Program-made: the position numbers and the translations under genes
Virus record (IMG/VR): IMGVR_UViG_3300027749_003742
Location: 1 to 60,982 of that record
Strand: one strand, 5' to 3'
Source: a virus
Taxonomy: Duplodnaviria; Caudoviricetes
Length of the DNA: 60,982 nucleotides
Shown here: positions 1 through 60,982 of the stretch, in pieces
How the letters are laid out: the number at the start of each line of letters is the position of its first letter
How positions within the stretch are numbered: position 1 is the stretch's first letter
The notes under the pieces: model-generated
What the model saw: only the letters and a program-made list of their open reading frames with translations
Databases searched by the model: none
What the model was told of the DNA's origin: nothing

Positions 1-493
1 CAAGTTCAATATTGAAATTACTAATGATATGGATATCAATAACAAAATGGTTACCTTGGGAGTTGCTAAACCTAAAATAAGAAAAATAGTTAGTAATGTA
101 TTCGAGATAAATAAGGACACTCTTTTGGTTAACCTAATATCGGATAACTCTGACATCTCTCAGACAGTTAAATTAGGTAGAGGGATAGTTGTTAATACTT
201 TGGTAAGTATTGCTGGTCACACAACGATTGGTGATTTTGTATTTATTAATAGAAATGTTAGTATTGGACATCATACTGTAATTGGTGAATACACAACAAT
301 AAATCCTGGTGTTAATATTGCTGGTAATGTAATAATTGGTGAAGGTTGTCAAATAGGAATTGGTGCGAATATAATTGACGGTGTTAAGATAGGAAATAAT
401 ACCATTATTGGCGCAGGTTCTTTGGTGACCAAAGATATCCCTGATAATGTTGTTGCATATGGAAATCCTTGTAAAATAATAAAACAAATTTAA
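1..493 (+). CDS. Hexapeptide-repeat sugar O/N-acetyltransferase (NeuD/PglD-like), 5'-partial
   Basis: Left-handed beta-helix repeats (IGDFVFI, IGEYTTI, IGEGCQIG), IGAGSLVTKDIP and GNPCKII terminus; frame is open from the window start. Confidence 0.85.
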   Translation, partial: KFNIEITNDMDINNKMVTLGVAKPKIRKIVSNVFEINKDTLLVNLISDNSDISQTVKLGRGIVVNTLVSIAGHTTIGDFVFINRNVSIGHHTVIGEYTTINPGVNIAGNVIIGEGCQIGIGANIIDGVKIGNNTIIGAGSLVTKDIPDNVVAYGNPCKIIKQI

Positions 494-500
494 TAAAGAT

Positions 501-1220
501 ATGAAAAATTTATATTTAACCATGAATCTTTTTGGTTACGAAAAACTAACTCCTCCACCTGAATTATTACCAAAAAATTTAACCACTTGTTATATTACGG
601 ATAATGATGAAATTGCAAAACAAGCAAAAAAACTTGGGTGGGATATTGTTAAATATATAAATTTATTTAAGGATGTAATAGATAAATTAGATAAAAGAAT
701 ATCAGTTGCACGAATAAAATGTTTCCCTAAAGAATTTGTACCTGAAGTAGACGATTTTGAATTTATATTTATTTGTGATAGTAACATATCTAAAATTAGA
801 AAGGATTATCAAAACTTTATAGATAGTTGTACAGAAGACAAATGTCTTTTTCTCACCTCAAAATATTACTCTAATGGTAGAGATAATATTGTGTCAGAAT
901 TAATGGAATCTAAACAACTTAGATGGTCATATAATTTTGATGGGATGATAAAATCAACAGATAAATATATGAAAGAATTAGAATCAAAAGGAATTAATTA
1001 TAAAAATTTAAGTGTTGTCTCAGGGAAATATATTGGGTGGAATTTAAATCATAAATATTATGACGAAATTTCAAATAAAATTTATAATGAAAGAAAAGTT
1101 AATCTCCAAGGTAATATCATATTAACTTACATAAGTGGAATATATAAAAATGAAGTCAATAATTTTGCAACTGAAAGTTGGGCAAGAAGTGAATTAAATA
1201 ATCATAATTTTCAAGCATAA
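501..1220 (+). CDS. Putative glycosyltransferase-like protein
   Basis: CYITDN and FIFICDSN motifs; lies in a sugar-modification cluster. Confidence 0.45.
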   Translation: MKNLYLTMNLFGYEKLTPPPELLPKNLTTCYITDNDEIAKQAKKLGWDIVKYINLFKDVIDKLDKRISVARIKCFPKEFVPEVDDFEFIFICDSNISKIRKDYQNFIDSCTEDKCLFLTSKYYSNGRDNIVSELMESKQLRWSYNFDGMIKSTDKYMKELESKGINYKNLSVVSGKYIGWNLNHKYYDEISNKIYNERKVNLQGNIILTYISGIYKNEVNNFATESWARSELNNHNFQA

Positions 1221-1262
1221 AAAACAAAATGAAACATAACCCTTGTAAAATAATTAGAAAAA

Positions 1263-1892
1263 ATGGCTGAAGGAGTATATAAAATAACTGAGGAGTTTGA
1301 AAAAAAAATTTCCGATTATACTGGTGCTCCATATGTGGTGACTGTTGACAATCAAAGCAATGCGTTGTTTTTGTCGTTATATTATGAAAACATAAAAGGA
1401 AAAGAAATTGAAATCCCTAACAGGACATATCCATCAGTACCTTGCGAAATTATACATGCTGGTGGTAAAGTTAAATTTTATAAAATTGATGGTGAAAAAT
1501 TAAAGGGGGCTTATCAGTTAAAACCAACAAGAGTATGGGATTCGGCGTTAAGATTCACCGCTAATATGTTTATACCTAATACGCATATGTGTGTTTCATT
1601 TACGGGTCCTTATAAACATTTAAAACTATCAAAAGGTGGAGCAATACTGACTGATGATGTTAAAGCTTATGAATGGTTTAAACGGGCTAGATTTAGTGGT
1701 CGTAGAGAATGTTCTTATCACGATGATGAATTTGATATGTTAGGATGGAATTTTTATATGATGCCTGAATTATCGGCCAGAGGTTTATTAATGATGAACC
1801 AATTTTATGATTATGATGGTAATAAAAAGACAAATGATGATATTGAATTACCATATCCTGATTTATCTAAGTTTAAAATATATACACAATGA
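1263..1892 (+). CDS. DegT/DnrJ/EryC1/StrS-family PLP sugar aminotransferase (short form)
   Basis: FEKKISDYTGAPY, PNRTYPSV, SFTGPYKHL (PLP Lys), GGAILTDD, GWNFYM. Confidence 0.85.
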   Translation: MAEGVYKITEEFEKKISDYTGAPYVVTVDNQSNALFLSLYYENIKGKEIEIPNRTYPSVPCEIIHAGGKVKFYKIDGEKLKGAYQLKPTRVWDSALRFTANMFIPNTHMCVSFTGPYKHLKLSKGGAILTDDVKAYEWFKRARFSGRRECSYHDDEFDMLGWNFYMMPELSARGLLMMNQFYDYDGNKKTNDDIELPYPDLSKFKIYTQ

Positions 1893-2461
1893 AATTACAC
1901 ATTATAACCCCACTTTATCGGTTTAATTTATTAGAAGAAGTTTATAATTCAATACTTATGAATGACGATATAATTTGGCATATCTCAAAATCAAATAAAC
2001 GAGAAGAATTAGATTATGATTTTTTAAAAAAAGATAAAAGAATTAGATTATATAATGTTGATTGTGAAGATACTGATACAACTTCTAAAAGAAACGCCGT
2101 TTTTGATAATATTAAAGATGGGTATTTTTGTTTATTAGACGATGATACCATTTTTCATGAAAATATGTATATAAAATATTTGGAATGTGTGGAACATAAT
2201 TTTAGAGGTATGTTAGTTGGTGAACAGATTAATAAAGATGGTAAGTTAAGACGTATTGCAAGTAAACCTGTCTATGATAGAATAGATACTGGTAATGTTA
2301 TATCTCACTATAAATGTTTAACTGAATGTAAATGGCCTAAAGAGCATATTAGAGGTGTTAATCAAAAAGATTTTCTTTTTTGGGATTCGGTATATGAATT
2401 CTACGGAAAAAAATGTGGTATTTGGAATCAACCAATATCATATTATAATAAACTTTCATAA
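1889..2461 (+). CDS. GT-A fold glycosyltransferase (family 2-like)
   Basis: IITPLYR, KRN, LLDDDT (DxD), IDTGN, D..FW. Confidence 0.7.
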   Translation: MKLHIITPLYRFNLLEEVYNSILMNDDIIWHISKSNKREELDYDFLKKDKRIRLYNVDCEDTDTTSKRNAVFDNIKDGYFCLLDDDTIFHENMYIKYLECVEHNFRGMLVGEQINKDGKLRRIASKPVYDRIDTGNVISHYKCLTECKWPKEHIRGVNQKDFLFWDSVYEFYGKKCGIWNQPISYYNKLS

Positions 2462-2510
2462 CTCTTTTTTTCGGTGTTCTTGTGTATTTATATATAAACA
2501 AATATATACC

Positions 2511-3131
2511 GTGAAAAAAATTGTAAGACTAACCGAATCTGATTTAACCCGTATTGTTAAACGTGTTGTTGAAGAAAACGAAATGACCGAAGAAGGGTCT
2601 AGTCGTTATATGTTCTTTTCAAATCTACAACAGATGAAAAGACAATGTGAATATCTATTGGACTTTGATGAAGAACAAGTTGAGGAGATATTGAATAATG
2701 GACATGATTGGGCTCAAGACCATATTTCTGAGGCTAAGAACAATATGGACCAAGTTTTTGATTTCTTAATGAATGAGATTAAAGGTGATGATGCCGATGT
2801 GAAGAGTGAATCTTATTTACCAAATATTAGAGGAAAGAAAATATATGAGGACCAATATGGTTCCGTTGAAATCCTACCTATTCAAGAATCAGAATACAAG
2901 GGACGTAAGGTTACATTGAATAAACCTTTCTATACTCCTGATGGACCAAAGAAAAGGTCTGTATATGTAAAGAACTCCAAGGGTAATATTGTTAAGGTTA
3001 ATTTTGGGGACCCCAATATGAGGATTAAAAAAAATAGTCCATCTCATCGTAAATCTTTTAGAGCAAGACATCATTGTGAAAATCCTGGACCAAAGTGGAA
3101 AAGTAAATTTTGGAGTTGTAAAGCTTGGTAA
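2511..3131 (+). CDS. Putative virion-associated protein with RLTESDL leader and basic C-terminal domain (DUF6321-like)
   Basis: GTG start after TATTTAT; VKKIVRLTESDL; C-terminal KVNFGDP..RKSFRARH.C...FWSCKAW. Confidence 0.6.
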   Translation: MKKIVRLTESDLTRIVKRVVEENEMTEEGSSRYMFFSNLQQMKRQCEYLLDFDEEQVEEILNNGHDWAQDHISEAKNNMDQVFDFLMNEIKGDDADVKSESYLPNIRGKKIYEDQYGSVEILPIQESEYKGRKVTLNKPFYTPDGPKKRSVYVKNSKGNIVKVNFGDPNMRIKKNSPSHRKSFRARHHCENPGPKWKSKFWSCKAW

Positions 3132-3141
3132 TAATTAATTT

Positions 3142-3168
3142 AACCCCACCTCATCAGTGGGGTTTTTT
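3142..3168 (+). terminator. Rho-independent terminator
   Basis: AACCCCAC-loop-GTGGGGTT followed by T-tract. Confidence 0.85.
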
Positions 3169-3191
3169 GTTTTTACGAGTATTTATCTAAT

Positions 3192-4292
3192 ATGAATTCG
3201 GAACAATTAATAACAGATTTTAATGATGGTGACTATGAGAGTGATGTTAGACCATTGTTTAATGATATAAACACTTTTCTAAGGTTTGCCACTAAACACG
3301 ATTTTATTGATGAATTATTATTGGATAATATTCCTCATAATGAATTTGGTGACGCGTTACCATACTTAGATAGTTTAGGTAAAGTAGATAAGTTGGATTA
3401 CAATAGTGTTCCTGAAGAGTTTAAAAACGAATTATTATTATACAAATTAGAGAAAAACCCTCAGGAAACTTTAAATTACGTCACAAATAATTTAATTACT
3501 GATGTTAATTTTATGAATGGTGGTTATTATCTACATGTTAAAGACAGAACAGAACTTGCTGACCTTTTTAAAAGTAGTGGTAGAGATACTTCACCTCATG
3601 ATTGCGCCAAAGCCGTTTTGGGTGAGGATTCATGGGACCCATATTGGGATACTACGGCCGATGTATATCGTGATGTTATTGAGGATTTAAACGAAGAGAA
3701 CCTTGGAAATTTAGCCGAATACATTATTAAACAGATTGGAGGTCAGGAATTTTCTTTGGAGGATTATGATGACGAGTTATTTACTACCTTTTCCACAGAA
3801 CAAGGAACCGAAGGAACATTTCAGATAACAAAAGAGAATGTAATGAGGTTAATCAAGGATGAAAGCGCTATGAAGGAAATGTTAAAAGGTGATTTATCTG
3901 ATTTAAAGAGTGAATTATATTCCATCCACAATAACGCTTACAACAATGCCTACGAAACAGAAATCTATAATGATGTATGGTCAGAGTTATCTACTTATTT
4001 TGTTACAGGTTCTTGGGAAACAGAAACAAAAGAAAGGTCCGATGGGAAGAAAATTTATCACGAATATATTAAAATCAATGATTTCTCGCGAGTCGTATAT
4101 GATTTCTTATCTGACAATAAGGGAGGTACTTATAACGAGAGTTTTATGGAGTATTTTGGTACTTATGTCGGTGTTATCGCCACTTTAATGGACAATAGTG
4201 ATTATGAATGGTTAAGTTTTAGAATACCTGACTATCCTGATTGGAGTACAACTAAAAAATATATAAACGAGTATTTCGGAAATTACATTTAA
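3192..4292 (+). CDS. Acidic hypothetical phage protein
   Basis: 366-aa ORF with TATTTAT upstream. Confidence 0.7.
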   Translation: MNSEQLITDFNDGDYESDVRPLFNDINTFLRFATKHDFIDELLLDNIPHNEFGDALPYLDSLGKVDKLDYNSVPEEFKNELLLYKLEKNPQETLNYVTNNLITDVNFMNGGYYLHVKDRTELADLFKSSGRDTSPHDCAKAVLGEDSWDPYWDTTADVYRDVIEDLNEENLGNLAEYIIKQIGGQEFSLEDYDDELFTTFSTEQGTEGTFQITKENVMRLIKDESAMKEMLKGDLSDLKSELYSIHNNAYNNAYETEIYNDVWSELSTYFVTGSWETETKERSDGKKIYHEYIKINDFSRVVYDFLSDNKGGTYNESFMEYFGTYVGVIATLMDNSDYEWLSFRIPDYPDWSTTKKYINEYFGNYI

Positions 4293-4293
4293 C

Positions 4294-4605
4294 ATGAAAT
4301 ACCTTGTAACTAAATCACAATTATTAGAAGCGACCAAGTTCCCAAAAGGAACTGTTGTTCCCGACAAATATTGCCCAATGGTTGAAAGACTTATTATGGA
4401 GTATTATGGTGACAAAATTTGTGATATTCTTGTCGTACCATCCGATAAGGAATACTCTCATTATGTTTTAATCTCGTATAACGGTTATTCTCTTAAAGGG
4501 ACATCAGAAAGAATTGAGAACTTAATTGAGGGGTTTCTCCCTATTAAAACTTTGGTTATCGTTATGGACAATGACGGAGGATGTGATGATGATAGTGACC
4601 TTTAA
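4294..4605 (+). CDS. Hypothetical protein with MKYLVT leader
   Basis: Tightly packed ORF with leader motif. Confidence 0.65.
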   Translation: MKYLVTKSQLLEATKFPKGTVVPDKYCPMVERLIMEYYGDKICDILVVPSDKEYSHYVLISYNGYSLKGTSERIENLIEGFLPIKTLVIVMDNDGGCDDDSDL

Positions 4606-4611
4606 GAAAAT

Positions 4612-5004
4612 ATGGAATATAAATTAACAAATGAACAATTATTTAATTCCTTCAAATCTATAATGAGGGAGTATTCTGAATTGGAAAGTGCCGAAAAGAG
4701 TTATGACTATCATGATTATGAAAAATCTAGATATGTTGATGCAAATGTCGTCAACTATTATGAAGATTTAGAAGAAGATTGGGAGAGCGATGATTGGATA
4801 TTTCAAGTTCAGTATTACAAAGGTGATTGGGGATATGGTCTTGAGTTACCTATTTTAAGATATGCCGAATACATGGAAAATGGAAGGTTTAGAAATACTA
4901 AATCAGTTTTTGGAGACCTTTTTGAACCGTTATTAAAAGAATGGTTTAACACTACTTATCCTGTGGAGATACCTATAAAAACAGTAACAAAAGAACAAGA
5001 CTAA
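4612..5004 (+). CDS. Hypothetical protein
   Basis: Packed ORF; C-terminal WF motif shared with paralogues. Confidence 0.65.
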   Translation: MEYKLTNEQLFNSFKSIMREYSELESAEKSYDYHDYEKSRYVDANVVNYYEDLEEDWESDDWIFQVQYYKGDWGYGLELPILRYAEYMENGRFRNTKSVFGDLFEPLLKEWFNTTYPVEIPIKTVTKEQD

Positions 5005-5005
5005 T

Positions 5006-5323
5006 ATGAAAATTTTAATTACGGAAAATCAAATCGATAAACTACAAGTTCATATTCAAAATGTAATTGACTCCGAATTGGATAATATACGTGAGGAATC
5101 TCAAGAATGGGGTTTAGGCGAAATGGATGAGTTGGATGAAGTTGATTCCATAGATAAAATTGTTATTGATAGAATTGTTCCTCATATTGGAATTGTTGTT
5201 TATATTGACATTTATTCCAAAACAGATAGAGAAGATTTTGACAATATTAGAGCCGAGATTCAATATAGGGTTTCAGAATGGGTACCTAACGTAAAACTAT
5301 TCATTAACAACATTATTAGATAA
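5006..5323 (+). CDS. Hypothetical protein with MKILITENQ leader
   Basis: ORF with leader motif. Confidence 0.65.
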   Translation: MKILITENQIDKLQVHIQNVIDSELDNIREESQEWGLGEMDELDEVDSIDKIVIDRIVPHIGIVVYIDIYSKTDREDFDNIRAEIQYRVSEWVPNVKLFINNIIR

Positions 5324-5328
5324 AGAAA

Positions 5329-5571
5329 ATGTCAAACACTCATCTCCCACACGATTTATCGTTAACCCTAAATAAAAAGGGTTACACTAAACCATCTAAC
5401 GCTTATTACAATATCTACAATCAAAGTATTTTTTATCAGACACCAAAAATACATAGTGAAGCCATTTGGGCTCCGACATTTGGTGAGGTAATCGATTGGT
5501 TTAAAGAGACCTACAACATGGATGTCTTCCCCACTGTAGACTCAATTGAGGTCGCGTTAAATAAAATATAA
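5329..5571 (+). CDS. Hypothetical protein
   Basis: ORF with APTFGEVIDWF motif. Confidence 0.55.
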   Translation: MSNTHLPHDLSLTLNKKGYTKPSNAYYNIYNQSIFYQTPKIHSEAIWAPTFGEVIDWFKETYNMDVFPTVDSIEVALNKI

Positions 5572-5618
5572 TTTTATTCCTTTTGAGGGGATAAGATATT
5601 TATAATTAAAATGAAAAT

Positions 5619-6395
5619 ATGAAACACTTACTAAATAACTTATCGAACGAAGAAAAAAATAATATCCGTAAACAACATACAGGTGGTATGAGTGTTATGA
5701 CCGAAAATTTCGGTAGACTAATGAACGCGAAACTTGGTAATGCCAAACCATTGATTAATGAACAAAATGTAGGTACCGCTCATGCGTCGAATATTAATAA
5801 CTACCCTAACTGTGTTCGAACTTTAGGTCGACCGACTAAAATTACCCCAAACCCCACAACATGGTTTGACCATGCTATTATGGGTAATGGAACAACAAAA
5901 GGATTTATATTTTACCCATATATGGTGGGTCAAGATGGAAAATCTTTAATGGTTCCTAATTCTTTAAAAGTTAATAAACCAGGAACAACAGGTGAAGACG
6001 GAAGAGTGGTTTACGCTTGTAAAGGTAACGACATTTTAATCGAGGGAAAATTATATTCCTCTAAATGTCCTGTTGGTAAAGGTACGTCTGAGGAAATTAA
6101 AGAATTCCAAGATTGGTTAGATAGTAACGTTAAAGGGTGGGTCGCAAGCCAACCTGATGGTCTTAAAAAAGACCCAACAAAAGGTTATGGTAAATGTGGA
6201 CCAAGTACTCGAAAGGCTTGGGAGAAGAATAAAGACGATTTCAAATTACAGAAAACCGTTAAGTTTGTTCCACCATCGGTAGAACCTGGTGAAGGAGATG
6301 ATGTAGTTATTCCTGATGCGGTAGCCGTTAACGAAAATTTCCGTAGATTAATGAATGCTAAACATGGTAACGCTAAACCATTAATTAATAATTAA
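5619..6395 (+). CDS. Putative virion protein with PG-binding-like domain and duplicated terminal motif
   Basis: EEIKEFQDWL..G.CGPSTRKAW resembles PG_binding_1; ENF.RLMNAK.GNAKPLIN occurs near both ends. Confidence 0.55.
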   Translation: MKHLLNNLSNEEKNNIRKQHTGGMSVMTENFGRLMNAKLGNAKPLINEQNVGTAHASNINNYPNCVRTLGRPTKITPNPTTWFDHAIMGNGTTKGFIFYPYMVGQDGKSLMVPNSLKVNKPGTTGEDGRVVYACKGNDILIEGKLYSSKCPVGKGTSEEIKEFQDWLDSNVKGWVASQPDGLKKDPTKGYGKCGPSTRKAWEKNKDDFKLQKTVKFVPPSVEPGEGDDVVIPDAVAVNENFRRLMNAKHGNAKPLINN

Positions 6396-6411
6396 ATTTT
6401 TAAATTAATTT

Positions 6412-6443
6412 AAAACCCCCATTTCTAAAGAGTGGGGTTTTTT
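6412..6443 (+). terminator. Rho-independent terminator
   Basis: AAAACCCC..GGGGTTTTT. Confidence 0.8.
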
Positions 6444-6472
6444 ATTTCAGAAATTTTTTCTATCTTTACCCT

Positions 6473-6667
6473 ATGGAAGAATTTATTGGAAAAGAAGTTA
6501 TCATTTATCCTGGTGACACACACAAAAAACAAGGTATTGTTAAATCGGTTAGCTTTAACGGAGTTACGTTTATGATTACAAAATACGATAAAAATGACGG
6601 ACAATACGTTGTTGGGAAACTAACGTTTATTTCTTATAGTGCAAGACTAACCTTTAGAGAAATATAA
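6473..6667 (+). CDS. Small hypothetical protein
   Basis: ORF after a TATCTTTA promoter-like element. Confidence 0.6.
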   Translation: MEEFIGKEVIIYPGDTHKKQGIVKSVSFNGVTFMITKYDKNDGQYVVGKLTFISYSARLTFREI

Positions 6668-6668
6668 T

Positions 6669-6923
6669 ATGAAAAAATTACGAAAAGAAATAGAGTTCAA
6701 GGGACAAGGCGGTTTACTTGACGCGTTTGATGATATGTTGAAAGAAAAATACAACATAACTGATGAAGAATATGATTACATCGCTATGACCGCCACTGAC
6801 GAAGAGTTAAGTATATTCCTTAATGGACTTGGTAGTTTGGGTAGTACCCCATCATTCGCCACTAAACGTAAATCATTGGAGATTCGTAACAAATACCTCA
6901 ACCTTTTTAACGAACAATCATGA
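6669..6923 (+). CDS. Hypothetical protein
   Basis: Packed ORF. Confidence 0.6.
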   Translation: MKKLRKEIEFKGQGGLLDAFDDMLKEKYNITDEEYDYIAMTATDEELSIFLNGLGSLGSTPSFATKRKSLEIRNKYLNLFNEQS

Positions 6924-7063
6924 AAAAATTCATTATATTAATTCTTATTTCATTCATTTTTGTTTCTTGTAATCCCATGATGCACGTTGTTGGTTCGGGT
7001 ATGAGAAAAATGAATACCAAACAAAATAAATATTCGGCAAAAAAACCGTACGTTAAAAGTTAA
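6920..7063 (+). CDS. Small lipoprotein (not in ORF track)
   Basis: MKKFIILILISFIFVSC lipobox; ATGA overlap with upstream stop. Confidence 0.6.
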   Translation: MKKFIILILISFIFVSCNPMMHVVGSGMRKMNTKQNKYSAKKPYVKS

Positions 7064-7067
7064 CAGT

Positions 7068-7409
7068 ATGAAATTCCCACAACATCTATTAAAAGTATTG
7101 GAAAAAACCAATCCTGAAATAATGGATATACATGTTATTGACCACGAAGAAATGTCTGTCATTAATCCGATGGGGTTTGAAAGAAAATTTAAGTTTATCG
7201 TGAATTTAAGGGTGTCGTTTAATGATAAATTCAATGATTATGACACTCCTCATATGATTAATGTAAAAAAATATGAGACACTTATTGGAAGTTTATTTAA
7301 TATGTCCTTTCCTGATAACGATAATGTAACGATTAATGTTACGGACATTATTGTTCCCTCAAGAAGGGACCCTCATTCTCGTGAGGAATTTTTTAAGATA
7401 TGGGAGTAA
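7068..7409 (+). CDS. Hypothetical protein
   Basis: Packed ORF. Confidence 0.6.
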   Translation: MKFPQHLLKVLEKTNPEIMDIHVIDHEEMSVINPMGFERKFKFIVNLRVSFNDKFNDYDTPHMINVKKYETLIGSLFNMSFPDNDNVTINVTDIIVPSRRDPHSREEFFKIWE

Positions 7410-7439
7410 CTATATTTTATTATGGGGTATTTATATGAT

Positions 7440-7745
7440 ATGAACTACATCATCACTGAAAATAGAGTAACCGAGTTAAAGACCAATTTTCTTAATGGAT
7501 ATATTGGGGATAATGTTTCACGACTTGGTCCGTATATTTTGATTTATGATACTAACGAACATGATGATTTTGAGGGATTAGAACCTTTTTTTGAGTATGA
7601 TTATAGTGATGGAAGATTATTCATTAACTCCGACATTAGAGACAATTTTATGTCTTTATTTGGTGCCGAGAATTCCGAGGCCGATGAGTTCATTTCAGAT
7701 TGGTTCTCAGATAAATTTGGGGTTACCGTAGAATTTACCGCATAA
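7440..7745 (+). CDS. Hypothetical protein with MNYIITEN leader
   Basis: TATTTAT upstream; leader motif; DWF.DKFG C-terminus. Confidence 0.65.
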   Translation: MNYIITENRVTELKTNFLNGYIGDNVSRLGPYILIYDTNEHDDFEGLEPFFEYDYSDGRLFINSDIRDNFMSLFGAENSEADEFISDWFSDKFGVTVEFTA

Positions 7746-7746
7746 G

Positions 7747-8094
7747 ATGAAAATATTAATTAAAGAATCACAGTTAAAAAGTTTTATTAAAAATAAACTT
7801 GGTGTTGATTTAACCGACAGGATAAATATTGTGACCAATAAGTGGGAATTACCCATGGAGTTTGATAATATTATAACCCCAACTATTTTGAACAAATATC
7901 TTAATAATTATGGCCCCATGTTCTTTATTGAAACAAAGAATAATCTGTACCTGACCCAAGATAGAGGAAGAGATAATGAATGGTTTACTATAGATAAAAA
8001 TGGAGGGATTACTGACGATTTTGAAGTAATGACCAACCTTGGGGTTGGTAAATTAGGATTATCAATGAATGACCTAATTTCAATGTACTTTTAA
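7747..8094 (+). CDS. Hypothetical protein with MKILIKESQL leader
   Basis: ORF with leader motif. Confidence 0.65.
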   Translation: MKILIKESQLKSFIKNKLGVDLTDRINIVTNKWELPMEFDNIITPTILNKYLNNYGPMFFIETKNNLYLTQDRGRDNEWFTIDKNGGITDDFEVMTNLGVGKLGLSMNDLISMYF

Positions 8095-8131
8095 ACCTAT
8101 TTTCAAGTATTTATATTAAAACAAATATATT

Positions 8132-8371
8132 ATGGTGAAAATAGTGAGGTTAACAGAATCTGATTTAATCAGATTAACCAAAAAAATCATCAAGGAAGGT
8201 GATAATGAATCAAAAAAACTTAATAGTTTAAAACATGATGTTAAAACTCTATTGAGTAGAAAACTTGCGACAATTGATACAAGCAAGGGAGATTGGAAAC
8301 ACGGTTCTCGTGATTTTACATTAACAGAAATTTTAGACGATTTAGAAAGAATTGTAAAAGAATATAGATAA
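8132..8371 (+). CDS. Small protein with RLTESDL leader
   Basis: TATTTAT upstream; MVKIVRLTESDL..IIKE. Confidence 0.65.
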   Translation: MVKIVRLTESDLIRLTKKIIKEGDNESKKLNSLKHDVKTLLSRKLATIDTSKGDWKHGSRDFTLTEILDDLERIVKEYR

Positions 8372-8372
8372 T

Positions 8373-8966
8373 ATGGACTATCTTATTACGGAAGACCAAT
8401 ATCAGAGAGTTGTTAAGGGTACCCCTAACATCGAATCATTAATCATTAAGTTCTTAGATAACTACATGAAGGGGGTGACACATGTTTCTACTCCAAAATC
8501 ACGTAATTATGGTAATCTTAGACAAGATTGGTGTAAAAATGGTGTAGAAGTAATGATAACTATATATTATTTTGATAATAACGAGTTTTATAACGGGTAT
8601 TTGTCAGTTGATGAAGAATTGGTTAAAGATATTATGACCCTCTTTAGAGTGAGGAAATCATACGTTTTACACGTTATTTCTGATTGGTTTGAGGAAAAAT
8701 ATTCCACAGAATTTGCTAAGAAAATGGGTGAACCTGAACTTGGTATTGATGATGTCGATACTGATGATAAAAAAGTTGCTTGTTCTAAAGAATCCACATT
8801 ACCTGAGGGAATCACTAAAGATGAGATGGTGGATTTTATTGTTAAAAATACCGCGTATCGTAGAGATGAGGTGGTTAAACAAATTGAATCAGGTGAAAGA
8901 GAGATAGAAGATTTCTATCTTGATATTGTTGACACTGTCGATAGAAAACAAAGATACGGATTTTAA
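8373..8966 (+). CDS. Hypothetical protein with MDYLITEDQY leader
   Basis: Leader motif; ISDWFEEKY. Confidence 0.65.
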   Translation: MDYLITEDQYQRVVKGTPNIESLIIKFLDNYMKGVTHVSTPKSRNYGNLRQDWCKNGVEVMITIYYFDNNEFYNGYLSVDEELVKDIMTLFRVRKSYVLHVISDWFEEKYSTEFAKKMGEPELGIDDVDTDDKKVACSKESTLPEGITKDEMVDFIVKNTAYRRDEVVKQIESGEREIEDFYLDIVDTVDRKQRYGF

Positions 8967-8967
8967 T

Positions 8968-9597
8968 ATGAAATACTTTATTACAGAATCACAATATCAT
9001 TCATTGTCCGTAAGGAGACGTTCTGACGCTATTGAACATGTGGTGGACAATCTTATGGAAAATATGTATACCTGTGATTACGAGAACTCAAATCAGTTTA
9101 TTGAGGGGGTTTCTGATGAACTATATTTTTATTATCAAGACGTTGACGATTTAAAAGATTTACCTTATCCTGAAATTGCCGAATTTTTATTTAATGGTTT
9201 GTTTCATCACATAACAGGTTATTGGGAAGAAAGGTGTGGGGGACAAGAAATATCCGAAACTATCAAACCTATTAACACATCTAAAAAAAATTTAACAGAT
9301 GATTTTAAAATATTTGCCAAAGTATTGAACACTACTAATAAATTAACGGGTAAACCATATTACGATTTTTCTGACATTTATCCTGAATTAAAAATTATAT
9401 ATATAGAACCGATGACTGAAAATGGTGCCGAGATATATGTTAATGTTGAAGAGTCATTCCCAAAAGAAATTAGACGAGAATGGTGGAACGATGGAGAAAA
9501 AAAACAATCGTATAAAAGTAAAGTTTCATATCGATTATACGAACTAAGAACATTTTTAGGTCTTGGGTACGACTTTACCTTAAGAATCTATCCTTAA
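8968..9597 (+). CDS. Hypothetical protein with MKYFITESQY leader
   Basis: Leader motif; ATG just after upstream stop. Confidence 0.65.
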   Translation: MKYFITESQYHSLSVRRRSDAIEHVVDNLMENMYTCDYENSNQFIEGVSDELYFYYQDVDDLKDLPYPEIAEFLFNGLFHHITGYWEERCGGQEISETIKPINTSKKNLTDDFKIFAKVLNTTNKLTGKPYYDFSDIYPELKIIYIEPMTENGAEIYVNVEESFPKEIRREWWNDGEKKQSYKSKVSYRLYELRTFLGLGYDFTLRIYP

Positions 9598-9643
9598 TAT
9601 TTTTGACTAATTTAAATAATTACTTTATTCTTTAAATAAAAAT

Positions 9644-9940
9644 ATGCCAGATTTTCCATCAAAAAATTTAGAAAAGGTCAACGTAGTTATTTCTCATGAA
9701 ATGAAAGAAGGGAGGTCTTTATTTGAAGTTAGGTTTCTTGCCGAAGAAAGAAGAATCTCAATTCAGGAATGCGCCCATATTCTCGTAGGAGGCCTTGGGG
9801 TAATAATCCGAGCGTCAAGTCAAGGAGATTCAATTACCGAACATGAATTAATGAAACAAGTTGTCGAACACCTCACCAAGGAGTTTGTCTCACCTGATTC
9901 ATTTAAAGATGTTATGTTGAACAAAGACGCTCTATATTAA
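9644..9940 (+). CDS. Hypothetical protein
   Basis: ORF. Confidence 0.6.
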   Translation: MPDFPSKNLEKVNVVISHEMKEGRSLFEVRFLAEERRISIQECAHILVGGLGVIIRASSQGDSITEHELMKQVVEHLTKEFVSPDSFKDVMLNKDALY

Positions 9941-9964
9941 AGTAATTCCTATATATTTATCAGT

Positions 9965-10606
9965 ATGACTGATAAACAAATAGATGGTTTAGAGAGACAC
10001 ATTCTGTCAATGGGTAGGGGTTTATTCGATGAGGTTAAAATAACCGTTAATGAATATAACTGGGTTGATGTGGGGATTTATCTCGATTGGCAATATTTCC
10101 CAAAAAACCATGGTGTTTATAAACTAAAGGATTCTTTTTTAAATAAAGTACATGGTGATATTGATAACTATTTTAAATTGAGTGGGTTAAATCAGCGCAA
10201 ATACATGTTTAATACTGTCAAAAAAAATAATAATTTTGACAAATCATCTACTGAAGAACCGTTAAATGAAATTGAGCGGGATTGGAGAGATAAAGACTAT
10301 ACTGACGAATACCCTAAGTTTAGAGATAAGATGTTACCTATACTTGATAATTTAGTTAAATCGTATGGAGAAGACGATAAAGGTAATCTCTCATTATTTA
10401 AAGATGAAGAAGGGGATAAAGCGGTATTTAACTATCGGTCAATGCCTAAAGAATTGTACTACGATAATAGTATTTCACAGTATTTTACAGATTATTTACC
10501 TTATTATATGTGGGCAAGACATGGAAAATACCTTGTATATGATTATTTTAAATCACAATTTCCTGACGTAGAAGTTAAATATGTCACGCCAGCCAATATT
10601 ATATAA
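9965..10606 (+). CDS. Hypothetical protein
   Basis: TATTTAT upstream; internal PLNE. Confidence 0.6.
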   Translation: MTDKQIDGLERHILSMGRGLFDEVKITVNEYNWVDVGIYLDWQYFPKNHGVYKLKDSFLNKVHGDIDNYFKLSGLNQRKYMFNTVKKNNNFDKSSTEEPLNEIERDWRDKDYTDEYPKFRDKMLPILDNLVKSYGEDDKGNLSLFKDEEGDKAVFNYRSMPKELYYDNSISQYFTDYLPYYMWARHGKYLVYDYFKSQFPDVEVKYVTPANII

Positions 10607-10607
10607 C

Positions 10608-11192
10608 ATGAAAAAACTACTATTATTTTTAACGTTAACCTTTTCTTTAGTTGGTTATTCTCAAAATGACACCATAATTAAACGTGACATCTATACAGTT
10701 AATTACTCTCAAAAATTAAAACAACCTCTTTGGTTAGAGTATGGGTTTACTAATAGAACCTGTAACGCTACCCGAGCAGGACTTGATTTTTACACTGAAA
10801 AAGGTGTAATTACGAGTACTAATGAGGATTATGCGAATAATGATTACGATAAAGGTCATATGGCTCCTGCGGCCGACTTCTGTAAAGATAAGAATTCAAT
10901 GTATCTTACTTTCTCATATTTGAACTGTGCGTTACAACACTATAAATTAAATAGGGGGGTTTGGAAAGAACTTGAAGGGATGGAACGAGAGTGGGCGAAA
11001 ACAGATTCATTGGTTATTAAGATTGAGGTTTTCTTTGGCCCCAAGCCAATTAAAACAAATGGAGGAGCATCAATACCAACGTCATTTAGAAAAACAATTT
11101 TATTCTATAATTCAAAAAAGAAATTGGTTTATGAATTCCCTAACGTCCCTCCGACTAAGAAGTTGGATGAATATTTATTAAAAAATAAATAA
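10608..11192 (+). CDS. Secreted DNA/RNA non-specific endonuclease (NucA/EndoG family)
   Basis: Signal peptide MKKLLLFLTL..GYS; YDKGHMAPAAD; LNRGVWKELE. Confidence 0.9.
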   Translation: MKKLLLFLTLTFSLVGYSQNDTIIKRDIYTVNYSQKLKQPLWLEYGFTNRTCNATRAGLDFYTEKGVITSTNEDYANNDYDKGHMAPAADFCKDKNSMYLTFSYLNCALQHYKLNRGVWKELEGMEREWAKTDSLVIKIEVFFGPKPIKTNGGASIPTSFRKTILFYNSKKKLVYEFPNVPPTKKLDEYLLKNK

Positions 11193-11228
11193 CTTGACTA
11201 TCCTTAAAATTAATTCTATAATTGTTGT

Positions 11229-11585
11229 ATGAAGAAATATCTAACACTTAAAAATTTAGGTTGGGTTATTACAGGTTCAGTTGCGAGTATGTTAGGGATG
11301 TCAGGCATTTCTAAAATCATCGGAACTGAAGAAATGGTTACTAACTTCACGTCTATGAACTTACTTCCTTATCTAGCATTAGTTGGGGTTATGGAAGTTA
11401 TAGGTGTGGGTTTACTAATCGTACCAAAAACTTCTAAGTATGGTGCCTTAGTGTTATCATCTATCATGTCAGGAGCGGTGGCTTTACACCTTTCTTTGAT
11501 GGGTGGAGCGAATTTCATTGTACCTGTTATGCTTGGATTGTTTGCTTGGGCGGGACACTGCTTAAGAAATTACACTGTGAAATAA
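11229..11585 (+). CDS. DoxX-family membrane protein
   Basis: Four hydrophobic segments; SGISK, VGVMEVIG..LLIVPKT, GAVALHL. Confidence 0.8.
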   Translation: MKKYLTLKNLGWVITGSVASMLGMSGISKIIGTEEMVTNFTSMNLLPYLALVGVMEVIGVGLLIVPKTSKYGALVLSSIMSGAVALHLSLMGGANFIVPVMLGLFAWAGHCLRNYTVK

Positions 11586-11655
11586 CACAATTGTTAAAAT
11601 TTGAAAAGTCCCCTGTCATAATTGATTGGGGATTTTTTTATTCCATTTATTTTAT

Positions 11656-11663
11656 TACCTTTG
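11656..11663 (+). promoter_or_regulatory. Bacteroidota -7 promoter element TAnnTTTG (example)
   Basis: TACCTTTG 4 nt before ATG; same element at 26069, 26758, 32309, 49558, 50820, 51258, 54584, 58037, 58870. Confidence 0.75.
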
Positions 11664-11667
11664 TAAC

Positions 11668-12183
11668 ATGAAAATCAACCTAACAAAATATACTATTGAC
11701 GAACTTGTAAAACTTCGTGACCAAATAAATGGTTTAATCTATAATCATAATGACGGATATCTTTATATTTGTTCTGTTCGTCAATTCGGTAGTGTTTGGG
11801 AAGAAAGGCCAAGTAGTTTACATTCTCTTAAAGAATTGTGTGACGAATATCGTGGTGATAACGGTATTGTCGATGTTTATACTAACAACCCAAATCTTAA
11901 ATTTCCTGAAATGGAATTTTATAACTATGGTGACGTTATGTATATTAAATCCGAATACGATTATCGTGAATGGGTAAAATACAATAAAAGTCAAAGATTT
12001 ATTGAGAGTGTTACTGAACAACTTGATAAATGGGATAATAGAATGGACGTTCCGTTTACCTATAGACCTTCGTTTGAACCAATTTGGACAAGAGAAGAAT
12101 TGGGAGAACACGTTTCGGATTTTGAATCAACGAGTTGGGATTTTGTTGCACCCGAACCAATGAAGACATTTGATGAGTATTAA
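11668..12183 (+). CDS. Hypothetical protein
   Basis: ORF directly after TAnnTTTG. Confidence 0.65.
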   Translation: MKINLTKYTIDELVKLRDQINGLIYNHNDGYLYICSVRQFGSVWEERPSSLHSLKELCDEYRGDNGIVDVYTNNPNLKFPEMEFYNYGDVMYIKSEYDYREWVKYNKSQRFIESVTEQLDKWDNRMDVPFTYRPSFEPIWTREELGEHVSDFESTSWDFVAPEPMKTFDEY

Positions 12184-12541
12184 CGATAGAAATATAAAAT
12201 TAATTGAGGATTTTTTTAATCGAGTCTCTAAACCCATTACTTGTAAAGTATTGTCTCAGGGAGGTAAATATTTTATAAATATTGAGAATAGGTACGTCAT
12301 GGTTTATGACCCAAACACTTTTAACCCAACATATAGATTTATGGTTGGAGATAAACTTCACAATATAGGAACTTTTGACAACGATATGTATAAATTGTTA
12401 GATAACTTCCTACCCCATTTATCCGATAAAATTGAAATTTACGCGACTCGGAAAGATTTGGATAACGAAGACGGTACAACACCCCCACTTACGTTGTTAC
12501 CAAATTACTATAAAGAGAACGAACCACACAGAAGTTTTTAA
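12173..12541 (+). CDS. Hypothetical protein
   Basis: ORF overlapping upstream stop. Confidence 0.55.
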   Translation: MSINDRNIKLIEDFFNRVSKPITCKVLSQGGKYFINIENRYVMVYDPNTFNPTYRFMVGDKLHNIGTFDNDMYKLLDNFLPHLSDKIEIYATRKDLDNEDGTTPPLTLLPNYYKENEPHRSF

Positions 12542-12561
12542 ATTTCAAACTATTTATCTTT

Positions 12562-13173
12562 ATGCAGGATAAAATAAAACAGATACTTAGAGAATATTCC
12601 GACTTAAAGGAGATTGGTTATGATGATATCAAACCATCTGAGAAAACGGTTAAAAGTATTTGTGACGCCAAACAATTTTGTTCTGCCCAAGGACCAATTA
12701 CCTTTGGACAATTAAAAGCGATTGTGGAGTCTGCAATGGGTAAAAGAATAGGTCTTCACGTAGGTGAAGGTGCCTACAAAGCCACTCTACGTTTAATCCC
12801 TTGGTTTATACCCCAATTGGTTGTTGCGGGATTCATTGGTGCAGGAGTTAGAGCCGCAAGTAAAATATTTAAACCAACGATTACTGAAACTACAAAATAC
12901 AAAACTTGGTGGGGAAGAACAATCCTAATGTTATTCAACATCACTGAAGGAGAATTAAATCCTAGAGACCCTTTTAGTAGAATATTTTTTATTAGTGACG
13001 GTCTAATGAATATGATGGACGATGAAAATAAAGTTAAATTTGCCAGACACATTTCTGAGGTCGCATCGACTAAAGAAGATAGTGACCCTGTTCCTGAGTT
13101 CTTTGTTGAGAACGAATTAAGACGATGGGTTAATAAACGTTTTTTATTGGACCCACCATTACCTTTAAAATAG
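12562..13173 (+). CDS. Hypothetical protein with IKQILRE leader
   Basis: TATTTAT upstream; central hydrophobic segment. Confidence 0.65.
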   Translation: MQDKIKQILREYSDLKEIGYDDIKPSEKTVKSICDAKQFCSAQGPITFGQLKAIVESAMGKRIGLHVGEGAYKATLRLIPWFIPQLVVAGFIGAGVRAASKIFKPTITETTKYKTWWGRTILMLFNITEGELNPRDPFSRIFFISDGLMNMMDDENKVKFARHISEVASTKEDSDPVPEFFVENELRRWVNKRFLLDPPLPLK

Positions 13174-13177
13174 AACT

Positions 13178-13507
13178 ATGAAATATCTAATCAACGAAAA
13201 TAAATTAACCGAGACTATAGAATCATATATTCTTAAGAACTACCCTGAGGTCGCTAAAGTCTATTTTACAAAACAAGGTGTTCATTTGGCATCAGGTGAT
13301 TTTGAAAAAGAGGAGGATAGAAAAATTATTTGTACCGTAATTAATGTCGTATTGGACAATATGGACGGCAAATATAAGGAACACCAATTATGGGATATGT
13401 CAATACCAATTAGAGGAAATGTCGATTCAATGTTTGGGTTATCAACCCAAGAATATGGTTCTAAATGGGATTTTAAGTTTAAACAATTAGGGATTGTTGA
13501 TTTGTAA
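13178..13507 (+). CDS. Hypothetical protein with MKYLINENKL leader
   Basis: Leader motif. Confidence 0.6.
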   Translation: MKYLINENKLTETIESYILKNYPEVAKVYFTKQGVHLASGDFEKEEDRKIICTVINVVLDNMDGKYKEHQLWDMSIPIRGNVDSMFGLSTQEYGSKWDFKFKQLGIVDL

Positions 13508-13547
13508 ACATGGTTTACATAACTCATCAATAATTTATCTTTTCCTT

Positions 13548-14222
13548 ATGATTTCAGTACTAACTCTTACCTATCAGAGACAACCTCTATTGGAGGAATC
13601 GATACAGTCTTTTTTATTACAAAACAACTCGACATCCGAAATGGTAATCATTAATGACTATCCTGATGTTGAATATGTTTTTGACCACCCACAAATTAAA
13701 ATTTATAATTGTTCTGAGAGGTTCTCGTCAATCTCTGAAAAATTAAGATGGGGATTTAGTCAGTGTAAATTTGATTACATTTATAGATTAGATGACGATG
13801 ACTTATTGGCACCAAACGCATTAAAATTAACCGAGGACGATATTAAAAATCGACCTGGATATGAGATATATCGTAGTAATAACCACTATTATTTTGAAAA
13901 TAATAAGTATGTTAAAATTAGTGGTATGGTTAATAATGGTAACGTGTATACCAAATCATATTTAAATAGAATCACATTCCCTGATAAGAGTTGGGGAGAG
14001 GACTTCGACATCACCTTCAAGAATAACGCAAAGATATTTGACGCCAATAGAAACCCGACCATGATTTATAGATGGGGAATGTCCACATACCATATTTCAG
14101 GAATGGGGGACAGACCAAATAATGAACTATATGAATGGGCAGATAGATTGGGGACAAAATCTTCGGGGAAAGTAGTATTGGTTCCTCGATTTGAACACGA
14201 TTATTATTCTATGTTACCATAA
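13548..14222 (+). CDS. Glycosyltransferase family 2
   Basis: ISVLTLTYQR, LEESIQSFL, IIND, RLDDDD, GED. Confidence 0.85.
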   Translation: MISVLTLTYQRQPLLEESIQSFLLQNNSTSEMVIINDYPDVEYVFDHPQIKIYNCSERFSSISEKLRWGFSQCKFDYIYRLDDDDLLAPNALKLTEDDIKNRPGYEIYRSNNHYYFENNKYVKISGMVNNGNVYTKSYLNRITFPDKSWGEDFDITFKNNAKIFDANRNPTMIYRWGMSTYHISGMGDRPNNELYEWADRLGTKSSGKVVLVPRFEHDYYSMLP

Positions 14223-14272
14223 ATTATGGGATATAGTATTTAATATTAAATAAACTATATTATTATTAAACT

Positions 14273-14458
14273 ATGAACGACCAACAGAAAGCAGACCATT
14301 ACGGAAGACTATTAAATGAACACACTAAGATTGGAAACCAAGTTTCTGAAATCAAAGGTGAGAACATTGAAATGAACGATAGCCAACTCGCAAGAATCAA
14401 ACAACTCCAAACGAGACAAATTCAGATAATGAATACGATTCGCGAGATGTTAAATTAA
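14273..14458 (+). CDS. Small coiled-coil protein
   Basis: ORF followed by terminator at 14462-14488. Confidence 0.6.
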   Translation: MNDQQKADHYGRLLNEHTKIGNQVSEIKGENIEMNDSQLARIKQLQTRQIQIMNTIREMLN

Positions 14459-14547
14459 TTAAATCCCTCTAACAAAGAGGGATTTTTTATTTACGATTTA
14501 TCGTATACATTGAAACCAACTCTACGTTTACTTATATTTATCTATAT

Positions 14548-15045
14548 ATGAGTGAGAATAATTCTTTATCTTCAAGAGATAATAATTTAACAGAAAAACA
14601 AATACGAGGTATTGACCTTGTTGTAAAATCTGCGTCAAAGAAATATCCATTTATACTTGGGTGGGAATTATTTCCTGATTGGGAAAAATATGACGCACAT
14701 CTTTACATTGATTTATATGTTGATTGGAATCTTATATCACAATATTATAATGAACCAATAAGACCTTTTTACGCTGAACGACCTGAGATTGTATTAGGTA
14801 AAACCTCATCATTATTCTCATACCTTGGTTCTGAATATTCGTGGGAAGATAGTCTTGGCAGAGATAAACATTTCCAAACGGGGTATAACCACGGGGTACA
14901 AATTAAAAATTTAATTATTAATTTATATCAGGCATTACCCGAAGAATATCAAATATATTACAGTCATAACGGTGTGTTAGGTAATTCAAAAACTCTATGT
15001 ACTCTTGCGGTCAATGAATATATTGACATTAATGGAAAAAAATAA
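14548..15045 (+). CDS. Hypothetical protein
   Basis: TATTTAT upstream. Confidence 0.6.
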   Translation: MSENNSLSSRDNNLTEKQIRGIDLVVKSASKKYPFILGWELFPDWEKYDAHLYIDLYVDWNLISQYYNEPIRPFYAERPEIVLGKTSSLFSYLGSEYSWEDSLGRDKHFQTGYNHGVQIKNLIINLYQALPEEYQIYYSHNGVLGNSKTLCTLAVNEYIDINGKK

Positions 15046-15393
15046 TTATTTCCATTTAACGGATAATACCGTCACTCTGTAATCCTCACTGAACAATTTA
15101 AATTGAGTCCCAATGTACCCACCAATGGTTGGTTTTAACATTTTATTAACCTTAATTTTATTTTTTTTAAATGTTATAGGGTCAGGTTTGTACCAATAAT
15201 TTCCTAACGTGAAGTATTCACAATTAACCACCTCAACATTAACGAAGTATTCAAATTCAAACCATTGGGACGGAGTTTTTTTTATTGAGGTGATAAGATA
15301 AGAGCCTTTCACATACCCATTATCAAACGGGTATTCTTTCTTTAAGGTGAACTTCTTCAATAATTTAACTCCGTTGTCTTTAATAACCTCCAT
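15046..15393 (-). CDS. Hypothetical protein
   Basis: TATATTTG-N4-ATG on minus strand. Confidence 0.6.
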   Translation of the reverse strand: MEVIKDNGVKLLKKFTLKKEYPFDNGYVKGSYLITSIKKTPSQWFEFEYFVNVEVVNCEYFTLGNYWYKPDPITFKKNKIKVNKMLKPTIGGYIGTQFKLFSEDYRVTVLSVKWK

Positions 15394-15438
15394 TTGACAA
15401 ATATACTAAAAATTATGATATTTATAAAATAAAAAGAA

Positions 15439-15633
15439 ATGAAAAAAGTTGTTAGATTAAACGAAAACGAAATGAAATCTTTAATTAAGAAAGTTGCCGC
15501 AAAGTTAAAAGGGGTTTCCGACAAACAAATTCAATATAATATGGAGAATGATTTACCGTGGGATTGGAAAGGGACTAAGGAAGGTTTTTATGAGAAAATG
15601 GAACCAAGAAAAAAAAGTTCAGGTTCTAATTAA
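15439..15633 (+). CDS. Small protein with MKKVVRLNE leader
   Basis: TATTTAT upstream; leader motif. Confidence 0.6.
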   Translation: MKKVVRLNENEMKSLIKKVAAKLKGVSDKQIQYNMENDLPWDWKGTKEGFYEKMEPRKKSSGSN

Positions 15634-15634
15634 A

Positions 15635-16423
15635 CTATATGTATTGTTCTAAACTATTATAATCAATTAATTTATTTGACCCTTTACCAAACTCAACATC
15701 ACCTTTATCTAAACCAACATAAAGTCTATCACCATTTGACGCTTCGCTAGGTAATTTATCGGTATCACCGTCTAAACTATCAAATATGAAGGTTCTTGAT
15801 GATTTTGTGATTTTATGGTCAATTTCTGATTCCATATCACTTTCCTCATCTTTGGTTTCTAATAAAGAATATATTTTAGTGTCATAACTTACATAGTAAT
15901 CTTGTGTAATAGTCACGTACCCGTATTTAGAAATACTACCTGAACCATCACAGTCATGACATGTCTCATGTCCTTCACCATAACATTGGTTACACTCAAC
16001 TCTACCACCTCCTTGACACGTATCACAGGGTCCTCCACCATCTTCGTCACTTGAATGAATCTCCCCATCACCATCACACTCTTCGCACTCAACTTCACCG
16101 TTACCGTTACATTCATCACATCTGGAACTTCCGTCTCCCCCACATGATTGACATCCCACTTCAGGTTCCTCATCCTCAACCTCAACAGTTGAAAAAACAA
16201 ACATGTTCCCAATAATTTGTTCATACAAACTACTAATATCTTCAGTTCTATTTAAACCATTAATTAAAAATGATAGTACGATTATTTGTTTACCCGTTAA
16301 AAGATTTCTAATTGGTTCGTAATGAGCATCATCTAAAATTAATTGGCAAATGACCGATGGAGTCTTGGTCCTTAACGAAGGATGTAATTTTTTTGCTAAT
16401 AAAAGTAATTTATTTGGTTCCAT
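15635..16423 (-). CDS. Protein with DnaJ-type zinc-finger repeats
   Basis: Six CxxCxGxG repeats; no J-domain HPD. Confidence 0.75.
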   Translation of the reverse strand: MEPNKLLLLAKKLHPSLRTKTPSVICQLILDDAHYEPIRNLLTGKQIIVLSFLINGLNRTEDISSLYEQIIGNMFVFSTVEVEDEEPEVGCQSCGGDGSSRCDECNGNGEVECEECDGDGEIHSSDEDGGGPCDTCQGGGRVECNQCYGEGHETCHDCDGSGSISKYGYVTITQDYYVSYDTKIYSLLETKDEESDMESEIDHKITKSSRTFIFDSLDGDTDKLPSEASNGDRLYVGLDKGDVEFGKGSNKLIDYNSLEQYI

Positions 16424-16458
16424 AATTAATAAATATAAATATAATTGTATTTATAAGT

Positions 16459-16677
16459 ATGAACAAAAATTATGACTTCACGTCTCTAATAAAAGATATT
16501 GTAAATTCTTCGTCATTGGATGACTTGAGAGAGTGTGTGGTTAAAGGAAATGAGTTCTTAACAAACTACAATTTATCGGAAAATAGTGACGAGTTCAAAA
16601 AGTTAACGACTATCGTAAAGTTGGTGATACTATTACCTATGTCTATAAAAGAGGAAAACTGTAATATTTATTACTAA
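16459..16677 (+). CDS. Hypothetical protein
   Basis: TATTTAT upstream. Confidence 0.5.
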   Translation: MNKNYDFTSLIKDIVNSSSLDDLRECVVKGNEFLTNYNLSENSDEFKKLTTIVKLVILLPMSIKEENCNIYY

Positions 16678-16688
16678 AGATTTACAAC

Positions 16689-17009
16689 ATGATTAATAGA
16701 AAAACAAAACAAATACGAGAGGCCAATCTTATATTAGAAAAAAGATATCTTAATGAACAAGTTACCGCCACACCTGTAACACCACCATCCGCAACAACAA
16801 CTCCTTCATCGGCATCAACAAGTCCCGTGGTAACGACTACAACAACAGTAAAAAAAATGTCGGAGACTGATTTAAAAAGTTTACGAGATTGTTCAGGATT
16901 TAATTCAGGTAAATTAACGGGCGGACTAACAATCGGTTCGACTGAAAACAACTATGTTATTTTCAATTTAAATGGTAAACCTTTTTGTAAAAAACAAGAA
17001 ACAAAATAA
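16689..17009 (+). CDS. Putative virion protein with Thr/Pro-rich linker
   Basis: ..ILEKRYLNEQ leader, then T/P/S-rich tract. Confidence 0.6.
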   Translation: MINRKTKQIREANLILEKRYLNEQVTATPVTPPSATTTPSSASTSPVVTTTTTVKKMSETDLKSLRDCSGFNSGKLTGGLTIGSTENNYVIFNLNGKPFCKKQETK

Positions 17010-17010
17010 T

Positions 17011-17038
17011 AAAAAAACCCCAACTAAGGGGTTTTTTT
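17011..17038. terminator. Bidirectional terminator
   Basis: A7-CCCC..GGGG-T7 between convergent genes. Confidence 0.85.
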
Positions 17039-17040
17039 AT

Positions 17041-17280
17041 TTATAGACTATAAACTTCTCTAAACTTAACTCCTAACAAGTCTTTAGCTTTAGATACCGC
17101 TAAATCTTTTGTTTTCAATCCCCTCTCAACCAATTTCTTAGAATGATAAACACAATAGTCAGTTGAGCTAACCTCCATTTTTTCTCCTCGACCTGAAGCT
17201 TTTTTCATCGAATCTTTTGCGTAAACATCGTAGAAACCAACTTTACAGATGTAACGACCTTTTTGAGTGTCTTTTGCCAT
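17041..17280 (-). CDS. Small basic hypothetical protein
   Basis: ORF. Confidence 0.6.
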   Translation of the reverse strand: MAKDTQKGRYICKVGFYDVYAKDSMKKASGRGEKMEVSSTDYCVYHSKKLVERGLKTKDLAVSKAKDLLGVKFREVYSL

Positions 17281-17318
17281 TTTTTCTTTTTTTTTTGTTA
17301 TGTTAATATATAAATTGT

Positions 17319-17729
17319 TTAGTAATACATTTGGAACGTGAACACAGTATTTCCGTTAACTCGTTTAATAAATACGATACATTTAGGGTTAGGTAATGTG
17401 TCTGTACCGACTTTTAAAATTTCAACACCATCCTCAATTCCATCAGTGAATTTCCAAGAAACCTTTAGTGACGGGGAAATCTCATCACTTGACATTTGTC
17501 TAACAAACTCGTTGTCACACCACTCAACAGAATCCATTTTAAGACCAAGTGATGATAAACACCCCAAATATAGATTTTGTTCTGATGGAGTTAACTTAAC
17601 AAATAATTCATTAGTCATTCTACCCCCAAATCGGAAATCAGAGTCGTTAACTGTTGATACTGAAACTACTTGACCAAAACTAGATAATGTCAAGATTACT
17701 GATACTATAATTACGATTAATTTTTTCAT
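17319..17729 (-). CDS. Exported hypothetical protein
   Basis: Signal peptide ending SFG-Q (Bacteroidota Q rule); TATCTTTG-N4-ATG. Confidence 0.65.
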   Translation of the reverse strand: MKKLIVIIVSVILTLSSFGQVVSVSTVNDSDFRFGGRMTNELFVKLTPSEQNLYLGCLSSLGLKMDSVEWCDNEFVRQMSSDEISPSLKVSWKFTDGIEDGVEILKVGTDTLPNPKCIVFIKRVNGNTVFTFQMYY

Positions 17730-17790
17730 ACAACAAAGATATGAGGTTTATTTCTATTTTCCAAATATTTATTATTAAAACTTCTAATAG

Positions 17791-18378
17791 ATGAAAAAAA
17801 TTATAAGATTATCGGAATCTGACTTATATAGAATAGTTAAAAAAGTGATTAAGGAACAGTCTGAATTTGACCCTAAAACCGCATCATATTTTGCTGCGGC
17901 AACTAACGACTTAAGTCCTAAACCCGCATTATATTTTGTTAAAGAAGGTGATAGTTATCAAGCTTGGGTTGAGATAAAGACACGTACTTCTGCCAGAAAC
18001 GCGTACTTATCAATAGGGTTATTACCAAAGGCGGAAACACTTACCGCGACAATTGACGATGGTAATAAAATAGTTTTAACTGGTCCCTCAGTTATTGCGA
18101 ATAAGATTTACGGTGAAATGTATGGTAGTACAACAGGCGTTGCGGTCGTATTCAATGGGGAGCCGTACTTGGCAAATATGATTTTATCAGGGGTTGTTCC
18201 TGACGCTGAAACCGCGATAAAAGAACAAGGTATGAAACCTGTCGAGCCAAAACCTGGTAATCAAATAACAAAAGATAAGTCTTTTTTTATTACGGTAAAA
18301 CCAAATGTTAACAGAGGTAATTATGGTAAAGGGAGTGGAATTAATTTGGTCTCAACTCACGAAGTCCAAGCGGTCTAA
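17791..18378 (+). CDS. Putative virion-internal protein with RLSESDL leader
   Basis: TATTTAT upstream; MKKIIRLSESDLYRIVKKVIKEQ. Confidence 0.65.
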   Translation: MKKIIRLSESDLYRIVKKVIKEQSEFDPKTASYFAAATNDLSPKPALYFVKEGDSYQAWVEIKTRTSARNAYLSIGLLPKAETLTATIDDGNKIVLTGPSVIANKIYGEMYGSTTGVAVVFNGEPYLANMILSGVVPDAETAIKEQGMKPVEPKPGNQITKDKSFFITVKPNVNRGNYGKGSGINLVSTHEVQAV

Positions 18379-18415
18379 TCTTTCCTTTTAAATTAAAAAG
18401 AAGTATATTTTTCCA

Positions 18416-18670
18416 ATGAAACAAGAGTTTGTTGAAAAAATGTTAACGTCTTTATTTCCTAAGTCCAAATTAAAAATTGTCTCCTATACATTAATGGATA
18501 GACAACAATTGAATGAGAGTGGTGAGTGGATTAAGGATACTCCCGCAATTTTTATAGATATAACTTTTCCCGAGAATAGTGAAACTAATGAGGTTCTTAA
18601 AGACCTTTATTTAACTGATTACTTATCAAACATGACGGGGTTTGAATTTGCGGTAACTAAGGTACAATAA
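18416..18670 (+). CDS. Hypothetical protein
   Basis: ORF. Confidence 0.6.
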   Translation: MKQEFVEKMLTSLFPKSKLKIVSYTLMDRQQLNESGEWIKDTPAIFIDITFPENSETNEVLKDLYLTDYLSNMTGFEFAVTKVQ

Positions 18671-18720
18671 CTATTGTTTAATTCTAATCTTTTTACTACT
18701 TTTGTGAAAACTAATATTCC

Positions 18721-19170
18721 ATGAAAAAAAGTATTCTATTTTTAATTTTATCGGTAATTCTATTTTCTTGCCAGAAAGAAGAATTAACCCCAAACAATAA
18801 TAACAATCAACCAATAGTTGTTCCTCCTTATACGGGACCGACAACGACTCCTCAAACCATTGTAGGTCAGACATGGGTAATCACTCAGTACAGAGTTGGA
18901 CAATACGGAACAATTTTACCATTAAACGATACTTTAACTTTTGATAATAATACAAATTATCATTATAATTCTTTTACCTCCACATATAGTTTCTATTCTA
19001 CGGGGTCGGTTTATAATTTAACAATGAATTATACTCCGTTTGGTAATTTAAGTGGTAACATAAACGATAATAATATTATTTTGGGGAGTATCCTTGGGAC
19101 TCGATTTGTCGATATCTCAATTGGGTCATCTAATACTACAGAATATTATTTATGGATGGAAAAATTATAA
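18721..19170 (+). CDS. Lipoprotein (lipocalin-like beta protein)
   Basis: LFSC lipobox followed by QKEE; IVGQTWVIT. Confidence 0.7.
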   Translation: MKKSILFLILSVILFSCQKEELTPNNNNNQPIVVPPYTGPTTTPQTIVGQTWVITQYRVGQYGTILPLNDTLTFDNNTNYHYNSFTSTYSFYSTGSVYNLTMNYTPFGNLSGNINDNNIILGSILGTRFVDISIGSSNTTEYYLWMEKL

Positions 19171-19174
19171 CAAG

Positions 19175-19618
19175 ATGAGTGACGAAGAAACAAACAAGAA
19201 TAATATGAAAGGAACATTACATAAAACAAATCGTGGGTGGATAGTAAAGCAAGTGATTAAGGAAGGTCCACAAGCTAGACTAGTCAACCAGTATCCATTA
19301 GTAGACAATGGACATATAATCGATAAGCATAGGCAAATAACCTCGTTCAATTGTGAAGGATTAGAAGTAGATTTTGAAATACTCACTGATTATGATAACA
19401 ACGGACCTGAACACTTTCCTAAATTTGCAAAGTTAATTACACCTGAAGAATCTGAATTACGAGATTGGGACGTTACTTTAATGGATGGTTTAGAAAATGA
19501 GCCATACATTTCAGATGACTTTAATACAGAAGAAGAGGCTGAACAAGCAAGACGAAAATACGGATATACTAGCGATAATTACTACGTAGACATTTTAAAA
19601 TATGAACAACCTAGATAA
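19175..19618 (+). CDS. Hypothetical protein
   Basis: ORF with DWDVTLMDGLE. Confidence 0.55.
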   Translation: MSDEETNKNNMKGTLHKTNRGWIVKQVIKEGPQARLVNQYPLVDNGHIIDKHRQITSFNCEGLEVDFEILTDYDNNGPEHFPKFAKLITPEESELRDWDVTLMDGLENEPYISDDFNTEEEAEQARRKYGYTSDNYYVDILKYEQPR

Positions 19619-19674
19619 AGAAAAATAATTGTAATTCTTTTAGTTTTTTTCTTTTAGTTATATATTTATTATAA

Positions 19675-19845
19675 ATGGGACGATTAAAAAAATACAAAAC
19701 AGAACAAGAAAGAGTTGAAGTACAACGTCTTTGGGCTAAAGAGTATTACTATCGTAACAAGGAAAAGATAAATAAAAAAACAATGGAGAAATATTATGAA
19801 CTACGAAAGAATATACACCCAAATAATAGAAAGAGCGAAGAATAG
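19675..19845 (+). CDS. Small basic protein overlapping the HNH endonuclease start (not in ORF track)
   Basis: MGRLKKYKTEQERVE..YYYRNKEKI; TATTTAT upstream. Confidence 0.55.
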   Translation: MGRLKKYKTEQERVEVQRLWAKEYYYRNKEKINKKTMEKYYELRKNIHPNNRKSEE

Positions 19846-20413
19846 GGTGTTAGATTGCTATACTGAAAAACATCACATTCTTCCTCGTTGTATAGGTGGT
19901 ACTGATGGGAAAGATAATTTAGTTAGATTAACTGCACGTGAACATTTTATATGTCATAAATTACTAGTTCATATTTATCCCAATAATAAGTTAAAGTTTG
20001 CTCTGTGGTCTATGTGTAGGCGTACCAATAAGCAAAATAGACACATACTTAGTTCTAGAGAGTATGAATCAATCAAATTATTATGGGTTGATTTGAATTC
20101 AAAAAGAATACGAACACAGGAAGAGAGAAAGAAAATGAGCGATTCAAGAAAAGGTATAGTTTTTTCAGACGAAACAAAATTAAAAATGAGTAAGGCAAGA
20201 AGTAGTCAGAAAGATTCACTTGAAAGAATAAAAAAACGAGCAGAGTCTATATCAAAAGTAAAAAAAGGGAATCCACTAACTGACCTACACAAACAGGCAT
20301 TAAAAAAACCAAAAAACAAAATTAAAAATTGTTCAACGTGCCAAATATGTGGTATATATACAACAAAAACAGTAATAAGTAGAAATCATGGAAAAGATAA
20401 ATGTAAAAAATAA
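19796..20413 (+). mobile_element. HNH homing endonuclease with NUMOD3-like repeats
   Basis: EKHHILPRCIGGTD..NLVRLTAREHFICHKLL; SDETKLKMS repeats. Confidence 0.9.
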
Positions 20414-21683
20414 TAAATTAGATAAAACATACACAGACCTACTCCAAGACATCTTAGATAATGGAGTGAAGAAGAATACTCGTAATGGTGAGGTTTTAAG
20501 TGTGTTCGGTAGAACTATGAGATATAAGTTCAAAGATGGTAAATTTCCACTCTTAACTACTAAAAAGATGGCTTGGAAATCAGTAGTAACTGAATTGTTA
20601 TGGTTTTTACGAGGAGATACTAACATTAAGTTTTTAGTTGATAATAATTGTCATATTTGGGTTGGAGATACTTATAAGAAGTATCGAAACACACCCAAAG
20701 AAAAAATGGAAGATGGTGATTTAGAATTTTTATCAGCATCACATGCTTATGAAGATTATTACTTTGAAGAAGATTTTATCGAAATGATAAAAACAGATGA
20801 AAGGTTTGCTAAAAAGTGGGGTGAATTAGGTCCAATTTATGGTAAGCAATGGAGAAATTGGTGTGGATACGAAAAAGTACCGTCAGGATGGTATCATGGT
20901 GCGATAACTCATTATAAAGAAGTCCCTAAGTGTGACCAAATCCAAAACCTAATCAACGACCTTAAAACAAACCCAGACTCAAGACGCCTATTAGTATCAA
21001 GCTGGAACGTTGGACAGTTGTCGGAAATGGTGCTTCCACCTTGTCATTATGGATTTCAAGTTTATACAAGAAAGTTGAGTGCTAAAGAGAAATGGGATTG
21101 GTATGGGAAAAATGGAGGTCCAATGGGAGAACAAAAACTTGTTGCACACATAGTGTATGAAAATGAAGAAGACAATAGTCATATACATTCATGGTTAAAA
21201 ACATGGGCACCAAATGTACCAACCAGAGCAATCTCTTTAATGTGGAATCAACGTTCGTGTGATTTTCCACTCGGGATTCCAATGAATATTGCGTCATATG
21301 GGTTATTATTAGAAATTATAGCCAAAATAGTTAATATGGTTCCTGACGAATTGATTGGTAATTTTGGTGATTGTCACATATACCTTAATCAAATTGAAGG
21401 TGTAAAAGAACAAATTGGTAGAGATTACACTCAAGAAGAGATTCAAGAACATTTACAACAAAGTGGAATGGATGCGTTAACTGAGGAAGCTAGAATGGAA
21501 TATGTTTCAAAATTACCTAAACGAACAAGAGAACCAATGGAATTACCAACATTAAAATTACCAAAAACAGATGCATTTTGGAATGGGTTTGATGTTAGTT
21601 TGTTTGGTCATTTAGACCCAACAGATTTCAAAATAGAAAATTATCAATCACACCCCAAGATTTTTTTCCCACTTTCTAATTAA
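20388..21683 (+). CDS. thyA: Thymidylate synthase with large insertions
   Basis: FPLLTTKK, ELLWFLRGDTN, LGPIYGKQWR, PDSRR, LPPCH, QRSCD, GDCHIYLN. Confidence 0.97.
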   Translation: MEKINVKNNKLDKTYTDLLQDILDNGVKKNTRNGEVLSVFGRTMRYKFKDGKFPLLTTKKMAWKSVVTELLWFLRGDTNIKFLVDNNCHIWVGDTYKKYRNTPKEKMEDGDLEFLSASHAYEDYYFEEDFIEMIKTDERFAKKWGELGPIYGKQWRNWCGYEKVPSGWYHGAITHYKEVPKCDQIQNLINDLKTNPDSRRLLVSSWNVGQLSEMVLPPCHYGFQVYTRKLSAKEKWDWYGKNGGPMGEQKLVAHIVYENEEDNSHIHSWLKTWAPNVPTRAISLMWNQRSCDFPLGIPMNIASYGLLLEIIAKIVNMVPDELIGNFGDCHIYLNQIEGVKEQIGRDYTQEEIQEHLQQSGMDALTEEARMEYVSKLPKRTREPMELPTLKLPKTDAFWNGFDVSLFGHLDPTDFKIENYQSHPKIFFPLSN

Positions 21684-21692
21684 TTTTTAAGG

Positions 21693-21875
21693 ATGAGAAA
21701 AGAGATAATGGTAGAACGAGAATTACCCGTTAAAAAACCTTTGGTGATTTATGAATCAAAAATAAATGAAGATGACAAGAATGTATTTAATTGTGTTGAA
21801 TGTAATGAAGTAATATTTATTAAGGAACACACATATAATAATGGTATGTGTCATAGATGCGTTAAGGATAAATAA
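21693..21875 (+). CDS. Small zinc-finger protein
   Basis: CVEC..CHRC. Confidence 0.55.
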   Translation: MRKEIMVERELPVKKPLVIYESKINEDDKNVFNCVECNEVIFIKEHTYNNGMCHRCVKDK

Positions 21876-21899
21876 TGGAAGATTTAACAAAAGATATAT

Positions 21900-22442
21900 A
21901 TGAAAAAATTAATTGAGGTTTTAAAAGAGGCAACAGGTCAGAAATTTGAGTATGGTTGTGTAATGTTATATTTTACATTTCCTGAGATGAATAAAATACA
22001 TGAAATGATTGACCCTGAGGACATTTATTATGAAGAAGGTGATAGAAGTTTCGGATTGGAGGATGAACCTCATACAACCCTTCTATTTGGATTACACGAA
22101 GGTGTCACAAGCGAAGATGTTAGTGGTGTTTTAGATAATTTTAAATTTGGTACCTGTCGAGTTAGTGACGCATCATTATTCCAAAATCCTCAACACGATA
22201 TTTTAAAATTTGATGTGTCAGGAACCAATCTACATAATGCTAATAGAGAACTTAAAAAATTTCCTTATACAAATAATTTTCCTGATTATCATCCACATCT
22301 AACTGTTGGATATTTAAAACCAGGTCGTGGTAAAAAATACGTTAAAAAACTTAATGGATTAACATTCCGATTAACTCCTGAATACGCGGTTTATTCTAAA
22401 CCAAACGGAGGCCAAGATAAGTTGGAGATAACGTCATCTTAA
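21900..22442 (+). CDS. 2H phosphoesterase, T4 gp57B/Acb1-like
   Basis: Two HxT motifs (EPHTTLLFG, YHPHLTVGY). Confidence 0.75.
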   Translation: MKKLIEVLKEATGQKFEYGCVMLYFTFPEMNKIHEMIDPEDIYYEEGDRSFGLEDEPHTTLLFGLHEGVTSEDVSGVLDNFKFGTCRVSDASLFQNPQHDILKFDVSGTNLHNANRELKKFPYTNNFPDYHPHLTVGYLKPGRGKKYVKKLNGLTFRLTPEYAVYSKPNGGQDKLEITSS

Positions 22443-22496
22443 ACAATTTTAAATATACAAAGAGTATTAATGACTCTCCATTATATTTATATTAAT

Positions 22497-22886
22497 ATGA
22501 AAGTTACCGTTATACACAGAAATTCAGGAGTTGAGGAGGAAGAATATAAGTTCTATGATAATTTCATTAAATTCCTACAAAAAGAATATCCTTTAAAAAA
22601 TGATATATCTGTTGTTTTTGTTGGTGATAGAATTGGTGAAATGACAACTGGGTCTAGAACTCATGATGGTGAATTACGAATTTTAACTAAGGGACGAATT
22701 AATAGAGATATCTTACGTACACTTGCCCACGAATGGACACATGAATATCAGATGGGTGTTTTAAATAGAAGACGAGGTCCCGATATCGGTGGTCAAAATG
22801 AGGATGAAGCCAACGCAATATCAGGACAAGTAATGAAGAAGTTTGAGAAAAAGTATCCGAAGATTGAAAAGAAAATGTATGATTAA
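22497..22886 (+). CDS. HExxH zincin-like protein
   Basis: DILRTLAHEWTHEYQ..EDEANA. Confidence 0.7.
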   Translation: MKVTVIHRNSGVEEEEYKFYDNFIKFLQKEYPLKNDISVVFVGDRIGEMTTGSRTHDGELRILTKGRINRDILRTLAHEWTHEYQMGVLNRRRGPDIGGQNEDEANAISGQVMKKFEKKYPKIEKKMYD

Positions 22887-23437
22887 TACTTAAGGTACCT
22901 CCAATTTTTTTGGTAGTCTTTATTTTTCTCACAAAAACGTGCGTAGTCGTTAATCATCGGTCGACCCGTATTATAACAACCACAAACTATTTCCCAATCC
23001 CCATATTTTTTATATAGTCTTTGTAATAATTTAACGCTCGTCTCAATGTTAAATCTAATGTCTGTCTTTAATTTTTTAACCGATACTTTTTTATGACAGA
23101 TATAATCTGCGGTCGAAGGCATAACTTGCATTGGACCTACCGCACCAACAGGGGACGTTCTTGAGGGATTGTAACTCCAATCAAACGGACCCTCGTATCG
23201 AGTTTCTAAAAATGCGATATTGTAGATAATATGTTTTGGAATCTCATATTCATCAGAATATTTCTCCAAATTCTCATACATCAATATTGATGACGGTTTG
23301 TTAATGTCACTACTATGACCAAAATCTATTCTCTCAAAAGACTTATATGTAAAATCTTGTTTTAATTCGTGAGAACATAGTAAAACTATGACGGTGACTG
23401 AAAATAAGACAACTAATAATGTTTTTTGAATATTCAT
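22883..23437 (-). CDS. SLT lytic transglycosylase, N-terminally membrane anchored
   Basis: ET catalytic motif, GAVGPMQVMPST, YN.G. Confidence 0.9.
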   Translation of the reverse strand: MNIQKTLLVVLFSVTVIVLLCSHELKQDFTYKSFERIDFGHSSDINKPSSILMYENLEKYSDEYEIPKHIIYNIAFLETRYEGPFDWSYNPSRTSPVGAVGPMQVMPSTADYICHKKVSVKKLKTDIRFNIETSVKLLQRLYKKYGDWEIVCGCYNTGRPMINDYARFCEKNKDYQKNWRYLKY

Positions 23438-23448
23438 AGATTTAGATT

Positions 23449-23781
23449 TTAAGGGTTAGTAACTTGAGTGTGTTGTCCCCACACATTTTTTGCGTACAAT
23501 GAGAAGATTGTATTACCTATCGAGTCTTCATAAATAGTGTAATCTCCTGACTTAATGTCAATGATGATTAAGTTGTTATTTTGGTCGATGGCTAAATTAA
23601 CATCACGTTGTTTAACTTTAATTACCTCTGTTTTTACCTCTTGCGGTTTGTTATTCATCTTATTGTAGTAATACCCAATAAAGAAGGATGCGATACAAGA
23701 TAGACCAATAATGGAATAAATTGTAATACTTTTTAACACTTTTTTAACGTTGTCAACAACGGTTTTTATTTTTTCGTTCAT
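23449..23781 (-). CDS. Single-pass membrane protein
   Basis: N-terminal TM helix. Confidence 0.6.
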   Translation of the reverse strand: MNEKIKTVVDNVKKVLKSITIYSIIGLSCIASFFIGYYYNKMNNKPQEVKTEVIKVKQRDVNLAIDQNNNLIIIDIKSGDYTIYEDSIGNTIFSLYAKNVWGQHTQVTNP

Positions 23782-23856
23782 AATTTTTATTTTAATTGTT
23801 TATATAAAGTTAGTTGAAACACTTTAATTAATCAAATTGAATCATATTTATTAGAT

Positions 23857-24342
23857 ATGGATAAGTTGACCAAAAAAGAAATGTTAATCGTCAAGTACAT
23901 TGTTGCACAAAATTCCCTTGTAAACTTACAAAAGGAATTAAAGGAGTATCGTGCGGTTGGTCATGGACCCGAATGTGTGACTGGTGTTCTCAGATATTTT
24001 TCTATACCTAAACGTGATGATGAGTATAGTATACAATACTTAAATTATTGTGTGGAAAATTACAGTAATATTAATAATGGGGATTATTCAAAACCCATTG
24101 AGAGAGCGATAAAATTTAGGGTTGAAGCCGACGCCATCGAAACTCAAACAGTATATAAAACTTATACGGTTCACTACGTAACAATACCATCGTTAAAAGA
24201 TGACATAGTTGAGCATATTACTGAAGACTTTTGGAATTATGAGCCTGAAAGTGATATTAGGGATTATGGTGATACCGATATTGAGAGACTAGAGTACAAT
24301 GACCCTGAAATTAGTGATGAAGACCCATTTGTCATAGAGTAA
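23857..24342 (+). CDS. Hypothetical protein
   Basis: TATTTAT upstream. Confidence 0.6.
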   Translation: MDKLTKKEMLIVKYIVAQNSLVNLQKELKEYRAVGHGPECVTGVLRYFSIPKRDDEYSIQYLNYCVENYSNINNGDYSKPIERAIKFRVEADAIETQTVYKTYTVHYVTIPSLKDDIVEHITEDFWNYEPESDIRDYGDTDIERLEYNDPEISDEDPFVIE

Positions 24343-24355
24343 GTTAGTATCTCAA

Positions 24356-24781
24356 TTAAGAGACACTAACAACTTCTAAATCAAAAATCAATTTCTTACC
24401 CGCTAATGGATGATTGGCGTCAATTTTAACCAATTCGTCACCAACTTCAAGTATTTTGATGATTACAGGACCTTGAGGACTCATTCCTTGTAATGTTTCT
24501 CCGACTTGAACTCCTTCAGGAACTTGAGTTTTTGGGATTTCGGTAATCAATTCCTCTCGGTATTGACCATAAGCATCCACAGACTCGATTTCAACTGTTT
24601 TCTTTTCACCTTCAGACATTTCAAGTAAACCCATTTCAAAACCTTTGATTAGTTTACCTTCACCTAAAACTGCGGTTAATGGTTCACGACCCTCAACTAA
24701 GGAAGAGTCGAACACAGACCCATCTTCTAATCTACCTGTGTAATTAACTGTTACGGTGTTACCGTTCTCAATTTTTTTCAT
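24356..24781 (-). CDS. FKBP-type peptidyl-prolyl isomerase (SlyD/FkpB-like)
   Basis: VTVNYTGRLEDGSVFDSS, LIKGFE, DAYG, DANHPLAGKKLIFDLEV. Confidence 0.95.
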   Translation of the reverse strand: MKKIENGNTVTVNYTGRLEDGSVFDSSLVEGREPLTAVLGEGKLIKGFEMGLLEMSEGEKKTVEIESVDAYGQYREELITEIPKTQVPEGVQVGETLQGMSPQGPVIIKILEVGDELVKIDANHPLAGKKLIFDLEVVSVS

Positions 24782-24832
24782 TTTTGTATAATTTTAGATA
24801 AACATAAGAACAAACAAAACAATAATCAAATA

Positions 24833-25117
24833 TTATTTTTGTATTTCTCTTAAATCGTATGAAGTTATTAGTGTAACTGTATTTTTTTCTAACCCAGTAT
24901 ATTTTAAAGACTCCTCAACTAAAAATTGTAATCCCCCAACATTACTTTCCTCAAATAGAACAATGTCAGTTAATTTCAACGTACAATCAACAGTATAGTT
25001 TTTTGTTGTGGTACAATACTTGAAATCATTAACCTCAACTAAAGTTCCCTTACCGTAAAGTAGTTCTAAATCTTTCTGAAAGACAATATTTAGTAGGACT
25101 GTTAAACAATTTCTCAT
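24833..25117 (-). CDS. Hypothetical protein
   Basis: ORF. Confidence 0.55.
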   Translation of the reverse strand: MRNCLTVLLNIVFQKDLELLYGKGTLVEVNDFKYCTTTKNYTVDCTLKLTDIVLFEESNVGGLQFLVEESLKYTGLEKNTVTLITSYDLREIQK

Positions 25118-25141
25118 ATCTTTATAAGTATAGATGTATTT

Positions 25142-25450
25142 ATGAGTATGGGAAGATTAATTATAACCGAACAAGAGAAAAAAGATATTCTTGATAAGTA
25201 TCGAGATGACACTGACCCAAAAATTTTAACGTACCTTAGAAGACACTGTCCTGTATCAGAAATTAGTCACGAATTCTTTAAAGGTATGCACTATGTTTTA
25301 ATTGATGATAAAACACATATTGTTGAAAGAAACAAAAAATACTTAGTTGGTAAGATATACAACTTTATATCAGACGACTTTCCCGACTACGATGAAAAAA
25401 TTGTAAGACGTACTATAAAAAAATTCTTGGATTTAATCGTAACCAATTGA
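25142..25450 (+). CDS. Hypothetical protein with LIITEQEK leader
   Basis: TATTTAT upstream; leader motif. Confidence 0.6.
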   Translation: MSMGRLIITEQEKKDILDKYRDDTDPKILTYLRRHCPVSEISHEFFKGMHYVLIDDKTHIVERNKKYLVGKIYNFISDDFPDYDEKIVRRTIKKFLDLIVTN

Positions 25451-25494
25451 TGTGTTAGGATTTTTAACCTATCATTAATTAAAATCTCAAAATT

Positions 25495-25713
25495 ATGTTT
25501 TTAAATATTATCTTAACTTTATTAGTCATAGTACTATTAACTATCACAATTATGTTGTATATTTGGTGGAAGAAATTCGGTAAAAAACTGTTTGACTCTA
25601 TGTCAAACATGAAGAACCTCATCCCAAAAGACGGAGGGCAATTACCAAATAACTTGGACATTAACCAATTATTTTCAAGTCTTACTAAGATTAATCAACA
25701 ATTTAAAAAATAA
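25495..25713 (+). CDS. Small membrane protein
   Basis: N-terminal TM followed by WWKK. Confidence 0.6.
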   Translation: MFLNIILTLLVIVLLTITIMLYIWWKKFGKKLFDSMSNMKNLIPKDGGQLPNNLDINQLFSSLTKINQQFKK

Positions 25714-25716
25714 ACT

Positions 25717-25944
25717 ATGGAATTTATTAATATTCAAAACGACTACACTTGGGTTGTAAAAGTGTTAGAATCTTGTTTAACCGAATCTCAAATCGACGCT
25801 TCCGAAAAAATATTTAAACAGTTCCTTGGGAAGTGGGGTAATGAATTACCCGATGAAAGACGAGAAAAATTAGTCTACAATTTTGATAAATTAGTTAAAT
25901 CAAAAACGGTTGAGGTGAGAAAAAATCATTTACCAAACGTATAG
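25717..25944 (+). CDS. Hypothetical protein
   Basis: ORF. Confidence 0.6.
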   Translation: MEFINIQNDYTWVVKVLESCLTESQIDASEKIFKQFLGKWGNELPDERREKLVYNFDKLVKSKTVEVRKNHLPNV

Positions 25945-26091
25945 TATAAGTGATTTTTTCAAATTCCCTATATTTATTGAACACTATCACTCTCATCTGA
26001 GAGCCTCTATATATCAACAAAAAGGTCTGTTATTTTTTACAGACCCTTTTTTATTGGAAAAAAATGATTACCTTTGTAAAAAATTAAAATT

Positions 26092-26727
26092 ATGAAAGTA
26101 GGATTTGCGGATACATTTTGGGATAGTCTTAAAACTATTGGTCGATATAATACATGGTGGTACAAGACATACGATTTTTTCAGAAGAGATATATGGAGGT
26201 TTATTAAAAACGTTTGGCGTTTTAGAAAACCATTATCTAATCATTATTGGTGGGACCACCAATCAATGTTACAGTTTGTGGAAACTTCATTGGTACATAT
26301 GTCAGACAATTTAGAAAAATTCGGAAATGAGGTTGACGGACCGAGAATGAAAAAAGTTATGGCAATGCGTAGAGCGATTGAGTTGATTAAAAACTACAAC
26401 GAAAATAACTACATTGAGATGGCCGAAAAAGAATTTGGAGAAGTTGTTCACCATCCTTGGGAATTTGAGGACGTTGAGGACAAACCAGGGTACAGTCGTT
26501 TAGTTGATAAAGATACTCCTGAGGAAAAAGAACATAATCGTAAAGTATACGATAGGTCTCACGAAATCGAAGAGCAAGAATGGCACGAACTTTTTAATTT
26601 ACTAAAAGGTCAAGACCACAAAGAATATCGTAAACTACATGATACTCAAAGTGTTTTGGAAGAAAAGAATGACAATCTTTTGGATGATTGGTTTGACGGT
26701 TCAGGAATAAAAGGTTGGTGGGATTAA
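26092..26727 (+). CDS. Hypothetical protein
   Basis: ORF behind TACCTTTG; ends GWWD. Confidence 0.7.
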   Translation: MKVGFADTFWDSLKTIGRYNTWWYKTYDFFRRDIWRFIKNVWRFRKPLSNHYWWDHQSMLQFVETSLVHMSDNLEKFGNEVDGPRMKKVMAMRRAIELIKNYNENNYIEMAEKEFGEVVHHPWEFEDVEDKPGYSRLVDKDTPEEKEHNRKVYDRSHEIEEQEWHELFNLLKGQDHKEYRKLHDTQSVLEEKNDNLLDDWFDGSGIKGWWD

Positions 26728-26868
26728 TAAAAATTTTGTTAATCGAAAAAAAAACACTATCTTTGTAAGATGAAAATTATAAGAAAAAATATTGACACAT
26801 TAGCGGTAATCGCATGGTTCGCACTATTATTAACAATCGTATATTTTGTACGATAAAAATAAACCACA

Positions 26869-27567
26869 ATGGGAAAATTAAAAATAACATTTATATCTGA
26901 TACCCACACTAAACACAATCAAATCACAAAAGATTTGCCTGGTGGGGATATATTGATTCATGCTGGCGACATATCAAGTATGGGTTATAAACACGAAATC
27001 GAAAATTTCTGTAAATGGTTTGACGGTTTGGATAACTATGACACTAAAGTGTTCATTGCGGGTAACCACGATTGGGGATTCCAAAACCACCCTGAACAAA
27101 CTATGCAAATAATTAACTCATACAAATGGTTTAATTACTTACAGGATGAGTTATTCATGGTGGGAGAAAACTATGATGACATGATTAAAATTTACGGTAG
27201 TCCTTGGCAACCTGAATTCCATAATTGGGCATTTAATTTACCAAGAATGGGTGACCAACTTAAGGCGAAATGGGATTTAATTCCAATGAATACCGACATC
27301 CTAATCACTCATGGACCTGCTTGGGGATATGTTGATAAAGTAGTTGGCCAAACCAAAAATTTGGGTTGTGAATTACTTGCCGACAGAATTAAAGTTGTAA
27401 AACCTAAAATTCATGTTTGTGGGCATATTCACTCAGGACATGGATACGTGTTTGATGGTGATACTCACTACATTAACGCGTCTGTTCTTGATGAAAGTTA
27501 TTATTATAATAACGAACCATTATCTGTTGAATGGGACCCAAAAACTAATGAATTGGTTTTCCTATAA
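26869..27567 (+). CDS. Calcineurin-like metallophosphoesterase (MPPED-like)
   Basis: ISDTH, HAGD, AGNHD, LITHGP, CGHIH. Confidence 0.93.
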   Translation: MGKLKITFISDTHTKHNQITKDLPGGDILIHAGDISSMGYKHEIENFCKWFDGLDNYDTKVFIAGNHDWGFQNHPEQTMQIINSYKWFNYLQDELFMVGENYDDMIKIYGSPWQPEFHNWAFNLPRMGDQLKAKWDLIPMNTDILITHGPAWGYVDKVVGQTKNLGCELLADRIKVVKPKIHVCGHIHSGHGYVFDGDTHYINASVLDESYYYNNEPLSVEWDPKTNELVFL

Positions 27568-27570
27568 ATT

Positions 27571-27597
27571 AAAAACCCCCTTAGTAGGGGGTTTTTT
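27571..27597. terminator. Bidirectional terminator
   Basis: AAAAACCCCC..GGGGGTTTTTT. Confidence 0.85.
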
Positions 27598-27599
27598 AT

Positions 27600-28418
27600 T
27601 TAAGATAATAACGAATAATATTCGTTAAAGTGGTTTACACGGTCCTGTAATCCCAAAATTCCGCCATTTACTCGTTTTGTTACTGCGGTAACTGTTTCCA
27701 CATCAGCACCTTTATCACATATTGACCAAAGTTTGTTTGACTCAAAGAAAAATGCCGCAGATGCTAATTGATATTTTGTTGCCACTAAATCAGGGTTAGA
27801 TATTAAATCAATACCTAAAAAATCACCTAATTTTTTATAATTTTCTTTTCCAGTTAATTGGATAAATCCTCTGCCTCTGAATTTGAACCCTTCTTTAGTT
27901 GATTCATCACCATTACCCATTCTTCCACCATAAACTCTCGAAGCAATTTTTTCAGGTTGTTTCGCATAAGACTCCGAAAGATTTCCTGGAAAGTATTTTC
28001 CAAAAATTTTCTTCAATCCGTCTGAAGAATAATTTAAGTTTTCACTAACCGCTTTAAATCCTCCTGATTCATGTCCACACTGTGCCAAGAAATGAGCCAA
28101 TCTTAAATTGTTTGTTATGTTAAATTTAATTGCGGTCTCAGGAATTTGAGAGATTACTGAATCAGGAATATGACCCTTTAATTTTTCAAGATTTAACGGA
28201 CCTCCTGACGGAATGATTACGTCTTCTTTAATAACTGAAGTAATTCCCATTTTCTCTAAAGTTGAGGGTCCTACGACACCATCGGGAGTTAAACCGTTTT
28301 TGGTTTGCCATTCTTTAACCGATTTTTCTGTACCAGGACCAAAATTACCATCGGCGGTAATTCCTAATTTTTGTTGGATTTGTTTAACAACATCTCCCTT
28401 TGAACCAATTTTATACAT
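27600..28418 (-). CDS. Endolysin: PG-binding domain plus GH19 catalytic domain
   Basis: ADGNFGPGT/PDGVVGP; FLAQCGHESGGF; FRGRGFIQLTGKENY; TKRVNGG. Confidence 0.92.
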   Translation of the reverse strand: MYKIGSKGDVVKQIQQKLGITADGNFGPGTEKSVKEWQTKNGLTPDGVVGPSTLEKMGITSVIKEDVIIPSGGPLNLEKLKGHIPDSVISQIPETAIKFNITNNLRLAHFLAQCGHESGGFKAVSENLNYSSDGLKKIFGKYFPGNLSESYAKQPEKIASRVYGGRMGNGDESTKEGFKFRGRGFIQLTGKENYKKLGDFLGIDLISNPDLVATKYQLASAAFFFESNKLWSICDKGADVETVTAVTKRVNGGILGLQDRVNHFNEYYSLLS

Positions 28419-28478
28419 AATTACTTTTTTAGATAAATATGTAAAAAAATTAGATTTTTAGATAAATATGTAAAAAAA

Positions 28479-28898
28479 TTAGATTTTCTTGACGGAAATA
28501 ACTTCGACTCCTCGTCCTTTATTTTTTAAAGTAATCTCTTGTTCGTTTGGATATAAAATTCTGTTTGCGATTGTTTCATTAACATCTACCAAACTTTTAG
28601 GGGATACTACCGTAACGATATAATGTTCTTCACCTGAACCTGTGACGTAAGTATGTGATTTAAGTAAGTCTTTTCTATTTGTTGAATAGTGACACCCAAG
28701 TTCTTTTGTATTAATTTTATCCTCACCATCAACCGCTAAAATTCTATATAATTTAATTTTTTCGGGTAAGTTTTTAACATAATTGGTGATTTCGTCTAAT
28801 TCATCTTCGGCATCTTCCTTAGAGAACCCCATATCTTTAAGGAGTCTCATCATTCGACTTTTACTTGATTCTTCTTTAAGTAACTCAATTAATTTCAT
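28479..28898 (-). CDS. Putative ADP-ribosyltransferase-fold protein (R-S-E type)
   Basis: LYR, HYST and EQEI motifs in order; MKLIELLKEE leader; TATTTAT upstream. Confidence 0.55.
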   Translation of the reverse strand: MKLIELLKEESSKSRMMRLLKDMGFSKEDAEDELDEITNYVKNLPEKIKLYRILAVDGEDKINTKELGCHYSTNRKDLLKSHTYVTGSGEEHYIVTVVSPKSLVDVNETIANRILYPNEQEITLKNKGRGVEVISVKKI

Positions 28899-28920
28899 AT
28901 CAATAAATATAAAGATAGAG

Positions 28921-29106
28921 TTATTTGTCCTTACCTTTTCGTTTACTTGGAACTGTTTTTTCGTTTTTATATTTGATTTCGACCTCATAAGGATTTATCA
29001 AACTTATTTTACTATCGTATTTCCATATAGAAATACTGTCTTCGTCCTCGTAAACCTTTTCCCACTTTCTGCGTTCGACTTCTTTTAGATTTGTTTTTTT
29101 AGACAT
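28921..29106 (-). CDS. Small hypothetical protein
   Basis: TATCTTTG-N4-ATG. Confidence 0.6.
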   Translation of the reverse strand: MSKKTNLKEVERRKWEKVYEDEDSISIWKYDSKISLINPYEVEIKYKNEKTVPSKRKGKDK

Positions 29107-29200
29107 AATACAAAGATACTAAATTTTTCAATAAGTACCAAACTTATTGAAATTATGATTGACAATGTCATTAATTTAAATAAACATTATATTTATAGAT

Positions 29201-30238
29201 ATGAAGATTATTGTTAACGAATCCCAATATACAACCCTTATTAATGAAGACATGGGAGTTTCCCGAGCTTCTGTGGATTACGCTAATTTAATTTACGAAA
29301 AATCACGACCTATCGTAATTGACTTTACAAGACATAAAAGACCTGGTAAACAAAAGTTAGTGATTGGTCTTAAAGATATATCAAGAATATGGAAACAAGA
29401 CCTTGAGAGTTACCTTGAATTTCCTATTGAAGAAATTAGAATCGATTTAAATCTGTATGTTCAAAATAAAAGTCAGATGGCCAATGAATTTTATACAGGA
29501 GGGGGAGCAGAACAGATAGATTCTACAGTTGGGATACGTTCTTTTACAAAGAGACCAAGTAAAGATTTACCAAAATATATTTTGTCAGAACTTGATGACA
29601 CATTAAACGCAAAATTTGATTTGGATGTTTATATTAGAAAAGATTTTAAGGAAGATTCTATTGATGGGTTAATGCACGATTTGATGGATAGTATTTCACA
29701 CGAATGTAACCATATGTTAGAATTTTATAAAAGGTATTTAAGTGGATTAGGAAATGTTGACACCTCGTTAACTTATTCGGGCAATAAAAACTACAACATA
29801 CCAAGAGATATATATGAAGTTTGGCAAGAATTTACCCAAATGATATATTTTTCTGAACCTTATGAAATGAGAGCGATGGTACAAGAAATGTACGGTGTTA
29901 GGTTAAGAATGCCATTTGAAGAATTTAGAAAACACCGATATTATATGGCCGCGGAAGTTATGGAAAAATTTAATGCCGATGTTATGTTTGATGTTCTAAT
30001 TGAAAGAATTGAGAAACAAAATCCTGAGAGTATTGTCGCCATCATGAAAAATCTGTATAACTGGTTTATATCCGATTACTACGCACAGTTAAAATATCAG
30101 AAATTACAACCAAATAAGAGGATTGAAAAGTCCAAACACCTTTTGGACCTGATGAAAGTATCCCAACCAAGAATCAACAACGCAGGTAAAAAACTAAAAA
30201 GAAAATTCAACAAACTATATTCGTTATCACCTGAATAA
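29201..30238 (+). CDS. HExxH metallopeptidase-like putative virion protein
   Basis: MKIIVNESQY..LINE leader; ISHECNH..YEMRA. Confidence 0.6.
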   Translation: MKIIVNESQYTTLINEDMGVSRASVDYANLIYEKSRPIVIDFTRHKRPGKQKLVIGLKDISRIWKQDLESYLEFPIEEIRIDLNLYVQNKSQMANEFYTGGGAEQIDSTVGIRSFTKRPSKDLPKYILSELDDTLNAKFDLDVYIRKDFKEDSIDGLMHDLMDSISHECNHMLEFYKRYLSGLGNVDTSLTYSGNKNYNIPRDIYEVWQEFTQMIYFSEPYEMRAMVQEMYGVRLRMPFEEFRKHRYYMAAEVMEKFNADVMFDVLIERIEKQNPESIVAIMKNLYNWFISDYYAQLKYQKLQPNKRIEKSKHLLDLMKVSQPRINNAGKKLKRKFNKLYSLSPE

Positions 30239-30268
30239 CCTATTTTGTCAGTCCAGCTAAAATAATTA

Positions 30269-30309
30269 TGACATTTTGTCAGTTATTTTCATTTGGCACG
30301 TAATTTAAT
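30269..30309 (+). promoter_or_regulatory. Palindromic operator plus sigma54-like -24 box upstream of dnaK
   Basis: TGACA-TTT-TGTCA (30269-30281); TGGCACG (30294-30300); -12 box imperfect. Confidence 0.5.
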
Positions 30310-30370
30310 ATAATGGTGTGGACTTGATTCCATAATAAAATTAAATTATAATTATAAAAAATCAAAATAT

Positions 30371-32239
30371 ATGGGAAAAATAATAGGAGTAGATTTAGGA
30401 ACTACAAATTCGTGTGTTGCCGTAATGGAAGGTAACGAACCAGTTGTTATTACAAACAGTGAAGGAAAAAGAACCACGCCTTCAATTGTCGGATTTATTA
30501 ATGGTGGTGAAAGAAAAATCGGGGACCCTGCAAAAAGACAGTCGGTAACAAACCCTGATAAAACGGTTTATTCAATCAAACGATTTATGGGGTTAACATT
30601 TGACGAAAGTAAAGGTGAGGTTAATAGAGTTCCGTATAAATTAGTTAAAGGTGAGGGTAACACTCCAAGAGTATCTATCGAAGATAGAATGTATTCTCCT
30701 CAAGAAATCTCGGCAATGATTCTTCAAAAGATGAAACAAACTGCGGAAGATTACTTGGGAACTGAGGTTACTGAAGCAGTTATTACTGTTCCTGCCTATT
30801 TTAACGACGCACAACGTCAGGCAACAAAAGAAGCTGGTGAAATCGCGGGATTAAAGGTATTGAGAATTATAAATGAACCGACTGCCGCGGCATTAGCGTA
30901 TGGACTTGATAAGAAATCTAAGGACATGAAAGTAGTTGTATTTGACTGTGGAGGAGGAACCCATGATGTGTCAGTATTAGACCTTGGAGACGGAATCTTT
31001 GAAGTGTTATCGACAGATGGTGATACACATCTTGGTGGTGACGACTTTGATAACACAATTATTGATTGGTTAGTTAAGGAATTTAAAGAAGAAAACAATC
31101 TTGACCTGACTAAAGACCCGATGGCGTTACAACGTTTGAGAGAGTCGGCAGAAAAGGCTAAGATTGAGTTGTCATCAACAAGTTCAACCGAGATTAATTT
31201 ACCTTACATCATGCCTGTAGATGGTATCCCTAAACATCTAGTTAGAACTTTAACTCGTTCTAAATTTGAACAATTGGTCGACAGTTTAGTACAAAGAACA
31301 ATCGCTCCTTGTAAATCAGCATTAAAAAACGCAGGATTAAAGACGACAGACATCGATGAGATTATTTTAGTTGGTGGTACAACACGTATTCCTGCTATCC
31401 ATGACGCGGTTAAAAAGTTCTTTGGGAAAGAGCCTTCAAAAGGGGTTAACCCTGATGAGGTAGTTGCTCTTGGTGCGGCAATCCAAGGTGGTGTATTAGC
31501 TGGAGACGTAAAAGATGTGTTGTTATTAGACGTAACACCATTATCTTTGGGTATTGAAACAATGGGTGGAGTATTCACAAAACTAATCGAATCAAATACT
31601 ACAATTCCAACTAAGAAGTCACAGGTGTTCTCAACGGCAGTTGATAATCAACCGTCAGTTGAAATCCACGTACTTCAGGGAGAAAGAACTATGGTTAGAG
31701 ATAACCGTACTATCGGTAGATTTCATTTAGATGGTTTACCACCTGCAATGAGAGGTACCCCTCAAGTTGAAGTCACTTTTGATATTGACGCTAACGGTAT
31801 TATAAACGTTTCGGCGATGGATAAGGCGACAAACAAACAACAATCAATTAGAATTGAATCTTCTTCAGGATTATCTAAAGAGGAGATTGAAAAGATGAAA
31901 CAGGAGGCCGAAATGAATGCTGAGTCTGATAAAAAGGCAAAAGAAGATGCTGACGCTATCAATATTGCAGACAGTACGATTTTTAACGTTGAGAAATCGT
32001 TAACTGATTTGGAAGGTAAAATATCCGAAGAACAAAAGTCTGAGATAACGTCAACTCTTGAAAAATTAAAAGAGGCTCACAGTAAGAAGGACGTAGAATT
32101 ATCTAAATCATTAGTTGATGAGGTAAATCTGAAATTCCAAAAGATTTCACAGGATTTGTATGACCAAGTTAACGACCAAACAGGTGATATGGAGTTTAAT
32201 GGTTCCGATGTTGAATTTGAAGAGGTGAATAATAAGTAA
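30371..32239 (+). CDS. dnaK: Chaperone DnaK (Hsp70)
   Basis: [54 protein letters not shown]. Confidence 0.99.
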
Positions 32240-32320
32240 CCTAATCTACATTGTCAAAAAATCCCTGAATTATTTTTAGGGATTTTTTGTTTGTGTCGAT
32301 TTTTTTTGTATCTTTGAGGT

Positions 32321-32818
32321 ATGAAGAACGAGTTACCATATTGTAAGACATCTGAAGGAATAATCGGTTATAGTGAGTCGATAATTGCCAAAGGGGAAAC
32401 TAATGATTGTGTTGTCAGAGCATTCGCATCTTGCTTTGACCTACAATATGACAAGGCACATAAGTTCGTTAAAGAGAAGTTTAATCGTGTCGATAGACAA
32501 GGGACATTTCGTACTGTTTATAAAATGACCGAAATTGCCACCAAAGGTCAACAAATTAACTATAAAAAAGTTAAGTGTTTGGGTGATAAAACGGAGTATT
32601 CTGGTCAACGCACAATGAAATATAAAGTCAAAACAAAAGAAGGATTTGTTATGAGAAACATGACCGTTGGTACGTTTACAAAACAAAACCCTATTGGGAC
32701 TTTTTTCGTCTTGGTTGATAGACACGCATTCACCATTAAAAACGGAGTTGTTATTGGTAATATGGAAGACGCAAAAAAACCTAAACGAGTAGTTAAACAC
32801 GCATTTGAAATTAAATAA
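32321..32818 (+). CDS. Hypothetical protein, possible Cys-His papain-like (C39-like) fold
   Basis: NDCVVRA..HAFTIKNG. Confidence 0.45.
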   Translation: MKNELPYCKTSEGIIGYSESIIAKGETNDCVVRAFASCFDLQYDKAHKFVKEKFNRVDRQGTFRTVYKMTEIATKGQQINYKKVKCLGDKTEYSGQRTMKYKVKTKEGFVMRNMTVGTFTKQNPIGTFFVLVDRHAFTIKNGVVIGNMEDAKKPKRVVKHAFEIK

Positions 32819-32944
32819 GATTTGGGGGTTAGATAATTTTGTACACACCTCGTAATAATGAGGGGATTAAACAATCAGGTATCAAAGAAAAGATTATCAA
32901 ATTCTTACAATAAAAAAAACCTCCTTAGTTGGAGGTTTTTTTAT

Positions 32945-33253
32945 TTAGTTAATAACGTCTTGAGTTGGTTCCTCAGTTGTTGAATTTTGTTTTTTTTCTT
33001 TTTGGATTTGGTTTATAATATACCCCGAAACCGCGAATTCAATACCCGCCCAAATTGCCATGTCAGATGATGTCATTGTTGGTAGTTTCTCAAGTAAAAA
33101 ATAAATCATCCCCCATTGAGCAATAATAAACGCAATTCCTGACTCAAGTCTTTTTTTAGAAAAATAAGAATCACCTCCTGAATAGATTTTACCAATCTCA
33201 CTAATAAACCATTTAATGTTTGTCCACCCTAAAAAATAAGTTTTGTTTTTCAT
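32945..33253 (-). CDS. Two-TM membrane protein (holin-like)
   Basis: SKKR followed by two hydrophobic helices and a charged tail. Confidence 0.45.
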   Translation of the reverse strand: MKNKTYFLGWTNIKWFISEIGKIYSGGDSYFSKKRLESGIAFIIAQWGMIYFLLEKLPTMTSSDMAIWAGIEFAVSGYIINQIQKEKKQNSTTEEPTQDVIN

Positions 33254-33391
33254 AATGTTTTTATTAATAAATATTTACATTTATCCGTTTATCACTATTA
33301 TTTGTAACCGCATAAAAAAAGGGGTAGTAGCGAACTTCCCCTTAATCTTGTTACCATAACGATAACGGTCCTAAAAGTCCTCTTTCGAGGA

Positions 33392-33901
33392 TTACTTTTC
33401 TTTAACTAACGTTAAACATCTCTTCAAATATTCTTTAGCTCTTGGTGTCGGACCAGAATGTTTTAATACTTTCTCAATATCTTTAACCAACTCTTCCCCG
33501 TGTTCATTTTCTTTATATAACTCGATTACCTTATCCATAGCCTTAACACACTCATTATTTGTCTCATCATGGTAATTCTTATTTCTAAAACCATTGATGT
33601 GATTCATTAGGTTATAAGACAAATGCTCCCCACCGTCATTAACGTCATGGAGTCTTAATGTTTTTAACATATCTAAAGTATCTACCATACCGTTAATTCC
33701 ACCATCTCTTTTATAAAGACTTGAGGTGTAGTTTTTAAAGTTCTCAGAAGGACCAACAATGTGGTCTAATGGGATTACATTCTCAGGAACACATCTTTGT
33801 TTTTGTTCACCGTCCTTTTTAGGTTCGATGCGTTGTTCTTCTAAAATATGTTGTCTGATTATTTTACGAAGTTTTTGTTCGTCTATAGTAATTTTTTTCA
33901 T
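33392..33901 (-). CDS. Hypothetical protein with IDEQKLRKII..ILEE leader
   Basis: TATTTAT upstream; leader motif. Confidence 0.65.
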   Translation of the reverse strand: MKKITIDEQKLRKIIRQHILEEQRIEPKKDGEQKQRCVPENVIPLDHIVGPSENFKNYTSSLYKRDGGINGMVDTLDMLKTLRLHDVNDGGEHLSYNLMNHINGFRNKNYHDETNNECVKAMDKVIELYKENEHGEELVKDIEKVLKHSGPTPRAKEYLKRCLTLVKEK

Positions 33902-34022
33902 TTGGAATTTCTTTATTTATAAATATTCATTTATTCTGAATTATTCGTCAGAGTCGATATTTATAAAAGGATATACCCAATTACGGGTAAATCAATAAAA
34001 AATAAAACTAATTACATGGGAG

Positions 34023-34241
34023 ATGGGGATAGTGATAAGAACATGGAGGAAGATATTTTTGGGGAACCTCTCTGTAAAGTTTCTCATGATAGCGATGTTT
34101 TTCAACCCTTTTGGGTTCGATGCGATACAGTACTATCTCTATACTTTGACAGGGAGTTTGTGGTACGCAAATCTAATTTTGTATTGCGTATCGGGACTAT
34201 TCTTTGGATTATCTTTTTATTTTCGAAAATTATCTAAATGA
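34023..34241 (+). CDS. Small membrane protein
   Basis: Two hydrophobic helices with FFNPFGFD; ATGA overlap with ppk2. Confidence 0.5.
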   Translation: MGIVIRTWRKIFLGNLSVKFLMIAMFFNPFGFDAIQYYLYTLTGSLWYANLILYCVSGLFFGLSFYFRKLSK

Positions 34242-35356
34242 AACAAATAATATCTGAAATATCGAGAATTAGTGAGATAATGGGGATTAAACCGTTAAAT
34301 CTTATTATTGAGGAAGAGGATGCAACCATAAGTGAAGTACATTTTAAACGAATAGTTGACTTATTAAAGTTCAATAAAATGTTTACAAAAACTAACGATA
34401 GTAATTTAAATAAAATATCAAAATACGCTAAATCACAAATTATTGATTTTAATTTACTTGAGCGGGGATTGATTAAGACTTTAAAATTAAAAGGAAACAA
34501 ATCAAAAAATGTTTCAGAATACTTTAAATTAGTGTTAAAGTCATTAAAACAACGTCAATCTAATATACACACATCTACTCCAGAAAAAGATGATTTACCA
34601 AGTTTAGAGATTCAGGAGCCATCTATTATACCTAAAAAAGTTTATAGAGAAGAACTTTATTATTTACAGGTTGAATTATTAAAACTACAAGAATGGTTAG
34701 TAAAAACAGGTAAAACAGTTATTATTGTATTTGAAGGTAGGGACTCCGCAGGTAAAGGGTCCACTATCAAAAAGTTTATTGAATTCATGAATCCACGTTT
34801 ATATAACGTTATCGCCCTTGGGATACCAACACCAAAGGAAAGAAAAAATTGGTGGGACAGATATAGAAACCTAATCCAAAAAGGGAAAATTAACCTATTT
34901 GATAGAAGTTGGTATAATAGAGGGTTAGTTGAGCCAGTAATGGGATATGGGAACACTGACGAATATGAAGATTTTATGGGTAATGTTGAAGGATTTGAAC
35001 AAGACTTAGTTAAAGATGGGGATTACCTGTTTAAATTATGGTTTTCAATCGATAAAGAAACCCAAGCAAAAAGATTTGATATGAGACAAAAATCCAAACT
35101 TAAGTATTGGAAATATTCCCCAAACGATTCTAAAATGCAAGACCTTTGGGACAGGTTCACAGAATTTAAAGATAAATTATTTGACAAAACATCAACTGTT
35201 AATCACCCTTGGGTTATTGTCGATTCTAATGATAAACGAATTTCAGGTTTAAACGCCATAAGATATGTGTTACAAAACATACCTTATGACAGAAAAAACG
35301 AAGATGTTTTAAATAAAAACTATCCTGAAGCGTTAACGGTGTTAAGACCCGAATAG
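34238..35356 (+). CDS. ppk2: Polyphosphate kinase 2 with about 130-aa N-terminal extension
   Basis: FEGRDSAGKG (Walker A), FDRSWYNR, KYWKYSPND. Confidence 0.93.
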   Translation: MKQIISEISRISEIMGIKPLNLIIEEEDATISEVHFKRIVDLLKFNKMFTKTNDSNLNKISKYAKSQIIDFNLLERGLIKTLKLKGNKSKNVSEYFKLVLKSLKQRQSNIHTSTPEKDDLPSLEIQEPSIIPKKVYREELYYLQVELLKLQEWLVKTGKTVIIVFEGRDSAGKGSTIKKFIEFMNPRLYNVIALGIPTPKERKNWWDRYRNLIQKGKINLFDRSWYNRGLVEPVMGYGNTDEYEDFMGNVEGFEQDLVKDGDYLFKLWFSIDKETQAKRFDMRQKSKLKYWKYSPNDSKMQDLWDRFTEFKDKLFDKTSTVNHPWVIVDSNDKRISGLNAIRYVLQNIPYDRKNEDVLNKNYPEALTVLRPE

Positions 35357-35358
35357 AC

Positions 35359-35565
35359 TTAATCTTCTTTATCCGAATCCATTGGTGGTAACACAAATTG
35401 TAACCAAATATCAAATATCAGTAAGTAACCCCACCAAGTTAATTTATCCATCGGATATTCCACAGGGTTTAATTGAGTCAAATACAGTAAGGTAACTAAC
35501 TTACATATAATATAGATTCTTGAAACTAATAGCACGAACCCTAATACTTTTGAGAATTTTTCCAT
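35359..35565 (-). CDS. Small membrane protein
   Basis: Two hydrophobic segments. Confidence 0.55.
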   Translation of the reverse strand: MEKFSKVLGFVLLVSRIYIICKLVTLLYLTQLNPVEYPMDKLTWWGYLLIFDIWLQFVLPPMDSDKED

Positions 35566-35569
35566 AGTC

Positions 35570-36023
35570 TTATAATTTTATTTCAAAACGATTTTTCATT
35601 ATTTCAATTTTATCTTCAGGAACCCCGTGTTGATTTACCCCACCATGACGATTTTCAACAATCACCGTAAAAACAGTATAATCATATTGTTTCGCTAATT
35701 TGAAGTAGATTTCCATTTCCCACTCTTGTGTAAACGTATTAGATACCGCGATTTCTCGATAAAATTGGTCATTTACTAATGAATCCTTCATATAAGTTTC
35801 CACCCTATCTTGACAGAATTTATGAGCATTTTTGATTTTAGAAACGTCAAATTTATATTCACCCGTTTCTTTATCAATAAAATATTTGTCCGCCTCACAA
35901 ACTAAAAAGTCTTCACCAACTAATTTTTCTGCAAAAGTTGATTTTCCCGAACCTAGCTCAAGGCACCCCCCTAACAAGATACAAAATCTTTTCGGGGGGT
36001 GCTGTATTTTTTTTATTATCCAT
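35570..36023 (-). pseudogene. AAA_33/N4BP2-like P-loop kinase interrupted by a 7-nt insert in Walker A (pseudogene or recoded)
   Basis: MDNKKNTAPPEKILYLVRGVP, TGA GCTA, then GSGKSTFA..EADKYF..AHKFCQ..SNTFTQEWE..HGVP. Confidence 0.7.
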
Positions 36024-36329
36024 ATATTTATTATTAGAGGTATTCTTGATACCGAATACAAATATAGTAAAAAAATATTATTATGACAAGTTTTAAAAGA
36101 AAATGTTCAAAATGTGATTGTGAAATAACATATAAAAACAAATATAATATGTTAAATGCGGAAAAAAAACAATCTAAATGTAAAATCTAATAAAACAAAA
36201 AAGAATAATAGATGACTTATTATAGGAAAATTTTAAGTATTTCGGCAACTTTAATCGTAGTTAAATAGACTCTAACATACATGTCAGATAATATTTTGGG
36301 GTAATGTTTCACAACATTAAATATGTCGA

Positions 36330-37352
36330 TTATTTATTAAATCTTTTTAATGCGTTCTCAGTTATAAAAATAAATTCAGAGCCTTTAAATTCCTCAAGGG
36401 TTGATGAGTTTGTGTAGGACATTGCGGACTTTAAATAGTCCTTAAAGTTGTTAATCCACGACCCTAAAGTGTATTCCACCTTATTGTATTTTACAATCCC
36501 CTCAGACGTTGTTAGGTTCTTCTTACCCCACTTCCGTTGGACTTCTTTAGTACTCATTCCTCTAAACTCTTTGTAAAAATACTTTCTAGTTTTTGGGAAT
36601 CTTTTCCAAAGATACGAAGAACGTTCATCAGACAATGTAATCAATTTGAATAATTTAGTTGGAGAACAAGACTCTAAGGTTTTGTTCAATACTCCCCCTA
36701 ACATAACGTAATCCGCACCAAGAGCTAAAGCTTTAATAATGTCATCATAATTTCTGAACCCACCATCGGCAATAATCTTAGTTGTGTAGTCACCATTTTT
36801 TTTGATTTGGTAACATTCGTTAATCAACGATGCCATTGGGTAATGAACACCAGTGTTTGCTGAGGTTAAACAACCACTACCCCCACCAATACCAACACGA
36901 ATAAAATCAACACCAAGTTCTGCAAACTTTTCATAGGTTTTTGGGTTGGCGATATTACCAACAATCAGTCTATGTTTTGGGTTTGTTCTAACATCACAAA
37001 ACTTTTTACATAAGTCATATAATTTAACCATGTGACCATTTGCGATATCGACAAGAATATTAATCTCCTCATCTAATTCGTCATCACCATACCACTCAAG
37101 AACTTTTTCAAAATCGTCTAATGAAATTGATGAGAATGTTCTACCCCCATGTATAAATCTTGGTAAACAAACTTCTAATTTTTCATCCAAAAATAAATTA
37201 TAATTCTCACCATCAACCACGGTATCCATTGGAGATACAAAAATTGGTAATTTATTATCCTCAGTAAAAATGTTAATTTGTGACCGACTATTAATTGAGG
37301 AGATGGTTTCGGGAACTAATGTGATATCTTTAAAGTCAAATTTCTTATTCAT
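36330..37352 (-). CDS. guaC: GMP reductase / IMPDH-family enzyme
   Basis: SPMDTV, VDIANGH, RVGIGGGSGCLT, IIADGG, GMST, SAMSYT; no CBS domains. Confidence 0.8.
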   Translation of the reverse strand: MNKKFDFKDITLVPETISSINSRSQINIFTEDNKLPIFVSPMDTVVDGENYNLFLDEKLEVCLPRFIHGGRTFSSISLDDFEKVLEWYGDDELDEEINILVDIANGHMVKLYDLCKKFCDVRTNPKHRLIVGNIANPKTYEKFAELGVDFIRVGIGGGSGCLTSANTGVHYPMASLINECYQIKKNGDYTTKIIADGGFRNYDDIIKALALGADYVMLGGVLNKTLESCSPTKLFKLITLSDERSSYLWKRFPKTRKYFYKEFRGMSTKEVQRKWGKKNLTTSEGIVKYNKVEYTLGSWINNFKDYLKSAMSYTNSSTLEEFKGSEFIFITENALKRFNK

Positions 37353-37405
37353 GATTAAAATATAACGAAAACGAACATTAAAGACAACTAAATGTATTTA
37401 TAATT

Positions 37406-38380
37406 ATGTTAACTGACCAAGAAATTAATCGACTTAATAAGTTTTTAGAAAATAAGACCTTCAATTATCAGGGACTTATGATTTTTAACACCAAAACAAT
37501 GGTGGATTTAGATTATAAATTTGAAATCCTTGGTTATAAACAAATGATTAGTGTTGGCGAATATTATGATTATATGAAAATCTCCATAACAATGTTTAAT
37601 TTCAGAGATAAGTTAAGTCAATTAATATTTTGTTCCCAAAATACGGAACACCAAGAGTTTTGGAAGAGTTTTTTTAACGATAGTTTATTTTTCTTTAAAC
37701 AACAAATACTTGAAAATATTACAAATATTTTGATTAACTTTGAGCCCAACATTAGAATTTTTATTGACAAAATCAATATTGAATTACCTGAAAAGGAAAA
37801 TATACAAGAACAAAAAATGACAAGATACGCGATTAGAAATGTTGTTAAAGACATTGTAAAAGTTTTGAAGACCAACGAGGAAGGTGAATATACCTTACCT
37901 GATAATGACTATGGTGGTGGTTACGAATTTGAAAAATTCCCTGTCGAATTTTCTGTTGACCTATATGTTAGTCATGACGATAGTTTTGATGGGTATAAAT
38001 TAAATGCCCAATATTCTCAAGAGGATGATACTATTGAAATTAGTATTGTGTATAATCCGTCAGATTTAAAAACATCCTTATATGAAATCGTTGGTGAGTT
38101 GAATGAGGTGTTGGCCCATGAATTAGAACATTCGTTACAAGGATATCGAGGAGAATTCGATATGGATGATGAAGAAGAAACTGATTCACTGAAATATTAT
38201 TTACAGGCTCACGAAATTCCTGCTCAAGTAGCAGGATTTAAACGACTTTCAAAATTACGTAAAGTACCGTTTGAGACAGTTGTTAGAAATTGGTTTAAAA
38301 CTCATGGGGAATTTCACCATTTAAACAATGATGAACAAGAAATTGTGATTAATAAATTGTTGGAGTATAAAAAGTCTTAA
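37406..38380 (+). CDS. HExxH metallopeptidase-like protein
   Basis: LAHELEHSLQ..HEIPAQ; resembles the 29201 protein. Confidence 0.6.
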   Translation: MLTDQEINRLNKFLENKTFNYQGLMIFNTKTMVDLDYKFEILGYKQMISVGEYYDYMKISITMFNFRDKLSQLIFCSQNTEHQEFWKSFFNDSLFFFKQQILENITNILINFEPNIRIFIDKINIELPEKENIQEQKMTRYAIRNVVKDIVKVLKTNEEGEYTLPDNDYGGGYEFEKFPVEFSVDLYVSHDDSFDGYKLNAQYSQEDDTIEISIVYNPSDLKTSLYEIVGELNEVLAHELEHSLQGYRGEFDMDDEEETDSLKYYLQAHEIPAQVAGFKRLSKLRKVPFETVVRNWFKTHGEFHHLNNDEQEIVINKLLEYKKS

Positions 38381-39009
38381 CCCTTATTTCGGAATCGTCT
38401 AATTAACTTATTGATTAATTCTTTTAGAATAACACCTGAAATAGTTAAAAGTCCAAATCCAGCCAATCGTTGTGCGATATGAAAAGGGGTAACAGAGTCA
38501 GGAGACCCTTTAGCTAAATTATAAATCATAGGGATTAATGGGATGATGAAAGTATAACTCATAATGTTAGTTACCTTATGAAGAGTAACACCTAAACTAC
38601 CGATAAAATCTAAAAACACTTCTTTCAGTTCTTTACTCTTTGTTAGAACTGTTTTAAACGGTTTGATTAAACCCTCTTCTTTTATTTTGTCGTATATTTT
38701 AGTTACAAATGTTTTATTGTCGATATAGTAAGTTGCAATAACACCCATCAAGATTAAACTAATCTCAAGGTCAGAAAGTTCAGGATGTCTACCAGCAAGA
38801 TAGTCCTCCAACGGACCAACAAAACCACCAATAGTTGCTCCCCAAGTAATTAAAAACTCTAAGTTAATTCCAACTTGTTGTGTGGAATCTTTAATGATTT
38901 TTTTAACAAATTCGTAATTTTGTTTAATAATATCACCAAGACCACCACCTGATTCTTCAGATAATAATTTTCTTTTTTGTTCTTCTGTAATTAAAATGGT
39001 GACACTCAT
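38377..39009 (-). CDS. Hydrophobic protein with LITEEQ..LLSEE leader
   Basis: Leader motif plus several hydrophobic helices. Confidence 0.6.
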   Translation of the reverse strand: MSVTILITEEQKRKLLSEESGGGLGDIIKQNYEFVKKIIKDSTQQVGINLEFLITWGATIGGFVGPLEDYLAGRHPELSDLEISLILMGVIATYYIDNKTFVTKIYDKIKEEGLIKPFKTVLTKSKELKEVFLDFIGSLGVTLHKVTNIMSYTFIIPLIPMIYNLAKGSPDSVTPFHIAQRLAGFGLLTISGVILKELINKLIRRFRNKG

Positions 39010-39059
39010 ACGTTAATAAATACTTTGTTTATATTTATTATCATAACAATAGTGAAAAA

Positions 39060-39677
39060 ATGATAAACCCTAAATTAAATGTTGGTGATAGAGTAGTGTT
39101 ACTTCATATGGATGGTGAGACTTCCGTATCACCTGGAGAACAAGGAACCGTAATTGCTCATTCAAAAGTATTCGGTGATGACCAATATACCGTATCATGG
39201 GATAGTGGTAGTAAATTAGCGTTAATATCAAGCGTTGATTTATGGGACACGCCTAAAGATAAGAAAAAACCAAATCCTGTTGATGAAAGAGTAATAACTA
39301 AAAAAAGTATTACAGAAATTGACGACCAAAATAGAGTATTCTTAAAAAATATTGATATTTTTAAACACTTTAATATGAAATTCTTAAAAAGTTACTTAAT
39401 GGATATTAGAAAATCAGGAATCACAAATATGTTTGGGGCCGCACCATACCTATACATGGGTAAGGATAGAATTGAACACGAATTCAAATACAAAGATATT
39501 GACGAGGATTTGATTGAGAAGGTTTTAGAAAGGGCCGACCAATCCCAATCGGAAATGATTAATGGAACAATTAAAGCGTTAAATGCTCAAGGTAAGGAAG
39601 AGAGTCTTGAGAATATTAATAGGTTCATCTCAAGATACTCCACTATGGTAGTTGAGACTTATTTTCACCTATTCTAA
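39060..39677 (+). CDS. Two-domain hypothetical protein (DUF4314-like plus RKSG.TNMF domain)
   Basis: VGDRVVL..GTV..VSWDSGSKLAL; IRKSGITNMFGA. Confidence 0.55.
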   Translation: MINPKLNVGDRVVLLHMDGETSVSPGEQGTVIAHSKVFGDDQYTVSWDSGSKLALISSVDLWDTPKDKKKPNPVDERVITKKSITEIDDQNRVFLKNIDIFKHFNMKFLKSYLMDIRKSGITNMFGAAPYLYMGKDRIEHEFKYKDIDEDLIEKVLERADQSQSEMINGTIKALNAQGKEESLENINRFISRYSTMVVETYFHLF

Positions 39678-39959
39678 AATAAAATCCCATACATCATTCT
39701 TTTTTGTTGGTGTAACATTTAAATCTAAAAAGATTGCGTTCTGTTGTCCAGCATAAAGTCCTAAAATGTTAAAATCATAAAATTCCTCAGCCTCCTGTTC
39801 AGTCATACCATCTCTGATTTGAAGTAAGGATAAAATTATACGTTTAGAGTACAGTATTCTCTTACCATTACCAAACTCCTCAACGATACCAATTATCGCA
39901 CCTTCTAAACCATCCAATAGGATTGCCCCTTCAGCATATTCGTCTATATCTATATTCAT
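39669..39959 (-). CDS. Conserved-type phage hypothetical protein
   Basis: DGLEGAIIG..DGMTEQEAEEFYDFNILGLYAG. Confidence 0.65.
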   Translation of the reverse strand: MNIDIDEYAEGAILLDGLEGAIIGIVEEFGNGKRILYSKRIILSLLQIRDGMTEQEAEEFYDFNILGLYAGQQNAIFLDLNVTPTKKNDVWDFILE

Positions 39960-40020
39960 AGTTTAAGGATATAAAAAATATTCCATCAAATCAACATATT
40001 TATATTTAAAACAAATCGTT

Positions 40021-40665
40021 ATGAACCAATATTTTTTTAAAATGACAAATGAGGAAAGAACTAGTATTCTTGACCAACATAAACATGTCTATGATGGATA
40101 TGTAACAAACTACGCCAAACCAAACGAACAACCATTATATACCCAAGACTTTGCAAACGACAAAGGAGGAATTACAATCAATAATAAAGGTCAGGTCACC
40201 ACATATAAAAATATGGGAATTAACGAAAGTGTCCTTGAAAGTGAGGAAGAAGAATCTTACATGGTAAGTGTTGGTGAACAATTAGATATGATTGGTGATG
40301 GTGATGATGACTTAGAACATGGAACATTTCCTGATGATGACGAAGATGATGTTAGATTTGTTAAATGTTCTCATTGTAGTGGTAAAGGTCATAAAGGTCA
40401 CGATGACTCCACTTATGAAGAATGTGAATGGTGTGATGGGACAGGAATGTCAGACTCATTTGATGATGATGAAGATGATTATAAAGATTTAAGTATGTAT
40501 AACCCATACTACGGTGATGATGAGGAACCTGAATTTGAAGATATGGAAATTGAAGATGTTTTAGGTTTATCTAACGATGATGAGGATGATGATGAAGTAA
40601 TTAGTTCTCTACAGGAACAAGTTAACAAATCATTAGATATGTTCAGAAGATTTAAAAATCTATAA
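40021..40665 (+). CDS. Highly acidic protein with two CxxCxGxG motifs
   Basis: D/E-rich; CSHCSGKG and CEWCDGTG. Confidence 0.65.
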   Translation: MNQYFFKMTNEERTSILDQHKHVYDGYVTNYAKPNEQPLYTQDFANDKGGITINNKGQVTTYKNMGINESVLESEEEESYMVSVGEQLDMIGDGDDDLEHGTFPDDDEDDVRFVKCSHCSGKGHKGHDDSTYEECEWCDGTGMSDSFDDDEDDYKDLSMYNPYYGDDEEPEFEDMEIEDVLGLSNDDEDDDEVISSLQEQVNKSLDMFRRFKNL

Positions 40666-40724
40666 CTTTTCATTACTTTTGTGATATTTCTTATGTATAA
40701 TTAAATAATTTAAATTAAGAAAAC

Positions 40725-41036
40725 ATGGAAATTAAAGAATTAGTATCGTATTACTTAAATGACTCGTCAAAAACTCTTGATGTAACATTTAGAACCACTT
40801 TAGATGGTGAGGATGAAATTAGAGAAGATAAGATTAACTTTGACGAAATAACCGACTTTGGGTATGACTTCGTTTCAGATACGACAGATAACTACAGAGC
40901 ATTACTCGATGAAGACTACGAAGACGATGACTACGAAGAAGACGAGATATTTGTTGACGACCAAGAAGTAACATCATTCTTAAATGAATACTATTTAATT
41001 CACCCAACCAAACTTCCTAACTCAGAATTATTTTAA
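40725..41036 (+). CDS. Acidic hypothetical protein
   Basis: ORF. Confidence 0.65.
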   Translation: MEIKELVSYYLNDSSKTLDVTFRTTLDGEDEIREDKINFDEITDFGYDFVSDTTDNYRALLDEDYEDDDYEEDEIFVDDQEVTSFLNEYYLIHPTKLPNSELF

Positions 41037-41539
41037 GGACCAATTCTTGTTAAGTAGATTGTAACAGATTCCTCAGAACCTGAACTACCATTCGACCATA
41101 ACCCTGTGGTACGTAATGTTAAACTTTCAACACCATCACTAAGAATTTTAAACGTTCTTGAACTTGAGTTAACCTCAAATTGGATGTACCCTAAATCATA
41201 TATCGTATGGTTTCCTATCGTCTTATAGAAATATTGTTTACCCCAAAGCACTTGACCTGACGGTAATGTTGTTGGGCAAAACGAAATAACGGTATAATCC
41301 AAATGCCATTTGGTAAACCCAACACTAATACTATCCATAGGAAAAACGTCATTAGGATTGATGTACATCGTTCCTGGAATGTATGTTGTGTCTCCAGGAG
41401 AAGTCGAATTCTCAACTTTAGAATAAGTTATTCTATCTACAACATATTCACCACTTAAACTTAATAAAGTTGGTTCGGAATATTTTAAACAAGACGTTAA
41501 AAACGTCAGACATAAAGAAACAAATATTAGTCTTTTCAT
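41033..41539 (-). CDS. Lipoprotein
   Basis: LTSC lipobox; LSGEYVV. Confidence 0.7.
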   Translation of the reverse strand: MKRLIFVSLCLTFLTSCLKYSEPTLLSLSGEYVVDRITYSKVENSTSPGDTTYIPGTMYINPNDVFPMDSISVGFTKWHLDYTVISFCPTTLPSGQVLWGKQYFYKTIGNHTIYDLGYIQFEVNSSSRTFKILSDGVESLTLRTTGLWSNGSSGSEESVTIYLTRIGP

Positions 41540-41600
41540 AGTTATAATTTATTATTCTACAAATATACGTATTTTTTTTGAAACAAAAATATTTATTACT

Positions 41601-41846
41601 ATGATAAATGATGTTGACTATATAATTTCCTTAATGAAAGAGTACACTCCTAAAGAAAATGAGGGGGAACTTGGGGAACAGGATGCTGCGGCAGCACCAA
41701 GTGGTGGAGGAGGAGCGGCAAAATACCCTACTGTGACCAAATGGGGGTCAGGTGTTACAAGAACAGGACCTGCAAATCAAGTAACCCTTACTAAGTGGGC
41801 GGATATTGTTAAAGTTAATCGAGGAAAGGCAAACACTTTATTATAA
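41601..41846 (+). CDS. Small putative virion protein
   Basis: TATTTAT upstream; LGEQ; repeated TKW..RG.AN. Confidence 0.6.
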   Translation: MINDVDYIISLMKEYTPKENEGELGEQDAAAAPSGGGGAAKYPTVTKWGSGVTRTGPANQVTLTKWADIVKVNRGKANTLL

Positions 41847-41891
41847 ACCACGATATTTATAATTAGATTAATCAAAAAAAAACATTTTAAA

Positions 41892-42965
41892 ATGAAACAA
41901 CGTAAATTAAATGAGGCTAAGGAAGAATTGGTGAGAGCGTTACTCCTAATGAAGTACGACACTAAAAAAACCCTTACAGAAAATCAAAAAAATATTAAAA
42001 ACCCATTAAAAGAAGATGTTCCAGCGGCAATCGCAGGAAGTGCCGTTGGTGGTGCGGCGGTTGGAGCAGGAGTTGGTGCGGCGTTACCAACATCACTCGC
42101 AATTGGTGCGGTAGGTACAGGTGCGGCGTCAGGACTTGTTTATAGTTTGGCGGGAACTCTTGGGGTTGGTGCTGCCGCGGCAGGGGCAATAATTGGTGGG
42201 GCGGCAGCAGTCGCGGTATTACCATTAGTATATTGGATTGTCACCAAAGATAATGGTGCCGATAGAGTAAAAGCCCTATTTCAAATGTGTTCAACAAACT
42301 CAAGTGCAATATCTAAATTACCAAGAAAAATAAATGACGGAACTATTAGAGGGTTAGCGGATAAAATTAATGACGCGGTTAACTACTCAACATTAGGGTT
42401 TATGGCGGGAACAGATGAAGAGTCTTTATTTGGAGCGTTTAATTCCTTAGGAGGCGGTACTGCATCTGATGCGTGTGCATTGATTAACAAATACAACCAA
42501 CAATACGGTGATTTATATGACGATTTAGATGGTGATATTGACGCAGAAAGTGAATGGAACCAAATCTACAGACCTTTAAGAGATTGTATCGAGGATTCAT
42601 TAAAGGATGTGGTTGCTGAAGACCCATGTAAGGATAGTCCAGGTACTGTATGGGACGAAAAAACTAAAGCATGTGTTCCTGTAAAGCCAGGTCCTGACCC
42701 AAATCCAAAATGGAGAGATTGTCCTGATTTCCCATTGACGAAAGGTTGTAAAGGTGAAAAAGTTAGAAAAATACAAGACTGTTTAGGAATAAGCGCTGAC
42801 GGTAAATTTGGTTCGGGAACCGAAAAGGCAATCACCAATAAAGGATATAGTGTACCTGTTACCCAAGAAATTTATGATAAAATTTTAGAAAATTGTGGTG
42901 GAACTACTACTACTACAACGTCACCAGGTCCCGATAGAGAAACGGAATATACTAACGTAGATTAA
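41892..42965 (+). CDS. Putative ejected/virion protein: Gly/Ala-rich hydrophobic region, GTDE motif, PG-binding-like domain
   Basis: About 70-aa G/A-rich stretch; GTDEESL; VRKIQDCLGISADGKFGSGT. Confidence 0.6.
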   Translation: MKQRKLNEAKEELVRALLLMKYDTKKTLTENQKNIKNPLKEDVPAAIAGSAVGGAAVGAGVGAALPTSLAIGAVGTGAASGLVYSLAGTLGVGAAAAGAIIGGAAAVAVLPLVYWIVTKDNGADRVKALFQMCSTNSSAISKLPRKINDGTIRGLADKINDAVNYSTLGFMAGTDEESLFGAFNSLGGGTASDACALINKYNQQYGDLYDDLDGDIDAESEWNQIYRPLRDCIEDSLKDVVAEDPCKDSPGTVWDEKTKACVPVKPGPDPNPKWRDCPDFPLTKGCKGEKVRKIQDCLGISADGKFGSGTEKAITNKGYSVPVTQEIYDKILENCGGTTTTTTSPGPDRETEYTNVD

Positions 42966-42987
42966 AATTAAAAACAACATAAGAAAT

Positions 42988-44727
42988 ATGAAAAATAAAA
43001 GATTTATAAAAGAAGACGTACTTAATCCAGGGTCTGCTCAATTCAAAGAAGAAAAACTTCAAAAAGCGTTTGACGCAGGATGTTATCCTAAAGTCAAAGG
43101 ACCATTTACTGACCCAAAGGGGGGTGGAGAGGTTATTTACCAAAAATCAACAAACCCCGATAATAAAGCGAATCCTCACGTATTCGATTTCCCTGATGGA
43201 AAAAGAGAGTGGAGAACCACAGGAGATAAAACAGGTACAATTGCTAGAACAACAAAATGGTATTGTGAAAAATTGAATGTTACTAAAAATTCAATTTTAA
43301 CTCCCGACCAACAAAAAGCTTTAAAATCTTTACAAACATATAGTAATAATCAAATTGTTCCTTATGAAGTAGGTGTTGAAAAACCTGTAGGGGAAGGATG
43401 GGATTTGATGTCACTAAGTAAATCTTTAGAAACAAATGTTGGTAAAGAATATGCAAAATATATCAACGCAGCGTTGGCAACTAATTTAGGTGATGCTAAA
43501 GTTTGGGTGTTACAAGGAGCTAAACAATATCCATCAAATGTATCACAAGAATTAATCAAGTATTTTGAAAGTTTACAATATATTATAGGAAAAGCTCCTG
43601 CAGGTCAAGATAACGTATTCACCACTATAGATTTACAACAAGACCCTACATATGGAAATCAGTTCCAAACACCGTTTTATGTTCATTACGACCCAAGTAA
43701 ATTAACCCCCCAACAAGTAAATGCAGAATTAACAAAATCAATAAATGCTGCAAAAACAACATTTAGTAAATCAACTTGTAAAGAAACCATTTCATTATAT
43801 TACGAAATGTATAAGAATAAAATGGTTCAAAGTCAGGGTAAACTTGATACGATTAAAATGACTGTTAGAGGATGTGTAGATAGTAACAAATTCCATTCAT
43901 TAAGTAAAAAAATTGAAGAATTAAATTTTGCCCCACCTGTTCAGTTAAGTAATGGTAATTCACTTGATTACGCAATATCCCCTGACGCTCGTACTACCGT
44001 TAATCCTGTAAAGCCAGGTCCTGATTCATCTCGTGATAATGTTAGGGAACGTAAAGAACAACAATTAAAAAACCTAATTAGAGAGAGTTTACTTGAAATC
44101 AAGGAGACTAAAAAAAAAAGTATCGTGGGTGAGGGTAAAATAGTTAAGGCGAGATTAACAATAATCTCAGAAAATGTTACACTTAAAACTAAAAAACAAA
44201 AAGATAAATTTTTTGACGAGTTATTATCTGAGATGGTTTATTTAAATTCTCAAGGATTTGACAAACAAGTTATCACCGAAGGATTCTGGGACGCATTGAA
44301 GGGTTTATTTGGACATGCTCCTAGCGGAATTATGGAGTACTTTAAAGAATATATGGGTAAATGGTTAGTTGAGCATTTAACTCCTATGGACCCTGAAGGA
44401 TGGTTTGGAAGTATGATTATTACTGGAATAGGTAATTTACCTATCGGAGACATTCCAAAATTAACAGATTGTAATTATTTAACAAAATGGATTTCAAAAA
44501 CTGCTGCGGAAGGCACGGTTAGAAAATTAACACATGAAAAAGGGTTAGATGGACCATTCTACGATATACTTAGAAACTCAATTGTTGATATGTTAGACGA
44601 AACTTCTTTAGGTTCTAAAATCGAAGAGGCTTTAGGAAGTTTTATATGTCCACTACTTGGAGGAGTTAAAAATAAGATGGAGAAGGCAACTGATACGTTA
44701 AAACAAAAAGCGTTGGCCACTTCTTAA
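42988..44727 (+). CDS. Large putative virion protein
   Basis: 579 aa; FIKE leader; internal LIRESLLE and ITE sites. Confidence 0.65.
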   Translation: MKNKRFIKEDVLNPGSAQFKEEKLQKAFDAGCYPKVKGPFTDPKGGGEVIYQKSTNPDNKANPHVFDFPDGKREWRTTGDKTGTIARTTKWYCEKLNVTKNSILTPDQQKALKSLQTYSNNQIVPYEVGVEKPVGEGWDLMSLSKSLETNVGKEYAKYINAALATNLGDAKVWVLQGAKQYPSNVSQELIKYFESLQYIIGKAPAGQDNVFTTIDLQQDPTYGNQFQTPFYVHYDPSKLTPQQVNAELTKSINAAKTTFSKSTCKETISLYYEMYKNKMVQSQGKLDTIKMTVRGCVDSNKFHSLSKKIEELNFAPPVQLSNGNSLDYAISPDARTTVNPVKPGPDSSRDNVRERKEQQLKNLIRESLLEIKETKKKSIVGEGKIVKARLTIISENVTLKTKKQKDKFFDELLSEMVYLNSQGFDKQVITEGFWDALKGLFGHAPSGIMEYFKEYMGKWLVEHLTPMDPEGWFGSMIITGIGNLPIGDIPKLTDCNYLTKWISKTAAEGTVRKLTHEKGLDGPFYDILRNSIVDMLDETSLGSKIEEALGSFICPLLGGVKNKMEKATDTLKQKALATS

Positions 44728-44800
44728 AATACCTGTGAGGTAATTACTCACACGGGATAAACCAAACTAAAGAAAGGGGGTATTCCAAATCTAGCAAATT

Positions 44801-44822
44801 GGGTGTCGAAAGACACCCTTTT
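44801..44822 (+). terminator. Rho-independent terminator
   Basis: GGGTGTC-GAAA-GACACCC-TTTT. Confidence 0.85.
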
Positions 44823-44827
44823 GTGTT

Positions 44828-45319
44828 TTAAGAATATGACTTTTGAAACTCCTTCCAAATAGGCTCAACGTTAGAGTTAATTATTTCTGAAAATATCGAT
44901 GGCTCATATGGGTTATATCTTAATTTCATATTTGCTTCAACAGGAGTCTTATCACCTTTTGCCCGATTACAAGTACCACAACATGTGATTAAGTTTTGCC
45001 AAGTATTCTCACCACCTCTTGATTTGGGTTGTATATGGTCAACCGTCAAATTCTTCTTACCGCCACAATACACACACTCATAATTGTCTCGTTTAAACAA
45101 TCTATGTCGGTTAATTTTTAACTTATGAATTCTATGTCTTACGTAGTTCAGTAAACGAATAATTAGAGGTCTAACAAATGTTTGGTCGCCAGCAATAATA
45201 GGATTCTCGGAAGATTTTAAAATCTCCGCCTTACCTTTTGTTACAAGGTTAAACCCTCTAAAAACTGTCGTTACGTTAATAGGGGTAAAATCCGCATTTA
45301 ATACTAGTACTTTATCCAT
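44828..45319 (-). CDS. McrA-like HNH endonuclease
   Basis: VLVLNAD; RDNYECVYCG; TVDHIQPKSRGG..W.NLITCC..CN..K. Confidence 0.9.
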   Translation of the reverse strand: MDKVLVLNADFTPINVTTVFRGFNLVTKGKAEILKSSENPIIAGDQTFVRPLIIRLLNYVRHRIHKLKINRHRLFKRDNYECVYCGGKKNLTVDHIQPKSRGGENTWQNLITCCGTCNRAKGDKTPVEANMKLRYNPYEPSIFSEIINSNVEPIWKEFQKSYS

Positions 45320-45357
45320 ATGATAATTATAATAAAAATTTTGAGGATTGACAAGAT

Positions 45358-46041
45358 TTGAATCAAAAGTATATTGTTGGGATAGCCTCTTTACCCGATA
45401 GAGAAGATTGTTTGGAAGAAACTATACGCAGCCTATATGACCAAGTTGATAAGATTATTGTTGGTTTGAACAAATATACTGAAATACCTTTCTTTTTAAA
45501 TATGAAAAAAATTGATTCGTATTTATTAGATAACTCATTAGGTGACGCGGCCAAATTTTATAAAGTCGATAATTACCAAAACGATTATTATTTCGCATGT
45601 GATGATGACATCATTTATCCCAAAAATTATTGTGAAATTTTAATTAAAAAATGCGAACAATATAAATCAATTGTTGGATTACATGGAGTTAGATTGATAA
45701 AACCTATAACAAGTTATTATAAAAATAGAAAAGTTTATCATTGTCTACATTCGTTAGAAAATGATGTTGAGGTTGATTTAATAGGTAGTGGAGCTTGTTT
45801 AATTGATACCTCAATCCTAAAAATAAAATTATCAGATTTTCGAACACCTAATATGGGTGATATATGGTTAGGGGATTTATGTAAAAAACAAAACATTAAA
45901 TCATTCACTATATCAAGAGAAAAAAATTGGTTAAAATATAGTGACAAAATGTCCAATAAATGGACAATTTACGATGATTTTAAAAATAAAAAAGATGAAG
46001 AACAAACTAAAATAGTATCAATATGGAATACGGTAGAGTAA
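45358..46041 (+). CDS. Glycosyltransferase (GT-A)
   Basis: IASLPDR, GDAAKF, CDDDIIYP, NMGDIW. Confidence 0.8.
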   Translation: MNQKYIVGIASLPDREDCLEETIRSLYDQVDKIIVGLNKYTEIPFFLNMKKIDSYLLDNSLGDAAKFYKVDNYQNDYYFACDDDIIYPKNYCEILIKKCEQYKSIVGLHGVRLIKPITSYYKNRKVYHCLHSLENDVEVDLIGSGACLIDTSILKIKLSDFRTPNMGDIWLGDLCKKQNIKSFTISREKNWLKYSDKMSNKWTIYDDFKNKKDEEQTKIVSIWNTVE

Positions 46042-48377
46042 ATATAAAATACGATAATAATGAAATTTCATTACTGAGTCTTTTTGAGTCTGACCACATT
46101 TATAAACATTTAAAAAAGACTGGTAATTTTTATGAGTTAAAACTTTTAGAAAAAGTTAAATCGTTAAATTTAACGGGTACGTATATCGATGTTGGTGCTA
46201 ATATAGGTAATCATACTATTTTTTTCTCAAAATTTTGTAAATCAACACAAGTAATCTCGATTGAATTAAATTGTGAAATTTATAAAGTTCTACAACAAAA
46301 CGTAATTAACTCACCAAATGTATCTACAATTAATATTGGGGTTGGTGAAAAATTTAAACATGTTAAAATATCTAATATTGATGAAACTAATGTTGGGATG
46401 ACAAAAATAATTGGCGAAAATGGGGATATTGTAGTAGATACTTTAGATTCTATTTTATCAGATGTAAACAATATAAGTATTATTAAAATTGATGTTGAGG
46501 GGTATGAAAAAAATGTTTTAATAGGCGCAAAAAATATTATTTCTAAACATTCTCCAGTAATAATTGCGGAACTTAGAGATGAAAAAGAATTTGACGAGTT
46601 TGAAAAAATATCTAATGATATTGGATATTTTACAGATAAAATAAACTACGCCTCAACCCCAACTTATTTTTGGTATAAGAAAAATGAAATATATGATTTT
46701 GTTTATATTATACCAACTTATGAAAGATTTGATAAAGTTAAACCATTAATAGACGACATATTAACTAAGAATCTAAATACTTTAATTATTGTGTTAAGTG
46801 ATGGTTCTTCAGATAAACGTTATAAAACATTAATTAACTTTAATAAACGAGTTGTTTATATTGAAAATAGGACTAACAATGCCAAAGAAAAATATTGGTT
46901 AACCGTTAACACCTTATTAAATGAAATGTCTAAGTATAAATTTAAATATGGGGTAATGTTAGGTGATGATTTCACACTCATCGATGGTTATCAAGAGAAA
47001 TTAGAGAAATATATTAGTGATGGTAACATAGTTAGATTATTTACACAACAATCTATTGGGGACACTAATTGGGGGTTTAAAGATTGGGTTGACGGCGCGT
47101 TCTGTGCACCATACTCATTCTTTCAAAAAATCAATTTTGAATTATTTCCGATAAAAAAATTAATCGGACGGGTTTCTTCAGGGGTCGGCCAACAGATGTC
47201 CCAACGATTGACTAACTTAAATTATGTTGTAAAAAATTACGGTTCGTTAATTCGTCATATTGGTAATGACGATTCAAAAATGCACCCAACAATTAGACTA
47301 AATCAACCATTAGTTGCGGATTTTAAAATCCAACAGAAATTATTAACCATTATTATACCCACTTTTAATAACGTTGAATTTATTAAAGAATGTTTATCAT
47401 CAGTGATTAAGTCAGTAAAGTCGTTGAATTGTGAAATCTTAGTAGGTATTGATTCTTGTGAAAAAACGTTAGAATTTGTATCAAAAAACATGTTTGATGG
47501 TAGAGTACGATTTTTATTTTTTCAACATAATGTTGGTCCATATATAATTAAAAATAGTTTAGTGAAAAATTCTAATTCTGATACAATTTTATTTTTTGAT
47601 TCTGACGACATAATGTGTGAAAACATGGTCGAAGAAATTATTAAATTACAATCATTTAATGATTTTGTAAGACCTAAATATATTAATTTTAATGGGTTAA
47701 TACCTACTAACCCTCCTGTGAGTAACGAAAAACTTTTTGGTGAAGGAGTTTTTAGTATAAAAAAAGAATTGTTCCTATCGATGAACGGGTTTGAGCCATG
47801 GAGAACAACCGCCGACACTGATTTTATGGGTAGATTATATAAGAATAGTCGTAAATCAACTAATACCCCTACAGTCCTATTCTATAGAAGAATTCATCAA
47901 AATAGTTTAACACAATCCAAACAAACTGGACATGGGTCAAAAGTTAGACAAAACTATAATAATCTAATAAGGAATAAGACTTCCTTTGGACCGTTACCTA
48001 ATTTAAGTACCTCACCATTTATTGAAATTTCTGTTGGTCATACTAAACCCGTTGAAATATTCGATGAGGTTAAACATAAAAAAATGGTCGTAAATGATAT
48101 GGTTAAAGGTATTTTAAATAAAACAAATATATCAAAAACAATTGATTACGACTTAATAAATAAAAACACTCAAAAACAAGGGGTTTATGTTCCGATTAAT
48201 AATGTGAAACCTATTAGAGAAAATAAACCTGTTGATAGAATGAAGATTACTGAACTTAAAAAAGACTCACTCGCATATCAATCCCGAGAATTTGGTGGTA
48301 TTAAAAAAACCAACAAAAGTTCTTCACCAAATATTTTTGGTGGTAATAATAAAAGAAAAGGTGGTCCATTACTTTGA
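46023..48377 (+). CDS. FkbM-family methyltransferase fused to two GT2 domains
   Basis: IDVGANIGNH and IKIDVEGYE; IIPTYER..GDDF; IIIPTFN..FFDSDD. Confidence 0.85.
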   Translation: MEYGRVNIKYDNNEISLLSLFESDHIYKHLKKTGNFYELKLLEKVKSLNLTGTYIDVGANIGNHTIFFSKFCKSTQVISIELNCEIYKVLQQNVINSPNVSTINIGVGEKFKHVKISNIDETNVGMTKIIGENGDIVVDTLDSILSDVNNISIIKIDVEGYEKNVLIGAKNIISKHSPVIIAELRDEKEFDEFEKISNDIGYFTDKINYASTPTYFWYKKNEIYDFVYIIPTYERFDKVKPLIDDILTKNLNTLIIVLSDGSSDKRYKTLINFNKRVVYIENRTNNAKEKYWLTVNTLLNEMSKYKFKYGVMLGDDFTLIDGYQEKLEKYISDGNIVRLFTQQSIGDTNWGFKDWVDGAFCAPYSFFQKINFELFPIKKLIGRVSSGVGQQMSQRLTNLNYVVKNYGSLIRHIGNDDSKMHPTIRLNQPLVADFKIQQKLLTIIIPTFNNVEFIKECLSSVIKSVKSLNCEILVGIDSCEKTLEFVSKNMFDGRVRFLFFQHNVGPYIIKNSLVKNSNSDTILFFDSDDIMCENMVEEIIKLQSFNDFVRPKYINFNGLIPTNPPVSNEKLFGEGVFSIKKELFLSMNGFEPWRTTADTDFMGRLYKNSRKSTNTPTVLFYRRIHQNSLTQSKQTGHGSKVRQNYNNLIRNKTSFGPLPNLSTSPFIEISVGHTKPVEIFDEVKHKKMVVNDMVKGILNKTNISKTIDYDLINKNTQKQGVYVPINNVKPIRENKPVDRMKITELKKDSLAYQSREFGGIKKTNKSSSPNIFGGNNKRKGGPLL

Positions 48378-48419
48378 TTTTAAAAAAAAATATTCTTACA
48401 TTTACAAAAAATAAAAGAT

Positions 48420-48596
48420 ATGTTTGTAATAATTAAACACGTAAAAAATACAATAGGCGTTAAAGTTCCTGTAATTTTAATTAATAGTCACTCTGAGATT
48501 TGGGAGTTTGATACTCTTGAAGAGGCGGAATCCATGAGACTAATTTTTGAACAGAACTCAGATTCGGGTCATAAATACGAGGTTAAGAAAATTTAA
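48420..48596 (+). CDS. Small hypothetical protein (not in ORF track)
   Basis: 58-aa ORF MFVIIKHV..EFDTLEEA..YEVKKI. Confidence 0.6.
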   Translation: MFVIIKHVKNTIGVKVPVILINSHSEIWEFDTLEEAESMRLIFEQNSDSGHKYEVKKI

Positions 48597-48602
48597 TCAT
48601 AT

Positions 48603-48679
48603 GCACCCGTAGCTCAGCTGAAAAGAGCAACGGTTTTCTAAACCGTAGGTCCCAGGTTTGAATCCTGGCGGGTGTACCA
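48603..48679 (+). tRNA. tRNA-Arg(UCU)
   Basis: Cloverleaf; ACGGT-TTTCTAA-ACCGT; encoded CCA. Confidence 0.92.
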
Positions 48680-49198
48680 TCATAACCCACCGTGTATTTC
48701 TCGGTGACAATTAGAACATACTAACATACATTTGTCTAACTCATTTTTAATTACTTTGTCAAATTTATATTGTCTGACATGTGCAATTGTAAAATCCTTT
48801 TCATTGGGGATTAAATGATGAAAGTCTAAGGCTCCTATGTACTTATTGTATCCACATATTTGACAACAACCTCCTTTATAATCAACCATTTCCTGTTTTA
48901 ATTTTCTATTTCTTTCAGTAACTTGAATGGTTGTACATTTTTTACAATAAACTGACCCTCCTATTTTTCCTCTTCTATTATAAAATTCATCAATACTACA
49001 ATTATTATTACATTTTGGACATAGTCTGTGGTCACCATATTCTTTAATTCCTTGAGATGAAAAATTTTTTGTTTTAAAAGGTATTTTGTATTTTTTTACC
49101 CAATATCTAATAGTACTTAACGATTTACCCGTTTCTTTACTAATTTGATTTAATGATTTACCATCATTTATTAATTTTTCTAAAAATTCTTTTTTCAT
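48680..49198 (-). mobile_element. HTH plus HNH homing endonuclease abutting tRNA-Arg
   Basis: N-terminal HTH; CQICGY..ALDFHH..LVCSNCHREIH. Confidence 0.85.
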
Positions 49199-49277
49199 AG
49201 TTAAATGGATTATATTATATAAATATCCAATTAAACCATAAAATTGACATCAATAAAAAAGTGTTTATATTTAGTGT

Positions 49278-49529
49278 ATGGGAAGTCAAGATAATATGTT
49301 AGAACAAGAACATAATGAGTTCGTTAATAGCGAACTATTTTGTCAAATGATTAAGGAGAAAATCGAAAATTCTCATTATCATAAATATGATGGGATTGCC
49401 CCCGAAGGGTTTATCTTAATACCTGAACAAACTTTAGAACGATTAAAAGATTTCGACTATTGGAAGGAGTGGATACACGACTCAACAACTTTTAATAAAG
49501 ATATGAAAGAGGATACAAAAAATATGTGA
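49278..49529 (+). CDS. Hypothetical protein
   Basis: ORF. Confidence 0.55.
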   Translation: MGSQDNMLEQEHNEFVNSELFCQMIKEKIENSHYHKYDGIAPEGFILIPEQTLERLKDFDYWKEWIHDSTTFNKDMKEDTKNM

Positions 49530-49569
49530 TTTTTCTTGGATAGTCAAATCTTTTTTGTATCTTTGTTCT

Positions 49570-50160
49570 ATGAAAAATATATTAGGATTTCTTTTTATTT
49601 CTTTTGGTGTTATGGTAGCGTTGAAAGAAGAATACCATTGTAAAAATTACAGTGAGGTCTTTTCAAAAATGACGAATAGTGGGAGTTCTTCTGAATCAAC
49701 TCCTTCGGTTGAGGACCAAGTTGTTTATATCTCAGGTTTGGGGGATTTTGACCAATCCGATTTAGAAACGGCCTCAAAGGCTATTACTGAAGTATACGGT
49801 CTTAAATGTGAAATAATTAATCCAACAAGTACCTCAGATATTTTATATAATGAGAAGGGTAAGTTAGACGCAAAAATATGTCATCAACAATTAAATCCGA
49901 AAAATAAAACGGTTTATGTGACAAATGAATATGTAATGTCTGATGGGATAATTGTTTGTGGGGCAACAACATTTTATGGTAATTTTATTATTGTTAGTGA
50001 TAATTTTAATAATCACGTAAGAAATACTACACTTCATGAAATGGCACACACTTTTGGTCTTGGTCATTGTGATAATCAATGTATATTAGGTCATATTAAA
50101 CTTGGCGAACCTAACGGTAAATTTTGTAACGACTGTAAAATAAAACTTGGATTAAAATGA
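49570..50160 (+). CDS. Archaemetzincin-like (M54) Zn protease, membrane anchored
   Basis: HEMAHTFGLGHC..C..FCNDC. Confidence 0.8.
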   Translation: MKNILGFLFISFGVMVALKEEYHCKNYSEVFSKMTNSGSSSESTPSVEDQVVYISGLGDFDQSDLETASKAITEVYGLKCEIINPTSTSDILYNEKGKLDAKICHQQLNPKNKTVYVTNEYVMSDGIIVCGATTFYGNFIIVSDNFNNHVRNTTLHEMAHTFGLGHCDNQCILGHIKLGEPNGKFCNDCKIKLGLK

Positions 50161-50432
50161 AAACTTTTGAAGATTTAGAATTTAGACCTCATCGTATGGA
50201 TGGTGTACAATCAATTATGATGTTTGATAATGGATATGGTGTTTCTGTTATTAAAACGCCACACTCTTACGGTGGAAAAAGGGGTCGATACGAATTGGCG
50301 GTATTAGACTCAAGTGAGGCAATTACATACAACACACCTGTTACTGAAGATGTATTAGGTTACCTTTCTGAAAAAGAAGTAACAAGATACATGATAGAAG
50401 TTCAAAAATTATTAACCTTTAACTTAAAATAA
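50157..50432 (+). CDS. Conserved-type phage hypothetical protein
   Basis: FDNGYGVSVI..YELAVL. Confidence 0.65.
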   Translation: MKTFEDLEFRPHRMDGVQSIMMFDNGYGVSVIKTPHSYGGKRGRYELAVLDSSEAITYNTPVTEDVLGYLSEKEVTRYMIEVQKLLTFNLK

Positions 50433-50484
50433 TATGCCAGATTTCACAACCGAGATTGACATTGACCCATATGAGTATGTGTCG

Positions 50485-50762
50485 CAGATATGCCCAGTTT
50501 GGGATTAAATAGTAGAAACTTTAAATAATAAATAAAATGACAAAAAAAGCAGAAAATTCAAATGAAACACAGAACCCCAAATTGGGTATATCTGTTGTTA
50601 TAAATCGTTTTTTAGATAAAGTGTTATTGTGGTTGATTTATCGTAGATGGAGAATGTTAGGTAAGAAAATAGATGGTAAGACATTTTTATCGTCTGATTA
50701 TGCTAAAAGACGTAAATCTTATGAGAGTTTGATGTGGGAAGTTAGGAAAAATGATTTATAAC
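50485..50762 (+). mobile_element. Integron-like gene cassette (attC-like hairpin plus ORF 50537-50761)
   Basis: 19-bp imperfect IR 50485-50503/50576-50594; GTTATAAATCGTTTT..AAAATGATTTATAAC ends. Confidence 0.55.
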
Positions 50763-50796
50763 GAACAAGTATAAATATAATAATTTTATAAAAATG

Positions 50797-50827
50797 TTTG
50801 ACAATTGAAGAACTTTTACTACTTTTG
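50797..50827 (+). promoter_or_regulatory. Bacteroidota consensus promoter of tRNA operon 1
   Basis: TTTG-N19-TACTTTTG. Confidence 0.8.
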
Positions 50828-50865
50828 TAATAGTTATTAGAAAACAATTGAAAAAAATAGAATCA

Positions 50866-50970
50866 ATGAGAACAAATATTAAACATATGGTCATTATCAG
50901 TAAATCGCAATTTATGAATTGCTGGTATCCGCGTGTTTCAAGTATTGGTTCGGAATTGAGTGTAAGATAA
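50866..50970 (+). CDS. Putative attenuator leader peptide 1 (34 aa)
   Basis: MRTNIKHMVIISKSQFMNCWYPRVSSIGSELSVR; codons match downstream tRNAs; contains antiterminator strand. Confidence 0.75.
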   Translation: MRTNIKHMVIISKSQFMNCWYPRVSSIGSELSVR

Positions 50971-50992
50971 AAGTTAAGTATAACATATATCT

Positions 50993-51025
50993 AAACCCCG
51001 AGCCACATAAGGTTCGGGGTTTTTT
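50993..51025 (+). terminator. Attenuator terminator 1
   Basis: AAACCCCGAGCC-ACATAA-GGTTCGGGGTTT-TTT; 5' arm can alternatively pair with 50946-50953. Confidence 0.85.
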
Positions 51026-51032
51026 GTTTTAA

Positions 51033-51052
51033 GTTCATTGACATATTGGTTT
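51033..51052 (+). promoter_or_regulatory. boxA-like antitermination element
   Basis: GTTCATTGACATATTGGTTT; near-identical copy at 58049-58068. Confidence 0.6.
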
Positions 51053-51062
51053 AAAAGTTTAT

Positions 51063-51146
51063 TGTCCTGTAGTGTAATTGGCAACACACCTGATTTTGGC
51101 TCAGGAATCCGAAAGGTGTATTCAGGTTCGAGTCCTGACAGGACAA
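51063..51146 (+). tRNA. tRNA-Gln(UUG) with 16-nt variable region
   Basis: CCTGA-TTTTGGC-TCAGG; T-arm TCAGG-TTCGAGT-CCTGA. Confidence 0.85.
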
Positions 51147-51151
51147 CACAT

Positions 51152-51221
51152 TGCGTGGCTCATTGGAGAAGAGTTATTTCTCATAAGGATGACCAGGTGG
51201 GTTCGACTCCCATACACGCAA
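51152..51221 (+). tRNA. Degenerate tRNA with CAU anticodon (Met/Ile2)
   Basis: CTCATAA loop, intact T-arm; about 3 nt missing between acceptor and D stems. Confidence 0.55.
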
Positions 51222-51271
51222 CGACAAAAAAAAGTTTGGTAATATAAAATAAATTACTAACTTTGTCAAAC

Positions 51272-51343
51272 AGTTCCTTAGCTCAACGGTAGAGCACTTG
51301 TCTTACATACAAGAAGTTGCGGGTTCGATTCCCTCAGGAACTA
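51272..51343 (+). tRNA. tRNA-Val(UAC)
   Basis: CTTGT-CTTACAT-ACAAG. Confidence 0.9.
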
Positions 51344-51349
51344 CAATAA

Positions 51350-51422
51350 GGACCTCAAGCTAACTTAGTAGAAGCGTTGGACTGAAAATCCAAAGGACTT
51401 GGAGCGTAACCAAGGGGGTCCA
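51350..51422 (+). tRNA. tRNA-Phe(GAA) with atypical T and D loops
   Basis: TTGGA-CTGAAAA-TCCAA; T-loop AGCGTAA. Confidence 0.8.
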
Positions 51423-51502
51423 CGGAGGCCTGAAATAACAGGACACCCCCACTCCCATATGGCAGTCAGTCCGTTAACCTGATGAAGTGGGGTTTTTTAA
51501 AT

Positions 51503-51577
51503 GGAGTGTATAGTGTCAGTGGTTGAGCACGTTAGTTTGTGGTACTAATAGGGTGAGTTCGAATCTCACTATACTCC
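51503..51577 (+). tRNA. tRNA-His(GUG)
   Basis: G-1:C73; TTAGT-TTGTGGT-ACTAA. Confidence 0.9.
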
Positions 51578-51729
51578 CAAAAGTCGGGACGCTACGGTCG
51601 TAAATTCTGCAGAATGAGAAGACGAAAAGCCTAAGCACGCAGATGAGCTCGCGTTGACGACTATAAAATTGGATGTGGGGTTTGTTAGTAAAACAAGTTA
51701 CTTATCAATTAATGTGTATATTTATTAAT

Positions 51730-52314
51730 ATGAGAAAAGAAAAATACACCAAAGAATTGTTAGAAAAACTTGTTTCAGAATCCGAAACTTTTTCTGACTT
51801 GGTTAGGAAACTAACCTTAAAAACAAAGGTTCATGGTAACATGGTCGCCTATATAAAAAAAAAGTTGATTGAATTAGGTATTAATTTTGACCATTTTAAA
51901 GGAAGGAGTTGGTCAAAAGGTAAATCAAATTCTACGGGTACTGCGTTAACTAAAGAAGAATTTAGTGAGTTTTATTTATCTAAGAACGCAAAAAAATATA
52001 CAGGTAGTAATAATATTAAAAAATACTTGTTTAAGTTTGGTTTAAAAGAGAATAAATGTGAGGTATGTGGTATTGGCGAATATTGGAATGGGTTACCAAT
52101 CTCAAATCAATTAGACCATATTGATGGGGATAATCAGAATAACGAAATAAATAATTTACGAATTTTATGCCCTAATTGTCATAGTCAAACTAAAACTTTC
52201 GCAGGTAGAAATGTAAAAACGGAAGGCGCCCGAATGGACGAGGACACCGCCTTGAAAGCGGCTGAGTGTAAAAGCTTTGGGGGTTCGATTCCCTCGTCTT
52301 CCGCAAAAAAATAA
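51730..52314 (+). mobile_element. HNH homing endonuclease (ORF runs through tRNA-Ser)
   Basis: CEVCG..LDHIDGDNQNN..NLRILCPNCHSQT. Confidence 0.88.
52221..52303 (+). tRNA. tRNA-Ser(UGA)
   Basis: CCGC-CTTGAAA-GCGG, long variable arm, G73. Confidence 0.88.
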
Positions 52315-52318
52315 AATT

Positions 52319-52741
52319 ATGAAAACAAAAGAAGAGGCAAAACTTGATTTTGAAATGACTGTCAAACGTCTTAGAGAAGAACGAGAGATTAAACGAAAGG
52401 AGTATTGGAATGATTTGAAACCCTTCAATGAACCAAACGACATTCCTGAAATCCCAAGGGTGGATGAAAAAGAGTATAAAGAGTTCTACATCCCAAGATT
52501 AATTAAGGCGGGAGCAATCCCAAAGAAAGACTTAATTCACGGTCAGGTTTATATTGGGGACCACAGGAACACAGATATTGCAAGATGGAATCAGGAAACA
52601 AACAAATTTGACCACATGAGATATAAGTTTGGTTGGATGGAAGATGACTGTAATCATTTTGAAGATGACGATGGATTTGCATTATTTGTTCCGATTAAAT
52701 TAGGAACTGAAGAAGATTGGACTAACAGATTAACAAAATAA
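52319..52741 (+). CDS. Hypothetical protein
   Basis: ORF. Confidence 0.65.
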   Translation: MKTKEEAKLDFEMTVKRLREEREIKRKEYWNDLKPFNEPNDIPEIPRVDEKEYKEFYIPRLIKAGAIPKKDLIHGQVYIGDHRNTDIARWNQETNKFDHMRYKFGWMEDDCNHFEDDDGFALFVPIKLGTEEDWTNRLTK

Positions 52742-52745
52742 AAAC

Positions 52746-52952
52746 ATGACAAAAAAAATAACTCAGTCCCTTAAAGACCAACAAATTTCAGAACCTGAAA
52801 TAATCGATTTAATTAGTTCTTACCGAAAAATGGTAAAGGCAGGAATCCTAAAAGAAAAAGGGTTTGTTAAACTTTTAATTAAACTGGGAATTGACCGACC
52901 AAGTGATAACCAATTCATCCTTGATGAGAATAAGGTATATACGCTTAAGTAA
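52746..52952 (+). CDS. Hypothetical protein
   Basis: ORF. Confidence 0.55.
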   Translation: MTKKITQSLKDQQISEPEIIDLISSYRKMVKAGILKEKGFVKLLIKLGIDRPSDNQFILDENKVYTLK

Positions 52953-52957
52953 AAAAC

Positions 52958-53030
52958 AGTCTCTTGGTGTAACGGATTAGCACCTATCGTTACGGCCGAT
53001 AAAGTTTGGGTTCGAATCCCAAGGAGACTA
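52958..53030 (+). tRNA. tRNA-Arg(ACG)
   Basis: TATCG-TTACGGC-CGATA. Confidence 0.9.
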
Positions 53031-53070
53031 CAACATCCGATGTGTGTTCCCGAGCTAGGTCGGGATAAAT

Positions 53071-53158
53071 GGAGAATAGAGGAGGGAAATGGTGTCCCCG
53101 ATTGTTTGCTAAACAATAACCCATTAAGTTGGGCGTGGTTCGAGTCCACTGTTCTCCG
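53071..53158 (+). tRNA. tRNA-Ser(GCU), 8/4-type cloverleaf
   Basis: ATTGT-TTGCTAA-ACAAT; 8-bp acceptor stem, 4-bp T-stem. Confidence 0.8.
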
Positions 53159-53165
53159 CAACAAT

Positions 53166-53238
53166 GGTTCTGTAGTTCAATTGGAAGAACAAAGTCCTTC
53201 TAAGGATGGTCAAGTGGGTTCGAATCCCTCCAGAATCA
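53166..53238 (+). tRNA. Second tRNA-Arg(UCU) with irregular anticodon stem
   Basis: CTTCTAA loop, A20; anticodon stem mispaired. Confidence 0.6.
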
Positions 53239-53248
53239 CTAAAATAAA

Positions 53249-53320
53249 CGGGGTGTAGTCTTGAGGAGAGACGCTTGGTTTGGGACCAAGAGGCGGCGGG
53301 TTCGACTCCCGCCACCCCGA
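53249..53320 (+). tRNA. tRNA-Pro(UGG)
   Basis: CTTGG-TTTGGGA-CCAAG. Confidence 0.92.
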
Positions 53321-53389
53321 CAAAAAATTTAGTAAAACAGAACGATATATACCAAAAAATGGTTACTTTTGTTCAATAAAACTAAACAT

Positions 53390-53462
53390 TGTGATGTGTC
53401 CGAGCGGCTTAGGAACTATCCTGATACGATAGTCTACGTGGGTTCGAGTCCCACCGTCACAA
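53390..53462 (+). tRNA. tRNA-Ile(GAU)
   Basis: CTATC-CTGATAC-GATAG. Confidence 0.9.
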
Positions 53463-53511
53463 CCTTGGGTCGTTTTTGTACTTTAATGATATTTATTATT
53501 AAAGTACAATT

Positions 53512-54156
53512 ATGGCAAGAAAAGAAAAAAAATATCATTACATTTACAAGACCACAAATATTAAAAATGGAAAATATTATATCGGAATGCACAGTACTGA
53601 TAATCTTGAAGATGGTTATATGGGGTCTGGTAAAAGATTGAGACGTTCTTTGAAGAAATACGGTAAACAAAATTTTAAGTCTGAAATCTTGGAATTTTTA
53701 CCAAATAGGGTATCTTTAATCGAAAAAGAAAAAGAATTGATAAATGAGAAACTATTAAAAGATTCATTATCAATGAATATTAAAAAGGGTGGTGAAGGTG
53801 GTTTTGTTAACAACGAACATAAAATTAAATTTATTAATGAGGCGGTAAAGATGTTTAACATTAATAAGGAGAAAATGGTTGAGAGGAAAAAATGGTTGTG
53901 GGATAATGATAAAGAATGGCGTGATAATTTTAGTAAAAAACTAAGTAATAGTAAAATAGGTAATATCAGTTGGACTGGATTACATCATACTGAAGAAACA
54001 AAAAGAAAAATATCGAAAAAAAATTCAATAAATCAAAAAGGTGAAAACAATTCCCAATTTGGGACTCGTTGGGTTACAAATGGAAAAGAGAATACAAAAA
54101 TTAAAAAAGAAGAAACAATTCCTAATGGATGGAGATTGGGAAGAAAATTGATATAG
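53512..54156 (+). mobile_element. GIY-YIG (Seg-like) homing endonuclease with NUMOD3
   Basis: YIYKTTN..GKYYIGMH..YMGSG; HTEETKRKIS. Confidence 0.9.
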
Positions 54157-54161
54157 AATGT

Positions 54162-54230
54162 AAGTCTATGGTGAAACGGTTTATCGTCTATGTATACAAA
54201 ACCAAGGTTTCAGCTTCAAATCCTGATTAC
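54162..54230 (+). pseudogene. Decayed tRNA remnant
   Basis: D-arm-like GGTGAAACGGTTTATC and T-arm-like TCAG-CTTCAAAT-CCTGA; no valid anticodon arm. Confidence 0.4.
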
Positions 54231-54301
54231 TCCTTCATAGCTTACTGGTAAAGCTTACGACTTTTAATCGTAAGACCCAAGTTCGATTCTTGGTGGGGGA
54301 A
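54231..54301 (+). tRNA. tRNA-Lys(UUU)
   Basis: TACGA-CTTTTAA-TCGTA. Confidence 0.9.
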
Positions 54302-54305
54302 CAAT

Positions 54306-54377
54306 GGTCACATGGCCGAGTGGCTTAGGTGATGGTCTGCAAAACCATCCACGTAGGTTCGAATCCTACTGTGACCT
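54306..54377 (+). tRNA. tRNA-Cys(GCA)
   Basis: ATGGT-CTGCAAA-ACCAT; U73. Confidence 0.93.
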
Positions 54378-54388
54378 CAAACAAATAC

Positions 54389-54461
54389 GCGTCTTTGGTG
54401 TAACGGCTTAGCATAAGTGACTCCAAATCTCTTGGTCAGGGTTCGAATCCCTGGGGACGCG
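54389..54461 (+). tRNA. tRNA-Trp(CCA)
   Basis: CTCCAAA loop; G73. Confidence 0.9.
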
Positions 54462-54469
54462 CAATTATT

Positions 54470-54541
54470 GGCTTGGTAGCTCAGAGGAAGAGCATTCGTT
54501 TGTTAAGCGAGAGGTCGGGATATTTTAATTCCTCCAATCCG
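54470..54541 (+). tRNA. tRNA-Asn(GUU) with degenerate T-loop
   Basis: TTCGT-TTGTTAA-GCGAG; T-loop ATTTTAA. Confidence 0.65.
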
Positions 54542-54618
54542 TAATTATTTTAAGAAAAATGTTGTGGGTATTAAAATTAGTTGTATATTTGTAAAACAAA
54601 CAAACTAAAACATATACC

Positions 54619-55065
54619 ATGACAAACACAATCATCAACGTAACAACAGGAACATTAGCAGGAGATACTTTCTACGGAAACTTTAACACTACCATCAAAG
54701 GTAAAAGAGAATCTGTTATGGTGTCTAACCATATCAAGGATTTGAATAAAGAATACGAATTCCGTATCGCAAACAAATGTCAGGCAGGATTTATTAATAT
54801 CCACGACACTAAAGGAACTGCGGAAGGAGTTATCCGTGGGTACAGTAAGAACTCATTGGCTAACATTCAAGTTAAGAATGAGTTCGGTCATTGGGTGAAC
54901 GTATACACCACCAAAGGTGGTAAATGGTACTCAATTGACAAAGGGTTCATGGATGTATTGACTGTTGGGACAATGAGAGAGTCTTTCCCTGTTATGTGTG
55001 ACATGGAAATTTGGACTAAATTTGGAGCAAAAACTTGGGCGGACAAGGCGTTCGTCCAAAATTAA
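54619..55065 (+). CDS. Hypothetical protein
   Basis: ORF behind TATATTTG. Confidence 0.7.
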   Translation: MTNTIINVTTGTLAGDTFYGNFNTTIKGKRESVMVSNHIKDLNKEYEFRIANKCQAGFINIHDTKGTAEGVIRGYSKNSLANIQVKNEFGHWVNVYTTKGGKWYSIDKGFMDVLTVGTMRESFPVMCDMEIWTKFGAKTWADKAFVQN

Positions 55066-55071
55066 AAAAAT

Positions 55072-55159
55072 AGTCAGGTGGCGGAATTGGTTAGACGTAA
55101 CCAATAGGAAAGCAATCAGCAACAACTGGTTTACACAGGTTCGAATCCTGTCCTGACTA
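55072..55159 (+). ncRNA. tRNA-scaffold RNA 1 (no canonical anticodon loop)
   Basis: AGTCAGG/CCTGACT acceptor, Leu-type D arm, perfect T arm; 23-nt loop in place of the anticodon loop. Confidence 0.7.
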
Positions 55160-55319
55160 CAAGTAGCCCGAAGTACAAGGGACCGAAGATGGAGATTACA
55201 GACATAGGTTGAAATAAAAAATACCTTCGGGTACATCTATGTAATGGCGTGGACGCTCCCCGAATCGTGGGTCGGCATAGTTTGTGTGTTCTAGGGGTAT
55301 TTGAAAAACACACATTTTT

Positions 55320-55449
55320 AGTCAGGTGGCGGAATGGTAGACGCTACATAGATAGTCAACTACAACAATAATAAAAATGGGTTGCTCCATATAATAAGAA
55401 TTGCTCTGTCGCAGAGGTTGATATACAGGTTCGAGTCCTGTCCTGACTA
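55320..55449 (+). ncRNA. tRNA-scaffold RNA 2
   Basis: Same acceptor and T stems as 55072 with an unrelated insert of about 80 nt. Confidence 0.7.
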
Positions 55450-55590
55450 CAAAGGTTGATTGGGGAATGGTGATACCTATGACACGAGAGTGTGTGTCGG
55501 TCGGTATCATCGGAGTTTGCAGGTACACACCGAAGTAACGCCAATCGTAAAAGAGGATGTCCACTGAACCATCTTCCTCTTTCCTAACTT

Positions 55591-55670
55591 GGGAGTGTTG
55601 AGCAACGGTTGCTTAGCTGACTGTAAATCAGTGGTCTACGACATTGGGGGTTCGAATCCCTCCACTCCCA
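55591..55670 (+). tRNA. tRNA-Tyr(GUA)
   Basis: GCTGA-CTGTAAA-TCAGT; variable arm. Confidence 0.92.
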
Positions 55671-55948
55671 CTAACTTTTAAACTAATAGTCTTCGAAAAT
55701 AGTAATTTTATTAAAACAGATAACATTGATGGTCAATGGTTATCTCCCATTCCTTCTGAGAGAGAATGGCAAGAACAAAAATTGGTTGAGATATTTGGGC
55801 ATTACCCAAATGCAAGTCCAAGATGGCAATACTTAAATGCGTTAATTTTAAGTGCTTTGGAACATATTGAGCAGAATAAAGAATAAGAAGTGTTAGAGAC
55901 CACGCATTTTAAGATTTACAACTATTTATTTTAATATAGAATAATAGT

Positions 55949-57343
55949 ATGAATTTTAAACAAATATTAATTGCTGAGTCCGAGAAGAAACGTATCAGGG
56001 AAATGTATGGAATATTAACAGAACAATATTTCAAAGCTCCTAATGGTGGTACGGGTCAAGTAGTTAATAAATATCCTGCGGGTTATTATTCGTTAAGTGG
56101 TACGGATAAATCAGGTACCGCATATGACAACACAACCAATTTACAAAAAATTATCGATAACGCCAAAGAGTTTTTAACGGCTAATAAAGGTTATATCCCA
56201 AGAATTGTTATTAATGCGGGTGAATCTATTAACCCTAATTACGATACTGAAGGTGGTACGGGAGTTAAAAGTTCAGGATGGTTGTCTCAAAAAAGAAAAG
56301 ACAAAATTGAGGTATATATTAAACAACAATTAAAAGATTTAGTCGATAAAAAACTTATCTCAAAGTATCCCGAGGTTATTTTATATTTTGATGAGGCGAA
56401 AACATTAACAATACCATCAGGTGGGTGGGACGATTATCGAACATGGAAAAAATCTACCGACCAAGAAAAAAAGGTAAACCCTAAAAACGCCGAATATATT
56501 AAGTTAAAAACTGGCTACGATACCGACCAATTTACTAAAATAAATTTTAAAATTGTTCCTGATTTTGGGGATAATCAATGTTCATTTAATGTTAAAATTG
56601 GGGTACACTATGATGATTTAAGTATTGGTCATAGATGTAACACTGCAAGGTTTGAAATCTTGGCAAACGGTGTACAATTAACGACAGGTGGTGGAACAAC
56701 ATGTGGGTCAGGATTACGATATGCCGATATGAATAATGGTGGTGGTAGTTTAGATTGTAAATCAGGCGATATTGGTGGACAAAGAATGAATTATTTCCAA
56801 TTAAATAATAAGTCCGTGGTTGATAAAATTATAGCAGCGTCTCCCGATAAAAACACTATAAAAATAACTATGAGATGTACGTCAACAGGATTTAACGACC
56901 CTACTGGTAGATGTCATCAAGATGTTCCACATGTTACGGTTCACAATACTGATGGTAAAGTAACTGTTGACACATACCCTAGAATAAACGATGACGCCCT
57001 AATAACTATTGATAAATGTGGTAATAAAATTTCAGGTGGAGGGGGAGTACCAACAAAAAGTAAAGACGCAGCATCGGGAACGACAACGACACCTAATACC
57101 CCAACGACAACAACTACAGGTCAGAAAATAAATTTTGCCGCACCTGCAACAGGAACATTAACTTCAGACCAAGCAATCCTTAACAAACTAAGTAGTGGTG
57201 AGGTTAAGAAAAATACCGATAATACTTATTCAGTTTTGAAAACGTTTGCGTACAACGGTATTACTTATAAAGTCGGAGATACTATTGTAAAAATATTACC
57301 AAAGGGGAGTACTGTGACAACGACAACGACAACAATTAAATAA
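55949..57343 (+). CDS. Large putative virion protein, Cys/Thr-rich C-terminus
   Basis: TATTTAT upstream; LIAESEKKRIREMYGILTEQ leader. Confidence 0.65.
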   Translation: MNFKQILIAESEKKRIREMYGILTEQYFKAPNGGTGQVVNKYPAGYYSLSGTDKSGTAYDNTTNLQKIIDNAKEFLTANKGYIPRIVINAGESINPNYDTEGGTGVKSSGWLSQKRKDKIEVYIKQQLKDLVDKKLISKYPEVILYFDEAKTLTIPSGGWDDYRTWKKSTDQEKKVNPKNAEYIKLKTGYDTDQFTKINFKIVPDFGDNQCSFNVKIGVHYDDLSIGHRCNTARFEILANGVQLTTGGGTTCGSGLRYADMNNGGGSLDCKSGDIGGQRMNYFQLNNKSVVDKIIAASPDKNTIKITMRCTSTGFNDPTGRCHQDVPHVTVHNTDGKVTVDTYPRINDDALITIDKCGNKISGGGGVPTKSKDAASGTTTTPNTPTTTTTGQKINFAAPATGTLTSDQAILNKLSSGEVKKNTDNTYSVLKTFAYNGITYKVGDTIVKILPKGSTVTTTTTTIK

Positions 57344-57364
57344 AAAATGGGGTTACCCCCACTT

Positions 57365-57760
57365 CTATTCAACCTTACCGTAGTAATTGTATGAGGTTTT
57401 ATCATCCTCAACAATAACCGTAATTGTTGTATTATCAACACATGGTGATGTAAAATAAGTAACTACGTATGATTTTTTAGTACTTTCTTCTACTGAGTAA
57501 AAAGAATTAACACCAGGGTTAGCGTTTTTCTTACCCAATAAAGTATAAACCATATCACCATTTTTATGTTTAATAACCAAAGAATCTTGGTAGATTAAAA
57601 TTGTTGGTGATACTACCAATATAGAATCAGACCAAGTAGAAGTACTGTCAGTTATTGAATGACCAACCTCTAACGATTTGATATTTACTTTATAGATGTC
57701 TTGAGACAAGCAAAAGATTGTTGTTAAAGACAATAACGATGTGACGATTAATTTTTTCAT
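57365..57760 (-). CDS. Exported hypothetical protein
   Basis: Signal peptide ending CLS-Q; TATCTTTG upstream. Confidence 0.65.
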   Translation of the reverse strand: MKKLIVTSLLSLTTIFCLSQDIYKVNIKSLEVGHSITDSTSTWSDSILVVSPTILIYQDSLVIKHKNGDMVYTLLGKKNANPGVNSFYSVEESTKKSYVVTYFTSPCVDNTTITVIVEDDKTSYNYYGKVE

Positions 57761-57878
57761 ATCTTTTTATTTATACCACAAAGATAGAATAAAGTTCCGA
57801 TAAAAAAAAATTTTTATCAAAAAACTTGACACTTTCCAAAAGTGACATATATTTAATTAAAAACAGACAATACTGCAA

Positions 57879-57947
57879 ATGAAAAATTTAAATACAATAC
57901 TATTAGGCGGGACTGAGGCGGATACGACTCGGACGGAGATGGTATGA
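57879..57947 (+). CDS. Putative attenuator leader peptide 2 (22 aa)
   Basis: MKNLNTILLGGTEADTTRTEMV; contains GGAGATGG antiterminator strand. Confidence 0.75.
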   Translation: MKNLNTILLGGTEADTTRTEMV

Positions 57948-57972
57948 TATTTAGTATAATAAAACTTAATTG

Positions 57973-58002
57973 AACCCATCTCCAAAAAAGATGGGTTTTT
58001 TT
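57973..58002 (+). terminator. Attenuator terminator 2
   Basis: AACCCATCT-CCAAAAA-AGATGGGTT-TTTTT. Confidence 0.85.
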
Positions 58003-58081
58003 ATGTCTATTATTTTGTAATAACAATTATTTGTAGTAGATTTGTAATGTTCTTTGACATATTGGTTTGAAAAAAAAATAC

Positions 58082-58154
58082 GGCTCCATGGTTGAATGGC
58101 TACAATACCACCCTGTCACGGTGCGTGGTACGGGTTCGAATCCCGTTGGGGCCG
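58082..58154 (+). tRNA. tRNA-Asp(GUC)
   Basis: CACC-CTGTCAC-GGTG; G73. Confidence 0.9.
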
Positions 58155-58178
58155 CTTATTAACAAAATGGTTGTATTT

Positions 58179-58322
58179 ATGAGGATGAAAAAAATTAGTT
58201 TATTCCTGATTGTGTTGTTCACATTAATATCAGGATGTCAGTCAGACCCTAAATTCCGTAATTCGGAATTCACTAGGAAACCTGCACAGTATAATTCAAA
58301 TTACTCCTCGAAATACAGATAA
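58179..58322 (+). CDS. Small lipoprotein
   Basis: MRMKKISLFLIVLFTLISGC lipobox. Confidence 0.55.
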   Translation: MRMKKISLFLIVLFTLISGCQSDPKFRNSEFTRKPAQYNSNYSSKYR

Positions 58323-58329
58323 GGCATAT

Positions 58330-58406
58330 CGCAGGTTATGGAAGTGGTCTATCCGTCAGGTCTCATAAGCCAGAAATCGGGGGTTCGAATCCCTCACCTG
58401 CTACCA
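58330..58406 (+). tRNA. tRNA-Met(CAU), initiator-like
   Basis: C1:U72 mismatch; CTCATAA loop; CCA; lacks the three consecutive G-C anticodon pairs. Confidence 0.8.
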
Positions 58407-58409
58407 AAT

Positions 58410-58488
58410 GGGGGTGCATGTACCAAGGCTTTGGCGATGTCGATTTGCAATCAACGTGAGGTGGGTTCGATTCCCATCATCTCCACCA
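58410..58488 (+). tRNA. tRNA-Ala(UGC) with atypical D arm
   Basis: G3:U70; TTTGCAA loop; CCA. Confidence 0.85.
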
Positions 58489-58509
58489 AATAAACAAGTA
58501 AAATGAAGA

Positions 58510-58662
58510 ATGATGAAAGAAGTTTTATCGGGAACTTTCAAGTCGTCTAAAAAAGAATTTATTAAGGTAAATCAAGAAGATAATCTGATTGAAAGTTTGA
58601 AAAAAACGCTGAAAAGAACAAAGTACAGGTTCAGAGTGAGGAGCGGGTCTCACAAAAAGTAA
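58510..58662 (+). CDS. Small basic protein (not in ORF track)
   Basis: 50-aa ORF whose 3' end overlaps a structured element. Confidence 0.4.
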   Translation: MMKEVLSGTFKSSKKEFIKVNQEDNLIESLKKTLKRTKYRFRVRSGSHKK

Positions 58663-58744
58663 ATGGTGTCTTGGTCCGCTCTGAATGGTGACATTTAACG
58701 ACAAGGTCTCGGTGGACAGAACGCGTCTGATTCCACCCAAATTT

Positions 58745-58820
58745 GCGGGTATCGTATAATGGATTATTACTTTAGACTTCCAATCTAAAGATGTGAGTTC
58801 GATTCTCACTACCCGCTCCA
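58745..58820 (+). tRNA. tRNA-Gly(UCC)
   Basis: TTAGA-CTTCCAA-TCTAA; U73; CCA. Confidence 0.93.
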
Positions 58821-59062
58821 AATAAAAATAATTTCTCCAAAAAGGTTTGGTGGATTCAGAAAAGTTTAGTACTTTTGTAATGTGAGAATGGGGGACACGG
58901 TCGGTGAGAAGTTGGTGACCTGTCCCCCGACAAAAGAGTTAAAAGTTCATTGAAAAGAATATCTGTGGTGGGTAAAAAACGGTAAACTCGTAAAGTGCAT
59001 TTACTTGTTGATATGAAATGGTGAAACGAGGGTCCATATCAACTACACACCATAAAAATATT

Positions 59063-59238
59063 GAGAGAGTGGCGGAAAATAAAGACGCTTAAGCCGTCGC
59101 ACAATATCGGGGATTTTGGTTTAACAACCAAATATACGTGATGTAACCCGAGGCTGAGGTCATTCGAGTTAGGTTTTTACCTAATTCCAACCTGTAAAAA
59201 GGTGGTAGACAATGTGGGTGAAACCCCCACCTCTTTCG
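59063..59238 (+). ncRNA. tRNA-scaffold RNA 3 with multibranched insert of about 125 nt
   Basis: GAGAGAG/CTCTTTC acceptor; TGGCGGAA..AGACGC D arm; GTGGG-TGAAACC-CCCAC T arm. Confidence 0.6.
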
Positions 59239-59400
59239 CCTTATTGATAATGGTTTTCCCCATTCAACGGATGTCGACAATCCAGAATGGAATCGGAATT
59301 CATCACCCCCTGAAAAGGACAGTGCCGAGGCCTCGTAAAACTACGATTAAGCACTTAAGATTGGAGCGAGACGGGTACTCCATCATTATCATAATATTAT

Positions 59401-59472
59401 GTTGCCATCGTCTAACGGTTAGGACCTATGGTTTTCATCCATAAAATCGGAGTTCGATTCTCCGTGGCAATA
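59401..59472 (+). tRNA. tRNA-Glu(UUC)
   Basis: TATGG-TTTTCAT-CCATA. Confidence 0.92.
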
Positions 59473-59747
59473 CAAACGAGTAAGAGATATTCGTAGGGTT
59501 TTTAAGTATCCCTCAAAACTTGACGGAGTTGGTACCATTACGTTACAGGGTACTCGTTGGGAATAAGGAAGGAAGGTTCTCCTCTCCCCCAAGTAAGAAC
59601 TGACTTTTAAGTGATAGGACACGTTGGGTTTTCAAATAGAGAAACTATAAATATCCACTCACCACAATCTCAGGTGGGGTCCCAACCAAGGGCAATGCGG
59701 GTTCATACCTGCGGAGCAAGGTGACGGTCAGGAAAGACTGACAAAGT

Positions 59748-59828
59748 AACCAAGTAATACGTAATGGCAAAACGGTTATGTCACCCTTTATGGTTGTATC
59801 GTTGTAGGTTCGAGTCCTATCTTGGTTG
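59748..59828 (+). ncRNA. tRNA-like RNA 4
   Basis: AACCAAG/CTTGGTT acceptor, canonical T arm, long irregular stem in place of D/anticodon arms. Confidence 0.55.
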
Positions 59829-60045
59829 CTCGTTTCGGTTAGTTTACCGAATAGTATGTCCAATACGATGTGAAACGGGTTTAACTCCGTATGGAAACGT
59901 ACATAAGCGTATAGGGAGAACGCTTGGGTAAGTCAACCCGACCTCGTGAGGACGAACTGACTATTCCTAACCTGTAGTGGGGACAACCATAATACCTGTA
60001 AGCTGGATAAATAAGGGTATTTTTAACTTTTAAATAAATTGTAAA

Positions 60046-60192
60046 ATGGAAGAATGGAATCGTAATGAATGGCAAGGAAAAAGAAAAGACCAAGTCATGT
60101 ATACAAGAACAGTTTCGATTATTGGCGTGATATCAATTATTGTGATTTTATTGATATTTGGAATTTGTCAACTTTGTGGTATAAAGTTATAA
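60046..60192 (+). CDS. Small membrane protein (not in ORF track)
   Basis: MEEWNRNEWQGKRKDQV followed by a TM helix. Confidence 0.6.
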   Translation: MEEWNRNEWQGKRKDQVMYTRTVSIIGVISIIVILLIFGICQLCGIKL

Positions 60193-60196
60193 TCAC

Positions 60197-60279
60197 GCTC
60201 GGGTGTTGAAATTGGTAAACAAGACGGTCTTAAACACCGTTGGGAAAATCCCTTGAGGGTTCAAGTCCCTCCCCGAGTA
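60197..60279 (+). tRNA. tRNA-Leu(UAA)
   Basis: ACGGT-CTTAAAC-ACCGT; variable arm. Confidence 0.92.
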
Positions 60280-60469
60280 CTAAAATAAAACGACAGAAGT
60301 CCGACTTGCACGGATGAAAGGAACTTTGACTTCATGGGAGTTGCTACCCAACCGAAGAGAAATAAATGACTCAAGGTACTCTGTTTAGGACCCTGCTCTA
60401 CGTGGCCACGTAACAGGTGATGGGGAACAAACCATCAGTAAAATCCGTAAAAACGTTTTATTTTTTTAT

Positions 60470-60541
60470 TGGGAGTTCAGTTAATGGTTAGGCTATGAAT
60501 CTTATACATTCATAAAATGAGTTCGATTCTCATACTCCCAA
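60470..60541 (+). tRNA. tRNA-Ile(UAU)
   Basis: TGAAT-CTTATAC-ATTCA; A73. Confidence 0.88.
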
Positions 60542-60676
60542 CTATAAGTTCTTTGGAAATGGTGTACTTAGAATATTTTTTTATCTGTGTCTACCTTTTT
60601 TTCCACTGCCGCTTCAAATTTACACAGCACTAACACGCATAGCATATACAACTTGTTATGCACAGTACGGAAAATT

Positions 60677-60904
60677 ATGACACCAAAAGAAAAAGCGTTA
60701 GAATTAATCGAAAAATTCAAAATTAATGATTATGATTGGATAGCACAAGGGAATCTCTATTGTATTAAGCAACATGCTTTAGTTACAGTTGACGAAATTT
60801 TGAATACGATATTCAATGAAGATTTTTCTGGTCATCTTCTTGATGAAATCGGAGCGTCAGATTATTGGAATGAAGTAAAAAGTGAAATCGAAGCACTAAA
60901 GTAG
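60677..60904 (+). CDS. Hypothetical protein inside integron-like cassette
   Basis: MTPKEKALEL..VDEIL..YWNEVKSEIE. Confidence 0.7.
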   Translation: MTPKEKALELIEKFKINDYDWIAQGNLYCIKQHALVTVDEILNTIFNEDFSGHLLDEIGASDYWNEVKSEIEALK

Positions 60905-60910
60905 TATTGT

Positions 60911-60964
60911 GCATAACGTCTGATGATAAACAATCGTTTTAATGTTGTTTATCATTTGTTAGGT
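60911..60964 (+). mobile_element. attC-like site
   Basis: GCATAAC..ATGATAAACAA/TTGTTTATCAT..GTTAGGT. Confidence 0.6.
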
Positions 60965-60982
60965 TTAGTTAAATTATTGTTT

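What the first reader, a model, noticed from the sequence alone, without database searches (positions are those of the whole stretch)
50797..55670. Multi-codon leader-peptide attenuator controlling phage tRNA operon 1 (candidate tRNA-depletion sensor)
Seen: consensus promoter (50797-50827), 34-codon ORF (50866-50970), strong terminator (50993-51025), boxA-like site, then 16 tRNAs. TGGTTCGG near the ORF end (50946-50953) can pair with CCGAGCCA in the terminator 5' arm (50998-51005). An inner helix AGATA/TATCT overlaps the stop codon. These folds exclude the terminator. Codons 4-27 are AAT ATT AAA CAT ATG GTC ATT ATC AGT AAA TCG CAA TTT ATG AAT TGC TGG TAT CCG CGT GTT TCA AGT ATT. Together with AGA at codon 2, they cover every downstream tRNA: Gln, CAU, Val, Phe, His, Ser-UGA, Arg-ACG, Ser-GCU, Arg-UCU, Pro, Ile-GAU, Lys, Cys, Trp, Asn, Tyr. 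Asp, Glu, Ala, Gly and Leu (operon 2) are absent from that stretch. Established: ribosome-stalling attenuation in trp/his/pheS leaders; anticodon nucleases (PrrC, RloC, PARIS AriB, VapC) deplete tRNAs in infection; phage tRNAs can rescue this. Inference: a checklist leader stalls when any listed host tRNA is cut or uncharged, which allows read-through to replacement tRNAs. I know of no description of this design. Caveat: internal promoter-like sites (51258, 53364, 54584) could partly bypass it.
Basis: partly seen in the sequence, partly recalled or inferred. Interest (0 to 1): 0.96.

Follow-up and report, generated by a model that had tools for sequence, protein, structure and literature searches.

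The report
Leader-peptide switches gating phage tRNA genes
In this uncultured freshwater phage, each of the two blocks of tRNA genes sits behind a tiny conserved reading frame spelled in the codons that block decodes and wired to a switchable transcription stop, so the phage probably makes those tRNAs when ribosomes run short of them.

Summary
A Bacteroidota-type promoter (50797-50827), a 34-codon ORF (50866-50970), a strong terminator (50993-51028) and a boxA-like site (51033-52) precede 16 tRNA genes. The ORF carries a cognate codon for all 16. None of 300,000 same-length windows from the phage's own proteins did so.

A second, unrelated 22-codon leader (57879-57947) with its own terminator and boxA precedes tRNA block 2. 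It is spelled in that block's codons. Both leaders are conserved in relatives with dN<dS. In both, 8 nt at the ORF's 3' end pair with the terminator's 5' arm, and this pairing changes in step with the terminator in relatives.

Across 29 non-redundant modules from other viral contigs, leaders cover 318 of 377 downstream anticodons. Random protein windows cover about 220 and swapped leaders about 261.

Best reading: ribosome-mediated attenuators tuned to the tRNAs they control. Nothing is shown experimentally. Promoter-like sites behind the terminators (one conserved) suggest the gating is partial.

Seven literature searches found no description.

The parts
50797..50827 (+). Promoter of leader 1: TTTG (50797-50800, within TTGACA 50798-50803), 19-nt spacer, TACTTTTG (50820-50827)
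   Evidence: Read and listed. In relatives the TA..TTTG box is kept while the two middle bases vary (CT, AG, AA, AC, AT).
50866..50970 (+). Leader ORF 1: 34 codons plus stop, with cognate codons for all 16 downstream tRNAs
   Evidence: Conserved in L012, L013/L014, L016 (=G003), L017 and P0002-4. dN<dS in 15 of 15 pairs.
50946..50953 (+). Antiterminator 5' strand TGGTTCGG (codons 27-30), a near copy of the terminator's 3' arm
   Evidence: Pairs with 50998-51005 in the fold without the 3' arm. Invariant in all close relatives, with its partner CCGARCCA kept even where the terminator stem is shorter.
50993..51028 (+). Intrinsic terminator 1: stem 50993-51022, then a T tract
51033..51052 (+). boxA-like site 1 (GTTCATTGACATATTGGTTT)
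   Evidence: The 15-nt core occurs exactly twice in the window, each time between a leader terminator and the first tRNA. The 16-nt form lies in the 16S-23S spacer of 3 of 3 Bacteroidota rRNA operons checked.
51063..55671 (+). tRNA block 1: Gln, CAU, Val, Phe, His, Ser-UGA, Arg-ACG, Ser-GCU, Arg-UCU-like, Pro, Ile-GAU, Lys, Cys, Trp, Asn, Tyr. Also one tRNA-like element, HNH and GIY-YIG homing endonuclease genes, and three ORFs of unknown family
51235..51265 (+). Internal promoter-like site (TTTG-19-TAACTTTG), 7 nt before tRNA-Val: a possible partial bypass
   Evidence: Not conserved: in L012 only 6 nt separate the CAU and Val tRNAs.
57826..57853 (+). Promoter-like site of leader 2 (TTGACA-16-TATATT)
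   Evidence: Kept in L012, L014 and G003.
57879..57947 (+). Leader ORF 2: 22 codons plus stop, rich in Leu, Gly, Thr, Glu, Ala, Asp and ATA-Ile
   Evidence: Conserved in L012, L014, G003 and further relatives. dN<dS in 15 of 15 pairs.
57935..57942 (+). Antiterminator 5' strand 2 (GGAGATGG), ending 3 nt before the stop codon
   Evidence: Pairs with CCATCTCC (57976-57983) in the fold. It changes together with the terminator in relatives.
57972..58004 (+). Intrinsic terminator 2
58014..58044 (+). Promoter-like site (TTTG-19-TAGATTTG) between terminator 2 and boxA 2: a likely bypass promoter
   Evidence: Present as TAACTTTG in L012, L014 and G003.
58050..58068 (+). boxA-like site 2
58082..60542 (+). 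tRNA block 2 as far as the window reaches: Asp, CAU, Ala, Gly-UCC, Glu, Leu-UAA, Ile-UAU. Relatives continue with Leu-UAG, Phe and Thr-UGU

Best explanation
These are two ribosome-mediated (leader-peptide) transcription attenuators. Each gates transcription from its own promoter into one block of phage tRNA genes.

Proposed mechanism (inferred):
1. The promoter starts a short leader RNA, and a ribosome translates the 34-codon (or 22-codon) frame.
2. If decoding is fast, the ribosome reaches the stop codon and covers the 8-nt segment at the ORF's 3' end. The terminator hairpin then forms and transcription stops before the tRNAs.
3. If the ribosome pauses earlier, at any codon whose charged tRNA is scarce, that segment is free. 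It pairs with the terminator's 5' arm as it emerges. The polymerase then runs on, passes a boxA-like site of host rRNA-operon type, and transcribes the tRNA block.

Because each leader is spelled in the codons read by the tRNAs of its own block, each block would be made on demand and shut off once its products restore decoding speed.

Shown here: the anatomy, its conservation as a coding sequence, the alternative pairing and its co-change with the terminator, and the codon-to-anticodon match.

Inferred: translation, the direction of the switch, and the physiological trigger.
For: Codon match in this window:
- Leader 1 covers 16/16 anticodons of block 1. Leader 2 covers 7/7 of block 2, or 9/9 when Leu-UAG and Thr-UGU from relatives' block 2 are added.
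- Crosswise, leader 1 covers 5/9 and leader 2 covers 4/16. Fisher's test on 25/25 own against 9/25 crosswise gives 8e-7. One of the nine crosswise hits is an artefact of my wobble rule.
- In the sensor parts, 23 of 26 codons (leader 1) and 11 of 18 (leader 2) are strictly cognate to the leader's own block. The phage proteome would give 52% and 32%.

Prediction met:
- Leader 2 has five Thr codons but the window holds no tRNA-Thr. Relatives carry tRNA-Thr(UGU) in block 2.
- Leader 2 of L012/L014, and the related leader of L003, contain a Phe codon, and their block 2 holds tRNA-Phe. G003 has neither.

Coding constraint:
- dN<dS in 30 of 30 pairs.
- The 58-codon upstream extension called in P0002-4 is absent from L012-L017.

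Switch:
- In the leader-2 family the ORF segment and terminator arm occur as GGAGATGG/CCATCTCC, GGTGGGT/ACCCACC, GGAGGG/CCCTCC and GAAGAGGG/CCCTCTTC.
- In the leader-1 family they occur as TGGTTCGG/CCGAACCA, AGTTCAG/CTGAACT, AGTTCAGGGTT/AACCCTGGACT and GTTCGGGC/GCCCGAAC.
- 27 of 36 non-redundant modules beat 95% of shuffles. The mean pairing score is 18.9, against 13.2 +/- 0.44 for swapped partners.

Generality:
- In 29 non-redundant modules, leaders cover 318/377 anticodons. Protein windows give 220 +/- 8.5, spurious short ORFs 216 +/- 8.7 and swapped leaders 261 +/- 8.7. None of 1500 trials per null reached the observed value.
- With 10 representatives below 35% identity the figure is 119/158, against 87 and 101. 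None of 3000 trials reached it.
- Among synonymous choices, 183 of 263 leader codons are the ones the array's tRNAs read. Expected: 136 +/- 7.5.

No room for a promoter: only 10 nt separate the end of terminator 1's stem from boxA 1, and tRNA-Gln starts 25 nt after the TTGACA core.
Against: - No experiment: translation, termination and read-through are all unobserved.
- Promoter-like sites lie behind the terminators. The one at 58014-58044 is conserved in relatives. Those at 51235-51265 and near 54584 are in the window only. Control by the leaders is therefore probably partial.
- Most sensor codons occur once, not in runs as in his or trp leaders. Sensitivity to a single scarce tRNA is uncertain.
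- Codons about 23-27 of leader 1, including the only CGT, lie within a ribosome footprint of the antiterminator strand. A stall there should favour termination.
- I saw no upstream helix that would sequester the antiterminator strand when the leader is not translated. An untranslated leader should therefore read through.
- 9 of 36 modules show no significant contiguous antiterminator.
- Cover is 84%, not 100%.
- Both leaders hold some codons foreign to their block: Thr in leader 1, and Lys, Asn, Arg-CGG in leader 2.
- The modules come from related uncultured phages, so they are not fully independent.
Confidence: 0.75

Rival explanations
1. General translation-status sensor. The leaders are attenuators, but they report overall ribosome speed or availability rather than the particular tRNAs of the block. 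Their codon diversity only makes them sensitive to any shortage.
For: Leaders are very diverse. Leader 1 has 18 of 20 amino-acid types. Swapped leaders still cover 261 of 377 anticodons, more than random proteins at 220.
Against: - A leader's own array is covered better than in any of 1500 swaps, and better than any of 3000 derangements of distant families.
- The two leaders of this window are complementary: 25/25 own against 9/25 crosswise.
- Synonymous codon choice follows the array's anticodons, z = 6.2.
Confidence: 0.12
2. Independent small-protein genes. Each ORF encodes a functional micro-protein with its own promoter and terminator, and the tRNA blocks are driven by promoters further downstream.
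For: - The peptide sequence and residue order are conserved with dN<dS.
- Promoter-like sites exist behind terminator 2 and before tRNA-Val.
Against: - No protein family matches either peptide in Pfam or PHROGs.
- This reading does not explain the codon-anticodon match.
- It does not explain the ORF-end copy of the terminator arm and its co-change with the terminator.
- It does not explain the fixed 19-34 nt distance from stop codon to terminator.
- There is no space for a promoter between terminator 1 and tRNA-Gln.
Confidence: 0.07
3. Insulator terminators with chance ORFs. The hairpins merely end upstream transcription units, and the ORFs are not translated.
For: Terminators are common ahead of tRNA genes: 75 of 398 found lie within 200 nt of one.
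Against: - A dedicated promoter sits directly upstream of each ORF.
- Third-position substitution pattern and dN<dS in 30 of 30 pairs.
- Spurious short ORFs of the same length cover 216 of 377 anticodons, against 318 observed.
Confidence: 0.04

Closest known systems
Leader-peptide attenuators of amino-acid operons (trp, his, leu, pheA; the multivalent thr and ilvGMEDA leaders) and of pheST. Recalled textbook knowledge.
   Same: Promoter, short translated leader, intrinsic terminator, and an alternative pairing that uses the terminator's 5' arm. The regulatory codons are chosen to match the operon's product. The multivalent leaders already sense two or three amino acids.
   Different: - The genes controlled are tRNA genes, not enzymes or synthetases.
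- The leader samples 7 to 16 different tRNAs, mostly with one codon each, rather than runs of one or a few codons.
- I saw no protector (1:2) helix.
- The element is viral and is followed by a boxA-like site.
- No Rfam leader family matched.
T-box riboswitches. Recalled.
   Same: They sense the state of a specific tRNA and choose between terminator and antiterminator.
   Different: T-boxes bind the tRNA directly, need no ORF, and control synthetase or amino-acid genes. Rfam found no T-box in 47000-60982 at E up to 1.
rrn boxA antitermination (NusB/S10). Recalled. The motif's location in host rRNA operons was tested here.
   Same: The 16-nt motif behind both terminators is identical to a motif between the spacer tRNAs and the 23S gene in 3 of 3 Pedobacter and Flavihumibacter rRNA operons. 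Like rrn boxA, it heads a long untranslated transcription unit.
   Different: Binding of Nus factors is untested. The motif also recurs inside many phage tRNA arrays, 23-29 nt before a tRNA. Another role, such as processing, is not excluded.
Cryptic trn operon of Anabaena PCC 7120 (PMC8421152 and PMC10272220). I saw the search listing with abstract starts, and ran word searches of the full texts.
   Same: An extra tRNA gene array that is silent in standard conditions and switched on under translational stress.
   Different: That array is cellular and, by the title and abstract, controlled by the repressor protein TrcR. Neither text contains 'attenuat' or 'leader'.

Membership tests
Ribosome-mediated (leader-peptide) transcription attenuators | Short ORF between the promoter and the regulated genes, under coding constraint | tested here: met
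   ORFs at 50866-50970 and 57879-57947, each behind a promoter-like site. dN<dS in 30 of 30 pairs. Translation itself is not shown.
Ribosome-mediated (leader-peptide) transcription attenuators | Intrinsic terminator between the leader ORF and the regulated genes | tested here: met
   Terminators at 50993-51022 and 57972-57998, 22 and 24 nt after the stop codons.
Ribosome-mediated (leader-peptide) transcription attenuators | Mutually exclusive antiterminator pairing that uses the terminator's 5' arm and lies where a terminating ribosome masks it | tested here: met
   Folds. Conserved and changing with the terminator in both families. 27 of 36 modules significant, and own partners score higher than swapped ones.
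Ribosome-mediated (leader-peptide) transcription attenuators | Regulatory codons that correspond to the operon's product | tested here: met
   16/16 and 7/7 (9/9 with relatives) in the window. 318/377 over 29 modules against three nulls. The codons are mostly single, not in runs as in the classical cases.
Ribosome-mediated (leader-peptide) transcription attenuators | Upstream protector or pause helix (segment 1:2) that keeps an untranslated leader terminating | tested here: inconclusive
   The full-length fold shows only a hairpin inside the ORF (about 50904-50926), and it does not involve the antiterminator strand.
Ribosome-mediated (leader-peptide) transcription attenuators | Ribosome stalling at the regulatory codons raises read-through | not testable with these tools
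   Needs reporter, Term-seq or in vitro coupled assays.
T-box riboswitch | Specifier loop and T-box sequence detectable by the Rfam model | tested here: not met
   No T-box match in 47000-60982 at E up to 1.
rrn-type boxA element | Sequence shared with the host-type rRNA operon leader or spacer | tested here: met
   The exact 16-mer lies in the 16S-23S spacer in 3 of 3 loci examined. By my reading of the titles, 58 of the 80 listed genome hits carry Bacteroidota names.
rrn-type boxA element | Binds NusB/S10 and makes the polymerase termination-resistant | not testable with these tools
   None.

The most novel reading that the evidence does not exclude
Phages of Bacteroidota, and by this scan's earlier notes other phages too, run a 'tRNA-stat'. 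Every tRNA sub-array is under demand-driven feedback by a leader that measures decoding speed for exactly that sub-array's codons. When a host defence nuclease or host shut-off removes particular tRNAs, the matching leader stalls and switches on their replacements. The leaders would then be natural, readable sensors of which tRNAs limit translation during infection.
Probability: 0.4. Interest if true: 0.92.

Novelty: new variant of a known kind. Interest (0 to 1): 0.86.

Why it matters
How phages regulate their tRNA genes is largely unknown. In the papers my searches returned, tRNA arrays are treated as gene content or codon-usage supplements.

A leader that reads out decoding of the very codons its tRNA block serves would be the first attenuation control of tRNA genes. 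It would extend the trp/his logic from one to three amino acids up to sixteen tRNAs.

It makes two open questions testable with simple reporter constructs:
- when phage tRNAs are needed;
- whether they answer tRNA-targeting defences.

It would also supply compact natural sensors of tRNA availability.

Tried and rejected
- The gene neighbour (74-aa ORF, 50537-50761) gave 11 loci. None carries the leader by blastn or tblastn, and in five of them the homologue lies after the tRNA array. They were not useful for leader 1.
- INPHARED phages: no relative of the region beyond tRNA hits. None of the leader peptide. Only distant hits for the neighbouring 784-aa protein. No cultured relative was found.
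- TTGACA in the boxA-like site as a sigma-70 promoter: rejected. The tRNA starts 20-25 nt after it in the window and in 21 of 80 motif loci, so a start site would fall inside the tRNA. No TAnnTTTG box follows it.
- Column-wise covariation with the count of structure pairs: not run. MAFFT alignment A2 puts the terminator arms of G003, L098 and L137 out of register, and the antiterminator sits at a shifted position in G003. I tabulated pairings per sequence instead. The own-versus-other matrix is not clean, because near-identical arms counted as 'other'.
- The 'MKTNLRHMV...SFMS' leader family shows no contiguous antiterminator of 7 nt or more. By eye a bulged pairing with the AAAACCC base of the stem is possible, but I did not test it.
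- Metatranscriptome contigs: a 222-nt contig in RNA run X15 lies on 50852-51066 and bridges terminator 1. Its only two differences are synonymous. Contigs cannot show ends, strand or level, and DNA may be present in the library, so this is at most a weak hint of read-through RNA. Parts without cover mean nothing.
- Habitat: the best holders are freshwater and lake runs, and one may be the source sample.
- Supplementary files of papers were not consulted.

Full report
**What is there**

The window is the whole held record, a 60,982-bp fragment of an uncultured phage. Reading 50500-51400 shows, in order:
- TTTG (50797-50800, inside TTGACA), 19 nt, then TACTTTTG (50820-50827);
- an A-rich untranslated stretch;
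- an ATG ORF of 34 codons, 50866-50970;
- the strongest terminator of the region, 50993-51022 plus a T tract;
- the motif GTTCATTGACATATTGGTTT (51033-51052);
- tRNA-Gln from 51063.

ARAGORN at default finds 13 tRNAs up to 55671. A relaxed run adds a CAU tRNA and Ser-UGA. Rfam adds Asn-GUU, and also a tRNA-like element at 55072-55159 with 23 nt in place of the anticodon loop region.

Between the tRNAs lie an HNH gene and a GIY-YIG homing endonuclease gene, plus three ORFs without a family.

**Is the codon match more than chance?**

Every one of the 16 anticodons has a strictly cognate codon in the ORF.
- Drawing 34 codons independently from the phage's codon usage gives 16/16 with probability 4e-5 (strict wobble) or 2.1e-4 (relaxed).
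- Taking real 34-codon windows from the window's own ORFs of 150 codons or more gives 0 of 300,000 (strict) and 6.4e-4 (relaxed).

The whole peptide has 18 of 20 amino-acid types, including Thr, Gly, Glu and Leu. But the excluded codons 28-34 are the ones that form or follow the antiterminator strand, so the restriction has a mechanistic reason. In codons 2-27, 23 of 26 are strictly cognate to block 1. The proteome-wide share is 52% (binomial 1e-4).

**An independent second case in the same window**

Looking at the start of tRNA block 2, I found the same layout:
- a promoter-like site at 57826-57853;
- a 22-codon ORF at 57879-57947, unrelated in sequence to leader 1;
- a terminator at 57972-57998;
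- the same boxA-like motif at 58050-58068;
- tRNA-Asp at 58082.

This ORF covers 7/7 anticodons of block 2 in the window. Its five Thr codons and its CTA predicted a tRNA-Thr and a tRNA-Leu(UAG) that the window lacks because it ends. Relatives carry both in block 2, which gives 9/9 (P = 7e-4 for protein windows).

Crosswise the match is poor:
- leader 1 to block 2: 5/9, one of them an artefact because my rule lets UAU read ATG;
- leader 2 to block 1: 4/16;
- own 25/25 against crosswise 9/25, Fisher 8e-7.

**Relatives and coding constraint**

- A protein search with the 40-codon TTG-extended ORF found three 58-aa proteins at 90-98% identity.
- IMG/VR scans found the module in L012, L013/L014, L016 (= G003, a 195-kb contig) and L017. 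All have promoter, ORF, terminator, boxA and tRNA-Gln.
- The 58-aa upstream extension is not present in those, so the 34-codon frame is the conserved unit.
- The TA..TTTG promoter box is kept while its two free bases vary.
- The core K-H-M-V-I-I-S-K-S-Q-F-x-N-C-W-Y-P-R-V is invariant, with many third-position changes.
- dN<dS in 15 of 15 leader-1 pairs and 15 of 15 leader-2 pairs.
- Neither peptide matches Pfam or PHROGs.

**The switch**

Without the terminator's 3' arm, the minimum-energy fold pairs UGGUUCGG (50946-50953) with CCGAGCCA (50998-51005), around the inner AGAUA/UAUCU helix. With the 3' arm, the terminator forms. Leader 2 behaves the same way: GGAGAUGG (57935-57942), which ends 3 nt before the stop, pairs with CCAUCUCC.

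In leader-1 relatives the partner CCGAACCA is kept even in L016 and L017, where the last three bases are no longer part of the terminator stem.

Where the terminator differs, the ORF segment differs with it:
- leader-2 family: GGTGGGT/ACCCACC, GGAGGG/CCCTCC, GAAGAGGG/CCCTCTTC;
- leader-1 family: AGTTCAG/CTGAACT, AGTTCAGGGTT/AACCCTGGACT, GTTCGGGC/GCCCGAAC.

One member (L137) has a mismatch.

Over 36 non-redundant modules, 27 beat 95% of their own shuffles. The mean pairing score is 18.9, against 13.2 +/- 0.44 when ORF ends and terminators are swapped. The paired segment usually ends 0-18 nt before the stop codon, where a terminating ribosome would cover it. The stop-to-terminator distance is 19-34 nt.

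**Generality**

The 16-nt boxA-like motif occurs in more than 116 viral contigs, and 80 loci were listed.
- 39 of the 80 have three or more tRNAs downstream, and 21 have a tRNA within 90 nt.
- 19 have a perfect-stem terminator within 160 nt upstream, each with a short ORF just before it.

A structure-only scan of all loci held (398 terminators, 75 followed by a tRNA within 200 nt) gave 60 modules. Of these, 36 are non-redundant at below 70% peptide identity.

For the 29 modules with six or more downstream anticodons:

| Set | Anticodons covered (of 377) |
|---|---|
| Own leaders | 318 |
| Random protein windows | 220 +/- 8.5 |
| Spurious short ORFs | 216 +/- 8.7 |
| Swapped leaders | 261 +/- 8.7 |

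None of 1500 trials per null reached 318.

With ten representatives below 35% identity, two of which may not be true leaders, the figure is 119/158 against 87 +/- 5.3 and 101 +/- 3.5. None of 3000 trials reached it.

Synonymous choice also follows the arrays. 183 of 263 leader codons in partly read boxes are the ones the array's tRNAs read; 136 +/- 7.5 were expected. With locus-specific usage, 13 of 29 modules gave 72 of 98 against 52.7.

The modules were picked by structure, not by codons. They do come from related phages and are not fully independent.

**The boxA-like motif and the host**

The exact 16-mer is frequent in bacterial genomes. By my reading of the titles, 58 of the 80 listed hits are Bacteroidota: Pedobacter, Mucilaginibacter, Chitinophaga, Ferruginibacter and others. 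In 3 of 3 loci examined it lies between the spacer tRNAs and the 23S gene of the rRNA operon. That is where a spacer boxA is expected (recalled).

So the phage copies a host-type rrn element and puts it behind each attenuator. This would make sense for a long untranslated unit. Together with the promoter type and the freshwater runs that hold the DNA, it points to a freshwater Bacteroidota host.

**What weakens the gating picture**

TTG-19-TAnnTTTG sites also lie at three other places:
- 51235-51265, 7 nt before tRNA-Val. This one is not conserved: L012 has only 6 nt there.
- Near 54584.
- 58014-58044, between terminator 2 and its boxA. This one is conserved as TAACTTTG in L012, L014 and G003.

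Block 2 therefore probably has a constitutive promoter, with the leader adding an inducible share. In block 1, at least Gln and the CAU tRNA depend on read-through.

Other weak points:
- single rather than repeated sensor codons;
- sensor codons 23-27 too close to the antiterminator strand;
- no protector helix;
- a family of leaders without a clear contiguous antiterminator.

**Expression**

Only contigs of metatranscriptome runs were available. One 222-nt contig (run X15) lies on 50852-51066 and bridges terminator 1, with two synonymous differences. This is a weak hint at most.

**Known or new**

Seven full-text searches found no account of leader-peptide attenuation of tRNA genes. The nearest is the stress-induced trn operon of Anabaena. 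By its abstract it is controlled by a repressor, and its two papers contain neither 'attenuat' nor 'leader'.

Rfam has no matching leader or T-box family here.

The scan itself had already reported the same design in other phage genomes. I used those notes only as leads.

I class this as a new variant of a known kind: classical ribosome-mediated attenuation, applied to tRNA genes, with a leader that samples the whole tRNA set of its operon.

Noticed in passing
window 57826-58068: Second promoter, 22-codon leader, terminator and boxA module ahead of tRNA block 2, with the complementary codon set.
   Followed up: yes
window 51033-51052 and 58050-58068; L144, L146, L150: The motif behind both terminators is identical to a 16S-23S spacer motif of Bacteroidota rRNA operons. 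It also recurs inside many phage tRNA arrays, 23-29 nt before a tRNA.
   Followed up: partly
window 60382-60443: Near-threshold match to Rfam freshwater-1 RNA (70.5 bits, gathering score 72), between tRNA-Leu(UAA) and tRNA-Ile(UAU).
   Followed up: no
window 55072-55159: tRNA-like element (Rfam tRNA, 42.3 bits) with 23 nt where the model expects 9 in the anticodon loop region. No anticodon can be assigned.
   Followed up: partly
window 53166-53239: ARAGORN draws this tRNA with a 6-nt anticodon loop ('ct'). Its counterpart in L012 and L014 is a normal Arg-UCU. A regular Arg-UCU also lies upstream at 48603-48679.
   Followed up: partly
window 48680-49198 (-), 51673-52314 (+), 53512-54156 (+): Two HNH genes and one GIY-YIG homing endonuclease gene in and beside the tRNA region. 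The 3' end of the 51673-52314 ORF overlaps tRNA-Ser(UGA).
   Followed up: partly
window 50794-50808; P0002-P0004: In three near-identical relatives the leader frame is open from an upstream ATG, giving 58 codons that run across the promoter. In the window a stop closes that extension after four codons, and more distant relatives have no such ATG.
   Followed up: yes
L059, L071, L077, L092, L098 and relatives: In the 'MKT.LRHMV...SFMS' leader family, a tRNA-Thr(UGU) sits between the terminator and the boxA-like motif. The leaders carry two or three Thr codons.
   Followed up: partly
L070 about 1740-2052: On a 413-kb viral contig, four tandem units, each an AT-rich promoter-like stretch plus a boxA-like variant, lie ahead of a 23-tRNA array.
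   Followed up: no
window 46023-48377: A 784-aa ORF that joins an FkbM-type methyltransferase domain to a family-2 glycosyltransferase domain.
   Followed up: no

What the first reader, a model, noticed from the sequence alone, without database searches (positions are those of the whole stretch)
57826..60541. Second attenuator with a complementary codon set ahead of tRNA operon 2
Seen: 22-codon ORF (57879-57947) MKNLNTILLGGTEADTTRTEMV, unrelated in sequence to leader 1. GGAGATGG (57935-57942) is a perfect complement of CCATCTCC (57976-57983) in the terminator, and it ends 2 nt before the stop codon, where a terminating ribosome would mask it. Codons TTA, ATA, GGC/GGG, GAG, GCG and GAT correspond to downstream Leu-UAA, Ile-UAU, Gly, Glu, Ala and Asp tRNAs. 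The initiator-like tRNA-Met would be sensed through failed initiation. Two different sequences with one architecture and complementary codon lists make coincidence unlikely. Prediction: the five Thr codons, CTA and CGG imply tRNA-Thr (the only amino acid with no tRNA here), Leu-UAG and perhaps Arg-CCG beyond the window or in relatives. Caveat: a consensus promoter (58014-58044) lies just after the terminator.
Basis: partly seen in the sequence, partly recalled or inferred. Interest (0 to 1): 0.92.

Follow-up and report, generated by a model that had tools for sequence, protein, structure and literature searches.

The report
Codon-matched attenuator before phage tRNAs
A large freshwater phage puts a 22-codon test gene and a switchable transcription stop in front of a block of its own tRNA genes. 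The test gene is written in the codons those tRNAs read, so the phage probably makes more of them when ribosomes decode those codons slowly.

Summary

Folding gives the full 1:2, 2:3 and 3:4 layout of a leader-peptide attenuator. A ribosome held at codons 2-15 leaves the antiterminator free. A ribosome at codon 16 to the stop masks it.

Thirty-four distinct relatives keep the frame open, and 95.6% of helix cells pair. One helix position shows three pair types (U-A, A-U, G-C).

Leader codons match the tRNAs of their own array and not those of the other array. In the window the count is [[20,5],[3,10]] (p=0.001). The same holds in 9 of 9 phages tested, also for synonymous codon boxes (46 own, 7 other).

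No Arg-CCG tRNA was found.

Caveats:
- A conserved promoter-like site and an rrn-type boxA-like 20-mer lie between the terminator and the first tRNA, so the switch may control only part of the array's transcription.
- Nothing has been tested experimentally.

Six literature searches found no published account. This scan has already reported the same design on other DNA at least 11 times.

The parts
57826..57853 (+). Promoter-like site of the leader transcript (TTGACA-16-TATATT; can also be read as CTTG-N19-TATATTTA)
   Evidence: 11 of 12 matches. The same site is seen in the 5 family-A relatives shown (L091, L108, L137, L149, L122). Function is inferred.
57879..57947 (+). 22-codon leader ORF, MKNLNTILLGGTEADTTRTEMV. 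Codons 2-15 are the sensing part.
   Evidence: The frame is open in 34 of 34 family-A relatives, while both other frames carry stops in 34 of 34. Sensing part from the ribosome-blocking folds.
57888..57904 (+). Region 1: 5' half of the 1:2 (anti-antiterminator) hairpin, codons 4-9
   Evidence: Minimum-free-energy folds, (1:2 hairpin 57888-57954, dG -19.1 kcal/mol).
57935..57942 (+). Region 2: GGAGATGG, the antiterminator strand, ending 2 nt before the stop codon
   Evidence: Covariation (95.6% of 272 cells paired; column 93/142 is UA 23, AU 5, GC 4, other 2).
57976..57983 (+). Region 3: CCATCTCC, shared by the antiterminator and the terminator's 5' arm and loop
57972..58005 (+). Intrinsic terminator (stem-loop 57972-57998, dG -12.4 kcal/mol, then a T run)
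   Evidence: In relatives 99% of cells pair.
58014..58044 (+). Second promoter-like site, TTTG-N19-TAGATTTG, between the terminator and the array
   Evidence: Similar sites in family-A relatives L120, L134, L055 and L149. That this is the Bacteroidota promoter type is recalled, not tested.
58049..58068 (+). boxA-like 20-mer GTTCTTTGACATATTGGTTT at the head of the array
   Evidence: Its 17-nt core lies in the 16S-23S spacer of Bacteroidota rRNA operons, after tRNA-Ala.
58082..60542 (+). tRNA array 2: Asp-GTC, Met-CAT, Ala-TGC, Gly-TCC, Glu-TTC, Leu-TAA, Ile-TAT. The contig ends 440 nt later.
50796..51052 (+). Companion unit ahead of array 1: promoter-like TTTG-N19-TACTTTTG, 34-codon leader ORF 50866-50970, terminator 50993-51022, same 20-mer 51033-51052, then tRNA-Gln at 51063

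Best explanation
The stretch 57826-58005 is a ribosome-mediated (leader-peptide) transcription attenuator at the head of tRNA array 2. The contig is a piece of a large freshwater phage that probably infects Bacteroidota.

How it would work. A promoter starts a short transcript whose 22-codon ORF is translated while RNA polymerase moves on.
- If the ribosome is slowed at one of codons 2-15, the 1:2 hairpin is kept open. These codons are Leu-TTA, Ile-ATA, Leu-CTA, Gly, Thr, Glu, Ala and Asp, the codons read by the tRNAs encoded behind the terminator here or in close relatives. GGAGAUGG (region 2) then pairs with CCAUCUCC (region 3), the terminator cannot form, and transcription runs on into the array.
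- If decoding is fast, the ribosome reaches the stop 2 nt past region 2 and masks it. The terminator forms and the transcript ends.
- Without translation, 1:2 and 3:4 form and the transcript also ends.

The result is a feedback gauge of the supply of usable tRNAs of exactly the kinds that the array encodes. A second, sequence-unrelated unit does the same for array 1.

After the terminator the RNA carries a copy of the host-type rrn spacer boxA-like element. It plausibly makes polymerase processive through the untranslated array.

Shown here: the anatomy, the conservation, the covariation and the codon/tRNA match. Inferred: translation of the ORF, stalling, read-through, and the roles of the boxA-like element and of the second promoter.
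For: 1. Anatomy. ORF, helix and terminator are at the stated places. The minimum-free-energy fold of the whole leader shows 1:2 plus 3:4 (-34.7 kcal/mol, z -4.9, 0 of 200 shuffles as good). Without region 4 it shows 2:3. Blocking a ribosome footprint at codons 2-15 leaves 2:3 formed; at codon 16 to the stop it does not form.

2. Translation.
- In 34 distinct family-A sequences the frame is open in 34 of 34 (20-26 codons), and both other frames have stops in 34 of 34.
- Third codon positions vary most in families C (8/8/14 variable columns at positions 1/2/3), F (6/4/14) and B (5/6/9).

3. Helix 2:3.
- 260 of 272 cells pair, and 0 of 500 shuffles reach the covariation score.
- One position shows UA 23, AU 5, GC 4.
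- Slid controls pair in 41-65% of cells.

4. Specificity. 25 of 43 distinct terminators followed by a tRNA have an upstream complement scoring 7 or more, against 11 of 76 other terminators in the same loci (Fisher p=1e-6).

5. Codon match.
- Window leader 2 covers 7 of 7 tRNA boxes (p=0.011) and leader 1 covers 12 of 12 (p=0.00045). With the three weaker tRNA-like genes, leader 1 covers 15 of 15.
- Coverage is complete in 17 of 27 hand-picked leader/array pairs, and p<0.05 in 22 of 27.
- Own against other array: window [[20,5],[3,10]], p=0.001. Each of 9 of 9 phages gives p<=0.011. Pooled counts are [[209,34],[63,131]].
- Own-array codons make up 366 of 458 codons upstream of the helix, against 101 of 215 in the rest.
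- In synonymous boxes (Leu, Arg, Ser, Ile) there are 46 own-isoacceptor codons against 7 of the other array.
- Within family A, Thr, Arg-AGR and Leu-CTN codons follow the presence of the tRNA: [11,3,0,3], [6,3,0,8] and [8,3,1,5].

6. Prediction met. Leu-TAG and Thr-TGT follow Ile-TAT in L120/L026 and L033.

7. In families B, C and D the terminator ends 12-45 nt before the first tRNA, which leaves no room for another promoter.

8. Weak hint from RNA-library contigs. One contig spans 57893-58084, across the terminator to the 5' end of tRNA-Asp. One spans 50852-51066, likewise for unit 1. One from another study ends at 57997, the end of the terminator stem.
Against: - There is no experiment. The RNA-library contigs may be DNA, and contig ends may be assembly breaks.
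- A promoter-like site (58014-58044), which recurs in family-A relatives, lies between the terminator and tRNA-Asp. The array can therefore be transcribed without the leader, and the switch may govern only part of its expression.
- In the window itself the array as far as the contig goes has no tRNA for codons AAA, AAT (x2), ACA, ACT and CTA of the sensing part. The match for Thr and Leu-CTN rests on relatives.
- The first codons (MKNLN/H) are kept whatever the array holds. Counts as [in leader and array, in leader only, in array only, in neither] are Lys [1,11,0,5], His [1,6,0,10] and Asn [5,9,1,2].
- 12 of 34 family-A helices have one mismatch. L160 and L172/L183 break the covarying pair.
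- L137/L146 use a GTG start, have a mismatch in the helix, and cover 3 of 4 boxes (p=0.58).
- Family D has no contiguous 2:3 helix (score 5-5.5). It shows only a two-part one in 2 of 6 folds.
- Each tRNA is represented by one or two codons, not a run, so sensitivity is uncertain.
- The pooled counts come from related phages and are not independent.
Confidence: 0.78

Rival explanations
1. An independent small transcription unit. A promoter, a 22-aa peptide gene (or short RNA) and its own terminator happen to lie upstream, and array 2 is transcribed only from the promoter at 58014-58044. On this reading the terminator is an insulator, not a switch.
For: - The promoter-like site TTTG-N19-TAGATTTG after the terminator recurs in family-A relatives.
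- The N-terminus MKNLN/H is conserved irrespective of array content.
- One RNA-library contig stops at the terminator.
Against: - It does not explain why the 3' end of the ORF covaries with the terminator arm.
- It does not explain why such complements are enriched at terminators that precede tRNAs (25 of 43 against 11 of 76).
- It does not explain why leader codons follow the tRNA content of their own array, even among synonymous boxes.
- In families B, C and D there is no room for a second promoter.
- A contig bridges the terminator into the tRNA (weak).
Confidence: 0.1
2. A non-translated regulatory RNA. A riboswitch-like or T-box-like leader, or an sRNA, would switch between the same helices on binding a ligand or an uncharged tRNA. 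The ORF would be incidental.
For: - The leader is strongly structured (z -4.9).
- There is no Shine-Dalgarno sequence before the ATG.
Against: - The frame is open in 34 of 34 relatives despite insertions and deletions, with stops in both other frames in 34 of 34.
- Third-position variation is in excess.
- The stop codon stays a few nt after region 2.
- No Rfam family, T-box included, matches the leader at E<=1.
- Lack of a Shine-Dalgarno sequence is usual in Bacteroidota (recalled).
Confidence: 0.04
3. The same switch, but a general gauge of translation stress (amino-acid starvation, ribosome inhibitors, cold) and not a gauge of the particular tRNAs. The codon match would then only tune which stresses count.
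For: - Any slowing of elongation in codons 2-15 would free region 2.
- A bacterial tRNA array induced by translational stress is in print (PMC8421152: search listing and abstract start seen, text searched for terms).
Against: A general gauge needs no codon match. Yet the match is specific to the leader's own array in 9 of 9 phages and extends to synonymous boxes.
Confidence: 0.08

Closest known systems
Multivalent leader-peptide attenuators of enterobacterial amino-acid operons (ilvGMEDA leader with Ile/Leu/Val codons; thr leader with Thr/Ile codons). Recalled textbook knowledge; the general model is in PMC1183508, of which I saw only the search listing and abstract start.
   Same: Promoter, short translated leader ORF, mutually exclusive 1:2, 2:3 and 3:4 helices, intrinsic terminator before the regulated genes, regulatory codons of more than one kind, and a stop codon placed so that a finishing ribosome masks region 2.
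   Different: The regulated genes are tRNA genes, not enzymes. There are one or two codons for each of 7-15 different tRNAs instead of runs of one to three amino acids. What is gauged is the tRNAs that the operon itself encodes. The unit is phage-borne, in a likely Bacteroidota host, and a boxA-like element follows the terminator.
Classical trpL, hisL, leuL and pheL attenuators, and the pheST (pheM) leader that controls a synthetase operon (recalled; pheL in PMC3082878, search listing and abstract start only)
   Same: The same switch logic. pheM shows that genes of the translation apparatus can be controlled this way.
   Different: Those have a single amino acid and tandem regulatory codons. 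None controls tRNA genes.
T-box riboswitches
   Same: A terminator/antiterminator choice that reports on the state of a tRNA.
   Different: T-boxes bind the tRNA directly, are not translated and read one specifier codon. No T-box match was found here, and the ORF is conserved as a reading frame.
Anabaena trn operon, a long tRNA array induced under translational stress (PMC8421152 and PMC10272220: search listings and abstract starts seen, texts searched for terms)
   Same: An accessory tRNA array that is switched on when translation is impaired.
   Different: The title of PMC10272220 names the transcriptional repressor TrcR. The words attenuat-, leader peptide and terminator occur 0 times in either text.
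rrn boxA antitermination elements (for the 20-mer only; the E. coli boxA consensus is recalled)
   Same: The phage 20-mer shares its 17-nt core with the 16S-23S spacer of Bacteroidota rRNA operons. It lies downstream of the promoter at the head of a long untranslated RNA operon.
   Different: Binding of NusB/S10 and any antitermination activity are untested. Here it serves tRNA arrays of a phage.

Membership tests
Ribosome-mediated (leader-peptide) transcription attenuator | A short ORF in the transcribed leader, between a promoter and the regulated genes | tested here: met
   ORF 57879-57947, 26 nt after the promoter-like site 57826-57853. The frame is conserved in 34 of 34 relatives. The promoter is a consensus match only.
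Ribosome-mediated (leader-peptide) transcription attenuator | An intrinsic terminator between the leader ORF and the regulated genes | tested here: met
   Stem-loop 57972-57998 plus a T run. In relatives 99% of cells pair.
Ribosome-mediated (leader-peptide) transcription attenuator | An antiterminator helix (2:3) that excludes the terminator | tested here: met
   57935-57942 pairs with 57976-57983. 95.6% of 272 cells pair, with three pair types at one position. 12 of 34 sequences have one mismatch. Such complements are enriched at tRNA-preceding terminators.
Ribosome-mediated (leader-peptide) transcription attenuator | A 1:2 pairing, overlapped by the ORF, that holds region 2 when the leader is not being translated | tested here: met
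   Window: 57888-57904 pairs with 57938-57954, dG -19.1. In nascent-RNA folds of 20 representative leaders, region 2 pairs upstream within the ORF (3 nt or more) in 16 of 20. These are predictions only.
Ribosome-mediated (leader-peptide) transcription attenuator | Regulatory codons that relate to the product of the regulated genes, placed where stalling frees region 2 | tested here: met
   In the window codons 2-15 hold L, I, L, L, G, G, E, A and D, which match the array. The form is new: the codons match encoded tRNAs, with one or two codons each.
Ribosome-mediated (leader-peptide) transcription attenuator | Read-through that depends on translation and stalling of the leader ribosome | not testable with these tools
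   There are only RNA-library contigs that bridge or stop at the terminator, which is a weak hint.
T-box riboswitch | A match to the T-box leader model (specifier loop, T-box sequence) | tested here: not met
   No T-box hit among 34 Rfam matches at E<=1 in 47000-60982.
rrn-type boxA element (the 20-mer 58049-58068) | The sequence is shared with host rRNA operon leader or spacer elements | tested here: met
80 of 122 occurrences lie 200 nt or less after tRNA-Ala(TGC). In 3 of 3 loci checked it lies between tRNA-Ala and 23S.
rrn-type boxA element (the 20-mer 58049-58068) | Binds NusB/S10 and confers processive antitermination | not testable with these tools
   Inference from position and from likeness to boxA (recalled consensus).

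The most novel reading that the evidence does not exclude
The leaders are 'barcodes' of the tRNA pool. Each holds one codon per tRNA of its array, so the phage detects loss of particular host tRNAs during infection, whether from host anticodon nucleases, from the phage's own shut-off of the host, or from a codon-usage mismatch. It then switches on exactly the matching replacement set and shuts it off again once decoding recovers. Polymerases that pass the switch are made processive by a boxA element copied from the host's rRNA operon. This would be a sensor and counter-measure for tRNA-targeting defence, and the first product-feedback control known for tRNA genes.
Probability: 0.3. Interest if true: 0.92.

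Novelty: new variant of a known kind. Interest (0 to 1): 0.85.

Why it matters
Phage tRNA genes are usually discussed in terms of what they are for: codon usage, replacing degraded host tRNAs, evading anticodon nucleases. How they are controlled is rarely addressed.

A leader whose codons list the tRNAs behind it would mean three things:
- tRNA output is set by direct feedback from decoding speed.
- The trp/his attenuation logic has been extended from one amino acid to 7-15 tRNAs at once.
- The content of an array can be read from a 20-35 codon ORF, and the reverse.

It also gives a simple, testable handle (reporter fusions with codon swaps) on when and why large phages need their own tRNAs. 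It offers a natural multi-input sensor of tRNA supply for engineering.

Six full-text searches found no account of it. This scan has noted the same design on other DNA at least 11 times, which fits a widespread mechanism that has not been described.

Tried and rejected
- Similarity to deposited phages. Megablast of 57000-60982 gave one 45-nt hit. A distant search with the unit-1 leader gave nothing. No cultured relative was found to lean on.
- Rfam. No known family at either leader. The only hit near unit 1 was rli42 at 26 bits against a gathering score of 80. The T-box and riboswitch readings were dropped.
I replaced it with the 20-mer scan.
- Unit 1 in the window, Watson-Crick pairs only: the best complement is 5 bp, reached by 16904 of 20000 shuffles. 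Its 8-bp helix needs one G-U pair. It is a perfect 8 bp in L120 and L138.
- Family D. No contiguous 2:3 helix (score 5-5.5). A two-part helix with tandem G-A appears in the folds of L122 and L154, not in the other 4 of 6. Left open.
- I first took the 20-mer for a leader boxA upstream of 16S. A 16S 5'-end site lies within 1500 nt downstream in only 1 of 122 occurrences, so I rejected that. It lies in the 16S-23S spacer instead.
- Reading the 20-mer as a sigma-70 promoter for the tRNAs. The hit at 51038-51065 (TTGACA-16-TATTGT) would put the start inside tRNA-Gln, so I did not adopt it.
- RNA libraries. All four runs are contigs. Bins 55996-57650, which hold the two protein genes before the leader, have zero depth in all four while the tRNA and leader bins have some. 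The RNA runs hold small shares (0.06-0.08), and I name no habitat from them.
- Three of the 31 new loci (L159, L167, L168, identical around the match) have the terminator but no leader ORF and no family-A context. L174 duplicates L162 and was left out.
- Rows dropped before counts.
  - One search used 27 pairs that I picked as representatives from the distinct pairs.
  - One search used the 9 loci that hold both leaders.
  - One search kept 17 distinct family-A leaders with 6 or more downstream tRNAs and dropped the shorter or duplicate ones.
  - In some searches some arrays (L128, L015, L154) include a second block whose own leader my terminator finder missed. Their 'missed' boxes are those of that second block.
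- Not used: structure prediction, complex prediction, protein homology searches and the metagenome-contig scan. Supplementary files of papers were not opened; they are unlikely to bear on this.

Full report
**What the window is.**
- The window is a whole 60,982-bp contig with about 31% G+C.
- It carries Hsp70, thymidylate synthase, and HNH and GIY-YIG homing endonucleases.
- It has 21 ARAGORN tRNA genes between 48.6 and 60.5 kb, plus weaker tRNA-like hits.
- Its Hsp70 is closest (62-67% identity) to those of uncultured phages of 634-735 kb.
- DNA runs that hold the stretch are labelled freshwater, lake, river, sediment, aquatic or viral metagenomes.
- It is therefore a piece of a large freshwater phage.

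**The observation.**
- A perfect 8-bp complement arises in 314 of 20000 shuffles. Taken alone, the window gives only modest support.

**Structure.**
- The full leader folds into a long hairpin that pairs codons 4-9 with the region around the stop (1:2; 57888-57954, -19.1 kcal/mol), plus the terminator (-12.4). The total is -34.7, z -4.9.
- Without the terminator's 3' arm, the fold shows GGAGAUGG paired with CCAUCUCC (2:3, -14.5).
- When a ribosome footprint is made unpairable, 2:3 forms for A-site codons 2-15 and not for codon 16 to the stop.
- Codons 2-15 are K N L N T I L L G G T E A D. This is the classical attenuator layout.

**Relatives.**
- A 15-mer that directly precedes both arrays, extended to a 20-mer, retrieved 62 viral loci, most of them phage tRNA arrays.
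- At least six leader families emerged. All are a promoter-like site, an ORF of 20-39 codons whose 3' part can pair with the 5' arm of a terminator, and then tRNAs.
- Family A is the type studied here. Family B is the window's unit 1.
- A second scan with the terminator pattern added 31 loci, of which 28 carry a family-A leader.

**Is the ORF translated?**
- In 34 distinct family-A sequences the frame is open in 34 of 34 (20-26 codons, with indels that keep the frame). Both other frames have stops in 34 of 34.
- Third codon positions vary most in families C, F and B.

**Is the helix real?**
- On the 34-sequence alignment 95.6% of 272 cells pair and 0 of 500 shuffles reach the covariation score. 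Slid controls pair in 41-65% of cells.
- One position shows U-A 23, A-U 5, G-C 4 and unpaired 2.
- 22 of 34 sequences have a perfect 8-bp helix and 12 have one mismatch.
- Other families show the same kind of change, for example TCTCGAGGT/ACCTCGAGA against TCCCGAGGT/ACCTCGGGA in family C.
- 25 of 43 distinct terminators followed by a tRNA have such an upstream complement, against 11 of 76 other terminators of the same loci (p=1e-6).

**Codons and tRNAs.**
- Window leader 2 has a codon for 7 of 7 boxes of array 2 (p=0.011 against random phage gene fragments). Leader 1 has one for 12 of 12 (p=0.00045).
- Counting Ser-TGA (52221-52302), an Asn-like tRNA (54470-54541) and an Arg-TCT-like tRNA (53166-53239), leader 1 covers 15 of 15.
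- Counting only boxes exclusive to one array, the window gives [[20,5],[3,10]] (p=0.001). All 9 phages with two leaders in one locus give p<=0.011. The pooled counts are [[209,34],[63,131]].
- These phages differ in how tRNAs are divided between the arrays. In family C/F phages Ala, Asp, Glu and Thr are in array 1 and Pro, Tyr and Gln in array 2. The leaders follow this division.
- Own-array codons are concentrated upstream of region 2: 366 of 458 codons there, against 101 of 215 elsewhere.
- Among synonymous boxes split between arrays (Leu TTR/CTN, Arg CGN/AGR, Ser TCN/AGY, Ile ATY/ATA), leaders use 46 own-isoacceptor codons and 7 of the other. Selection on a peptide cannot explain that.
- Within family A, Thr, Arg-AGR and Leu-CTN codons go with the presence of the tRNA.
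- The phages are related, so the pooled p-values overstate independence. The per-phage direction (9 of 9) and the different partitions are the sounder argument.

Close relatives with nearly the same leader (L120/L026, L033, L171/L175) carry Leu-TAG and Thr-TGT in this array, and L120 and L033 have them right after Ile-TAT. The window's contig ends 440 nt after Ile-TAT. No Arg-CCG was seen.

**What speaks against, or limits, the reading.**
- The promoter-like site between the terminator and the array recurs in families A, E and F, so array 2 need not depend on read-through. Families B, C and D have only 12-45 nt there.
- The N-terminal codons (MKNLN/H) do not track the arrays.
- Some helices carry a mismatch, and two lineages break the covarying pair.
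- Family D's helix is unclear.
- Single codons may be weak sensors.
- RNA-library contigs that bridge the terminator up to the tRNA 5' end (57893-58084; 50852-51066), and one that ends at 57997, fit read-through plus RNase P processing and termination. But they are contigs, may be DNA, and are only a hint.

**The 20-mer.**
- 80 of 122 occurrences lie 200 nt or less after tRNA-Ala(TGC). In 3 of 3 loci checked it sits between tRNA-Ala and 23S rRNA. It lies upstream of 16S in only 1 of 122.
- The phage has thus copied the spacer element of its likely host phylum's rRNA operons, and always places it after the attenuator's terminator.
- A role in processive antitermination is an inference.

**Comparison with what is known.**
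- The switch works like the multivalent ilv and thr attenuators and meets the sequence-level features that define that class (see the membership test). Dependence on translation is untested.
- It is not a T-box.
- The nearest published biology that I found is the stress-induced tRNA array of Anabaena, for which a 2023 paper's title names the repressor TrcR. Neither of the two papers contains the words attenuat-, leader peptide or terminator.
- Six searches found no account of attenuators before tRNA arrays. The library lacks most subscription journals.
- This scan has reported the same design on other DNA at least 11 times, including look-alike stretches in other genomes. I did not re-test those reports.

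**Verdict.** The unit is a real, conserved leader-peptide attenuator matched in its codons to the phage tRNA array behind it. It is a new variant of a known kind of switch, with high interest. My confidence in the mechanism is 0.78, pending experiment.

Noticed in passing
window 51033-51052 and 58049-58068: The same 20-mer, GTTC(A/T)TTGACATATTGGTTT, heads both tRNA arrays and occurs in 62 viral loci. Its 17-nt core is the 16S-23S spacer element (after tRNA-Ala, before 23S) of Bacteroidota rRNA operons. It is therefore a likely boxA-type antitermination signal and a pointer to the host phylum.
   Followed up: yes
window 60382-60443: A freshwater-1 RNA (RF02979; 70.5 bits, just under the gathering score of 72) lies between tRNA-Leu-TAA and tRNA-Ile-TAT. 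An RNA-library contig of depth about 145 covers this area with several differences.
   Followed up: partly
window 53166-53239: A tRNA-like gene homologous to the Arg-TCT tRNA of relative L120, but with a 6-nt anticodon loop. ARAGORN calls it tRNA-???.
   Followed up: partly
window 54470-54541 and 55072-55159: Two Rfam tRNA hits that ARAGORN misses or reads oddly. One is Asn-like (GTT) with an aberrant T arm. The other is an 88-nt tRNA-scaffold element.
   Followed up: partly
window 51673-52314 and 53512-54156: HNH and GIY-YIG homing-endonuclease genes sit inside tRNA array 1. The HNH ORF runs into tRNA-Ser-TGA at 52221-52302.
   Followed up: no
window 20388-21683: The thymidylate synthase is 431 aa and matches the Pfam profile in two stretches, which suggests a large insertion in the gene.
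   Followed up: no
L133:3812-3910 (oriented as): A further, unrelated leader (MTRTRLHMATLQGQGRHLPRGKG...) stands before an array of Gln, His, Ala, Met, Arg, Leu, Gly and Thr tRNAs. It has a codon for 8 of 8 boxes.
   Followed up: partly
L091 and L108, upstream of the family-A leader promoter: An inverted copy of part of the 20-mer (AAACCAATATGT) lies just upstream of the leader promoter, so the motif flanks the leader unit on both sides in these phages.
   Followed up: no
window 58330-58406: tRNA-Met(CAT) has an unpaired 1:72 position (C/U) and an encoded CCA end, which makes it initiator-like.
   Followed up: no
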